Below, one piece after another: positions 1 to 52,002 of a stretch of 52,002 nucleotides of DNA (position 1 is its first letter; every line of letters begins with the position of its first letter). Under the pieces are notes generated by a model. It saw only the letters and a list, made by a program, of their open reading frames with translations. It ran no database searches and had not been told where the DNA came from. The stretch lies in IMG/VR virus record IMGVR_UViG_3300029610_000240; one strand, written 5' to 3'. The translations under genes and the position numbers were made by a program. This DNA comes from a virus. Taxonomy: Duplodnaviria > Heunggongvirae > Uroviricota > Caudoviricetes.

Positions 1-45
1 ATAATGTGTCCGTCAGGACGCATTCACCCACGCCCATATTAAAAT

Positions 46-747
46 ATGGACGTGGTACTCTGCTTAGATTTTATAGAAGTATATGTAGAAAATTTAAAAA
101 AATACAATCAAGGGATTCTCAATGGTCGATGGATTACCTTGGGTATTGCCGAGGAATCCCTGCAGAAGATATTAAAAGAGCATTTAGGAATTGCAGATTA
201 TAATTCAGCTATTGCAATTTTTGATTACCATGCAGACTTTGAAATTGACGAACATGAAAACATATATCATCTAAATCAGACTGCAAAATTGTTAAATTGT
301 TTATTAGATGAAGATTGTAAAAAGGTCTTAGATTATTGCAAAGTACGAGAAATTACAGCAGCATTAGAAATATCTAATGTCTGCCTACAACTCGAAGATA
401 TTATTTATGGATATTTTTCAAATTGGGTAGATCAAAATATCAAAGATCCTGATGAAAAATTAGGACATGCTTTATTTGACAATAGTAAACTAGGTGTTTA
501 TATGAGACAGAACAAAATGGAATCATATTTTGACTACAAAGCATATGGCAGAGATGCTTCAATCAGTTCTTATGATATTGGAGATTATGGATATGTTTAC
601 AAAAAAGATTCTATTAATACAAAAAAATATACGTATGAAGAGATTGATGAAATAATGAAGAACGGTTCTGGTAAATACATGGGAAAATGTGAATGTACTG
701 TTAAATTTCTAAAAAATTTTTTTTACTTTCACAAAATGAGTATGTGA
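46..747 (+). CDS. ardA: Antirestriction protein ArdA
   Basis: N-terminal VYVENLKKYNQG..GRWITL and C-terminal YFDYKAYGRD motifs typical of ArdA; acidic composition. Confidence 0.85.
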   Translation: MDVVLCLDFIEVYVENLKKYNQGILNGRWITLGIAEESLQKILKEHLGIADYNSAIAIFDYHADFEIDEHENIYHLNQTAKLLNCLLDEDCKKVLDYCKVREITAALEISNVCLQLEDIIYGYFSNWVDQNIKDPDEKLGHALFDNSKLGVYMRQNKMESYFDYKAYGRDASISSYDIGDYGYVYKKDSINTKKYTYEEIDEIMKNGSGKYMGKCECTVKFLKNFFYFHKMSM

Positions 748-977
748 AGATTCAAAAAGTTTGTAAAAGCTTAGATATGCTTGCTGTAGTAGAATTTACT
801 ATGTCTGGTTATGATCATTTATATGCTTTTGTTGTTGATCATATTTCAAGGCTTATTTACATTAATGATTTAACAGTTGGAAAAACATTAAGAGAATTCA
901 AAGCAGGAAATTCAATTGACGACGAAGTATTTAATGATATTTTAGATGAACTAAATAATCCCAAAATTTATATATAG
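744..977 (+). CDS. Hypothetical protein
   Basis: 77-aa ORF whose GTG start overlaps the ardA stop. Confidence 0.45.
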   Translation: MKIQKVCKSLDMLAVVEFTMSGYDHLYAFVVDHISRLIYINDLTVGKTLREFKAGNSIDDEVFNDILDELNNPKIYI

Positions 978-1002
978 AAACACTTAAAATTTGAAATAAT
1001 AA

Positions 1003-1054
1003 AACAAAAAATTGATATAAAAAGTTGATATATTTTTTGTATCAATTTTTTGTT
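1003..1054. promoter_or_regulatory. Inverted repeat, putative operator
   Basis: aacaaaaaattgata (1003-1017) is the reverse complement of tatcaattttttgtt (1040-1054); lies upstream of ORF 1075. Confidence 0.45.
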
Positions 1055-1074
1055 GAAAAAAGGAGAAAAAAGAT

Positions 1075-1953
1075 ATGAATTTTACAGAAGAAATTGAGAA
1101 AATGGTAGAATTATCATCAAAACAGCCAAATGGTGTATATCAAAATACGGATAGAATTTTTACTGGCATTATGGAAAGGTCTAATTTCACAATCAAAGGA
1201 ATGCCTGATAATATTTTAAAATTATACTTAGCTGCAGAGAATAAGGCAGATTTTGAGTCATTATTTTATTCATTAACAGGTGTAAAGTTTGAATACTATT
1301 TACGAAAGAGCGAAGAAGCAATACGGTATAATGCCGCGGAAACAAAATTAAGAATTGTTCAGATTTTTCTTCCAAAATCAAATAAAAATGGAAAAAATTC
1401 ATTGATTATACAAACAAATGCACCAAAAAATAAGATTCGAACTTGTCTTAGAAATTGTTATTTTCTTTTCTCAATGGATGATAGCGTTAATTGTATCGTT
1501 AATAATCTTCAAGAGATGGGATATATGATCAGAATATTATATTCTCCGAATGGAGATGTAAGAAAAATGAAAAGACTTTCTTGTAAAGAAAAATATAATC
1601 TGGCTGATTATGATATGAAATATGTATTATATCATGAAAAAGTGGTAATAGAATTGTATAATAAGGTATTTTGTCAGAATTTGCAGAATCCTGAATTACT
1701 TGCACCTGCAGTTTTAGAAAATATTGCAAATCAATTAGGAATTTTTGCAATGGCAGATGATCAATTTTGTATCTTATATGATGATGCTATCAGATTTTCT
1801 TTACAGTATCAGGATTTTAGAAAAATTGTAAATCATCATGGTTACATAATACAGGGACAAACGATAGCGTCAGGTGATGAATGTTACCATTTTATATTTA
1901 GAGATAAATTGTGGACATATCATAATCGTAAAATGTTTAGAGGGATGAACTGA
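1075..1953 (+). CDS. Hypothetical protein
   Basis: 292-aa ORF with AGGAG RBS. Confidence 0.75.
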   Translation: MNFTEEIEKMVELSSKQPNGVYQNTDRIFTGIMERSNFTIKGMPDNILKLYLAAENKADFESLFYSLTGVKFEYYLRKSEEAIRYNAAETKLRIVQIFLPKSNKNGKNSLIIQTNAPKNKIRTCLRNCYFLFSMDDSVNCIVNNLQEMGYMIRILYSPNGDVRKMKRLSCKEKYNLADYDMKYVLYHEKVVIELYNKVFCQNLQNPELLAPAVLENIANQLGIFAMADDQFCILYDDAIRFSLQYQDFRKIVNHHGYIIQGQTIASGDECYHFIFRDKLWTYHNRKMFRGMN

Positions 1954-2145
1954 ATAATCCCCAAATTTACGTTTAGACGCATTAGGATGCAAAAAAAAGA
2001 AAGGATGATGATTTATGGAAAAAAACAGAATTGTTGAAATGGTTATTAGAGCATGAAATTTGATATAAATGTAATTTGTGTATAATGTGTTAATTGTAAA
2101 AATCATGCAAATTGTACATTTATTCAAGCACGATATTAAATATGT

Positions 2146-2186
2146 AAAAAGAGCAACCTTTTGTTTTTGAGGTTGCTCTTTTTTTT
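2146..2186. terminator. Bidirectional intrinsic terminator
   Basis: aaaaagagcaacct...aggttgctctttttttt between convergent genes. Confidence 0.8.
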
Positions 2187-2198
2187 GTATAAATTAAA

Positions 2199-2618
2199 TT
2201 ATTTTACAGTAACAGTCCATTTGAAGACATCTCCTTTTACCCAATGTCCGCTTGTTTTACTTACGATACAACTAATCGTAACTTTTCCCTTCTTTTTAGC
2301 GGTAACTTTATGTCCGCCTTCGGAATCTCCTTTTGTTGCTACAGTGGCAATTCTTGAATTACTACTTTTCCAATTTTTTGTTGATGGATGAACACCTCCA
2401 TAACTTGGACCAACCCAAATACTTTTTCCTTTTTTTACAGAACAAGAACTTGTTTTTCTAACAGGTTTACGTACTTTTTTGGCAGTTATATTAATTGTAG
2501 CCTTATTTTTTAATGGACTGGCAGCTTTAACTACATTAGCTCCACTAAGTCCAATACCTGATACTGTTAGCAAGCTTAATGCAGCTGCTGCCATCTGTTT
2601 CTTTACTCCTTTTTTCAT
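2199..2618 (-). CDS. Secreted Ig-like (Big_2-type) domain protein
   Basis: Signal peptide; WKSSNSRIATV..VTAKKKGKVTI motif; AGGAGG RBS before ATG at 2618. Confidence 0.75.
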   Translation of the reverse strand: MKKGVKKQMAAAALSLLTVSGIGLSGANVVKAASPLKNKATINITAKKVRKPVRKTSSCSVKKGKSIWVGPSYGGVHPSTKNWKSSNSRIATVATKGDSEGGHKVTAKKKGKVTISCIVSKTSGHWVKGDVFKWTVTVK

Positions 2619-2807
2619 TATAAATACCTCCTGATTCATTGTTTATATGAAAATAAAAAGCATAAAAAAAACAGACATTTTGTCTGCTTGATCTATGCTT
2701 TCATTTTTCATTATTTAATTAAAAAATCTCAGACTTATCCCGATTGATTGGATTCTAATAAACTGTTATTATTATAACATATAAAATATAATTATAAAAC
2801 AGAAAAA

Positions 2808-2948
2808 GAAAAAACCATCGAATAATTTTCGATGGCATCACGGCTGATGGCGGAACACGCCACTTAAACGTTAATTCAGACCCCGTGATTATACAGCACA
2901 GTCGCCTGTCTGCATATAAATTATAATATAATTTTGATTTATATGCAA
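2808..2948 (-). ncRNA. Putative structured small RNA or leader with its own promoter and terminator
   Basis: Minus-strand TTGCAT-N17-TATAAT (2948-2920); GC-richer stems (atcacgg/ccgtgat); terminator ccatcgaa..ttcgatgg followed by a U-tract. Confidence 0.5.
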
Positions 2949-3041
2949 TATTATGTCTTAGAGTGTCATAAAAATTTTCAAAAATCACATATTTAATATG
3001 AAAAGAAAAATTGTCTTTAAAAAGAAGGAGCGTGAAGAACA

Positions 3042-3449
3042 ATGATAATTTATAAAAATGTAGATTATGGTATTAATGCATATCGAATTAGTCTCTTTAA
3101 ACTTAAGTTTGAATGTGTAGGTGAAATTATATGGAGACCGTTTGATTTAGTACCATCTGAATGCCATTTGGAAATTTTTAGATTTCATGTTGTGGAAGAG
3201 TATCGAGAACAAGGAATTGGGCGAAAACTAATGAATAAGTTTATTAAACAGTTTAGTAAACATAAGAGGTTAAATGAAAATTATTCATATGTTCTGGTTC
3301 AACCTCAAAGTTTTCGAGATGAAGATGAAACAGAAAAAGTGCTTGAAGTGGAAAACTTATATGAAATATATGAGAAATTAGGCTTTTATTTCACAGAAGA
3401 AAATATTGATCGAACAAAACCTCTACATATAATGCAATATGATTTATAG
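3042..3449 (+). CDS. GNAT family N-acetyltransferase
   Basis: V.EEYREQGIGRKLM acetyl-CoA motif and YEKLGF motif; AGGAG RBS. Confidence 0.85.
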   Translation: MIIYKNVDYGINAYRISLFKLKFECVGEIIWRPFDLVPSECHLEIFRFHVVEEYREQGIGRKLMNKFIKQFSKHKRLNENYSYVLVQPQSFRDEDETEKVLEVENLYEIYEKLGFYFTEENIDRTKPLHIMQYDL

Positions 3450-3920
3450 TTACATTCTCTTCTACCTTAGAGGCCAGAGTATTCTTATTGAAAGAGGATA
3501 AAAAAAAGAAAAGAAAGAAATTCTTATACAGAACTAACCTCTTTTCCTTTTTGTAAAACCAAAACTTACACGTATATTATACTGTAAAATAATAATTTTG
3601 TGAATAGTTTGTGGACTGACTTGCAAATATTGGAAAGAGTTGTTATGATAAGAATGTAATATGACTCATATCTTTGAGAAACAATTACCTTTTGTATAGC
3701 GATTCGCTGGAATAAGGGGTGTCAGAAATGGCATCTCTTTTTTTGAAAAAAATTAAATTTATTTTCTGGAAAAATATACGAAAAATGTGGATAAACCACG
3801 TAAACAAGCCATTTGTAAGTGATTTTGTGGATATTTTAATTGATTTGCAATTATTTTAAACCTGTTTTAAACTAATTACTACAAAAGGAAATAGTTTATT
3901 CAAAGAAAAGGAGAAGTATT

Positions 3921-4988
3921 ATGAGACGAAGAAAATTAACAATCGGACTTTTATCTATGATGATGGCCGCAAGTGTAGCTTTCGGTATTCAAGGAAATGA
4001 TGTACATGCAGCAAGTAAAAAACTTTCTGTTAATAGAGTGTACGAAAACGCAACACGAATTAATGGTAAAACTAGAAAGAAAAATATTGTAAGAGTTAAG
4101 ATCGGTAAGAAAACTTACAAAGCAAAAGCTAACAAAAAAGGAAAATTTACAGTTAAAATTCCTCGTGTTGCTGCCGGAAAGAAATACACTTTAAAATCCT
4201 ACAAAGGAAAGAAACTTTACAAAACAAAAAAAGTATATGTGATTGCAAAGAAATTAAAGATCAATAAATATACGCCAAACAGTAAATCTATTTCTGGTTA
4301 CACCAGACCTTCTTATAAGGTTAAAGTAAAAATCGCTAGTAAAACTTATGTGAAAAAAGCAAGTGCAGTTACTGGATATTGGAAAGTAAAACCAGATAAC
4401 AACAAAAAGATTGGGACAACGGTCTCTGTTAAGGTTGTTAACACAAAAGGTAAGACTGTAACAGAAACAAAAAAGCATGTCCATGACTACAAAGCAGTTT
4501 ACAAGACTGTGCATCATAATGAAGTCGGTCATTACGAGACTGTTGAGGTTCCAGCTTGGGATGAAACTGTACAGAGAAGACATCAGGTTTGTTTTGTTTG
4601 TGGAAGAGATAAAACGCAGGATTTTATTGATAGTATTAATAATAAAACTTATCCACAATTGCCAAATGAATATTTTACAATTGATGATATGAAAGAACAA
4701 GGATGGACTGAAGAAGCTGGATGGCCTCATTATAATAGTGATTATGCAATTTATAAAGAAATGGGAGTCAATCCTGAAGATATGAAAGATGTACCTCCAT
4801 TTGGAATGTATCTTGCCTCTGGAGGTTGGGATGGACATTGTGATGGACATAATTATGGTTCTCAGACTGTTGATGTAACAGTACATCATGAAGCAACAAC
4901 GAAACAGGTATGGAAAGTGGATCAAAAATCATATGATGAAAAAGTTTTGGTCGGTTATAAATGTGATTGCGGTAGTGTAAAAGAATAA
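3921..4988 (+). CDS. Secreted basic protein with Ig-like repeats
   Basis: Signal peptide; two Lys-rich Ig-like repeats; C-terminal CxxC/CxC region. Confidence 0.75.
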   Translation: MRRRKLTIGLLSMMMAASVAFGIQGNDVHAASKKLSVNRVYENATRINGKTRKKNIVRVKIGKKTYKAKANKKGKFTVKIPRVAAGKKYTLKSYKGKKLYKTKKVYVIAKKLKINKYTPNSKSISGYTRPSYKVKVKIASKTYVKKASAVTGYWKVKPDNNKKIGTTVSVKVVNTKGKTVTETKKHVHDYKAVYKTVHHNEVGHYETVEVPAWDETVQRRHQVCFVCGRDKTQDFIDSINNKTYPQLPNEYFTIDDMKEQGWTEEAGWPHYNSDYAIYKEMGVNPEDMKDVPPFGMYLASGGWDGHCDGHNYGSQTVDVTVHHEATTKQVWKVDQKSYDEKVLVGYKCDCGSVKE

Positions 4989-5007
4989 ATAATAATTCAA
5001 ATAATGA

Positions 5008-5046
5008 GAAGGCAGCAGCTTGCTTTATGGGCTGTTGCCTTTTTTA
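5008..5046 (+). terminator. Intrinsic terminator
   Basis: aaggcagcagc..gctgttgcctt followed by a T-tract. Confidence 0.75.
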
Positions 5047-5491
5047 GTGAAGTATATTTATAAATGTAATATACAAAACATGCAAAAAATAAAGTAAAAC
5101 ATGGGGATGTTACACGAATATGAAACAAAACAATATAAAATATTGAAAAATATAACATTTTATGTTAGTATATTCCATGAAAGCGAGTGTATGTTCTTGC
5201 TTTATAAAAGATGAAAGCACATTGAAAATTTAATATACATATATACAAATCCATAAAGTTGCTCTTATAAAATTTTATGAGAGGGGGTGATATGCTATGT
5301 ATCGAAATAGGAATCCTTGTAAATAAAAAAAGAAAGCAGATTGCGGCTGCTTTCTTTTAAATAATTATAAGAGCATATTTTGGTGGACAGTTCAAATTGA
5401 CTGTTCGCCAAAATATACAAAAAAAGTATAACATAAATCAAATATTTTGAAAAGTATTTGTAAGAACGATAAAAATAAGGAGAGCAATATT

Positions 5492-8400
5492 ATGGATAAG
5501 TATAAGATCGTGGGAAAACTCCGTCAGTTGTTTTTTGGATCTATGGCTGTCGTTATGTCTGCAGGTGGTGTTGTTGCTACAAACATGGCAAATGCCTTTG
5601 CGGCGGATCAGTCATTGGATAACAATGTCGGGGTGGCCGCTCGAAAATTGCAGTATGATGATACGGAATCATATGTATCTAAAAATGTAAATAAAAAAGT
5701 AGTAACATCCGAAGCGGATAAGTCTACGAAAGAAATCAAAAATGATTTAACTGAAACCGGATATTCTATCCGATTAAAACAGTTGATCGCAGAACAGTCT
5801 AAAATCCCAAAGGATTGTACAATTGATACATTATGGGCAAAATACAAAGATGCATTTATTGCACAGTATTCAACTATTGTAAAATTGTACAATACAAGTG
5901 ATGATGCAGATTATTATGTTGCGAATCTTTCCAGTGCAAAAATCAATGGAATGGGAAGTATTTATGATGCAGCATTTGTAAAAGGGACAAACAATGCAAA
6001 TCCAAATGTAATCAAAGATATTAAATTTGATAAGAAAACAGGATTAGCTTATATTCCTAAAAGTTACTTTGAAAAAAATAAGAATGTATTGATCACCGGA
6101 CAGGTAATGTATGGTGGATCTATCAATAATCAGACAATTGCTATTGATACTACAGTTGATAATGGTGGAGAAGTAACAAAACAGTCTGTTGAAGCAAATG
6201 CATTTGATGTAACTGTGAAAGTTCCAATTACAACAAGCAAGAAAATGGCAGAAAAACTCAAAATGAGTGATTTTAAAGTTTTCTTAAATGGATCTGAAAC
6301 AGAAATGAATCTGGATAAAGATGATACTGCTACATTTAATAAGAGTACCGGTGTGTTAGAACTTGCTGTATCTCCTGCAACTTTAACTTCTGTCAGAGTA
6401 GAAGTGAAAAAAGTAGGAGCTGTCAAATCTGTTGCACGTTTCTTTACAACAGATGTCAGTGCATCCGTGAAGAATCCGGATAAACTAAAGTTTGTTACAG
6501 ACAAGAAAACAGGAAATCCGATCATCTTAGACCGTGTGGATCCAGCAAAGCTTCAGGACGGACAGGTGTTCGATTATAAATCTTCCATCCGTTACTTCTC
6601 AAAACTGAGTGATATGGAAGTTAATTATAATATGAAAGCAACTGCAGAAGCTCTCAGACATTCCATTAAATATCTGTATCTTCCAACCGGAAGCCAGAAC
6701 AGTGGATGGTTCGATGTTTACGACAAAGGATCTGATTTTGGTGATCAGGATGGTGTTAATCAGAAAACAAACTTTGAAGATGTGACTTTTGGTATCGGTT
6801 TACCAAGCTCATCCTCTAAATACAAAGCAACTGCTTTAAATAAGAATAAAGCAAAGCTTGATTTTCATATGAAGGGTTCTTTCGTAACGAAATACACAGG
6901 AGATGATGCAACTTACTCTAGCAAGCATATGTTTGCCGGCGAGTGTGCCCACATCACAAATCCAATGGGTAAAGCGAAAGATGGCAAAGATGCTAAGATC
7001 CGTTTATCTGTACTTCATGTAGACCTGAAAGACCAGTATGTTATCATCGGACTGAACACACAGGAGATCAATACACAGAGTGGTTTTGGTATCTACAAGT
7101 TGAAGTTTGAGTACAACAAATCCGGTAATGTGCAGGTCAAGAAAACATCAGCGAATCCTTCCATGACAAACGGAAGCGGATGTTATAGTTTTAAAGGAGC
7201 TACATTCGGAGTTTATAAAGACAAAGCTTGTACTGATAAAGTAACAACATTAACTGCCGATGAAAATGGTAATACTGACACAGACGAAATTGATGTGGGA
7301 GATTACTTTGTTAAAGAAATTAATCCACCTACAGGGTATGCGAAAAATGATCAGGCTTATCCCGTAAAAGTTACGGAAAAGAACGATGATGATAACCCTG
7401 CAGTTGTAACCATTGCCGATCAACCAAAGGACGACCCTGTTAACTTTGAAGTCAAGAAAGTAGACAAAGAAACAGGAGAAACCGTACAGGGAGATGCAAA
7501 TCTTTCAGGTGCAGAGTTTACTGTAAAATTCTATAATAACTTTTACAATAGTGCATCTGATTTACCTTCAAAAGCCACTAAAACATGGGTTCTTAAAACA
7601 CAGAAAAACATGAAAGGAAATTATGTATTATCATTTGATGATAAATATAAAATTTCTGGTGATGATTTCTATAGAGATTCAGATGGAACACCAGTAGTTC
7701 CATGGGGAACATTGACGATCGAGGAAACTAAAGCTCCAGACGGATATAAAATCAAAGACAGTACCGTTTCTGTTAACGGGCAGGTCTTAAGTAATCGTAT
7801 TTATTTCACAAGAGTCAGTGATAAAGATGGTGAACAGCCATCCAAAGTAGTTACAGACTTTACAGTTTCTGATCCAGCGAAGAAATATGGAATCCAGGTA
7901 TGGAAAGTTGATAAAGAACTTGATAAGAGTGAAACCATCGGTGGAAAGGATCATAAGATCTCTGAAACCGGAACAACACTTGAAGGTGTTCAGTTCTCTA
8001 TTATCAACCGAAGTGCAACAGCCATTAAATATGGTGATAAGACAGTGAATCCGGGAGAAGAAGTGACAAAGATCACAACTTCATGGAATTCTAATCTGAA
8101 AAAATATACAGCTCAGACTGATGAGAGAACATTACCTTATGGTACATATGGTGTTCAGGAAATTTCAAGCAGTCAGGGTTACAAAATGACAGATGGAACT
8201 GAAAAAACAGTTGTATGCCATGGTGCAGACGGAACAATGTATACGCCAGATTTGGATGCAAACTTAAAATTCCCGAACCAGGTAGTTCGAGGTGATTACT
8301 CTGTCAGAAAAAAATCTGATGAAGGAAAGAGTATCAGTGCAGCGTTCAAGGTAACAAATGAAGCGACTGGAGAAACCCACGTAATCGTAACAGATAAGAA

Positions 8401-11113
8401 TGGAGAGTTTGATTCTACAGATAACAAACACTCTAAAAATACAAATGCCAATGACAAATTGTTAAAAGGCTATACAAAGGATACCGTTTTAAAATCTTCT
8501 GATTTTGATCTGGATGCCGGAGTATGGTTTGGACAGGGCGAAGATGGAAGTGTTGCAAAAGCCGATGATAGTTTAGGTGCTTTTTATTACGGAAAATACA
8601 AAATTGAAGAATTGCGTAGTGATAGTAATAAAGGACTGAAACTGATCAGTACAGACTTTACGATCACAAAAGATGGTAAAAAAATCAATGCCGGAACATT
8701 AACTGATGAATCAGAGCCAAGTATTGGTACAAAAGCAAAAGATGAAGCAACAGGAACAAATGTGGCTTCAGCGACAGATGATGTAACAATCATTGATACT
8801 GTTAATTATGAACACCTAGACAGAGGTAAATACAAATTAACAGCAGTCTTAATGGATAAAGCGACAAAAGCAGCAATCCTTGATAAAGACGGCAAAGAAG
8901 TTACAGCATCCAAAGTATTTTCTAATACCACAAAAAGCGGAACAGTTGATGTTGAAATCAATATTAATGCAGCGGAATTATCATTAGCAGGTAAAGATGT
9001 TGTTGTATTTGAAACATTGACAAGTGAAGCAGACGGAACAACGATTGCTGTTCATCATGACATTAATGATGAAGGACAGACAATTAAATTCCCTGAAATC
9101 AAGACAAAAGCATCTGATGCAACAACAGGATCTAATATCGTTGAAGCAAAAGAAGATATGAAGATCAAGGATACTGTTTCTTATAAGAATCTGATCAAAG
9201 GAAAAACTTATACAATGATCGGTAAACTTATGGATAAAGAAACAGGAAAGGTTGTTCTTGATGATGATGGAAAAGAAGTAACAGCAAGTGTGAAATTTAC
9301 AGCAGATGCTGAGGACGGAACAGTTGATGTAATCTTTGAATTCTCCGGAGTTAAAACAGCTGGTAAGAAGATTGTTGCATTTGAAACTCTTGAATATAAG
9401 GGTAAAGAATATGCAGTTCATGCAGATATCAACGATAATGATCAGACTGTTCTTATTCCAAAAGTAAGCACAACAGCGAGCGATAAGAATAATGGAACAC
9501 ACATGTCTTACGCAGGTAAGGATGTAACAATCGTTGATAAAGTTGAAGTGAAAAACATCGTTGCCGGGAGAGAATATACTCTGAAAGGTAAGGTAATGGA
9601 TAAGAAAACAGGAAATCCATTATTAGTCGATGGAAAAGAAATTACTGCAGAAAAGACATTCAAAGCAAACGGAGAAAATGAAACCGTAGAACTTGAATTC
9701 ACATTTGATGCAAGTGCATTAAAAGGAACAACTACTGTTGTCTTTGAAAACTTATATGAAGGAGAAAACGAGATCGGTACTCATGCAGATCTTGAAGATG
9801 AAGGACAGACAGTAGAGATTCCTGAAATCGGAACAACTTTAATCGGTAAAGACAGCCAGATTCATGTGATCAATGCAGACGAAAAGATCACACTGGTAGA
9901 CACAGTTAAATACAAAGGTCTTGAAAAAGGTCGTGAGTATAAGGTTGATGGTGTTCTTTACGATAAAGAGACAAAGCAGCCACTTGAAATTGATGGAAAA
10001 CAGGTAACAGCAAGTGCTACATTCACAGCAGAAGCAAGTGAAGGAAGTGTTGATGTTACATTTGAATTCAATGGAAGTGATCTCGCTGGTAAAACACTCG
10101 TAGCGTTTGAAGAAGCCTATGATGTAGAAACCAACACCTTAGTTGCTGATCATAAGGATATTGACGATGGTGAACAGACTGTCGTTGTACCAAAGATCGG
10201 TACTACATTAACTGATAAAGACGGAAACAAGACAGTAAACGCCGCAAAAGAAACTGTTTTAGTCGATACAGTGAAATATGAGAACTTAGAGGTTGGTAGA
10301 GAAGTTGAGTTAAAGGGTATCTTATATGATAAGAATACTCAGAAACCAATTATGATCGATGGCAAAGAAGTTACTGCAAGTGCTAAATTTACTCCGGAAG
10401 AAGCTTCTGGTACAGCACAGGTAGAATTTAAATTCGATGCCACAAGCATTGCTGGTAAAACAGCCGTGGCCTTTGAAGAAGCTTACGATGTTAAGACAGG
10501 AACATTGATCGGATCTCATAAGGACATTGATGATTCTGACCAGACAGTAAATTTCCCTGAATTACATACTACAGCAACAGATAAAGCCGACGGGGATCAC
10601 ACCGTTAATGCTGATAAGAAAGTCACTATCGTAGATACTGTGAAATATAAAAATGTAACACCAAACAAAGAACTGGAAGTTTCCGGTACCTTATATGATA
10701 AGGATACAAAGAAACCAGTCAAAGTGAATGGTAAAGAGGTTGCAGCAACAGCAAAATTCACTCCAAAAGAAGCAAACGGAGAAGTAAAGGTAAGCTTTAC
10801 ATTTGATGCAAGCAAACTTGGAGGATATTCACTTGTAGCATTTGAAAAGATGTTAGATGTTGAAACTGGAGCAGTGATCGGAACACATGAGGATATCACA
10901 GATAAAGATCAGACTGTAAAGGTTAAAGGAGTGAAGAAGACTCCAAAAACTACAAGTCATACATCTACACCTGGTAGTGGATCAAGTTCATCATCTGTAA
11001 AAACAGGTCAGAAATCCATCGTTCCAGTTGTAATCGGACTCATTGTAGTCGTAGTTGCCGGAGGAACAGCATTTGTGATCCGTAAGAAACAGAAAGGTGA
11101 CGAAGAGCAGTAG
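5492..11113 (+). CDS. Large sortase-anchored surface adhesin with SpaA/CnaB domains and tandem VaFE-type repeats
   Basis: RBS before ATG 5492; signal peptide; E-box-like YFVKEINPPTGY; about six ~120-aa repeats (I.DTV.Y..L..G..VAFE..H.DI.D..QTV); C-terminal VKTG, TM helix and basic tail. Confidence 0.85.
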   Translation: MDKYKIVGKLRQLFFGSMAVVMSAGGVVATNMANAFAADQSLDNNVGVAARKLQYDDTESYVSKNVNKKVVTSEADKSTKEIKNDLTETGYSIRLKQLIAEQSKIPKDCTIDTLWAKYKDAFIAQYSTIVKLYNTSDDADYYVANLSSAKINGMGSIYDAAFVKGTNNANPNVIKDIKFDKKTGLAYIPKSYFEKNKNVLITGQVMYGGSINNQTIAIDTTVDNGGEVTKQSVEANAFDVTVKVPITTSKKMAEKLKMSDFKVFLNGSETEMNLDKDDTATFNKSTGVLELAVSPATLTSVRVEVKKVGAVKSVARFFTTDVSASVKNPDKLKFVTDKKTGNPIILDRVDPAKLQDGQVFDYKSSIRYFSKLSDMEVNYNMKATAEALRHSIKYLYLPTGSQNSGWFDVYDKGSDFGDQDGVNQKTNFEDVTFGIGLPSSSSKYKATALNKNKAKLDFHMKGSFVTKYTGDDATYSSKHMFAGECAHITNPMGKAKDGKDAKIRLSVLHVDLKDQYVIIGLNTQEINTQSGFGIYKLKFEYNKSGNVQVKKTSANPSMTNGSGCYSFKGATFGVYKDKACTDKVTTLTADENGNTDTDEIDVGDYFVKEINPPTGYAKNDQAYPVKVTEKNDDDNPAVVTIADQPKDDPVNFEVKKVDKETGETVQGDANLSGAEFTVKFYNNFYNSASDLPSKATKTWVLKTQKNMKGNYVLSFDDKYKISGDDFYRDSDGTPVVPWGTLTIEETKAPDGYKIKDSTVSVNGQVLSNRIYFTRVSDKDGEQPSKVVTDFTVSDPAKKYGIQVWKVDKELDKSETIGGKDHKISETGTTLEGVQFSIINRSATAIKYGDKTVNPGEEVTKITTSWNSNLKKYTAQTDERTLPYGTYGVQEISSSQGYKMTDGTEKTVVCHGADGTMYTPDLDANLKFPNQVVRGDYSVRKKSDEGKSISAAFKVTNEATGETHVIVTDKNGEFDSTDNKHSKNTNANDKLLKGYTKDTVLKSSDFDLDAGVWFGQGEDGSVAKADDSLGAFYYGKYKIEELRSDSNKGLKLISTDFTITKDGKKINAGTLTDESEPSIGTKAKDEATGTNVASATDDVTIIDTVNYEHLDRGKYKLTAVLMDKATKAAILDKDGKEVTASKVFSNTTKSGTVDVEININAAELSLAGKDVVVFETLTSEADGTTIAVHHDINDEGQTIKFPEIKTKASDATTGSNIVEAKEDMKIKDTVSYKNLIKGKTYTMIGKLMDKETGKVVLDDDGKEVTASVKFTADAEDGTVDVIFEFSGVKTAGKKIVAFETLEYKGKEYAVHADINDNDQTVLIPKVSTTASDKNNGTHMSYAGKDVTIVDKVEVKNIVAGREYTLKGKVMDKKTGNPLLVDGKEITAEKTFKANGENETVELEFTFDASALKGTTTVVFENLYEGENEIGTHADLEDEGQTVEIPEIGTTLIGKDSQIHVINADEKITLVDTVKYKGLEKGREYKVDGVLYDKETKQPLEIDGKQVTASATFTAEASEGSVDVTFEFNGSDLAGKTLVAFEEAYDVETNTLVADHKDIDDGEQTVVVPKIGTTLTDKDGNKTVNAAKETVLVDTVKYENLEVGREVELKGILYDKNTQKPIMIDGKEVTASAKFTPEEASGTAQVEFKFDATSIAGKTAVAFEEAYDVKTGTLIGSHKDIDDSDQTVNFPELHTTATDKADGDHTVNADKKVTIVDTVKYKNVTPNKELEVSGTLYDKDTKKPVKVNGKEVAATAKFTPKEANGEVKVSFTFDASKLGGYSLVAFEKMLDVETGAVIGTHEDITDKDQTVKVKGVKKTPKTTSHTSTPGSGSSSSSVKTGQKSIVPVVIGLIVVVVAGGTAFVIRKKQKGDEEQ

Positions 11114-11142
11114 ATACAGTAAGGCGTTAGCCGATGGAAGAA

Positions 11143-11171
11143 AGAGGAGGGAATAATCTCTCCTCTTTTTT
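11143..11171 (+). terminator. Intrinsic terminator
   Basis: aagaggag..ctcctctt followed by a T-tract. Confidence 0.7.
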
Positions 11172-11189
11172 ACATTTATGAGGAATATT

Positions 11190-11330
11190 ATGGATAACAA
11201 AAAATCAGACATTATAAATAAAAGAAAATATCATCAGCCTAAAGCGGTTGTAAAAGGAAAAGATGGAAAAGTCATTAATATACTTGAGAACAACCATACA
11301 AAGGAGAAAAATAGTGAAAAAGAAATATGA
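11190..11330 (+). CDS. Small 46-aa peptide with a KRKYHQPKAV motif
   Basis: GAGGA RBS, ATG 11190 to TGA 11330; shares a motif with the N-terminus of the next ORF. Confidence 0.4.
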   Translation: MDNKKSDIINKRKYHQPKAVVKGKDGKVINILENNHTKEKNSEKEI

Positions 11331-11745
11331 ATCACCAAGAGCAGTAGCCGATCTCTTTTATCCGGAAGAATCTATCAGCAGCTGTTATAATATCGCATGT
11401 GAGTATGGGATTATGGGTGGAGAAAAAGGAATTCATGCCCCAAATGCCTTCACACTTGATGGCGTAACAATTCCAGGAGATCTTGGAGCTGACGACACGC
11501 ATGGAAAACTAAGTGCTGGATCAGGATGCGGTTGGGCAGAAAATCAGATTGCAGAAGTAGATTCCAATGGAAAAGTAACAGCTTTAAAAGAAGTAAATGT
11601 AATGAACCATAAAATTTTAGATTGTGATGTGATTAAGCAAGATGGAGATACCGTATACTGGACTACGCAATCTGGAAAAAATCGATTATGGTCACATATG
11701 GGGAAAATCGGGCCTAAAAGCGGCAGCCATCCTAACATGTTATAA
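11314..11745 (+). CDS. Hypothetical protein with RiPP-leader-like N-terminus (KKKYESPRAV)
   Basis: AAGGAG RBS then GTG 11314; YxxP motif followed by a Cys/Gly-containing body. Confidence 0.6.
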   Translation: MKKKYESPRAVADLFYPEESISSCYNIACEYGIMGGEKGIHAPNAFTLDGVTIPGDLGADDTHGKLSAGSGCGWAENQIAEVDSNGKVTALKEVNVMNHKILDCDVIKQDGDTVYWTTQSGKNRLWSHMGKIGPKSGSHPNML

Positions 11746-11750
11746 AGAAG

Positions 11751-12242
11751 GTGTTTTTATTGAAGTTAAAAAAGATATTATGGAATTTGTTGGTCCTGCT
11801 TATCATTGGATATGTTGGTATTTTAGCGTATCAGAATATCAGCCAATATCAAAGGTTTAAAGTAAATGGGCAATCTATGAATCCTACTTTAAAAGATGGA
11901 CAGAAATTGATCATGAAGAAATTTCAGAAAAATGACAAGTTACATCGTGGAGATGTTGTGATCATTAAAGTGACATTAAAAGATAAAGAATATGATTTTA
12001 TTAAAAGAGTGATCGCACTGCCAGGAGAACATTTAGAGATCAAAAACCATAAAGTTTATATTAATGGAAAATATCTGGAAGATGAAGGATCAACGATGGG
12101 CGAGGAAGATTGTGTGATTCCGGATGATTCTATTTATGTTATGGGAGATAACCGGGATCATTCTTTGGATTCAAGAAAACTTGGAACAATGAAGATTTCA
12201 AAAGTAGTTGCACGAAAAGTGATTCCAGAAAAGAAATTGTAG
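11751..12242 (+). CDS. lepB: Signal peptidase I (S26)
   Basis: N-terminal TM; GQSMNPTL, FIKRVIALPGE and VMGDNRDHSLDSR motifs. Confidence 0.92.
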   Translation: MFLLKLKKILWNLLVLLIIGYVGILAYQNISQYQRFKVNGQSMNPTLKDGQKLIMKKFQKNDKLHRGDVVIIKVTLKDKEYDFIKRVIALPGEHLEIKNHKVYINGKYLEDEGSTMGEEDCVIPDDSIYVMGDNRDHSLDSRKLGTMKISKVVARKVIPEKKL

Positions 12243-12396
12243 CTTGAAAAATATTCCAAAATCAGATATGATGAAGATACTTAAAATCTGTACACTTATT
12301 AGGTACGAGAAGAGCATCCGTGATAAATGGGTGCTTTTCTTTTTGAGAATAATTTATATAAATTAGTAAAAATGGTTGATACTCCTAAATGATATC

Positions 12397-12451
12397 AAAT
12401 TGGTATAAAATTGGTAACAAAATGGTAGTAAATTGGTATAGAAATGTTAGT
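12397..12451 (+). repeat. Five 11-bp tandem repeats (consensus AAATTGGTATA) upstream of the transfer-region promoter
   Basis: aaattggtata/aaattggtaac/aaaatggtagt/aaattggtata/gaaatgttagt, followed by extended -10 TGCTATAAT near 12470. Confidence 0.7.
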
Positions 12452-12753
12452 GTAATCTTAAACTTAGTATGCTATAATATGAACAGTGAGAAAAAGGGTT
12501 CTCACTAATCTTTTTCCTGATTTGGAAAGAGGTTTTTATTAGAAAATTGAATATAGGGGCAGATTATGTCCATTTACGATAGAGATATTCAGAGAAATAT
12601 CTCTATTTTTTTTGGATTAATTTTGTTCTAACATCAGTTTTCATTTTTATAGCATCCAACTCTAAAGATGATTTATCTGTGGAAGATAGGGTAGGTGATA
12701 TAAAAATTTGTAACTTTATAATCTATTCATTTTTCATGAGGGAGGATAGTACA

Positions 12754-13218
12754 ATGCGAAAGATTACAAGAAGTAAACATCCAGAAAAGCGTAGAAATAC
12801 AAAATGGAATGCATCCGGGTCAACTCTTGCAATGAATCGTCAGGTTGTAGATACAGAAACAGTTGTTTATGCAATGATGTGTGCAATGATTGCAAGCTTG
12901 ATTTTATCATCCATTTTACCAATGGTTTGTAATGCGGCCGGTGACTTTAGTTCACTTGCAAAGTCATTATCTACGATTGCATCAGACTTCTATACCAGTT
13001 TCGTTGCGAAAGCTATTAAATGGGGAGCTGGTCTTGCACTTGCTATTGCATTTGCATTACGTATCGGTGCACCTGGAAGTGAATTAGAACGTAGACTGCA
13101 TGGATGGCCAATGAAAATCATTTTTGCTGTATTTGGAGTTGCAGTTGCCCCATCTGTGATCGAGATCATAAGTAAACAGTTATCTACTGCTGGCTTTTTC
13201 TCATTTACATTTAGCTAG
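12754..13218 (+). CDS. VirB2/TrbC-like conjugal membrane protein
   Basis: GGAGG RBS; three hydrophobic segments; first gene of the T4SS block. Confidence 0.55.
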   Translation: MRKITRSKHPEKRRNTKWNASGSTLAMNRQVVDTETVVYAMMCAMIASLILSSILPMVCNAAGDFSSLAKSLSTIASDFYTSFVAKAIKWGAGLALAIAFALRIGAPGSELERRLHGWPMKIIFAVFGVAVAPSVIEIISKQLSTAGFFSFTFS

Positions 13219-13414
13219 AAAATATAAATAAGTTAACAAAATTCTTATCTTCCAAGGATTTTGAATACGCACGGAAGGGATCTTCTCTTCCGTGTTTTTT
13301 ATTTATGAGAGAGTTAGAAAATACGATAGCTCTAAAAAAGACATTTATTTAAGAAAGGAGGAGCTGTCAGGCAGAGTTTTTTAATGCTGTCCGTATTTTG
13401 GCAGCGGAGAACAA

Positions 13415-15571
13415 TTGGATTGGATTTTAAACGGAATATTTAAAACATTTATTGGATGGATTACAAGTGTACTTGATATTTACTTTTCAGCAATTTTGGG
13501 TGCATTAGGTGTTAATTTAAGTGTGTTTGAAAGTGTGTTTCCTTTAGTAAAAAAATTGAGCATTGGAATCATGGCAATTGCATTAGGGGTTGCATTTTAT
13601 ATTTTTATCTTTCAAATTTCAAAAAATCTTAATCCATCATCAATTGATGAAGCAGAATCGCCATTGAGTTTGTTAGCATCTTTTGCGACTGCTATCTTTT
13701 CAGTATTGGCATACAAACCGTTATTAAATATTTTACTGTCATTTACTACAAGTTCTTTAACAGTTTTGCAATCAAGTAAACTTACAAAAATTCTAAAAAA
13801 AGGATTAGCATCTGACATGTTTGATTCATTTTATGATGCATTAGTAAAGACAAGTAGTAGTAAAAGCATCGTCGGAAAAGCTATAGATTCTGTAAAGAAT
13901 ACGGTTGGAAGTGTTGTCGGTACGCATATGCCAGAACAAATAGCTGCAATTATTTTAGTTGCATATATTTATTCTAAATTATATAAAATGACAAAAATTA
14001 TGCTTCGAACATATGTTGGAGTTGGTATCTTGACCTACTTAGCACCGTTACCATTAGCATGTTTAAGTTCTCGTGCAACAAAAGGTGTTACAAAAGGATT
14101 TTTACAAATTTATATAGAACATCTGCTTAGCATCATTTTAAACTGTTGGTTTTTGCGAATTGTTTTAGATGGATTTGGTGCAATTAATTTTGATAGTCTA
14201 TCAAAAATGCAATCAAGTATGTCAGGAATTCAAAAGATTATATCTGATATTATGACATCGCCAGTAGAAAAGAAATTTACAACTTTCGCTGTGATTATTG
14301 TATGGAGTATGATGATTGGAGCATTTATAGATTACGCAGTGACTATTAATATCTACATCGAACGTATGACTGGTGTTGGTGGATTGTCTATAGTTCCAAA
14401 TGGTCAATCTATTAATCCATTTAAAGATAATGTAGTGACAAAAGCTGCAACTGGAGCTGCAGCTGCAGTTGGTGGCTTAGCAGGATCAATTGCAGGCACA
14501 CCTTTGAAATCTATGAAAAATATGGCTGGAAAAGCTTGGGAAGAAAAACTAAAAAGTGAAGTTCAGTCAGCGAAAGAAGGAAATGGATTTTTTGGATTTG
14601 GTGGATCAGGCATAAATCCTACGAATCCATCCCCTGGTCCAAATGATGGAAATCCGAATAATGGAAATCCTAACAATGGATCTGGTGGAGCTGCGATGGG
14701 TGGCTCTAAACCATTAAAACAAAATGCTATTGATGGGAAAAAATCAATGGAACCATTTTCGCCAGCTGTGGAAAATGCCAAACAGGCAGGAATGTATTCA
14801 TTACTACATAAACCATTGTCTGGAAAAAATGCTAAAAAGCAAATGGCAGCTGCAATGAAAGATAAAAATGGATTTATGGACCCATATGGTGAAGGTAAAG
14901 AATACCTTGACAAATTAAAGAATGGTAAGAGCAAAGAAGATCAGAATAAACTTGATAACTCCTTAGTATTTGATGCCGGAAAAGATGGTATGCAGATCAT
15001 GTCAGATATAGAATCTGACGGAAAAGGAAAAATTACAGCTACAATGAATGGAGAAAATATTGAATTATTTAATGATGATGCTCAGGGATCAGCAACAGAA
15101 TCAGGAAATCTTGATGCCAGTGTAGATATTGGTGGACAAACTATGAGTTACGATTCTAGCAAGTGCCCAACCTTCCATAAGATGATGGGTGGAATTACTT
15201 TTGATGAGTCAGAAATTGTATCAAGTGAAGCATCCAATAGTGGATCAATGGGTACAGTTGACAATAGTACATCATCAGGAACATATACATCTTCTGAAAC
15301 AGTATTTGGAGGTGCATCAAATGATGTATTAGGTAATGAATCAGTTGGAGGGTTTGGTAGTGGTTCAAATCATGCACATAGCAAATCATCCCTAGATGAT
15401 ATTAATTCTCGTATTTATAATCCAGGTAGCAGTCAAACATATGATGATTTCACTGTAGGTAATAATAATGCTTCATCTTCTGGTGGACCATTAGAATCAT
15501 CAAAATCTGGACCAAAGCCTTCTTCTGATGATAAAGATGTAAATACTGATCAAAGTGATATTGAATTTTAA
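13415..15571 (+). CDS. VirB6/TrbL-like polytopic conjugation membrane protein
   Basis: Multi-TM N-terminal half (R...GILTYLAPLPLA motif) and a long Gly/Ser/Asn low-complexity tail. Confidence 0.7.
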   Translation: MDWILNGIFKTFIGWITSVLDIYFSAILGALGVNLSVFESVFPLVKKLSIGIMAIALGVAFYIFIFQISKNLNPSSIDEAESPLSLLASFATAIFSVLAYKPLLNILLSFTTSSLTVLQSSKLTKILKKGLASDMFDSFYDALVKTSSSKSIVGKAIDSVKNTVGSVVGTHMPEQIAAIILVAYIYSKLYKMTKIMLRTYVGVGILTYLAPLPLACLSSRATKGVTKGFLQIYIEHLLSIILNCWFLRIVLDGFGAINFDSLSKMQSSMSGIQKIISDIMTSPVEKKFTTFAVIIVWSMMIGAFIDYAVTINIYIERMTGVGGLSIVPNGQSINPFKDNVVTKAATGAAAAVGGLAGSIAGTPLKSMKNMAGKAWEEKLKSEVQSAKEGNGFFGFGGSGINPTNPSPGPNDGNPNNGNPNNGSGGAAMGGSKPLKQNAIDGKKSMEPFSPAVENAKQAGMYSLLHKPLSGKNAKKQMAAAMKDKNGFMDPYGEGKEYLDKLKNGKSKEDQNKLDNSLVFDAGKDGMQIMSDIESDGKGKITATMNGENIELFNDDAQGSATESGNLDASVDIGGQTMSYDSSKCPTFHKMMGGITFDESEIVSSEASNSGSMGTVDNSTSSGTYTSSETVFGGASNDVLGNESVGGFGSGSNHAHSKSSLDDINSRIYNPGSSQTYDDFTVGNNNASSSGGPLESSKSGPKPSSDDKDVNTDQSDIEF

Positions 15572-15586
15572 TAAAGGAGGCTGATT

Positions 15587-17251
15587 ATGGCAGAGAAAAC
15601 GGAAAAGGTTGGAAATGCAAAAGCAGCTGTCCAAGCAGCAAAAATCATACAAGGTGCAGCAACTGGTGGTCTTCCGGGTGCAGCAATTGCGACTGTTTCT
15701 GATCCAAGAGCAAGTTTTGCATTAGTTAAGAAAATAATAATTGCTGTAACCGTGATTCTCATGATTCCTACCGTAATTGCCAGTTCAATCCCTTCTTCTA
15801 TTATTAATCTTATTTCTATTGATCAAACACAAGATTCTTCTTCATCTCAAGTATTTGAATCAAAATATGATGAATTTCTGACAGGGTTTCAAGAAGCCCT
15901 GTCAGATGATTTAAGTGAAGATATAGAGTGTAGAGAATTTAAAGCAAATGTCTGTGTATTAATATCTTATTATTCTATTTGGAAAGATAAAAAAATCATA
16001 CCAATTTCAAATAGTAAATTGGTATCTGATTTTAAAAAGCGGATAAAAAAAGCAGATCTTTTGCGGATTAATAAAAAGAAGAAAACAGCAACATATCGTG
16101 GTGATGATGCATTTGCTAAGTATTTAAAGTTATCGGATGATGAAATCGAACTTGGAAAAGCTCAAGGTTCTGTTTTAGCTTCCATTATTGGATTAAAAAA
16201 TGATGGAAAAGTCACGATAGATCTTTCATCTGTTTCGGATGAAGATGGTAGTGAATATTTGGGAGTTTCCGGTGCCGGAAAAACATACAAGCTTAGTAAA
16301 TCAGATTATGAGACATTATGTAAAATCGTTGCACAGGAATGTTCGGTTAGTTATGATGGAGCATTAGCTGTTGTAAGTCATATGTGTAATATGGCTGAAT
16401 ATGGAGTTCCATATTATCGAAAACGGGGACTTATGGGAACGGCTAAAAGTAGTTGGTATCAGGCGTATACAAGTGGAGCATATAAAAAACGGCACCCAGC
16501 CAATTTTGTAAAACGTGCTGTAAAAGATGCAATTAATGGGAAAAGAAATATTCCTCCTTATGTATTAGAATTTGCTGCCGCTGGATCGGTACCTAAAAAC
16601 TGGAGAAATTTAGAGGGAGAGCGATATTATAAGCGAATTGGTGATAATGATTATTTCTATAATATTCATGACAAAGAAAAATTGAAAAAACAAACCAAGG
16701 CTTATGAGGCTGCCTTATCGGGCAGTGGATATAACGGAGCAGTTGTCTACTATAACCAAGGTGATTCTCCTTGGGCAGAGCATGTATTCAAATCGCGTTA
16801 TGGTTCAAACAAAATTCGAATAGCTGGTTGTGGCCCGACTTCGATGGCAATCTGTATTTCAACAATTACCGGAAAGAAAGTTACTCCAATACAAACATGT
16901 GATTGGGGTGCTAAACAGGGATTATATATTCCTGGAGGTTGGCATCATAACTGTACATATAAAATAGCCAAACATTGGGGCTTAAAATGTGAAGGACTTG
17001 ATCGCAACAAATCAAAATTAAAGAAAGCTTTAAAACAAGGTAAAATGGTGGTTGCTATTATGGGACCTGGTCATTTTACATCAAGAGGTCACTTTATTGT
17101 ATTATATAGCATATCTAAAGATGGGAAAAAAGTAAAAGTGGCTGATTGCGGAGGGCGAGCAAGAAACAGGTATTGGGATATTGATACTGTGTTTAATGAA
17201 TCGAAAACTTGCAATGATGCTCACTGTCCATTTTGGGCTATAAGTAAATAA
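15587..17251 (+). CDS. Conjugal cell-wall hydrolase (SleB-like domain plus C39-like peptidase domain)
   Basis: N-terminal TM; LCKIVAQEC..GALAV; YYNQGD.PW..GCGPTSMA..GHFIVL..VAD motifs. Confidence 0.75.
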   Translation: MAEKTEKVGNAKAAVQAAKIIQGAATGGLPGAAIATVSDPRASFALVKKIIIAVTVILMIPTVIASSIPSSIINLISIDQTQDSSSSQVFESKYDEFLTGFQEALSDDLSEDIECREFKANVCVLISYYSIWKDKKIIPISNSKLVSDFKKRIKKADLLRINKKKKTATYRGDDAFAKYLKLSDDEIELGKAQGSVLASIIGLKNDGKVTIDLSSVSDEDGSEYLGVSGAGKTYKLSKSDYETLCKIVAQECSVSYDGALAVVSHMCNMAEYGVPYYRKRGLMGTAKSSWYQAYTSGAYKKRHPANFVKRAVKDAINGKRNIPPYVLEFAAAGSVPKNWRNLEGERYYKRIGDNDYFYNIHDKEKLKKQTKAYEAALSGSGYNGAVVYYNQGDSPWAEHVFKSRYGSNKIRIAGCGPTSMAICISTITGKKVTPIQTCDWGAKQGLYIPGGWHHNCTYKIAKHWGLKCEGLDRNKSKLKKALKQGKMVVAIMGPGHFTSRGHFIVLYSISKDGKKVKVADCGGRARNRYWDIDTVFNESKTCNDAHCPFWAISK

Positions 17252-17311
17252 TTGATATTGTAGAGGAAATACATTTATTTTGTATTTCCTCTTTTTTCGG
17301 AGGAAATTTTT

Positions 17312-17542
17312 ATGATGAATGTAAAAAAAATACGGATTTTATTTATTGTGATGGTAATCACAATGATTTCTATTGCAGCTTGTGCTTGTAATAGAAATGG
17401 AAAGAAGAAAAAGCAAGCAGCAACAACTACTACTGAAAGTAAATCAGTTTATGGAGATGCAGATGAGGAATATGAAGGAAAATTTGATAACAAAATGAGA
17501 GACAGTTATGGACATGTCTTTAAAACAGATATTCAAAATTAA
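17312..17542 (+). CDS. Small putative lipoprotein
   Basis: GGAGG RBS; signal peptide ending in IAAC/ACN. Confidence 0.6.
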   Translation: MMNVKKIRILFIVMVITMISIAACACNRNGKKKKQAATTTTESKSVYGDADEEYEGKFDNKMRDSYGHVFKTDIQN

Positions 17543-17556
17543 CAGGAGGTATTAAA

Positions 17557-20500
17557 ATGACAGAAGATAATAAAGATCAGTATGGTAGAAAAGATGAAAA
17601 GCTAAAAATTTATCGAATTCCACTGAATTTTAAAATTGATGCGTCTGTTTTAGGATTTACAATTGAGTGGAAACGCCTTTTTGAATCATTGGCAGTCGGA
17701 GCAATCTGTTTTCTAACAGCATTAATGATAGGCGGTATGTTTTCGCTTGATGCGAAAGTTATGCTTGGTATAGAGGCATTAGGTTTTATCGGTGGAACAG
17801 CAGCTTCTATGGTTGGTATCAATGGAGTATCCTTATTAGATTACTTATTAAGAATCTTCCATTTCATGAAAGAACGGAAGGTATATGGTCCTCCTGATGA
17901 AGCATATCGGGAACGATATGAATTGGAATTAGATAAAGAAAGAGTTAAAAATCAAAAAAATGTTAATACAAAATTCGATGATGCAAATAGTAAAAGCAGC
18001 AAGAAAAAAAGAGGTGGTAAAAAAGAAAAAGTTGATAAAAAGGCTTTAAAAATGGAAAAGAAGAGAAAAGCCTATGAGAAAAAGATTAAAGAACAGATGA
18101 TTCGTCAGGGTGAAGACCCAGTAAAAGTTGCTTCATTATATATAGAGTTTCCTAAAAATGATAAAAACAAAGAAAAACAACAACCGGATAGTTCTGAAAA
18201 GAAAGATTATCCGATTTATCGATTAGGAAGAAATATTAAAAAATCAATACAGACTCAGATGTCAAGATATCTCGGAAGTAGCAAAAATATTAGAGATCAA
18301 AAAATTATTGACGGATATGAAATTCCGACACCATTCACGACGGCAGTAGATATGATTCCAATCAAAAGTATCTCAAATGGAGTTATCATTACCAAAAATA
18401 ATGACTTTGTAAAGATAATAGAAATCAATCCTGTGCGTTACGATTTAAAAACAAATCGTGAGAAAAACAAGATCATAGAAAATTTTGCCAAATATCTTAA
18501 AGTTGCACCTAAATCAATGCAGATTAAGTCGATTAGTGTGAATGCTGATCTTTCTGGAATTATTAAAGATTCAGAAGAAATTATCAGTATGGAAGATAAT
18601 GAAAAATGTCGTGTTTTACAACAGGATGAAATTGAATATTTAAAACAGGTAAAATCACATTCTGTAACAAGACGCTATTACATCATCTATAAAGTCGAAA
18701 ATGTAGCTAATACAGTAGATGAATCCATAAAAGCAATTAATGTCTTAAATGGTTACTATATGACAGCTCAGCACTATTTGTCCAATTGTGGGCTTAGTAT
18801 TAATGAATATTCAAAAAACCATTCAGAGAACATGCTGTATAACTTGTATACTATGTTGCACAAAAATAGTCCTGTATCTTGTTATGATTATAAGATGCAG
18901 ACCAGTGCCAGGTATCTGCAGGGAATTTCTGAACCAAAGGTATTAAGAAATGTTCCAATTGCAGATTTCTTTTCACCTGTGACTGTAAATGTTTCAAAAC
19001 ATAAATATGTAAAATTAGATGATACATATAAGGCATATTTTTATTTGTCTGGAGAAGAAGGATATCGAGAATCTGTATATGGAGACTGGATCACGAATCT
19101 GACCAATTATGATGATACGATAGATGTTGATATCTTCGTTCGTAGAGAAAATAAAGGTATTGTAAAACAACAGTTAGGTTTTGCATTGCGTAATAATAAG
19201 AGTTCTATTGAACATTTAAAAGATACTGATGTCAGCTATGATAAACGTGTTGGTCGATTAATGTCTACATATTATATTAAACAGCAGTTAGATGGCGAAG
19301 ATTTTTATTATATGAGTATTCTAGTTACTTTATCCGCTAAAAGTGAAGAAGCATTAATGTTGAAGATCAAAGCATTTAAAGATGAAATGAAGTCAAAGGA
19401 AATGCAAGTATATGGATGTGAATTTATCGAAGATACTGCATTTTTAAATACGCTTCCATTAAATACACTTGATCCTAAATGGATTGAGCCAAACGCAAAA
19501 AGAAATGTTTTAACTATGGGATTATCAGCATGTTTTCCGTTCTTTTCTAATGAAATATCTGATGCAAAAGGAATTTATATTGGACTAAATAAGGAAGATG
19601 GCAGCACAATTCTTTTAGATCTGTTTAACAGATCATTATATAACAATGCAAATGTATGTGTATTGGGTGGATCTGGTTCCGGTAAAACATATCTGATTCA
19701 GTTGATAGCCATGAGATATCGAAAGAAACGAATGCCAACTTATGTTATTGCTCCATTAAAAGGGTTTGAATGGAAAAGAGCATGTCTTGAATTAGGTGGT
19801 ACATTCATAGAGCTGTCAGAAACAAGTTCTAGCCACATTAATATCATGGATGTAAGAGTTAGAGATACGAGTGCAGATGCAATGATCGATAGTGTAACCG
19901 AAAATAAATCAGCTATGTTAGCAAAGATTTCTGTATTAAAAACATTCTTTTCCCTGCTTACAAGCAATCTATCTCCAGCAGAACAGGATGATCTTGAGGG
20001 GGAATTAGATATTGCATTAACTAAGGTGTATAGAAAATATGGAATCACAGAAGATAATGACTCTTTGTTCGATGAAAATGGAAATTATAAAGAAATGCCA
20101 ATCCTTGGTGATGTATATGAAGAATGTCAGAAGGATGATTATGAATGTATGAGTCCATTGTTAAAACAGCTGAAAAAGTTTGTCTATGGTACTTATAAAG
20201 GATTTAATAATCGTACCAATGTTAATCTGGACAATCTGTATATCGTGTTTGATGTTTCCACGATCGGAGCTAAAAATTTACTGCCAATAGTTATGTTCAT
20301 TGCAACGGATTTTGTGTGGAGTAAAGTTAAGGAGGATCGTACACAGGATAAAATCGTACTGCTTGACGAAGTTTGGAAGTTAATTAATACAAATGATACA
20401 GTAGCAGAATATGTTTTGGAACTCTATAAAACTATTCGTGGTTATGGTGGCGGTGTTGTTTGTGCTACACAGGATTTAACTGACTTTACAGCATTGAAAA

Positions 20501-20802
20501 ATGGTATGTATGGAAATCGTATCTTATCCAACTCCAGTGCTAAGATTATTATGAAAATTCAGTCTGAAAATCTAAATGAGATTCGAAGAGTATTCTCTTT
20601 AACAGAAGATGAATTTGACAGTATTCTAGCTATGAAAAAAGGACAAGGTATCTTAATATCCAATCAGGATAATGTCATGATTAATGTTATGGCGAGTGAA
20701 AAAGAAGATCGCCTAATCACTACAGATGCAAGCAAACTAAGAGGGTATTATGGAGATTCCAAGCAAATAGAAAGAGAACAACAACGTAGAATTGCAGGAT
20801 AA
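17557..20802 (+). CDS. virB4: VirB4-like conjugal ATPase with N-terminal PrgI-like membrane domain
   Basis: Walker A GGSGSGKT, Walker B IVLLDEVW, KTIRGYGG..ATQ; N-terminal Y.IP.N plus 2 TM segments. Confidence 0.88.
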   Translation: MTEDNKDQYGRKDEKLKIYRIPLNFKIDASVLGFTIEWKRLFESLAVGAICFLTALMIGGMFSLDAKVMLGIEALGFIGGTAASMVGINGVSLLDYLLRIFHFMKERKVYGPPDEAYRERYELELDKERVKNQKNVNTKFDDANSKSSKKKRGGKKEKVDKKALKMEKKRKAYEKKIKEQMIRQGEDPVKVASLYIEFPKNDKNKEKQQPDSSEKKDYPIYRLGRNIKKSIQTQMSRYLGSSKNIRDQKIIDGYEIPTPFTTAVDMIPIKSISNGVIITKNNDFVKIIEINPVRYDLKTNREKNKIIENFAKYLKVAPKSMQIKSISVNADLSGIIKDSEEIISMEDNEKCRVLQQDEIEYLKQVKSHSVTRRYYIIYKVENVANTVDESIKAINVLNGYYMTAQHYLSNCGLSINEYSKNHSENMLYNLYTMLHKNSPVSCYDYKMQTSARYLQGISEPKVLRNVPIADFFSPVTVNVSKHKYVKLDDTYKAYFYLSGEEGYRESVYGDWITNLTNYDDTIDVDIFVRRENKGIVKQQLGFALRNNKSSIEHLKDTDVSYDKRVGRLMSTYYIKQQLDGEDFYYMSILVTLSAKSEEALMLKIKAFKDEMKSKEMQVYGCEFIEDTAFLNTLPLNTLDPKWIEPNAKRNVLTMGLSACFPFFSNEISDAKGIYIGLNKEDGSTILLDLFNRSLYNNANVCVLGGSGSGKTYLIQLIAMRYRKKRMPTYVIAPLKGFEWKRACLELGGTFIELSETSSSHINIMDVRVRDTSADAMIDSVTENKSAMLAKISVLKTFFSLLTSNLSPAEQDDLEGELDIALTKVYRKYGITEDNDSLFDENGNYKEMPILGDVYEECQKDDYECMSPLLKQLKKFVYGTYKGFNNRTNVNLDNLYIVFDVSTIGAKNLLPIVMFIATDFVWSKVKEDRTQDKIVLLDEVWKLINTNDTVAEYVLELYKTIRGYGGGVVCATQDLTDFTALKNGMYGNRILSNSSAKIIMKIQSENLNEIRRVFSLTEDEFDSILAMKKGQGILISNQDNVMINVMASEKEDRLITTDASKLRGYYGDSKQIEREQQRRIAG

Positions 20803-20813
20803 AAGAAAGGAAT

Positions 20814-21500
20814 GTGATATTTATGATGAAACAGAGAGATTTTAAAATATCTCCTAGCCGTGGATTAAAAATACAGGAGACGATCAGCAATGAGCTGATT
20901 GGACGTTACAGACAGTTGTTAATGTCTCAATTATACAGCTGGTTTGATGAAGGGGATGGAAATGTTGTATATAGGGCGGTAACGAAGTTGCTAAAAAAAG
21001 GAGTATTTACAATTGTCCCAGATCCTAAAGATCAAGGAAGAGAACTGATCAAGGCAGCGTTTTATAGTCAGGTATTAGATAAAGAAATGCTTGCAGCATT
21101 TTGGGCGTTAATTTTTCTACGGAATATAAAGGCAAATGATGATGTTGCCTTAGTAACACATTATCCGGATAAAGGTGATACCTGTGCAAAAATCAGTGCC
21201 TTCTTTGAAGATTCTGATGTGGAAACACAGATTCTATATTGTAAACAGGGATTTGAGAATCGAGATTATGCGGCAATTCAGTTTAATGAACCGGATGAAG
21301 AAGAGTATCTTCCAGATCGGTTTGTGATTATCGAAAATGAAGAACAGATTCCTCATATTCGCTTTTCGAATATTGTTGCGTATTTGATGGTAGAAGAAGA
21401 TGGAACTGTTTCTGTAGCATCTGATATCAGGAAAAGAACTGATAATAACAAAAAGGTAAAGATTAATGAAGCTTCAATTGATGCAGAAAATGAAGAATAA
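20814..21500 (+). CDS. Hypothetical conjugation-region protein
   Basis: 228-aa ORF directly downstream of virB4. Confidence 0.7.
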   Translation: MIFMMKQRDFKISPSRGLKIQETISNELIGRYRQLLMSQLYSWFDEGDGNVVYRAVTKLLKKGVFTIVPDPKDQGRELIKAAFYSQVLDKEMLAAFWALIFLRNIKANDDVALVTHYPDKGDTCAKISAFFEDSDVETQILYCKQGFENRDYAAIQFNEPDEEEYLPDRFVIIENEEQIPHIRFSNIVAYLMVEEDGTVSVASDIRKRTDNNKKVKINEASIDAENEE

Positions 21501-21728
21501 TACAAAACATTATAAATATCACAAATTACTAATATTGTGCATGATGTGAAAATGCAAAAAATATATGTAAAGTGTGTGATTTGTGTAAAATACACACATA
21601 AAACATTATAAATGTAGAAAATGTAGGTTTTATATCTTACAGATATTACATATCATGCACATTCTAGTATTTATTGCGATATTTGTGTGCTATTTATAGA
21701 TAAAGAAATATATAAAAGGAGTAAGGCT

Positions 21729-22523
21729 ATGAAAGTAAATGTTAAAGAAGTTGATATTTTTAAAAAAATGGGGAATGATGATGGGGATAGAGAGGGAAGA
21801 TCGCAACAAATGACACATCAGGCAAATCTAATTCTTCAAAAAGCGAATGATGAAAAGAGGGATTATTTGGTTCGAGCTTTAACAAAAAGTGTTGAAACAA
21901 ATACTAAAATAAGAGGATTACTACAGACTTCCCTTAGTGAAACTGATCTTTCTTATTCTATTCAGATGGAAGATGCTTATACAATGGCTGTTCAAATGGT
22001 AAATGATCTAAGAAGAGTTATTCAAATTGGGGACGGTATTATCGTCAAAAATGGCGAAGCTAAGCGTTATGGACGTATAATTGAACCACTTGATGTTCCA
22101 GTTGAAATTCATTATATAAATGGTCTTTTCAAGATCCAGATTCCAACCCTTCCATCCAGAGGAATTAAGAAAGATTCTGACTTAAAAGCAATCGAGGATG
22201 CTGTACATAATGCTATTGAAAGGTTCTTTGAATATAATGTTGAAATAGCGGCCCAAGCACGTAAATTTGCTGGTAAAAAGTATGTAGTTCATGAGCAATA
22301 TGTACTGCCAGTAAGTGAAACAATTGATATTGACAGGATCGATTTTTCTAATATTATTGATATGTTATCTATAGAATTTTGCTATGGATATGATGATTCA
22401 GATTATCTACGAAAGCATGTTCAGACAGTAAAAAATTGGGGAACCAGAAGTTATGCGAACCTGTATATTGTCCTAGAAGATGAATATAAAGAAAAGCTTG
22501 AATGGATTGAAAGGGATCTGTAA
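21729..22523 (+). CDS. Hypothetical protein
   Basis: AAGGAG RBS before ATG 21729; long ORF. Confidence 0.7.
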   Translation: MKVNVKEVDIFKKMGNDDGDREGRSQQMTHQANLILQKANDEKRDYLVRALTKSVETNTKIRGLLQTSLSETDLSYSIQMEDAYTMAVQMVNDLRRVIQIGDGIIVKNGEAKRYGRIIEPLDVPVEIHYINGLFKIQIPTLPSRGIKKDSDLKAIEDAVHNAIERFFEYNVEIAAQARKFAGKKYVVHEQYVLPVSETIDIDRIDFSNIIDMLSIEFCYGYDDSDYLRKHVQTVKNWGTRSYANLYIVLEDEYKEKLEWIERDL

Positions 22524-22710
22524 AAGGGGGTACTTTTTGTAATTAAAGTGCATGATCATAATAAGAAAAAGAGGGTACTTTTCTGCTGTAAAAGGGGGTA
22601 CTTTTCTGTCCTTAAACGGGGTACTTTTTACGTTAAAGGGGGTACTTTTCTGTCCTTAAACAGGGTACTTTTTGTACAAAAACCGAAAAGCAGAAAAGTA
22701 CCCCCTTTTA
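22521..22710. repeat. Iteron-like array, putative origin
   Basis: GGGTACTTTT core at 22528, 22573, 22596, 22619, 22640 and 22663 (about 22-bp phasing); inverted 20-bp copy at 22691-22710. Confidence 0.8.
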
Positions 22711-22928
22711 GTGCAAAAAAAATAATTAAAAATCCAGTAAAAATGCGGGTTTCAAGACTTTTAATATGCCGCCAAAGAATCGAAATACAGCCCTTACAGG
22801 TTCATAGCCTTTACATCATTAATCAACATAAGGAAAAGAGGGCGAAAGGCATGGGTTGAGAATAAAACGAAAACGGCAGCAAGAAAAATGGAAAATGGGG
22901 ATGATAAGCAGGAAGGAAGGCGTGATAA

Positions 22929-24203
22929 ATGACTGATACAGAAAAGAGAACAAGGAGAAAAAGAACGATGTCAATGATCGGGACAAAGGGGTATTTTCTC
23001 AAGATTATTGCAATGTCAGGGGCGATTGATCTGGAAGGGATCAGGATATTTTACCAGACTCATAATGGAAGAAGAGTTAAGGATAAGAACATGAAAATAT
23101 TAAGGGAGAATGGATATATACAGAAGGCTGTCTTTAGAAGAAAAAGCTATTATCATCTCACTCAAAAAGGAAAAGATATTGTACTGGCAGGAGAGGTCAA
23201 GAATACCTTGGACTGCTCGGAATATCTGACAGGAAATGTTGTCACAAACATAATGCCGTTATCATACAAAGACAATAAAGATAAAGTGCAGCGATGTATT
23301 TACCAGGGGCGGATATTAGCCGAGATGTATCAAGGAAGGATACCGATATTCTGGACGGATAAAGAAGATATCTTTAAAAATGAGAAGAAAGTAAGATATG
23401 TTTTGGAGCAGAGGATGGAAGAGGCCGGCAGTAAGAAAGATACTTTGATGAATATGGCAGAATATGTATCCGCAGCGAAGCGAAGCGAGTTGGGATTGGA
23501 TGATGATGCATGGGAGAGGCATGAATATGACAAGAGATATGGCCTCTATCTATACGGAAGAGAGGAAAAGAGTCTGGCAACATATTATCCTGTCATGGAG
23601 ATAAAGAATCACAAGAACCCTGCATTAAAGCAGAGCCGGGCATTAGGATGTCTAGTAGTAAAGAAAAATGCACCGTATGCAATATATTATATGGATGATA
23701 ATCTGATCCGTTGGAAACCAAAGGCAGAAGCAGATATGAGGAAATGGGTAGGAAATGCTTGCGAAAAGATATTTAAGGGAAGGTATCAGGGAGACAGTGA
23801 ATTTGTCAGAGGATTATTCATCGTAAAAAACTACGAAGTTGTCTATCGAATGATCATGGAAGAAGAACAGAGCCGAATCAGAAGAAATATTACATTGGAT
23901 AATCGAGTATACACGCAGAATCACTATACAACACTGGAAGATATGGAATTTTATTATAATCCTGAATTAAGTGTAAAGATCATAGATGAAATAGTGAAAA
24001 GATATGGAATAGAAAACCGTAATGGACGTTTTATATATAATGGGATGAGAGCATGGTTTGGCTTTCGTGTTTCATCTTTGGATATAGAACAGATGAAATC
24101 CGGATATGTTTTTTGTATGCGAAGCCAAGCGAAGCTGTATGAGGGATTGGGAATGTATCCAATAGAGATTAATGATATTGTGGCAGCAGTAAGAAATGCT
24201 TAA
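22929..24203 (+). CDS. Putative replication initiator or replication-relaxation-like protein with N-terminal winged helix
   Basis: LRENGYI..YYHLTQKG wHTH wing motif; directly downstream of the iteron array. Function is inferred. Confidence 0.5.
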   Translation: MTDTEKRTRRKRTMSMIGTKGYFLKIIAMSGAIDLEGIRIFYQTHNGRRVKDKNMKILRENGYIQKAVFRRKSYYHLTQKGKDIVLAGEVKNTLDCSEYLTGNVVTNIMPLSYKDNKDKVQRCIYQGRILAEMYQGRIPIFWTDKEDIFKNEKKVRYVLEQRMEEAGSKKDTLMNMAEYVSAAKRSELGLDDDAWERHEYDKRYGLYLYGREEKSLATYYPVMEIKNHKNPALKQSRALGCLVVKKNAPYAIYYMDDNLIRWKPKAEADMRKWVGNACEKIFKGRYQGDSEFVRGLFIVKNYEVVYRMIMEEEQSRIRRNITLDNRVYTQNHYTTLEDMEFYYNPELSVKIIDEIVKRYGIENRNGRFIYNGMRAWFGFRVSSLDIEQMKSGYVFCMRSQAKLYEGLGMYPIEINDIVAAVRNA

Positions 24204-24284
24204 TATTGTTGCAATAGGGGAATTATTTAAAACCTATTTAAGAAACTATAAAATCAAAAGTAGAGAAGAAGGAAGGAAAACAAA

Positions 24285-26015
24285 ATGACGAAGATCGTTG
24301 ATATTGAAGATATCAGAAAAAAGAGGGAGAAGAAAGAAATAGGAATTCCTATTGAGAATATCAATAAAAAGGAATTGAAAAGACGAGGTCATGAGATTGG
24401 AGACATTCTTGGATGTGATGAGAAAGGGGAAGAGATCTGTGTCCGAAAAGGAAAAGGGAACCTCTATGTAGACGGGGACATGGAAAAAGAACAATTGTTT
24501 GATTTTATGAGAAGTCAGATCTATCAGAACATACAAAGAGGAGATTCCATGGTGATTGTAGATCTTGGAAGCAAGATGTATAAAAGGGAATTATGGATTT
24601 ATCTAACGATTCATGGGTATCGGGTAGACAGTTACAATATGGACTGCATGACGGAATCTGACTGTTTTAACTGCTTGGATGGATTAGGAACAGGGGATGA
24701 GAAACAGATCGTAATGATTGCAAATGACATCATTGATGACCAGAAATACAAGTTCATGACATATCCAGTAGAAATGGCATCTAAAGCATTGTTGTCCGCT
24801 GTTCTGCTTGCATCATTAACAGAAATGGAAGAAACAGATCAAAACATGGTAGAGATTGCAACAATCTTTCGGTTAGGTGTTTCAGGAGTAATGTTGGATA
24901 AGATTCTGCACGTGATGTTTGAAGAATTAGATGAAACGTGTTCAGCGAAGCAGTTATTTGCAATGTATAGCGAAGCAGAGGAAGGAATCAGGATGGAAGC
25001 CATTCAAAAGATCGGTGATTCATTGGCGGTATATGAAAAACGAGCGAATGGTAGCCAGTGTGATAATTTCCGTACAAACCGATACGACATGGAAATGCCT
25101 GTCAAAGAAAAGTCTGTATTGTTTATCGAACCTGGACAGGATACAGAAGATAAAGTGTTGTTCAGTGTATTTATGGAGAGGCTATATGATTCCATGTTAA
25201 AGAAAGCAGAGGAACGGCAGCAGGATGTTACAGTGATGCTGTTGGATTATCCGTATTATGGAGGATTATGCGGACTGGAAAAATATATGGAAGAAGGTCC
25301 AGAGAAAGGAATTTATACAACATTGTATGAGGATGATCGAAAGCTTGATGGAAGTGGCTATGCACCGCATCTGGTAGAACTGTATAGCCTATGTGATATT
25401 TCAGTATGTATCAAAGATACAGCGATTCCTTTGTGCGAGATAGAAAAGTGCAAAAATCCGGTGACTGGAGAGTGTTCAAAGAGAAAAGATGGGTTATGCT
25501 ACTATCCGGCTGCAAGGAACCGGTGTAAGGAATTTATTATCGGATATGATCGTGACAAGGAAGAAGCAATGTTTGTAACAGGGTATCTTTACGATCCAGA
25601 GGATCATCCATGTAAAATTCCAGAAAATGTAGAAGAACTTCTAACGATGTGGAACGAAAGTAATTCAACGACAGCTACCATAGACGAAGAAGAGGAAGAA
25701 TTAATAAATAAGTGGGGCAAATTAATCTGTATTGATGTAGATGATCTGATTGAAATCAATGATCTGATCAAAAAAGATGGCTATGACGCAGAAGGATTTC
25801 AATTAGAAGAAGTGCCACACCCAAATGTATATTGCTTTGTTAATCATAAAAAGAAGCAGTGTTTTGATGTTGTGAGATTTGCGGATGGTCCGTGGAATTT
25901 TTCTTATCTTGGATATGAAGATATAGGGGATACTTCCGTATTGGTAAACAAGCTGGCGGATTCCATCAAGGAGGCAATTGAGAAGTATAAGGATGTTGCA
26001 AGACAATTTGTATAG
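24285..26015 (+). CDS. Degenerate soluble VirD4-like protein fused to a C-terminal unknown domain
   Basis: Aligns by eye with local VirD4 (ILG, RGDSM.I.D, SDCFNCL, QNMVE, MLLDYP) but lacks TMs and Walker A. Confidence 0.75.
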   Translation: MTKIVDIEDIRKKREKKEIGIPIENINKKELKRRGHEIGDILGCDEKGEEICVRKGKGNLYVDGDMEKEQLFDFMRSQIYQNIQRGDSMVIVDLGSKMYKRELWIYLTIHGYRVDSYNMDCMTESDCFNCLDGLGTGDEKQIVMIANDIIDDQKYKFMTYPVEMASKALLSAVLLASLTEMEETDQNMVEIATIFRLGVSGVMLDKILHVMFEELDETCSAKQLFAMYSEAEEGIRMEAIQKIGDSLAVYEKRANGSQCDNFRTNRYDMEMPVKEKSVLFIEPGQDTEDKVLFSVFMERLYDSMLKKAEERQQDVTVMLLDYPYYGGLCGLEKYMEEGPEKGIYTTLYEDDRKLDGSGYAPHLVELYSLCDISVCIKDTAIPLCEIEKCKNPVTGECSKRKDGLCYYPAARNRCKEFIIGYDRDKEEAMFVTGYLYDPEDHPCKIPENVEELLTMWNESNSTTATIDEEEEELINKWGKLICIDVDDLIEINDLIKKDGYDAEGFQLEEVPHPNVYCFVNHKKKQCFDVVRFADGPWNFSYLGYEDIGDTSVLVNKLADSIKEAIEKYKDVARQFV

Positions 26016-26163
26016 TTTATCCTCTTTCAGCAAGAAGACTCCAACTTCTAAGGTGGAAGAGGATATGAGATGATTGGTCATGGACCAGAAATAAGGATTG
26101 TACAGATCATAAATATTATTGTGATCAACGTACAATCTTTTTTTCATATCAAAATTTAGGAAT

Positions 26164-26469
26164 GTGAAAGGAGAAAAATTTGTGATTGGAAACGTTAATG
26201 CATACCTGACTAATCCAGGTAGTAGCAATCCAGAAAAAGTAATTGATTATTATTCAAATTCAGACTTTGAATATAATATTCGCGTAGGAGACTATTGTAA
26301 AGTTACATTAGACAGCAACCTACTTTACTGGATATCAGGCATTGTGGTTGAAATTGATGAAGAAGAGAATGCTTTTTCGATAAAGGATTCTAATGGTAGT
26401 GTCACTAAAATTTCTTGTGACAATATCTGTGATATACAGTCCGGAGAAGAATTGCAGGATTGCTTATAA
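26164..26469 (+). CDS. Hypothetical protein
   Basis: 101-aa acidic ORF. Confidence 0.55.
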   Translation: MKGEKFVIGNVNAYLTNPGSSNPEKVIDYYSNSDFEYNIRVGDYCKVTLDSNLLYWISGIVVEIDEEENAFSIKDSNGSVTKISCDNICDIQSGEELQDCL

Positions 26470-26542
26470 ATCATATAAGAACAGGCTCACAAAAAGGTGA
26501 GATTAAGAAACTATAAAATCAAAAGTAAAGGAGTAAAGAAGT

Positions 26543-27139
26543 ATGTTAGAAACAGAATTTTTATTTTTTCAGGGAATGAAGAAAAGAATTGACCAGAGAA
26601 TCAGTGAAGGAAATTACGATGAGGCAGCAGTCAGTATGCAGAAATGCATGGAGTACATATTAAATAGTCTTGATGGTAGAAACAATGATTATCAGAAAGT
26701 TTGTGTATTGTTTGAAGTTCAGGCAAGGGTTATAGAAAATCAGCCTCAATACCCTTTTTATTGGCATGAATGGGAAACAGTCATTAACTATTGTGATCAG
26801 CAGATGCATTTGCAAGGAAAACCAATTGATTTAGAACAGTTAAAATCAGATACAGTGATTGCACATCAAATGTTTGAAAAAATAGTACAAGATTATCTCA
26901 ATCATGGAGACATTGTTATTTCTAATAAACTTAACAATGAACATAGATCAGAAAATCAAAGACCTCAACGAAAAACTAATTGGCAATCACCCGAAACGAA
27001 AATCATTCATCTAGCAGAACCTTCCATGCAAGAAAGATTCAATCGTGCATGGAAAAAAGTAAATGATGAAGAGGCGGCAGCAGGTGAGACAGAAAAAGGA
27101 GTTCTTGAAGGAGCAATTAAATGCATGATGAAAAAATAA
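26543..27139 (+). CDS. Hypothetical protein
   Basis: AAGGAG RBS; 198 aa. Confidence 0.7.
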   Translation: MLETEFLFFQGMKKRIDQRISEGNYDEAAVSMQKCMEYILNSLDGRNNDYQKVCVLFEVQARVIENQPQYPFYWHEWETVINYCDQQMHLQGKPIDLEQLKSDTVIAHQMFEKIVQDYLNHGDIVISNKLNNEHRSENQRPQRKTNWQSPETKIIHLAEPSMQERFNRAWKKVNDEEAAAGETEKGVLEGAIKCMMKK

Positions 27140-27158
27140 AGAAAGGAAAGGCATATCT

Positions 27159-28532
27159 ATGTGTAAAAAGGTAGAAACAAATGAAAATTTCTTTTCACTA
27201 GGAGAAGTTTTAGTTAGAGAAATTAGTCCAGAACTATTAAAACATGAATCCGAAACAGGAGATATTCTTGGATGTAATGCAACAGGAGAAAAAATTTTAA
27301 CGACAACAGGATATGGGAACCTAAATGTAAGAAGCAGCAATTTGTCTGACAGGGAACCATTGATTGATTTTGCACGAAATCAGATATATCAGAGAATACG
27401 AAGAGGTGATTCCATGATAATCATTGATCCAGAAAGAAGACTCCATACCAGAGAAATGTGGATCTACTTAACAATTCATGGATATTGTGTAGATAGTTAT
27501 GATCTTGACTGCATGGATGGATCATGCTGTTTTAATTGCTTATCTGGAGTTGATAAAGAATTAAGAAAAGAAGATTTAGATCTAATCCAAAGGATCGCAG
27601 ATGATATTATCGATGATCAGCGACATAACGCTCCCTTTGCAGTCGATAAAATTTCTAAGATATTGTTATCTGCAGTTATGATAGCTGCGATTACAGAGAT
27701 GGAGGAAAAAGATCGCAACATGGTTGAAATTGCAACAATCTTTCGATTAGGAGTTTCAGGTGTCATGTTAGATAAAATCCTTCATGTAATGTTTGATGAG
27801 TTAGATACTTCTCATCCTGGTAAGAAATTATTTGAGATTTACAGCGAAGCACCTGTTGAAATTAAGTTATATGCAATTCAAAGGGTTGCTGATGCATTGA
27901 AAGTGTATGAAGATTATATAAGTGAAAACTTTAAGCTTCATCAATACGATATGGCAATGCCAGTTAAACAGAAATGTGTATTGTTTGTAACACCAGGAAA
28001 AGCTGCACAGAATAAGGTTTTGTTTAGTGCTTTTATGGAAAAGTTATATGATACGATGATGGCAGCAGCTGACCTAAATCCAAAACATCCAAAGGTTCAG
28101 GTTGATCTCTTTGATTATCCATTACATGGAGTTATTGAAGGCTTAAGTGATTATATAAAGAATGGAAATGATAAGGGGATTTTTACTTCTCTTTATACAG
28201 AATGTAAGGATATTGAAACAATTGACCAGGGAGGGTTTATGGAGCATGTCAGTGATATATATGATCATTGCAAAATAGACGTTCTGATCGAAGATTCAGA
28301 TTCTTCCCTGCATTACACACATAAATGTGGAAATACAATCATCGGAGAAGAACCAAAGATTCCAGGAATGTCATGTCATTCTAATGATCCAAAATATCAT
28401 GAGATTATAAAATGCAAAGATAATGAAGATGCAATCGAATGCCATTGTTATATGTACAGATCAGAGAATCATCCTTATCCGATTCCAGAAAATACAGAGG
28501 ACTTATTAACGATGTATAATAAACGGAGATAA
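27159..28532 (+). CDS. Degenerate soluble VirD4-like protein
   Basis: Close paralogue of 24285 (identical NMVEIATIFRLGVSGVMLDKILHVMF); no Walker A. Confidence 0.75.
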   Translation: MCKKVETNENFFSLGEVLVREISPELLKHESETGDILGCNATGEKILTTTGYGNLNVRSSNLSDREPLIDFARNQIYQRIRRGDSMIIIDPERRLHTREMWIYLTIHGYCVDSYDLDCMDGSCCFNCLSGVDKELRKEDLDLIQRIADDIIDDQRHNAPFAVDKISKILLSAVMIAAITEMEEKDRNMVEIATIFRLGVSGVMLDKILHVMFDELDTSHPGKKLFEIYSEAPVEIKLYAIQRVADALKVYEDYISENFKLHQYDMAMPVKQKCVLFVTPGKAAQNKVLFSAFMEKLYDTMMAAADLNPKHPKVQVDLFDYPLHGVIEGLSDYIKNGNDKGIFTSLYTECKDIETIDQGGFMEHVSDIYDHCKIDVLIEDSDSSLHYTHKCGNTIIGEEPKIPGMSCHSNDPKYHEIIKCKDNEDAIECHCYMYRSENHPYPIPENTEDLLTMYNKRR

Positions 28533-28625
28533 CCAAATACCAATATAAAAATAGCGGTCTTTTCCTTTCGTTAGGTAAACTACCGCTATTCTTATATTGG
28601 GAGATAATACATAAGGAGTATTGAC

Positions 28626-29564
28626 ATGAAAAAAGATAATATAAAGCAAAATTTCCGTAAACCGGTTGGACGTGATCTGGAAATCGTATCAGAAGATATG
28701 CTGAAAGAGAAAGATGTGACAGGGAACATCATTGGATATGACAAGTTATATAATCTCATTATCTTACAGAGGAAGAATGGAAATTTATATGTTGAAAGTG
28801 GAGCGGGGAAAAATCCGATTTATGATTTTGAGAGAAATCTGATTTATCAAAGTGTAAGAAGGGAAGATTCCATTGTGATCACTGATCCGGAAAGAGAAAT
28901 CTGCACAGAACAAATGCAAGATTATCTAATGAAGCATGGATATGCTATTAAAATCTACAATGCGGAAAGTATGAGAAAAATACAGGATATGATATCTGTA
29001 GATTCTCTTACAAAAGAAAAAACAATCTGGTTTATCGTTACCAGACAATATCATAAGGATCAGTCCGTATTTCGTACATTTATGGGAAATTTGTATAAAT
29101 CTCTGATCATATCTGCTGAAAATGCAAAAATGCGAAGCAATATTCAAATGATTCTTTTTGGATATCCGATGTATGGAAGAATTGAAGGAATTCTTGAATA
29201 TATGGAACATGGAAAAGCAGCAGGGATTTATACGGCTATATGTACGAAAGACTGGATAATGCGTGGCCCGGCAGATAGAGAATGGTTGAAAATCAAAAAG
29301 GACAATGAAAAGTACAAAATATGTCGAAACAGTGACATTACCATGTATGTTGGATTACGTGGATTTTTTGATATTGATGATGGTGAGAGTGATCCATGGA
29401 AGGATAAGACATACGAAGATTTTTATATTGGCGGCTATTTTGTTTCAAGATATGAGCAAGATGCTGGTATTTATTATAAGAATTCCAAAGGCGAAAAAGT
29501 AGAAGATGCCGGATGTAATCAATATATGTCTAAAAAGAATCCCTACAGAATGCAGGAAGCATGA
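28626..29564 (+). CDS. Degenerate, internally shortened VirD4-like protein
   Basis: GNIIGY, RNLIYQSVRREDSIVITDPERE and IQMILFGYP motifs; helical middle region absent. Confidence 0.7.
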   Translation: MKKDNIKQNFRKPVGRDLEIVSEDMLKEKDVTGNIIGYDKLYNLIILQRKNGNLYVESGAGKNPIYDFERNLIYQSVRREDSIVITDPEREICTEQMQDYLMKHGYAIKIYNAESMRKIQDMISVDSLTKEKTIWFIVTRQYHKDQSVFRTFMGNLYKSLIISAENAKMRSNIQMILFGYPMYGRIEGILEYMEHGKAAGIYTAICTKDWIMRGPADREWLKIKKDNEKYKICRNSDITMYVGLRGFFDIDDGESDPWKDKTYEDFYIGGYFVSRYEQDAGIYYKNSKGEKVEDAGCNQYMSKKNPYRMQEA

Positions 29565-29616
29565 TTTAGTGATCATCGAACTTAAGAAGACAGCAGAATT
29601 CAGAAAGGAATTAGAA

Positions 29617-30000
29617 ATGTTAAGTAATAAGGTAAAAAAAATAATGAATTTGGGTCCACACTTCCATATCTGTGATGTATCTGAAATCACAGAAGATCAT
29701 ATCCATTTGGAAAGTTGGAACCAGGATATTAAAAAAGAAGAATTCATTGAGATTGCACAGTTGATCGAAACGGATGGATATGACGTTGAAGGATTTGAGT
29801 TGATCGAGATTCCACATCCGAAAGTCTTTTGTTTCGCTAACTACGAAAAAGAAGAATATTTCGATGTTATAAAGTTGAATGGCAAATGGCAGTTTTCTTA
29901 TTTAGGATATGCCAAAGATGATGGTAATTCTAAAACTTTGGCTAATTTTTCAGCAACTTCCATTACAGAGGCTGTTGAGAAGTATCTGGAGTCTTGGTAA
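29617..30000 (+). CDS. Hypothetical protein homologous to the C-terminal domain of ORF 24285
   Basis: Shared DGYD.EGF.L.E.PHP.V.CF.N..FDV..W.FSYLGY..SI.EA.EKY motif. Confidence 0.7.
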   Translation: MLSNKVKKIMNLGPHFHICDVSEITEDHIHLESWNQDIKKEEFIEIAQLIETDGYDVEGFELIEIPHPKVFCFANYEKEEYFDVIKLNGKWQFSYLGYAKDDGNSKTLANFSATSITEAVEKYLESW

Positions 30001-30105
30001 TGTTAACTATCAATTTATAAAAATGAATGATAAAGAACAGTTATAAAATATGCAGGCAAAAACCAGTGGTTTGTCATGGGTTCAGTTAGAAAGAGAGGTA
30101 ACATA

Positions 30106-30705
30106 ATGCATGGTGAAGAAGTGATAAATGAGTTAGGTGAAGAAATATCCAAAGGAAAAGGATGTATCGTGTTTGATTTTGCATGTTATTTTCCATATGT
30201 GCAGCAAAATCTTCTCATATTTAACTTCAACTTAGGGAAGAAAGAATTGGAACCATATAAACATAATCATCGATATCCAAATAAAGATTATGTGACAATA
30301 TCTAAGAAAATGGGAAGAAGAGTGAGTAGAATCGGGTATCCAGTTTTTGTGAATCTTAATGAAGAGTATTTCTTTATACTTGAAATCGAAGTTGGAATAA
30401 AGGACTATAAAACAGCAAAACTTGGTTTTCCTGTAATTGTAAAGCTTACAGAGGAAAAACCTGTATGCAACCTGGGATTTCGTTTCGATTTCGATGCAGC
30501 AACATTTCAATTTGAAAGCTATTATGAGCATGAAAATGATGGTATCATCGGACATAGACATACAATTTGGACCAATAAGAAGGATCATAATATTGAAAAT
30601 GCAATCGTTGTAACACCTCTAATTCAAGACTATTCGAAGAATGGTGTATATGTAGCAGAAGTATTAACTCCGCATCCACAAACATTTGAACATTTTATGT
30701 GTTGA
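30106..30705 (+). CDS. Hypothetical protein
   Basis: GAGAGG RBS; about 199 aa. Confidence 0.7.
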   Translation: MHGEEVINELGEEISKGKGCIVFDFACYFPYVQQNLLIFNFNLGKKELEPYKHNHRYPNKDYVTISKKMGRRVSRIGYPVFVNLNEEYFFILEIEVGIKDYKTAKLGFPVIVKLTEEKPVCNLGFRFDFDAATFQFESYYEHENDGIIGHRHTIWTNKKDHNIENAIVVTPLIQDYSKNGVYVAEVLTPHPQTFEHFMC

Positions 30706-30787
30706 GAAAAAATAAAAAGGCTTGGAAAATCATTCCGAGTCTTTTTTGTATATGTAATTTTCATGAAGTAGTAAAGGAGACAGCAGA

Positions 30788-32290
30788 ATGGATAATAAGA
30801 TTATTATATCAAAATCAAAGTTGATAAAGAGTTTAAACTTTTCCGAACCCAATAGGCTTATTTTAGGAACACCTGGTGAAGGACAACCTATACATTGGAA
30901 ACGTGAAATAATAATGGATGAATATGCCAATATCGGGGTTGCAACAATTTCAGATAACGATAAATGGATAGTAATAAACAGCGATTCCAACGAGCTTGCT
31001 TTTGTACCAAAAGATGAAAACGATACGGAACTTGTGATCTGCAAAAATGTTTGTTTGAAAAAAGACGGAGAAGATACTCATGTTCTATTGATTTTTCAAA
31101 AAAGTGGTGAATTATTGTCTAAGGCAAGAAAATATATTAAAAGTAATAATGATAGGTTTTATAATTTAGCATTGGATCTGCTGCCAGGTGTAAAAGAGCA
31201 AATCAATCAAGAAAGTGATATGGAAGTGCAGCAGTTGATCAATAAGATTTTGCAAGTGGAATCCGAAGAAGAATTGTCTTTATATGATCGAATAATCGCA
31301 AGATTACTTCAAAGTATAATCCTTTATTTCTTGGAAACAGGAAGAAACGATGGACTGGCAATCAGGATATTAGACACATTGCTGATAAAAGATGTAGATG
31401 TAATGAATCTATCATTTATAGGGTTTAAAAATGACAGCGAAGCAATGAAACAATGGAATGTTCTGACTGAAACATTAGATCGTCATATGCTGAAAAGTAT
31501 ATGGGATAATGCTACCAAGTATGCTTTAGAATATATGATAAAGAATGTAATGAAATTGGAACAATATAAAAAAGAACATACCGTATTATATATAACTGGT
31601 CCGGAAATGAGTTCAGATCTTTATATGTGGTTATGTACGATTATGACAATGGATAAATTTATACAGGGATGGGAAGATTGTCCTAACTATTCTGAATATC
31701 ACGAATATTTAAGAGAAAGATTCTCAAAAAGAAAGAAAAATGACCCATTATCTTGTTTTCTTAAATCTGAGAATATCAGGATCGAACATATTGTTTTTGC
31801 GGATCAGATGAAAAATGCAGATCGTCATGTTTCAGAACAGACTATCAATAAACTGATAAAGAATATGAAAGATACCATTTGGGAAGATTTATTGGATGAT
31901 TGGGTAATTTGGAAAGTTTGTGATTTTGAAAATTATAAAGGGATTGCTAATGCGAGATATTCTTGTAAGAAAATAGGATTTAGTAAATACATCGCATCGA
32001 TCAGGAAAGAAAATTTACAGGAAAAACAGGAAAGAATCGCCAACATGATAAGCATAAAAGAAGAGAAGAAAATAAGAGAAAGTGCAGATACTTTTAATCA
32101 ATATGTTGGATGTGAAGACATACTTTTAATACGAACATCTGTACCATTTCCTTATATGCGTTATTATGTGCATGAATTAAAACAACATGCAGTGATTGTT
32201 GAAGCTAAGCCAGATTTCTTTAATTATTTATATTATATGGATATCTATATTAAAATAAAAAGTATCGATGAAGGAAATTGTGAATGCTGA
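30788..32290 (+). CDS. Hypothetical protein, possibly a highly degenerate VirD4-like remnant
   Basis: AAGGAG RBS; NRLILGTPGEGQ resembles a broken Walker A. Confidence 0.6.
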   Translation: MDNKIIISKSKLIKSLNFSEPNRLILGTPGEGQPIHWKREIIMDEYANIGVATISDNDKWIVINSDSNELAFVPKDENDTELVICKNVCLKKDGEDTHVLLIFQKSGELLSKARKYIKSNNDRFYNLALDLLPGVKEQINQESDMEVQQLINKILQVESEEELSLYDRIIARLLQSIILYFLETGRNDGLAIRILDTLLIKDVDVMNLSFIGFKNDSEAMKQWNVLTETLDRHMLKSIWDNATKYALEYMIKNVMKLEQYKKEHTVLYITGPEMSSDLYMWLCTIMTMDKFIQGWEDCPNYSEYHEYLRERFSKRKKNDPLSCFLKSENIRIEHIVFADQMKNADRHVSEQTINKLIKNMKDTIWEDLLDDWVIWKVCDFENYKGIANARYSCKKIGFSKYIASIRKENLQEKQERIANMISIKEEKKIRESADTFNQYVGCEDILLIRTSVPFPYMRYYVHELKQHAVIVEAKPDFFNYLYYMDIYIKIKSIDEGNCEC

Positions 32291-32499
32291 AAAAGATGTT
32301 ATTAATTAAACAAAATAAATCATAAAAAGTTTTCTGCATTTTATGTGTAATTTGTGCTATAAACATATGTTTGTTATAATTGTAGTAGTTAATTACAATT
32401 TTCATATTATGTGCATTAAGGATGGAAAGGAGAAGTGTATTTCAAATGTTGTAGCTATAAATTTACACACTCAAAAATTGATTGTTAAGGAAAGAAAAA

Positions 32500-33048
32500 A
32501 TGAATGAACATGTAAAAAAACGAGAAGCAACTATTAACCCTGAAATATTACCAGAAAAATTAAGTGTGATCATAAAAGATGAAGATGGAAATCTGTATGA
32601 ATCTACAAAAGATAATCTGAGACAAAAAGGATATATAATTAAAGAATTAGATTTTAAAAAATTCATAAATTCTGATACTGATATTCAAAGACAGATTGAA
32701 GATATAAAAACGATTCGATCAGAAATATTAGAAAACGCTACTGCAGAAATTGAGAGTATTGATTTTTTGCAAAGGGCAAGTGATAATTTAAAAAGCGAAG
32801 AAAATCCGAATGAAGAACAGATTGAAATGTTACTTCCATCACTTCTTTTATTACACATGGAAATGAGTAACTACTTAAGAGAGGAAGCGGAATGGTCACA
32901 ATTATTAAATAACAAAACTGCTTTATACGTAATAGGTCGAACTTGTGATCATGGAGAATATTCTGTATTGTATGCAATATTAAGTACATATTACGAAATG
33001 ATAATGAAAAATCATATCGTGTTTATTACAGATGGTAACATTAAATAG
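32500..33048 (+). CDS. Hypothetical protein with a VirD4-like fragment
   Basis: SVIIKDEDGNLYE..L..KGY.IK.LDF resembles the VirD4 S.I.TDPKGE..GY segment. Confidence 0.55.
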   Translation: MNEHVKKREATINPEILPEKLSVIIKDEDGNLYESTKDNLRQKGYIIKELDFKKFINSDTDIQRQIEDIKTIRSEILENATAEIESIDFLQRASDNLKSEENPNEEQIEMLLPSLLLLHMEMSNYLREEAEWSQLLNNKTALYVIGRTCDHGEYSVLYAILSTYYEMIMKNHIVFITDGNIK

Positions 33049-33062
33049 CATATAATAGAAAT

Positions 33063-33110
33063 AAAAACAAGGAACAATTTATCCACCGAGGAGTTGTTCC
33101 TTGTTTTTTT
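33063..33110. terminator. Intrinsic terminator
   Basis: aaaaacaaggaacaat..gttgttccttgttttttt. Confidence 0.75.
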
Positions 33111-33416
33111 ACAAGATAAATGTCTAAGAATTACAGTTATCATCTAAAACAGCGATTACTTAATATTATAATATAATTTAAATAAAAAAAAACTTGGTTT
33201 ATAAAACATAATTTTTTATTGCAAAAGGAGATAAACTTAATCATTATTTCTAGCAGTGATCATTTTTGATCGCTGCTTTTTTCTTTGTCCAAATTTAAAG
33301 AACAAGTCCGTGTCAGAGACGGAAGTTCCGGTCGGAACAGCAACTAATCAATCGAAGGTTCCATGGAAGGAGGTCTAAAAGAATCTTCACAGGAACAGAA
33401 AGGAAGGACAAAGAAC

Positions 33417-34785
33417 ATGAAATTTAATGATCAAAAAGAAGTGGAGATCAAAAGTACAAAGAAAAAGGAGGAAAAATCAGAAGAAAAGAAAAAGTTGGCA
33501 GCAGGAGATGTTAAAGATGCTCTTGTTGGCGGTGTGAAAGGATTTTATACCGTAAAAGACAAAAAATTACGGAGAAAAAGAATCCTTCTCACAATAGGAG
33601 AATTGTTTCTGGTCTATATATCAGGAATGATCAGTGTGAGTTATCAACCGGCGAAGCTGTTTGGAGAAAAAGATTACAGTTTTTTTAATTGTATTGGATC
33701 ATTTTTCTCATTTGTGGGAATCGCAATCTTCATCTTGTCTAATGTAGTGGCATATTTTGCGTTCCACTGGTTTCTTGAAAAATCAGGGCGTGGAGAAGAT
33801 TATCGGATCAGTAAGAACGGAACTTACGGAACAGCAAAGTTATTAAATGACACAGAAGATGAAGCAGAAGCTTTAAAGAGGATTCCTATCGATCAGCTGA
33901 ATGATCCGGAGATCGATGGAAACATTCTTGGATACATGGAAGATACGAAAGAAGTCATTGTGAAGGATGTTCATGGAAATGCTAACCGAAACATCGCGGT
34001 ATGCGGAGGCCCTGGTACCGGTAAATCACGTACTCTGGTACGTAACATCATCTTCCAGTGTGTAAGACGTGGAGAGTCTATCTTTATCACGGACCCTAAA
34101 GGTGAAATGGCCGAAAGTATGGCAAAGTATCTGAAAAAGAATGATTATATCGTAAAATACTATAATCTAAAGAACTTTGAAGCTTCTGATTCCTTCAACT
34201 GTTTGCAGGGACTGAATAACGAAGAGGGACATGCTTTTATTAATGTACTTGCTGATATTATCATGAAGAATACAGCAAGTATGTCCGGATCTGGTGGAAA
34301 CGCAAATGCGGCACTGAATCTTTTGATTGCATTGATGCTGTTCGTTGTAACAGAATTACCGGAAGAAAACCAGAACATGGTAGAACTCTATAATCTGATC
34401 ACGTTAACAAATCCAAAAGTATTGGATGCGATCTTTGATGGATTGGATGCAACACATCCAGCAAAGAAACCATATCTGATCTATGCTCAGTCTTCTGAAA
34501 ACTTCCGTTCCAATATTACAGCAGACGTTGCAACAAGACTGTTAGTATATGCTCAGGAAGGTGTTCAAAGTATTTCAATTCACGATGAGATCGATCTGAC
34601 ATTACCAGGAACAAAAAAATGTGCTTACTTTATCATTACACCGGATCAGAACTCTGCGTATGATTTCATGGCTTCATTATTTCAAGCGGTCGCTTATAAT
34701 AAGCTCGTCAAATATGCAGATGATAAAGCAGAAGGTGGAATCTTACCAGTCAAAGTGCAGATGTTGTTAGATGAATTCCCAAATA
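33417..34785 (+). CDS. virD4: VirD4/TraG type IV coupling protein, exon 1
   Basis: Two TMs, GTYGTA, Walker A GGPGTGKS, TDPKGE, ending at Walker B LLDEFPN just before the intron start GTGTG. Confidence 0.9.
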
Positions 34786-35566
34786 GTGTGACGTGTTCCG
34801 CATCACAAAACGGTAGCAATAACCGACAAAAATGCGGCGTAATTGTATTTATTCAATATAAATCCGATTGCGAACTATATAACCAATTGTTTCAAATGAT
34901 GGGGTAACGCCCGGAAGGGAACACGCTAAACCTTCGAATAGCGTCAAGTGATGTAGACATTTGAGGTTATAAGCTCGGAGAAGTCATATGAAGTATACCC
35001 TAACGTACAGACGAGGAAACATTTCCAGAGGTGGAGATTGTGTACGACAGTGTGGGCGGGGTTTTCCTATGGTTAGAATGACTTATGATAGTCTGACAAA
35101 GTTTCGAATGTACGGCTCTATAGGAATGACCTGTAGAAATGCAGGAGCATCAGATCAAATGATGTGTGTGCGAGGAAGAGTAAAATTTGTTTGTGCTGAA
35201 ATTCCTTGTATGTTTACAGGACATACGTTTCATAAGAAATGCACACAGGGTTAAAGAAACGACCTAAGGGAAAACAATGCTAGGTTATATGGAACACGGA
35301 AAGCTGCGGACAAGAGAACTGGCTATACAGTGAAAAAGTATCTTGGTTATGACGAAAGGCAGCAAATGAAACTGCTGCTATAAGTATATTTATCGTAGTG
35401 AGAGCAGAGGCACAGTACCGATGAAACAGTGATAACAAGCTGCGGAGGGATAGCCTCAAGCCGGTATAAATAATATCGGTGGAACGCCGTATGACGGGAA
35501 ACTGTCATGTACGGTGCGGGCCAGGGGAAAAATCCGAGATATTATCAGAGATTTACCTATTGGCAT
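34786..35566 (+). mobile_element. ORF-less group II intron (781 nt; class B-like 3' end)
   Basis: 5' GTGTG; domain V GAACGCCGTATGACGGGAAACTGTCATGTACGGTGC (about 35482-35517); domain VI ending ..TTACCTATTGGCAT; removal restores the virD4 frame. Confidence 0.92.
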
Positions 35567-36453
35567 TTGGAGAAATCCCAGATTTTGGAAAGAAAATTTC
35601 AACAGTCCGAAGTCGTGGTATTGCAACAACCATTATCTTTCAGGCAATCACGCAGATGCAGAACCGATATCCGAATGGATTATGGGAAGAGATTCTTGCA
35701 GCCTGTGATACAAGCCTGTTCTTAGGATGTAATGACGAAACCAGTGCGAAATATTATTCTGAAAAGAGTGGTATTTCGACTATTGAAGTTGGTACAGAAC
35801 AGAGATCCTTAAAAACGCTTCGAATCACGGATTACACACCAGAAGTACGTCAATCAGAAGGAGAAGGAAAGCGTTACGTGAATAATCCAGATGAATTACA
35901 GCGATTCAAATATAAAGATGAATTGATCTTCTGCAAAGGATTTAATGTATTCCGTTGTAATAAGTTTGATTATGAGCTTCATCCAGAAGCAAAGAAGTTA
36001 GAATATGAGAAAGCAATTGAGCATGTGCCGGAATGGAGAAAGAGAGAAGAACCATACCAGCTGTATGTTCTAAGATATATTCCTGGTACAGAAGCATTTG
36101 ACCGAAAAGCATTTGCTGCAGCTACTGGAGATAACAAAGAACATACGATGAGCAGTTCTACATCAAAAGGAGCAAAAAAGAATACGATTAATAAACCGCC
36201 TAAAAATAAGAAGAGCAAGAGAGGTTCCTCTTGGGCAAATGGCATTAGTGGCCAGCAGCAGATGAATTACAATTTAGACAAATCAGATGAAACAGAAGAA
36301 GTTACACCAACAATCTCAGATTCTGAAAATGATGCTATAAATACAAATGTTGATTTTAACGAGGCTGAAAATGGTGCAGAAAATGTAAATGATCAGACTC
36401 CAGATTTCGAGGATACTTCTGTAGAAGAAATGATGAATCAATATGGTTTGTAG
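35567..36453 (+). CDS. virD4: VirD4/TraG type IV coupling protein, exon 2
   Basis: (I)GEIPDF..ISTVRSRGI..QAITQMQNRY..CDT.LFLGCND motifs; spliced product 751 aa. Confidence 0.9.
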
Positions 36454-36469
36454 AATGTATTTCATGTAT

Positions 36470-36745
36470 GTCAACTACCCACCACCTAAAGGTAGTGGAC
36501 TTGTAACTGCCCAGTCGTAGTGACGGCGTAAGCCTCCGACCTTTAACCCCGATAAGTATTGCTACTTAAAGTGGCGTTACATCATAGTACTGAAAGAAGA
36601 AAATCTTTTGGTCTGACGGCTATTTTGCTTGCAGCATAGGCGAAGTATCGTCAGCAACTATACAAAAGTACATCCAAAACCAAGGTTAATAGTTGTAAAT
36701 TCATAAGACTCCTTCCACCTCCAAAGGGAAGTGGAAGGAGCCATG
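36470..36745. mobile_element. Non-autonomous IS200/IS605-type remnant with terminal hairpins
   Basis: One end GTCAACTACCCACCACCTAAAGGTAGTGGACTTG; other end hairpin CTCCTTCCAC..GTGGAAGGAG; no transposase, TnpB or IscB ORF. Confidence 0.6.
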
Positions 36746-36967
36746 ACAAACGAAAGGATTTTAATTATGAACATAATCGGGGCTGAGAAATCAGCCCTAT
36801 TTTAAAATATACACAGCCCTCTTAAAAATGTGGGGGTATTACATAAAAATGGAACAAAATTTTTAAAAAATAAGAAAAAAGTTGCAAAAAATGTGTATCA
36901 TGTTTATAATTATATATATCAAAAGAATATGTGCGTCAAAAACACATAGAAAAATGGAAGATAGGAG

Positions 36968-37534
36968 TTGTTAATTATGCCACCTGAAAAAGAGCAAGCA
37001 GTTCTCGTGCAACAAACGACTCAGAAAAAAGAATCAAACAAAAAGAAATCAAAGGATAAGAAAGATAAGTTGTTTCATGATACAAAGAAATTCTTACAAA
37101 GTTATCGAAGATTGGAATTATCCTTGAAATATTCTAAGGCGATGCAAACGAAACGTTTGGCCGCGAATGATATGAGTTTTGAATGGGAACTGCGAGATGA
37201 CGAAATAGAATTTAATGATATGGTTTTGCAAGAAGCCATTTCAGCACTGCATTGTCTAAAACAGATGCCGGAGATGGGACGTGTATGGTATCATTTGCTA
37301 CAAATGAAATATTTTGACGTTAGACCCTACAAAATGTCAGACGATGCGATCATCACAGCATTGCAAGAAGCTGGGTTATTTTCTGATATTTCTAAAACGA
37401 CATTTTACAGATATCAAAAGAGTGCAATTCGTATGTATGGAGAAATTCTTTGGGGATCTCTCGATAAGAATTCTTCGGTATATAAGAAATTTGTAAAAAT
37501 GATACATTCTCATGATCTTGAGAAACAGATATAG
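36968..37534 (+). CDS. Putative ArpU/sigma region 4-like transcriptional regulator
   Basis: LLQMKYF..I..L..ISKTTFYRYQKSAI..LWG C-terminal HTH pattern. Confidence 0.6.
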   Translation: MLIMPPEKEQAVLVQQTTQKKESNKKKSKDKKDKLFHDTKKFLQSYRRLELSLKYSKAMQTKRLAANDMSFEWELRDDEIEFNDMVLQEAISALHCLKQMPEMGRVWYHLLQMKYFDVRPYKMSDDAIITALQEAGLFSDISKTTFYRYQKSAIRMYGEILWGSLDKNSSVYKKFVKMIHSHDLEKQI

Positions 37535-37539
37535 GTAAA

Positions 37540-37697
37540 TATGTAAACTATATGATTCCAGTGGAACTATTTAATCATGATATAATTAACACTGGATTTT
37601 AGGACGATGTAAAGTGATATGATTACCAGTGGTAAAAGTTGTTGACCATTCAAAAACCGACGTTTTAGAACAAAGTAAAAACATATGATTCCAATGG
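37540..37697 (+). CRISPR. Degenerate type II-A-like mini-array A (partial repeat, 2 spacers, 2 repeats)
   Basis: Repeats end at 37564 (partial), span 37596-37632 and span 37662-37697 (GTTTTAGAACAAAGTAAAAACATATGATTCCAATGG); spacers about 31 and 29 nt. Confidence 0.7.
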
Positions 37698-37771
37698 GTC
37701 AAATTACATAGTGCGTAAAAATAAGAGAATAATCGAAATAACCTACAAAGGTAGGATCTGCAGTGTGGCAG
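37698..37771 (+). ncRNA. tracrRNA-like module A
   Basis: TTACATAGTGCGTAAAAATAAG anti-repeat and nexus; hairpins CCTAC-AAAG-GTAGG and CTGC..GCAG. Confidence 0.7.
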
Positions 37772-37807
37772 AAAATAACAATGAAAAAAGAAAGAGTGTG
37801 AGATACA

Positions 37808-38130
37808 TGCTTTTTAAACGATATAAATATTTAGAATTAGAAAAAACAGATATCGGAAATGATGAGCATAATTATTATGAAACGGTCTGGTATATCCGTG
37901 CTTATAATAATAAACGTGCTTATGATAATCGAAATAACACAGAAACATCAAAGAGTCTTGACAGTAATGGTAAGAAAAAAGAAAAAAAGAAATCGCGGAT
38001 TATTGTAAAGATAATTCGAGATTCTTATGGTAATGTGACAAGGGTATTTGTAGAACCTAAAGCAAAAAAGAAAAAAGAAGTTGTCGATATGGCAGCAGCG
38101 GCATATCAGTCATTGCTTGCAATGGAATGA
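37808..38130 (+). CDS. Hypothetical basic protein
   Basis: Lys-rich ORF between cassettes A and B; start uncertain because the longer version overlaps the tracr-like RNA. Confidence 0.4.
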
Positions 38131-38210
38131 TTGTCAGCCGGAAAGTAATGATATTTACTGTAGGATTTTAAAATTGTGTAACGAGAATGTCTTTAAATAT
38201 CAAGTACAAG

Positions 38211-38356
38211 AGATGATTCCAATGGTCATACATTTATGGTAAGACGGGTGCGGGGTTTTGGAACAGTGTAAAATTAGATGATTCCAGTGGCCCATTCAGC
38301 GAGAGAAATTCCAACATTATGTTTTGGAACAGTGTAAAATTAGATGATTCCAGTGG
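38211..38356 (+). CRISPR. Type II-A-like mini-array B
   Basis: Identical 36-nt repeats GTTTTGGAACAGTGTAAAATTAGATGATTCCAGTGG at 38255-38290 and 38321-38356; partial repeat ending 38225; spacers 29 and 30 nt. Confidence 0.85.
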
Positions 38357-38429
38357 GTTAAATTACACAGCGAGTAAAAATAAGAAATAATCGAAACAAC
38401 CTACAAAGGTAGGATCTGCCGAGTGGCAG
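38357..38429 (+). ncRNA. tracrRNA-like module B
   Basis: TTACACAGCGAGTAAAAATAAG..TCG; hairpins CCTAC-AAAG-GTAGG and CTGCC-GAGT-GGCAG; same layout as Streptococcus II-A tracrRNA 3' ends. Confidence 0.8.
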
Positions 38430-38462
38430 TAGTGGAAATAATAGTTAGAGAGGAGTTGTAAA

Positions 38463-41400
38463 ATGAGGAAAAATGTGAAGCGTACAATTGCTGTTTTAAG
38501 TGCTGTATGTATGCTTCCGTGTCCGCAGGTAGCAAATGTTGCCGTCATGGCACAAAATGTATCTGTTGGAAGTTCTATCGGAGCAAAGACATTGAAACAG
38601 TCTTTGCAAACATCAACGAATTTTGAAACTGCATCAGGGAAACGACAGGAAGTAAAAGAAAATAAGATAGAAGATTCATATGATATAACATATGGTGATT
38701 CTATTACTTTTTTTGTTTCTAAGACAAAAATACCTGATCAAGATCAAACAGATAATTCTGGTAATGAAGATGATCAGAAACAGGATGATGGGCAGAAAGA
38801 TTCAGAAACAGATGTGATACCTGATTATGAGGTTCCAGATACTATTAATGGTTTTTCCTTTAATAAGGAAGAAACAGATGATGGATATCAACTTACATTT
38901 ACTGCAAATGAAGCAATGAGAAGTGCTGCAATCAAGATCAAAGGGCAGGATGTCGTTTTGAAAACTAAAAAGAGAAAACTGACTGCAAAAGCATCCGTCA
39001 AGAATAAAGTCTATGATGGAACGACCAATGCAGAATACGAGTCCTCTCCAAGTATTCAAAACGTGTTGGATAGTGATGAAAATCAGTTTTATTTCCGTTA
39101 TAAAAATCCAACCTTTGAAAAGAAAAATGTTGGAGAACAACAGGTTTCTCCAATTTCTATCAATTTATCAAGTGACAACTATGAAATTGATGATATCAGC
39201 GGACTGAAAGCAACGATTGAACAGAAAGAGATCACGACCAGTACGATCAAGATCAAGAGTAAAGTTTATGATGGTACAACAACTGCAGAGTATGCAAACA
39301 AAGTAACATTGCTCGGAGTAATATCCGGAGATGATGTACAATTAAATGTTCCAACACCATCATATGATACAAAAAATGTTGGAACTGACAAGAAGATCGT
39401 ATTTGATGGTGATTTTTCAATTGAGGGTACAGACAGTGCCAATTACCGATTGAAAGAAATTTCAGAAGTAACAGGAACGATTGAGAGAGCGAAGCTTGTA
39501 TATCGGGCGAAAGATCAAACCAGAAAATATGGCGAAGCAAATCCAAAACTTACTTATGAAGTAAAAGGTTTTGTTGCAGGTGATCAGCAAAGTGATTTTA
39601 ACGATCCGACATTGACATTGGATGTTCCAAAACTTACGAGTTTAGGAAAACATGAGGGAGTCATTAAAATCTCAGGTGTGAACTTGCCAGAATATTATGA
39701 TGTAACTTATGAAAGCGGAGATTTATACGTTGAAGCAAATGATATTCATGAAAATGAACATTATAAATTAACAAAGCCGGATGGAAAGAATGGTTGGTTT
39801 ACGAAAAAGAATTTTGTGATTGAGCCAATTCAGGGAGAAACCAGTGGTTATGATCTGGTTTCAACATCCAAAGATGGACCATGGAAAAAAACACTTGCTT
39901 ATACAGAAGATACAAAGAAAAAGAATGTTTCCTTTTATCTAAAAGATAGCAGCAATGGTGCAATTTCCAAAGTTGGAGAAGAGTCTTATAAGATTGATAA
40001 GACAGCTCCGGAAGTTGAGAATATTGCAATTGATTTTGTAAAAGGATACCAGAGTACAAAGAAATCTGGACCATTTAAATATTTCTTTGATACGATCGCA
40101 AAGATTGGAATTACATCTCATGATGATACCAGTGGAGTTGCAAGGATTGAATATCATACAGTAGATGAAGGAACACAATCAAAAGAAAAAACACAAGACG
40201 GTTCCAAAGCAACATTTGAGATTACTCCGAATTTCAAGGGTAACATTTATGCGAGAGCGATCGATGAAGCTGGAAATGTATCAGAAGAATACAAATCAGC
40301 CGGAACGATCCTAGAGAATAATGGAAAACACAGTACAACCAGTTCAATTCATATCTTACAGGAGACACAGGAAAAGAAATATTATAATCATGATATTTAC
40401 CTTGGACTTCAAGCAGAAGATACTTATTCCGGAATTGGGAATATATCATATGAAGCCGGGGCAGTGAATTCGAAAGAATCTTCCTATGATGATATGAAGT
40501 ATGAATATAAGAAGGATCATGTAAGGATTGATGCTTCTCAGAATAACAAAAACGGTGTAGAAGCTAAATTTACAATGGTGGATAACACCGGACATAAGAG
40601 TACGGTCCGAAAGAAATTCAACATTGATGTTTCCAAGCCGGAGATCACAATCTCTTATGACAATAATCAGTCTGAGGGAAAATACTTCAAAAAGAATCGA
40701 ACAGCAACGATCACGATCAAAGAAAGGAACTTTGACAGTAATAAGACACTTGTTTACTTGACAAAAAATGGTGTAAAAACAAGATTGAAATCCAATTTTG
40801 TCAGTGATGGAGTATTACACAGCAGAGAAGATGGCAGTCAGTATTATATTTATCAAATGAATGTAGTATTTGATCAGGACGGTGAATATTCCTTAACAGC
40901 AGCAAGTACCGATCTTGCCGGAAACAAGAACCTTCCAGTCACTTATGTTGGTACTCATACAGACAGCTTTGTGATCGATAAAACAAAGCCTGTAGCGAAA
41001 ATCTCTTTTGATAATAATTCTGTGAAGAATGAAAAATATTACAAAGCGGATCGAATTGCAACTATTCGGGTAACAGAGAAAAATTTTAAAGAACTGAATG
41101 TCTCAACAAATGGAAAGAAAAGTGGATGGAGCAGTCATGGAAATGAACATGTGATGACTGTTACATTTAATGAAGATAAAGAATATCATCTTTCTATTGC
41201 AGGACAGGATCTTGCCGGAAATGTTTTAGAGAAACAAAGTGCAAAACCTTTTATTGTTGACAAGACAAAGCCTAAGATCGATCAGGTAACACCAAGTGAT
41301 TCCAGTGCGAATACTGGAGCTGTTACTTGTGGATATACATTAACAGATAAGTACCTTGACAAAGGCAGTGATCAGCTAGTCGGAGAAATGAAAGGTCGTA

Positions 41401-42323
41401 AGTTTAAAGTAAATGAAAAACAGAAAGTGGAGAACGGATACAAAGTAACTTATCAGCAGATTCCAAATGCAATGGAAAATGATGATTATTATACATTCGT
41501 GATTCAGTCAGAAGATAAAGCCGGAAATATTTCAAAAAAATCCATTCACTTTACGGTTAATCGATATGGTTCTGTTTATCATTTATCATCTTATGCAAAA
41601 TCTATTAATGGTACTTATGTAAAAGATGCTGATAAGATTGTCTTGGAAGAGATTAATCCAGATCAATTATCAGATTGCAATTTAAAAGTTGTAAGAGATA
41701 ATGATCCGATTGCTTTGAAAAATGAAGATGCATCGATTGAGAAGAAACATGATAAGTGGTACAAAGTTACCTACACAGTCAATGCTTCGGCACTGAAAGA
41801 GGAAGGTACTTATCGTATCATTACATCTTCTAAGGATACGGCAAAGCATACATCTTCCAATGATATGTCAAAGAAAAAAGCGTCAATCAGTTTTGGGGTT
41901 GATACAACAAAACCAAACATCTTAATCTCAAACATTGAAGGTGGTAAGGTTTATGCCCAGGATGGAAGAACCGCAACAGTTCTTGTAAAAGACAACTTGC
42001 TGTTACAGAGTGCGAAAGTTTATGTCAATGATAATCTGATAAAGGAATACGATGAAAAAGTTCCTGAAAAGATTGACATTCCTCTGGATCAGAAAGATGA
42101 AGCTCAAAGCATTCATGTAATTGTGAAGGATGCCGCGGGAAATGAATCTGAAATTACGATGGATAACATTTATGTTACAACAAACCTATGGATCAGATTT
42201 ATTCACAGTGTGCCGGCGATGGCAACTGCAGGTGGTGTATCACTTGCTGTGATTCTGGCAGCAGTTATTGTTTTACGAAAAAGAATAAAAGCAAAACCAT
42301 CGGTTGAGGATGATGAAAAATAA
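38463..42323 (+). CDS. Large membrane-anchored surface protein with YDG, MBG and Ig-like repeats
   Basis: Signal peptide; two KVYDGTT repeats; R.YGEANP motif; repeated D.AGN..IDKT.P; C-terminal TM. Confidence 0.85.
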   Translation: MRKNVKRTIAVLSAVCMLPCPQVANVAVMAQNVSVGSSIGAKTLKQSLQTSTNFETASGKRQEVKENKIEDSYDITYGDSITFFVSKTKIPDQDQTDNSGNEDDQKQDDGQKDSETDVIPDYEVPDTINGFSFNKEETDDGYQLTFTANEAMRSAAIKIKGQDVVLKTKKRKLTAKASVKNKVYDGTTNAEYESSPSIQNVLDSDENQFYFRYKNPTFEKKNVGEQQVSPISINLSSDNYEIDDISGLKATIEQKEITTSTIKIKSKVYDGTTTAEYANKVTLLGVISGDDVQLNVPTPSYDTKNVGTDKKIVFDGDFSIEGTDSANYRLKEISEVTGTIERAKLVYRAKDQTRKYGEANPKLTYEVKGFVAGDQQSDFNDPTLTLDVPKLTSLGKHEGVIKISGVNLPEYYDVTYESGDLYVEANDIHENEHYKLTKPDGKNGWFTKKNFVIEPIQGETSGYDLVSTSKDGPWKKTLAYTEDTKKKNVSFYLKDSSNGAISKVGEESYKIDKTAPEVENIAIDFVKGYQSTKKSGPFKYFFDTIAKIGITSHDDTSGVARIEYHTVDEGTQSKEKTQDGSKATFEITPNFKGNIYARAIDEAGNVSEEYKSAGTILENNGKHSTTSSIHILQETQEKKYYNHDIYLGLQAEDTYSGIGNISYEAGAVNSKESSYDDMKYEYKKDHVRIDASQNNKNGVEAKFTMVDNTGHKSTVRKKFNIDVSKPEITISYDNNQSEGKYFKKNRTATITIKERNFDSNKTLVYLTKNGVKTRLKSNFVSDGVLHSREDGSQYYIYQMNVVFDQDGEYSLTAASTDLAGNKNLPVTYVGTHTDSFVIDKTKPVAKISFDNNSVKNEKYYKADRIATIRVTEKNFKELNVSTNGKKSGWSSHGNEHVMTVTFNEDKEYHLSIAGQDLAGNVLEKQSAKPFIVDKTKPKIDQVTPSDSSANTGAVTCGYTLTDKYLDKGSDQLVGEMKGRKFKVNEKQKVENGYKVTYQQIPNAMENDDYYTFVIQSEDKAGNISKKSIHFTVNRYGSVYHLSSYAKSINGTYVKDADKIVLEEINPDQLSDCNLKVVRDNDPIALKNEDASIEKKHDKWYKVTYTVNASALKEEGTYRIITSSKDTAKHTSSNDMSKKKASISFGVDTTKPNILISNIEGGKVYAQDGRTATVLVKDNLLLQSAKVYVNDNLIKEYDEKVPEKIDIPLDQKDEAQSIHVIVKDAAGNESEITMDNIYVTTNLWIRFIHSVPAMATAGGVSLAVILAAVIVLRKRIKAKPSVEDDEK

Positions 42324-42474
42324 AATCAGATGATTCCAAAGGCGCCCATCCCCTTATTAAGCAAACCATGTAGTTTTAGAACTGTGTGAAATCAGATGAT
42401 TCCAAAGGGCCTATTAAATTCTACAATTCAGAAATGGAGTTTTAGAACTGTGTGAAATCAGATGATTCCAAAGG
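42323..42474 (+). CRISPR. Type II-A-like mini-array C
   Basis: Identical 36-nt repeats GTTTTAGAACTGTGTGAAATCAGATGATTCCAAAGG at 42373-42408 and 42439-42474; 20-nt partial repeat ending 42342; two 30-nt spacers. Confidence 0.85.
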
Positions 42475-42548
42475 TCCAAATTACACAGTGAGTAAAAATA
42501 AGAATTTTATCGAATTAATTTACTAAGGTAAAAGCTGTCGGCGATAGC
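42475..42548 (+). ncRNA. tracrRNA-like module C
   Basis: TTACACAGT pairs with repeat ACTGTGTGA; GAGTAAAAATAAG; hairpins TTTAC-TAAG-GTAAA and GCTGTC-GGC-GATAGC. Confidence 0.8.
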
Positions 42549-42589
42549 AATTTATAAATTAAGGACTTAACTTTGTTCTTTTATTGAAC

Positions 42590-43231
42590 ATGAAAATAAA
42601 AAATATCGAAAAGAGGGGGAATCGAAAAGAGGGTGTAAACTTGATCATTGAAGTTTTAGAAAAAGACGTGATTCCAAAAGGAAATCGAAAGCTTTTAAAT
42701 AGAAGAAACTTTTACAAACAGCATTTAACTTCTTTAGGTTTTTCTCATGTAAGAGGAAAATATGTGATACAACTGGATGATGAAAATGAGATTGAAACAA
42801 TGAAAACATTACTTGAATCTTATCGGACAAAATACCAGAGTTATCCAAACAGTTATCTTCGTTCAGGAGATTACCGAAAGAAGTTTTTTGATAAAAATCG
42901 TCCAATCTTCAAAGATTATTATATATGTGCATACTGCGGAAGATTCTTAAAAAAGAAAGATGTAACAGTTGATCATATCATATCAATTAGAAAAGCTCAG
43001 AAATCAAAGATTTTGCAGTTTATTCTTCGATTGGTAAAGATCAACGACATTAATGATGAAAAGAATCTGACCGCTTCATGTGAGACATGTAATAAGAAGA
43101 AAGGACAAAAATTAAGTTTATCTTATGTACTCCGGGGAATTCTCGGTAGAAAGTCATGGTATTGGATTATCTATTATATAGTCATAATTGTTGTTTTGGT
43201 CATTGTAATTTTACAGATTGTCAATCCATGA
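42590..43231 (+). CDS. HNH endonuclease with C-terminal transmembrane helix
   Basis: CAYCG..TVDHII..NL..SCETCNKKKG motif; hydrophobic C-terminus; alternative TTG start at 42641. Confidence 0.85.
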   Translation: MKIKNIEKRGNRKEGVNLIIEVLEKDVIPKGNRKLLNRRNFYKQHLTSLGFSHVRGKYVIQLDDENEIETMKTLLESYRTKYQSYPNSYLRSGDYRKKFFDKNRPIFKDYYICAYCGRFLKKKDVTVDHIISIRKAQKSKILQFILRLVKINDINDEKNLTASCETCNKKKGQKLSLSYVLRGILGRKSWYWIIYYIVIIVVLVIVILQIVNP

Positions 43232-43445
43232 TGAAGAAGTGCATAATATCTTACTTATATTTTATACGAATCCAATAAAAGCAAGAACTGATATTTCTTG
43301 ATTCCCTTGTGACTATGATACATTTATTGGAATTCGTAATTCAAAATAAAAGATATTGTAATCGCCCGTTGAATGCGGGATCTGTCAGGTGATAGAAAAG
43401 GGTATCTATTGTTTTTTATTTTGAAAGGAGGAGGTAGCTCATTAC

Positions 43446-45425
43446 GTGCTACCAACACAAAGTATGAATCTGAAAAAAGTATTAAAAAAAGTGATGTACG
43501 CATGTATGTCCGCAGCAATGATTGCTGTTCCTACAGTGCCTGCTTACGCAGCTCAGAATGATGTTATTGATACAACAAGAACAGCATCATTAACAATTCA
43601 CAAATACGACATGACAGCAGCGAAAAAAGGTGGAGTTAACTTAGATCAGTTTACTTCTACTGGAAAACAGGATGCAGCAGCAGAAGAAGCATTAAAGAAT
43701 TATGCAATCAAAGGGGTAGAATTTAGTTACTTAAGAGTCGGTGATGTAGAACAGCAGTCTGAAAATGGAAAAGTTCAGATGATCTATGAATTACCAGATG
43801 CGTTACAGAAAATCATTGGATTAACAGATTCCGATGCAGCAAAAACAGAAGGTAGCAAAGATTACTTTACAAGCCAGATCATCAATGACAAACTGGCAAA
43901 AGCATTAGAAGATAATACAGCCACAAAAGATAAACTGGAAGATTATATGGGCAAAGGTGGAACAGCCATGGATCTTACAGATGCAAAAGGTGTAACAAAG
44001 AAAGACAAACTTCCTTTAGGTTTATATCTGATCGTTGAAACAAAAGTACCAGAAGATGTAACTTATACAACAAATCCTTGGTTCGTGCAGTTACCATCTA
44101 CAGATTCAGAAGGTGACGACTGGTTCTACGATGTTGTATGTTATCCAAAAAACGAAACAGGTGTTCCTACATTAGACAAACGTGTGCGTAATAATCCTGA
44201 CAAAGATAATGTAACAACAGCAAATCAGGATGCTTTAGCTGATTTCACACACGCAAGAGAAGAGTACACATATCAGAGTACAGTCACAGCATCCAAGGCA
44301 GAAAAACTGGATTATCAGTTTATTTCCAAACTGCCACATATCACATCAAGCACAACATATCTTTCTACTTATACATTCGATGATAAGATGGCTAAAGGTA
44401 TGACATACAACAAAAATGCAGTGATCGCAATCTATGACAACAAAGATGCAGCAGATACAACAAACGTTAACAACGTTGACAAGAGCGGTGCAATCGCAGT
44501 ATGGAAAACATCTGACACAGATCCTAAGTTCGCTGTAACTTATGGTAAATCTGGCGAAGACTCTACTATGAAAGTAGAAATGACAAAATCAGGATTAAGT
44601 GAAATCAACAAGAAATACTCTGACAAATATATCGTTGTTTACTACACAGCAGATGTCAATACAGATGATACAGTTGTTCTTGGTGATAAAGGTAACCCTA
44701 ACGATGTGTCCTTAACATGGAAGAGAACATCTACAGATTACTGGGATATCTTAAAAGATAAATGTATCGTATACAGCTTTGGATACAACTTCACAAAGAA
44801 ATTCTCTGACAGCAAGGGAGATGCAACAAAGGTTAAATTCGTGATCCAGAACAAATCTGATAATTACTACTTAGTAGCAAGAGCAGACAAAGCCGGAGTA
44901 TATCAGGTAACAGGTAAATCCGCTACAGAAGAAGGAGCTACACAGTTCAGTCCAGATGCAGCCGGAAAACTTGTGATCAACGGTATCGAAGCTGACAAAT
45001 ACGGATTTACGGAAACACACTCTGATGCAGGATACACACTGCTTAAGAAAGAGATCATTGTAAATATCACATCTACAAAAGCCAATATCACACCAACAGA
45101 AGCTAACATCACAGGAATCCAGTCCAAGAATGGAAACGATTCTACAGCCAATGACGGAGTGAAGAATGGAAAAGAACTTGCAAATGACGTAGCAGTTCAG
45201 ACGATCAATGCATCTGCCACTGTAGATGATAAGAAAGCAACCATGAGTGCAAATGGAGAATCCACAAATGCGTTTGTTGATATGCAGGTAACAAACCAGA
45301 AACAGTTTTTACTGCCAATGACAGGTGGAGCAGGAAGTTACGCATTGATCATCGCAGGAGTTGTAATCGCTGGGTGCGGATTTATCATTATCAAGAAGAA
45401 CCAGAAACGTAAAGAAGTCCAGTAA
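43446..45425 (+). CDS. Sortase-assembled backbone (major) pilin, SpaA/SpaH/EbpC-like
   Basis: LTIHKY, YLIVETKVP, pilin motif YPKN, E-box FTETHSDAGY, LPMTG plus TM and basic tail. Confidence 0.9.
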   Translation: MLPTQSMNLKKVLKKVMYACMSAAMIAVPTVPAYAAQNDVIDTTRTASLTIHKYDMTAAKKGGVNLDQFTSTGKQDAAAEEALKNYAIKGVEFSYLRVGDVEQQSENGKVQMIYELPDALQKIIGLTDSDAAKTEGSKDYFTSQIINDKLAKALEDNTATKDKLEDYMGKGGTAMDLTDAKGVTKKDKLPLGLYLIVETKVPEDVTYTTNPWFVQLPSTDSEGDDWFYDVVCYPKNETGVPTLDKRVRNNPDKDNVTTANQDALADFTHAREEYTYQSTVTASKAEKLDYQFISKLPHITSSTTYLSTYTFDDKMAKGMTYNKNAVIAIYDNKDAADTTNVNNVDKSGAIAVWKTSDTDPKFAVTYGKSGEDSTMKVEMTKSGLSEINKKYSDKYIVVYYTADVNTDDTVVLGDKGNPNDVSLTWKRTSTDYWDILKDKCIVYSFGYNFTKKFSDSKGDATKVKFVIQNKSDNYYLVARADKAGVYQVTGKSATEEGATQFSPDAAGKLVINGIEADKYGFTETHSDAGYTLLKKEIIVNITSTKANITPTEANITGIQSKNGNDSTANDGVKNGKELANDVAVQTINASATVDDKKATMSANGESTNAFVDMQVTNQKQFLLPMTGGAGSYALIIAGVVIAGCGFIIIKKNQKRKEVQ

Positions 45426-45551
45426 AAATTTTAAATAAATATTTTTTCCATAAAAGTTGAAGCTTGTAAGAATGACAAGAACTGTAAAGAGACAGTATGT
45501 AACTATTTATTTAGGATTAGGCAATTATTAATTGTCTGAAAGGAGAATATC

Positions 45552-46127
45552 ATGGCAAAAAAATTTGCAAAAAAAATTGCTACATATGCAATGGCAGCAA
45601 CTATGATCGGTGGAGCAGTTATTGGCTCAGGATTAACAGGCGTATTTGCTGCTGAAAAGTATCCATCTTCAGCAACAGCCAAATCAGCTTATAGTAAGGT
45701 AATGTCTAACACAGGCACAAATTACAAAAAATCATATGAAGATTACAAGAAGGCATATGAAGATTTCATGAATCAGTATATGCAGGCACCAACGGTTGAA
45801 CAGGCTGTATTTGATCATGGATATATTTTCACAAATAATCTGTTAAGTATCAGCTTTACAGAAGTGAAATATGCAAAGTCTTATGATGTAATGATCAGCA
45901 AAGATGACAACTTTAAAGTAACGAAAACATACACAACAGAGAAACCTTCTTTGGGTGTATACACTAAGAACGATGATTTCCTTACACCTACATGGCACGG
46001 ACGTTATGTAAAAGTAAGAGCTAATTATGGTTATGGAGTCCATGGAAAATGGTCCGAGAAAAAAATGATTGGATGCGGAAAATTACATTTACATCAGGAT
46101 TTCGTCAATGGTCCTTTTGACGATTAA
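45552..46127 (+). CDS. Secreted protein with FN3-like C-terminus
   Basis: Signal peptide; AKSY.V..S.D.NF..YVKVRA..KWS motif; paralogue of the next gene. Confidence 0.7.
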   Translation: MAKKFAKKIATYAMAATMIGGAVIGSGLTGVFAAEKYPSSATAKSAYSKVMSNTGTNYKKSYEDYKKAYEDFMNQYMQAPTVEQAVFDHGYIFTNNLLSISFTEVKYAKSYDVMISKDDNFKVTKTYTTEKPSLGVYTKNDDFLTPTWHGRYVKVRANYGYGVHGKWSEKKMIGCGKLHLHQDFVNGPFDD

Positions 46128-46193
46128 ATCATGACTTTTCCGGATCATTTAAATGTATGGTCCGGAAAAATTAATAGAAGGAGAATAAATAAA

Positions 46194-46694
46194 ATGACTA
46201 AGAAAAAAATTGCAAGAAAAATTGCAACATATGCGATGGCAGCAAGCATGATCGGTGGATCTATTCTTGGATCAGGTATAACAGGAGTATCTGCTGCTGA
46301 AAAATATCCAACTGCTAAGACATCTTATAGTAAAACTGTAGCTGATACAGACTACAAACAGGCTTATTTAGACTATATCAGTCAGTTTATTAAAGCACCA
46401 GAGATTACATCTGCAACGGCAAAAACAGTATGGGGATATATTTTATCAACATATGACGAAACAATTACTTTTAAAGAAGCAAAGTTTGCAAAATCTTATC
46501 AGGTACAGCTTAGCTGGAACAAAGATTTTACAAAAGATTCAAAAACTGGATTCACTCCAATTACAGTAAAAACAGATCAGACCAGTGTAACAATCTCTTC
46601 TGCACTCGGATACAGTTATGCAAGAGTAAGAGCTGATTATGGAAATGGAGTCTACAGCAAATGGTCAAATGTTAAAACAGTAGAATTTAAATAG
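46194..46694 (+). CDS. Secreted protein with FN3-like C-terminus (paralogue of 45552)
   Basis: Near-identical signal region KIATYAMAA.MIGG..GSG.TGV.AAEKYP; AAGGAG RBS. Confidence 0.7.
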   Translation: MTKKKIARKIATYAMAASMIGGSILGSGITGVSAAEKYPTAKTSYSKTVADTDYKQAYLDYISQFIKAPEITSATAKTVWGYILSTYDETITFKEAKFAKSYQVQLSWNKDFTKDSKTGFTPITVKTDQTSVTISSALGYSYARVRADYGNGVYSKWSNVKTVEFK

Positions 46695-46845
46695 TAAATT
46701 TTAAGATTTTAGAATTTACTATGCATATGACAAAGTATATTTAAATCAGGACTTCATAAATTGTCCTTTTGACAATTAGATTGTAAAGATTGATTGTAAA
46801 ATAAAACCCTGTCAAATTAATTTGACAGGGTATAGTAAAAAGATT

Positions 46846-47721
46846 ATGAAACAAAAAATTATTCCAATACTGATTGTATTGTTTGGTTTTGCATTATTAT
46901 CTTATCCGTTTATCAGTAATTATATATTTGAAAAAAGTGCTGGTTCAACAATTAAGTCTTATGAGAAACAAGCAAAAACATATGATCAGAAACAAAAAGA
47001 TAAAGCTTTTCAAGAAGCAAAAGAATATAATGAAGATTTAACAAAATCAGCAGTGCAATTAACTGACCCGTTCAAGGCGAAAAAAAGTGATGGGGAAACA
47101 ATGATTTACAATAATATCCTAAATCTTGATCATTCAGGAATTATGGGGTATTTAGAAATCCCTTGTATTTCTGTTAATCTTCCTATTTATCATGGTACAG
47201 ATGCAGAAATTTTGGAACGTGGAGTTGGACACCTTGCAGCATCTTCAATTCCGGTAGGTGGGAAAAGTACACATAGTGTATTAACTGGACATACAGGACT
47301 CAGCTCAGCCAAACTATTCACTGATCTGACAGAGATGAAAAATGATGATTTATTCTTTATACATGTATTAGATCGCACACTAGCTTATAAAGTTGATCAG
47401 ATATCAGTTGTTAAGCCGGAGGATACAGAAAAACTTCAAATCATAGATGGAAAAGATTATGTTACTCTCGTAACATGTACCCCATATGGAGTCAATGACC
47501 ATCGTTTACTGGTACGGGGTGTCAGAACCAAATATGTAAAGAAGCAACGATCATCGATACGACCAAGAAATAAGGGTTCCCAATGGATGGGAACTTATAA
47601 ACGAGCGATCGCAATTGGACTTGCAATCGTTATGGCACTGGTCTTGTCAGGCAAAGTATATCAAAAACTTCGAAGAAAAAAGACAGAAAAAATACGACAA
47701 AAAGAAGGAGAGACGAAATGA
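46846..47721 (+). CDS. srtC: Class C sortase
   Basis: DPF lid, GHTG, TLVTCTPYGVNDHRLLVRG; N- and C-terminal TMs. Confidence 0.93.
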   Translation: MKQKIIPILIVLFGFALLSYPFISNYIFEKSAGSTIKSYEKQAKTYDQKQKDKAFQEAKEYNEDLTKSAVQLTDPFKAKKSDGETMIYNNILNLDHSGIMGYLEIPCISVNLPIYHGTDAEILERGVGHLAASSIPVGGKSTHSVLTGHTGLSSAKLFTDLTEMKNDDLFFIHVLDRTLAYKVDQISVVKPEDTEKLQIIDGKDYVTLVTCTPYGVNDHRLLVRGVRTKYVKKQRSSIRPRNKGSQWMGTYKRAIAIGLAIVMALVLSGKVYQKLRRKKTEKIRQKEGETK

Positions 47722-48578
47722 AAAGAAATCTGATGAATATATTAGGCATCATCTTAATAGGAATCGGAACTTTTGTATTTCTCTCTCCTGTTTTTTCTTC
47801 CTATAAACAACAAAAAAATGCCGATCAGGAAATAGAAGCTTTTGAAAATTTTGAAAAGGAAAAGAAAGTCCCAAAAGAAAAAGATCCTTTATATAAAGAA
47901 GCCATACAGTATAATCAAAAAATTTATACGGAAGGGCAGAAAAATTTAAAGGATGTATGGAGCTATCGTACATCACCAATCGAGTTGAAAGATAGTAAAA
48001 GTAACTTTGGATATATCAGGATAAAAAAGATGGATGTAAAACTTCCATTATACCTTGGAGCAACTTTAGAAAATATGAGGAAAGGTGCTGCAATCATGGG
48101 AGAGACATCCCTGCCGCTTGGTACAAAAAACAGTAATTGTGTTATCGCTGCACATCGTGGGTACGAAGGGATCCCGTATTTTCGTGAGATCGAGAGATTA
48201 AAAGTCGGAGACCGAGTGATCATAAAGAATCCATGGGAGAAGCTTACTTATCGTGTCGAAGAAATCAAAATCATACAGCCGGATGATTCCGATCAGATTA
48301 AGATTCAGAAAGAAAAAGATATGGTAACGCTTTTAACCTGTCACCCGTATCGAAGTCATGGAAAGTACCGGTATGTTGTGTACTGTATCAGAGACCACGG
48401 CCAAAAGATCGTTGAGAAAAAGAACAGCACGATCAAAGACACGCACTTTAAATCTTCCGAATGGGATATTCGAAGAGAAAAACTATGTCATATGATCGGA
48501 TTTGGGATCTTGCTTATTTTTTGGATCATAATAATAAAAAATTGGAAAGGAACAATCAGGAAAGGAGGAAAAGCATGA
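47718..48578 (+). CDS. srtC: Class C sortase
   Basis: IAAHRG and TLLTCHPY..RY motifs; TMs at both ends. Confidence 0.9.
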   Translation: MKRNLMNILGIILIGIGTFVFLSPVFSSYKQQKNADQEIEAFENFEKEKKVPKEKDPLYKEAIQYNQKIYTEGQKNLKDVWSYRTSPIELKDSKSNFGYIRIKKMDVKLPLYLGATLENMRKGAAIMGETSLPLGTKNSNCVIAAHRGYEGIPYFREIERLKVGDRVIIKNPWEKLTYRVEEIKIIQPDDSDQIKIQKEKDMVTLLTCHPYRSHGKYRYVVYCIRDHGQKIVEKKNSTIKDTHFKSSEWDIRREKLCHMIGFGILLIFWIIIIKNWKGTIRKGGKA

Positions 48579-50071
48579 AGAGGATAAAAAAGATCTTAAA
48601 AGGAAAAGGAAAGATCGTTGCCGCATTGGCGGTTGTGATATCCTTTGCTACTGTTTTGGTATGGCATCAAATGCAAAATGCAAGTGCTCATAACCAGGAA
48701 TATCCCGGTTTTAGTAGAACATATACAAACGGATATGGAAGATTTTATGTAGATGGTCCTGGTAATAAAAGCAGTTGGCTAGAAGTGAAATTTTATTGTA
48801 GTGGACTAGGAAAAAACGTAACACAGGGAACATTTAATAATAAAGGTCGAAAAGTTACCTTTAGTGAAAATCAAGGAGGCGGTGGTGATTACGACCTTCA
48901 TCTTGCATCATGGTCTGATACAACATATAAAAATGATAATGGAAGATACACGTCATTAGATGTAAAAATTCGTTATACAATTCCTGCACATGAGTATGAA
49001 AGTTGGCAATCACAAGATACCTCAAATGATTATTATGTAAAAGCAACAGAAGGTTCTACTGGACACGAGAAATCAGAACATACGGTTTATCAAACATTAC
49101 GTATTAGTGCATATTCTATTGGATTATCTACACATACTGATAATAATGTTAGAGATTTTAATTGTAGTCGAACATTTCATATGGCCAAATCTCAATACAG
49201 TGTTTATTATAATGGAAATGGTGGAACAGGCGCAGATGTATCTTGGAATTTTACAGATGGAGATAATTTTGCTTTCCCTACTGTTTCAAGACGAGGTTAC
49301 ACATTTGATAAATGGATTGATCAGGGAACGGGATGGGAATCTAGTACTGACTGGATTGTATGTGGTGGTAATTACACAGAAATTGCTCAGTGGATAGCTA
49401 ATCAGTATAATGTATCCTTTGATGATAATGGAGCCGATTCTGGAAATGTTTCAGATAGTACAGCAACCTATGATAGTAACTTTACTCTTCCAGAAAGTGG
49501 ATATAAAAAGAAAGGTTACAAGTTTTTGGGTTGGAGCACTAATGAAAACGCAACATCTCCTCAGTATACCGCAGGACAGTCTTTTACCTATCAAACAGAC
49601 GGAGATACCGTATTTTATGCTGTATGGGCAAAAAGTGATTTCGAAGTAAAATTCCACGGAAACGGATCATCTGCTGCAGATTACACAGCAAATCTTACTT
49701 ATAATAAATCCGTAAGTTTACCGAAAAATATATTTGAACGTCCAGGGTATACGTTCATTGGATGGGCTCAAAAAGAAGATGGTGATAAAGAAGTACCGGA
49801 AGAAGTGAAATATACCGATGGGCAGGCAGTGAAAGATCTGTGTGAACCGGGAGAAACATGCCATTTGTACGCTATCTGGAAAAAGAGCGATGGAAGTTTT
49901 GAGACGAAGAACATCATCCATGATGACAAGATGTTCTTAGGAGATGTGAATCTTACCGGACAGAATGGAACTGGATACAGCAATGCAAACATTGATTCCA
50001 AATCTGCACACATCGACAAAGAAGATGATCCGGGATATTTTACAGACCGTTATGGATCAAACAATAATTAA
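48575..50071 (+). CDS. Secreted InlB B-repeat (Flg_new) protein
   Basis: Three repeats of V.Y/F.GNG..P..R.GY.F.GW..YA.W; GGAGG RBS. Confidence 0.8.
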   Translation: MKRIKKILKGKGKIVAALAVVISFATVLVWHQMQNASAHNQEYPGFSRTYTNGYGRFYVDGPGNKSSWLEVKFYCSGLGKNVTQGTFNNKGRKVTFSENQGGGGDYDLHLASWSDTTYKNDNGRYTSLDVKIRYTIPAHEYESWQSQDTSNDYYVKATEGSTGHEKSEHTVYQTLRISAYSIGLSTHTDNNVRDFNCSRTFHMAKSQYSVYYNGNGGTGADVSWNFTDGDNFAFPTVSRRGYTFDKWIDQGTGWESSTDWIVCGGNYTEIAQWIANQYNVSFDDNGADSGNVSDSTATYDSNFTLPESGYKKKGYKFLGWSTNENATSPQYTAGQSFTYQTDGDTVFYAVWAKSDFEVKFHGNGSSAADYTANLTYNKSVSLPKNIFERPGYTFIGWAQKEDGDKEVPEEVKYTDGQAVKDLCEPGETCHLYAIWKKSDGSFETKNIIHDDKMFLGDVNLTGQNGTGYSNANIDSKSAHIDKEDDPGYFTDRYGSNNN

Positions 50072-50123
50072 GTTTTGTTTTAGATCCATGGTTTTAGATA
50101 AAAGAAACAGGAGGAAGCCATAC

Positions 50124-52002
50124 ATGAAAAATAAGTTGAAAAAAAATCTGAAAAAGATCGGAACATTCTTCTTATCTTTGCTCACATTGTTTTCATCTCT
50201 CTTTGGCGGGTTAGCAGGAATGCCAACACCGATCACTAACGTCAGTGCCAAAGAAGGAACAGCAACAGTAAGCATGAGTAAAGCAAGAGGCAGTTTTGGG
50301 ATCAGGGAACTTGGACGAGCGTCCAGTGAAGGCTTATGGAAGATCAAAGCCGGCGGAAAGCAGACATTTTGTCTTGATTCCGGAAAGAGCATGTGCAACG
50401 GAGATACCGTGGAGTATAAGACCGCTAATGCCGTGAAATATAGCAAAAAATCCATTGCACAAGCACTGACTCATTACGAGCAGGGTTCTAAGAGTGAGAA
50501 AAGCTTTATCTTAACACAGGCTTATATCTGGGCATGTGGAAAAGGAAAGAGCAAACAGACAACCGTCTATCAGGCAGGAAAAAACATCGATGGTGGATAT
50601 TCCACATCTGACGCAAAAAAATTCTGCGATGCGATCAAAAATACTGGTCCGCAGGGAACAATCTATTATTATAAAGTAAAGAAATGTGTCAAAGGGAAAA
50701 AACATGATTCCCATCAGATGCTGTATCGATTAAATGACACTCCATATACGAAGCCTAAAACAGCTTCCATTGGTGCATCTAATAGTGATTCCAAGCCAAA
50801 AGAGATCAGTCTCCAGGTCAAGAAAAGAGATGCTGACACAGGAGCTTTATTATCCGGAGCAACCTTCTTATTCTACTGTGACGGGGTCTATGTGGACAAA
50901 GCAACAACAGGAGATGATGGAGTTGCAAAGGTCACTTATAGTCGAGCGATCAGTGCATCCTATACCATTCCAAGGGAGGAAGAAAAGGTATATGTCACAA
51001 ACTGGGATGAACTGTCTGAAAAACAGCAAAAAGAACAAACAGAAGTATTAAAGCGTTATAAATCCAAAGCTGCTGCGAAGAAAGCAGCGAATGCCGAAGC
51101 AAAAGCAAAAGTCAAAGCGTCCATAGAATCTCAGATGAATACGAAACATGTATGGACAGTCAAAGAAGGAACCGCACCTTTTGGACATCTGTTAAATGAC
51201 ACAACGCATACATTACAGGAAGGAAATGGGAAACGCAGCACACTGAAATTTGGGGATGTCTCAAATGGATGGAAGCCAGTCAAGATTCATTTACATAAAC
51301 AGTGTAGCGAGGATTACGGAGTAGAAGCTTCTTTTGAAGGTGCGATCTATGGTATCTATGCAGAAGAAGATATCAAGGGTTCTGATAACAAAACGGTCCT
51401 TTATCCGGCCGGTACAGAAGTTGGAAGAATCACGACCGATAAGAATGGAGATGGCGTTTCCGGAGATCTTCACCCTGGAAAATATTATCTAAAAGAACTT
51501 GTACCACCAAAAGGATTCCGCATAACAGCAGAGAATGAAGCAGGCGGAAAGATCAAAGTCTATCTGAACAATACAGATGAAACAGTTGCTGCAAACGAAA
51601 AGCCAACACAGGGAAAACTAAGTATCAAGAAATACTATGTCACAGGAAGTACAAAAGTCAAAGAACCGGATGCTGTCTTTGAGATCAAGAACATCAACGA
51701 CGATGTTGTTGATACGATCACAACGGATTCTGAGGGTGTGGCAACAACGAAACTGTTGCCATACGGATCTTATACCATTCATCAGACAAAAGGAAAAACA
51801 GGCTATGAGATGGCACAGGATATGACAAAGACGATCGAGGAAATGAACGGTGATGGGACTCCGATCACTTATACGTTTGAATGTGAGAACAAAACAAAGA
51901 AAGCCCGTATCTCTGTAATAAAGAAGTTAGTCATTGATGATGATGAGACAGGTACCCATCAGGAAAAAGAAGAAGTGAAAGCCAAGTTTGAGATCATCAA
52001 CA
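50124..52002 (+). CDS. Pilus tip or ancillary adhesin with SpaA/CnaB domains and probable thioester domain (3' truncated by window end)
   Basis: GGAGG RBS; MKNKLKK signal peptide; TFCLD motif; GAIYGIYA and YYLKELVPPKGF E-box; frame appears open to the window end. Confidence 0.8.
   Translation, partial: MKNKLKKNLKKIGTFFLSLLTLFSSLFGGLAGMPTPITNVSAKEGTATVSMSKARGSFGIRELGRASSEGLWKIKAGGKQTFCLDSGKSMCNGDTVEYKTANAVKYSKKSIAQALTHYEQGSKSEKSFILTQAYIWACGKGKSKQTTVYQAGKNIDGGYSTSDAKKFCDAIKNTGPQGTIYYYKVKKCVKGKKHDSHQMLYRLNDTPYTKPKTASIGASNSDSKPKEISLQVKKRDADTGALLSGATFLFYCDGVYVDKATTGDDGVAKVTYSRAISASYTIPREEEKVYVTNWDELSEKQQKEQTEVLKRYKSKAAAKKAANAEAKAKVKASIESQMNTKHVWTVKEGTAPFGHLLNDTTHTLQEGNGKRSTLKFGDVSNGWKPVKIHLHKQCSEDYGVEASFEGAIYGIYAEEDIKGSDNKTVLYPAGTEVGRITTDKNGDGVSGDLHPGKYYLKELVPPKGFRITAENEAGGKIKVYLNNTDETVAANEKPTQGKLSIKKYYVTGSTKVKEPDAVFEIKNINDDVVDTITTDSEGVATTKLLPYGSYTIHQTKGKTGYEMAQDMTKTIEEMNGDGTPITYTFECENKTKKARISVIKKLVIDDDETGTHQEKEEVKAKFEIIN

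What the first reader, a model, noticed from the sequence alone, without database searches (positions are those of the whole stretch)
37540..42548. Three cas-less CRISPR mini-array/tracrRNA fusion cassettes (natural single-guide RNA modules) on a conjugative element
Seen: three intergenic copies of one layout, [partial repeat]-spacer-repeat-spacer-repeat-[~73-nt module], at 37540-37771, 38211-38429 and 42323-42548. Repeats are 36 nt and start GTTTT(A/G)GAAC, and the six spacers (29-31 nt) are all different. The module starts right after the last repeat and carries an anti-repeat (TTACACAG.GAGTAAAAAT), AAG..TCG and two hairpins. Known: this geometry matches type II-A CRISPR (36-nt repeat, ~30-nt spacer) and the S. 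pyogenes tracrRNA layout (..AAGTTAAAATAAGG nexus, hairpin, GAGT-looped hairpin). Native tracrRNAs are normally transcribed separately beside cas9. No cas9, cas1, cas2 or csn2 is present in the 52 kb. Inference: last spacer + repeat + tracr form one contiguous sgRNA-like transcript that borrows a Cas9 in trans. It could attack competing elements, repress genes or titrate host immunity.
Basis: partly seen in the sequence, partly recalled or inferred. Interest (0 to 1): 0.95.

Follow-up and report, generated by a model that had tools for sequence, protein, structure and literature searches.

The report
Self-updating guide cassettes for dead Cas9
A large transferable DNA element of the gut bacterium Anaerostipes hadrus carries many miniature CRISPR arrays, each joined to its own Cas9 scaffold sequence and varying most at the scaffold end, so the newest spacer would form a ready-made single-guide RNA, likely for a non-cutting Cas9 found on the same element family that would block rival DNA rather than cut it.

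Summary
The three cassettes are real. Each is a type II-A-like mini-array (36-nt repeats, ~30-nt spacers) running straight into a tracrRNA-like module, which Rfam lists as the orphan motif RAGATH-30. Related elements carry about ten more cassettes, each with its own repeat and a covarying anti-repeat. Spacers differ between element copies: the 5'-most are shared and the scaffold-proximal ones mostly unique (27 arrays against 2). The arrays therefore appear to grow at the scaffold end, the reverse of II-A, beside a reversed leader-anchor-like motif. Some carrier isolates have the host's intact II-A locus; others lack it and show the dead Cas9. No cas1 was found on seven element records. Best reading: guides written in trans by a host integrase direct the dead Cas9 to bind and silence invaders. 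No protospacer, transcript or binding was shown. I found no paper describing this.

The parts
37540..37564 (+). C1 truncated 5' (trailer-type) repeat
   Evidence: sequence
37565..37594 (+). C1 spacer 1 (30 nt), also in L005
37595..37632 (+). C1 degenerate middle repeat (38 nt)
37633..37661 (+). C1 spacer 2 (29 nt), guide position
37662..37697 (+). C1 last repeat (36 nt); pairs poorly with its anti-repeat in this allele
37698..37774 (+). C1 linker (GTCAAAT, reversed leader-anchor-like), anti-repeat, nexus, two hairpins; RAGATH-30 hit 37715-37774
38211..38225 (+). C2 truncated 5' repeat
38226..38254 (+). C2 spacer 1 (29 nt), shared 5'-most spacer in other copies
38255..38290 (+). C2 repeat
38291..38320 (+). 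C2 spacer 2 (30 nt), guide position, seen only in the window
38321..38356 (+). C2 last repeat
38357..38432 (+). C2 linker, anti-repeat, nexus, hairpins; RAGATH-30 hit 38374-38432
42323..42342 (+). C3 truncated 5' repeat, beginning at the stop codon of the upstream gene
42343..42372 (+). C3 spacer 1 (30 nt), shared 5'-most spacer
42373..42408 (+). C3 repeat
42409..42438 (+). C3 spacer 2 (30 nt), guide position here, internal in three longer arrays
42439..42474 (+). C3 last repeat
42475..42550 (+). C3 linker, anti-repeat, nexus, hairpins; RAGATH-30 hit 42492-42550

Best explanation
The cassettes are type II-A-derived mini-arrays fused to their own tracrRNA-like scaffolds on a conjugative element of Anaerostipes hadrus, and they likely gain spacers at the scaffold end through a host Cas1-Cas2, so that the newest spacer would form a single-guide RNA that likely loads the element family's nuclease-dead Cas9 and would make it bind and silence incoming phage or rival elements without cutting. 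Shown: the layout, covarying repeat:anti-repeat pairing, spacer turnover concentrated at the scaffold end, a catalytically dead Cas9 among sister cassettes, and no cas1 on the element records. Inferred: transcription (probably read-through from upstream genes), RNase III-independent loading, the integrase, the effector pairing, the targets and silencing. Older spacers would be an archive that returns to guide position by deletion, or could pair with the same anti-repeat.
For: Covariation over 16 cassettes: 86.4% of cells paired against 79.0% shuffled (0/500); 44 cells with both sides changed against 15.4; 4 of 9 upper-stem pairs change on both sides; slid controls give 33-49%. Polarity: in 39 distinct arrays of two or more spacers the 5'-most spacer is shared in 32 and the scaffold-proximal one in 15; first more widely shared in 27, last in 2, 10 ties; no order conflicts; first repeat 13.5 mismatches, penultimate 0.5, over 40 arrays. 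The junction after the last repeat reads TTTGAC on the reverse strand in 12 of 15 cassette types. Canonical leaders end TTTGAG directly before repeat 1 in 9 of 14 clostridial csn2 loci fetched (ATTTGAG in PMC5382924, passages). Dead Cas9 in G775: RuvC-I D to T, RuvC-II E to K, HNH H to Y, RuvC-III H to Q. D to T holds in 46 of 46 stored homologues picked by their N-terminal motif; H to Y in 27 of the 29 that keep the HNH motif. Its cluster has 2,780 members, one named Cas9 [A. hadrus]. Six arrays surround it. G002 starts with the GGGtGRT gene plus an integrase, and G775's cassette region ends in an 83-nt copy of that gene's 3' end. Two window-holding isolates (X12, X17) show contigs whose loose ends match the dead cas9 30/30 nt at two places, and an empty site at the host II-A locus. 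Cas9 nuclease activity is not needed for PAM selection in adaptation (PMC12477760, passages).
Against: No protospacer was found for any spacer, so targets and PAM are unproven. Three 200-220-kb records of the element hold no cas9; all may end before the dead-Cas9 region, but G003 diverges 21 kb past the window without it. Two other window-holding isolates (X1, X7) carry the intact host II-A locus and showed no dead-cas9 pieces, so the host Cas9 may be the only partner there. II-A machinery inserts the PAM-proximal end at the leader junction (bioRxiv 2025.06.12.659244, passages), which would flip guides in these reversed arrays; the integrase is unexplained. The junction is GAC|C, not GAG|G, and the window's C2 and C3 deviate further. 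Arrays are related by descent, so the binomial p (1.6e-6) overstates support. Own repeat is the best partner for only 3 of 16 cassette anti-repeats, and C1 pairs poorly.
Confidence: 0.58

Rival explanations
1. The cassettes mainly load the host's active II-A Cas9 and cut rival elements or phage, like viral mini-arrays that borrow host effectors; the dead Cas9 is an accessory (PAM selector for acquisition) or a relic.
For: The host-species representative G697 has intact cas9-cas1-cas2-csn2, an array and a tracrRNA of similar architecture. X1 and X7 hold both the window and that locus; X4 and X15 show host-like cas9 pieces. Full-length 30-nt spacers suit cleavage.
Against: Cas9 was found in only 1 of 20 genus genomes. 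X12 and X17 lack the locus. Host repeat and lower stem differ from the cassettes. The dead Cas9 is kept full-length in a clade with 73-89% identity.
Confidence: 0.22
2. The RNAs are anti-CRISPR decoys like phage vsgRNAs or Racrs: they sequester host Cas9, and the dead Cas9 soaks up host guides.
For: vsgRNAs of similar fold sequester Cas9 (bioRxiv 2026.06.01.729453; abstract, introduction, results, discussion and method passages read). An inactivated phage Cas9 is proposed to act so (PMC11656645, PMC12669027, passages).
Against: Decoys need no turnover of full-length spacers, yet C2 and C3 show 24 and 38 distinct spacers. No spacer of 104 matched the region upstream of host cas9 by an 11-nt seed. 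Cassettes persist in isolates without the host locus.
Confidence: 0.1
3. The dead Cas9 is a targeting module that recruits a separate element-encoded enzyme (the UvrD helicase among the far cassettes, or the small HNH protein after C3), as DinG does in type IV-A.
For: UvrD lies between cassettes in G775; an HNH ORF follows C3.
Against: No interaction evidence; cassettes sit beside many unrelated genes.
Confidence: 0.07
4. The cassettes are decaying leftovers of duplicated CRISPR loci with no current role.
For: C1 pairs weakly; some modules have no array.
Against: Covariation, invariant scaffold core and ongoing spacer turnover.
Confidence: 0.03

Closest known systems
Type II-A CRISPR-Cas9, ATTTGAG-leader group (PMC5382924; host locus G697)
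   Same: 36-nt repeat, ~30-nt spacer, repeat:anti-repeat lower and upper stem, nexus, 3' hairpins, II-A-type Cas9.
   Different: Anti-repeat is in cis and covers only about repeat nt 1-17 (host duplex spans the whole repeat, -41 kcal/mol); many dispersed arrays with different repeats; growth at the 3' end; no cas1/cas2/csn2; Cas9 catalytically dead.
vsgRNA (bioRxiv 10.64898/2026.06.01.729453) and tracr-L (bioRxiv 10.1101/2020.05.21.102756, search listing only; described in the vsgRNA paper)
   Same: Natural single-guide fold, encoded on a mobile element away from the host cas9.
   Different: Those have one fixed 13-14-nt guide against the cas9 promoter, no array, and mostly sit in prophage Acr islands. 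These have full-length, changing spacers on a conjugative element with its own dead Cas9.
CRISPR-associated IscB, DelIscB (PMC12660989, passages)
   Same: Array, repeat and anti-repeat in one ncRNA.
   Different: IscB nuclease with a large omega-type scaffold, one locus beside the ORF. The two IscBs checked here have their own HEARO RNAs.
Viral CRISPR mini-arrays (PMC11656645; bioRxiv 2023.03.03.530964, passages)
   Same: One to few spacers on a mobile element, no adaptation genes.
   Different: Their repeats copy the host's and carry no fused tracrRNA or element effector.
Type IV-A3 and V-M (Cas12m) plasmid systems; phage II-C2 Cas9 (PMC12669027 and PMC11656645 passages; Benz 2024 seen as a reference title only)
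   Same: Non-cutting effector on a mobile element; spacers acquired in trans (IV-A3).
   Different: Other effector families; II-C2 keeps an apparently active HNH; none has array-tracr fusions.
Rfam RAGATH-30 (RF03055)
   Same: The 59-nt model matches every module.
   Different: Rfam lists it as an sRNA with no CRISPR link in the description returned; it is the nexus-plus-hairpin tail of these scaffolds.

Membership tests
Canonical type II-A CRISPR-Cas | 36-nt repeats, ~30-nt spacers, tracrRNA with anti-repeat, nexus and hairpins | tested here: met
Canonical type II-A CRISPR-Cas | cas9-cas1-cas2-csn2 operon beside the array | tested here: not met
   No cas1 in 7 of 7 element records; none in the window
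Canonical type II-A CRISPR-Cas | Catalytically intact Cas9 | tested here: not met
   Element Cas9 lacks four catalytic residues
Canonical type II-A CRISPR-Cas | New spacers at the 5' leader end | tested here: not met
   27 versus 2 arrays favour the 3' end
vsgRNA / tracr-L | cis repeat:anti-repeat single-guide fold | tested here: met
   Covariation; single-sequence folding supports only C3
vsgRNA / tracr-L | Short fixed guide matching the cas9 promoter; no array | tested here: not met
   Variable 30-nt spacers; 0 of 104 seed matches upstream of host cas9
vsgRNA / tracr-L | Inhibits host Cas9 immunity | not testable with these tools
   needs experiment
Viral CRISPR mini-array | Repeat identical to the host array | tested here: not met
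   Host repeat differs
Viral CRISPR mini-array | Spacers match related mobile elements | tested here: inconclusive
   No protospacer found; overlapping and homologous spacers point to shared foreign targets
CRISPR-associated IscB | IscB ORF adjacent to and served by the array RNA | tested here: not met
   No IscB in the window; two element IscBs have their own HEARO RNAs
RAGATH-30 (RF03055) | Score above the gathering threshold | tested here: met
   70.6-71.5 bits against 59.5

The most novel reading that the evidence does not exclude
A new type II branch: a conjugative element spreads about 18 self-contained guide genes whose leader-anchor is embedded between last repeat and anti-repeat, so each captured spacer becomes a single-guide RNA at once, without RNase III, for a natural dead Cas9 that both selects PAM-correct spacers with a borrowed integrase in reversed polarity and silences invaders: an adaptive natural CRISPRi.
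Probability: 0.4. Interest if true: 0.95.

Novelty: new variant of a known kind. Interest (0 to 1): 0.86.

Why it matters
It would be a natural counterpart of two engineered tools together, the sgRNA and dCas9, with adaptive memory. It gives RAGATH-30 a function. It offers a direct test of what sets spacer orientation in type II adaptation, because II-A repeats appear to grow with II-C polarity. The many naturally covaried scaffolds and a dead Cas9 from a common gut commensal are ready material for guide design and CRISPRi. The protein is named as an ordinary Cas9 endonuclease in public annotation, so it is easy to overlook.

Tried and rejected
Protospacers, none found: INPHARED phages, PLSDB plasmids, IMG/VR exact patterns (48 self only; 67, 73, 98 none; 114 one chance hit), 20 genus genomes by BLAST (109; one search covered only about two spacers through my coordinate slip), 151 and 351 relatives by pattern, 333 kb of genus prophage regions with 113 spacers (4 hits at 7 mismatches against 3 in the reversed control), and the elements themselves. 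PAM: three exact spacer overlaps give 3' flanks GAAAATT, CGAACGT, TAAAACT, sharing AA at positions 3-4, and two consecutive G002 spacers look contiguous in one target. This is post hoc with n=3, so a hint only. GTDB scans: the tight pattern gave 0; the loose one gave 11, all chance on reading; 5 of 401 family genomes had motif hits, chance on reading. RAGATH-30 over cut-off in 0 of 20 genus genomes. Expression: no RNA holder listed. Promoter scan was at chance level and no + strand terminator follows the modules. laid no dead-cas9 contig for any of four isolates, including X12, which shows one, so that blank is uninformative. Rejected: minus-strand reading as Cas12/Cas13 (pairing and Rfam strand fit +); IscB as effector. 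Literature: ten searches found no description; 'RAGATH-30' 0 papers. The Weinberg 2017 supplement could not be read (125; main text has no RAGATH or CRISPR, 130). The vsgRNA supplementary tables are closed and could list some of these modules. Altae-Tran 2021 is not held. Subscription papers are not covered.

Full report
Observation. The repeat-end motif occurs 11 times in the window at one mismatch or fewer, against 0.35 expected. Each module matches Rfam RAGATH-30 above its cut-off. The window is a conjugation region: VirB4-like and VirD4-like ATPases, ArdA, pilins and sortases, and no cas gene among 37 ORFs.

The element. A tight pattern found the cassettes in 6 stretches of two ~200-kb IMG/VR contigs and in 84 metagenome stretches, 80 listed. 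Records G001, G002 and G003 hold 15, 13 and 13 RAGATH-30 matches at E<=0.001; 10 of the 13 in G002 follow a repeat. G002 also encodes DNA polymerase III subunits, SecA/SecY, topoisomerase, three IscBs and TnpBs (124 ORFs scanned). Source names on its proteins point to Anaerostipes hadrus. No cas1 was found in 7 of 7 element records, and no cas9 in G001, G002, G003, G776, G777 or G778.

Structure. Each cassette has its own repeat, and its anti-repeat changes with it. On 16 cassettes from the window, G002 and G775, 86.4% of cells pair (shuffled 79.0%, 0/500). 44 cells change on both sides (shuffled 15.4), including 4 of 9 upper-stem pairs; lower stem and nexus are nearly invariant; slid controls pair 33-49%. 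Two of the five measures did not exceed the shuffles, and the last hairpin paired only 61% in this alignment. Folding of single sequences is weak: z -1.0 to -2.0, only C3 adopting the sgRNA shape. C1 in the window pairs poorly. The anti-repeat covers only about nt 1-17 of the repeat, unlike the full host duplex; that RNase III would not be needed is inference.

Polarity. In 39 distinct C1-C3 arrays with two or more spacers, the 5'-most spacer is shared with another array in 32 and the scaffold-proximal one in 15. It is more widely shared in 27 arrays against 2, with 10 ties and no order conflicts. The 5' repeat is decayed (13.5 mismatches against 0.5 for the penultimate, 40 arrays). Arrays are related, so p=1.6e-6 is optimistic, and my parser undercounts C1. 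Growth at the scaffold end puts the newest spacer in guide position. The linker after the last repeat reads TTTGAC on the reverse strand in 12 of 15 cassette types. Canonical leaders end TTTGAG before repeat 1 in 9 of 14 clostridial loci fetched, the ATTTGAG group of PMC5382924 (passages). The match is one base off at each side of the junction. II-A machinery inserts the PAM-proximal end at the leader junction, and II-C probably the reverse (bioRxiv 2025.06.12.659244, passages). These arrays would need the II-C-like polarity to give usable guides. Three spacer overlaps hint at an A-rich PAM 3' of the guide, but this is post hoc and thin.

The effector. Record G775 has a 1,312-aa Cas9, 36-38% identical to the host's, with six arrays around it (seven Rfam hits). 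RuvC-I D, RuvC-II E, HNH H and RuvC-III H are replaced by T, K, Y and Q (their roles as SpCas9 D10, E762, H840, H983 are recalled). The changes hold across a clade at 73-89% identity, two members keeping the HNH histidine. The cluster has 2,780 members and one carries an A. hadrus name. G002 begins with the GGGtGRT gene and an integrase, and G775's cassette region ends in an 83-nt copy of that gene's 3' end, as two ends of one integrated element would. Against this, G775's left part shares little DNA with G001 or G002, and G001 and G776 abut a different host site. The index of earlier notes puts eight cassettes and a sequence sharing 108 of 110 words with this protein on the window's own contig, 33-56 kb past its end. 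By hand, three of those offsets agree with G775's cassette spacing within about 60 nt, and a fourth is 1.8 kb off. I could not read that DNA.

The host. G697 is 99% identical at the flank gene and has an intact II-A locus with a different repeat; Cas9 was found in 1 of 20 genus genomes. Of four window-holding isolates laid on that locus, X1 and X7 carry it. X12 and X17 have the empty site and contigs matching the dead cas9 exactly at two 30-nt ends. In X12 that contig's depth figure (64) is close to cassette-like contigs (56-62) and about half the chromosomal ones; contig depth is only a weak hint. So cassettes occur with either Cas9.

Mechanism. Most likely (0.58): read-through transcripts fold last spacer + repeat + scaffold into a single guide, the dead Cas9 binds PAM-flanked invader DNA and blocks transcription or replication, and a host integrase adds spacers at the last repeat, possibly with dead Cas9 choosing the PAM (nuclease activity is dispensable for that, PMC12477760, passages). 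Rivals: cutting by host Cas9 (0.22, not exclusive), decoy (0.10), recruitment of a separate enzyme (0.07), relic (0.03). Targets, expression, binding and integrase are all unshown; my protospacer searches were negative.

Comparison and novelty. It works like an sgRNA with dCas9, and like type IV-A3 or V-M systems on plasmids. It fails membership of canonical II-A (no adaptation genes, dead Cas9, reversed growth), of vsgRNA/tracr-L (full-length changing spacers, no cas9-promoter match) and of viral mini-arrays (repeat is not the host's). Array and anti-repeat in one RNA is known from CRISPR-associated IscB (PMC12660989, passages). Ten library searches found no description; the vsgRNA preprint's main text does not mention Anaerostipes, but its tables were closed. 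Earlier notes of this scan already describe the dead-Cas9 cluster; they are not independent support. This report adds three distant cassettes, the polarity count, the reversed leader-like motif and the either-Cas9 pattern among carriers. Verdict: real, a new variant of type II, interest 0.86.

Noticed in passing
window 43340-43398: A fourth, degenerate RAGATH-30-like module with no array, upstream of the pilin gene; its G002 homologue scores 33 bits, below cut-off.
   Followed up: partly
window 33363-36453: The virD4-like gene is split around group II intron remnants (Rfam hits 34870-35066 and 35482-35566) with no RT ORF seen between them.
   Followed up: no
window 42584-43231: 215-aa HNH protein with a C-terminal hydrophobic stretch directly after C3.
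   Followed up: no
window 37807-38130 and 36977-37534: Conserved 107-aa ORF between C1 and C2 and 185-aa ORF before C1, with no Pfam or NCBIfam family, each on at least 1000 contigs.
   Followed up: partly
window 24285-33048: A run of family-less paralogues that resemble the N-terminal part of the VirD4-like protein by eye.
   Followed up: no
window 2804-2920: DUF3800-I RNA on the minus strand.
   Followed up: no
L228 (G406:C16) 230-1437: Orphan type II cas1-cas2 without cas9 or csn2 on a small MobV/serine-recombinase element; the same proteins are named from Campylobacter and Lachnospiraceae. A candidate trans integrase.
   Followed up: partly
P0153-P0168: Sixteen dead-Cas9 variants lack about 150-160 residues spanning the HNH region, with several breakpoints; real deletions or gene-calling artefacts.
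   Followed up: partly
L008 7480-7770: Two consecutive spacers appear contiguous in one target, which C3 spacers of other copies also hit on both strands.
   Followed up: partly
L179 9613: Isolates X1 and X7 have a 2-nt deletion late in host cas1; a 281-aa Cas1 variant is common in its cluster.
   Followed up: no
L186 3328-5144: ORFs with an ATLF-like metallopeptidase domain lie just upstream of the dead cas9; a UvrD lies between the downstream cassettes.
   Followed up: no
L229 (G697:C14): The host also has a type I-like locus with cas4-cas1-cas2 and a long array.
   Followed up: no
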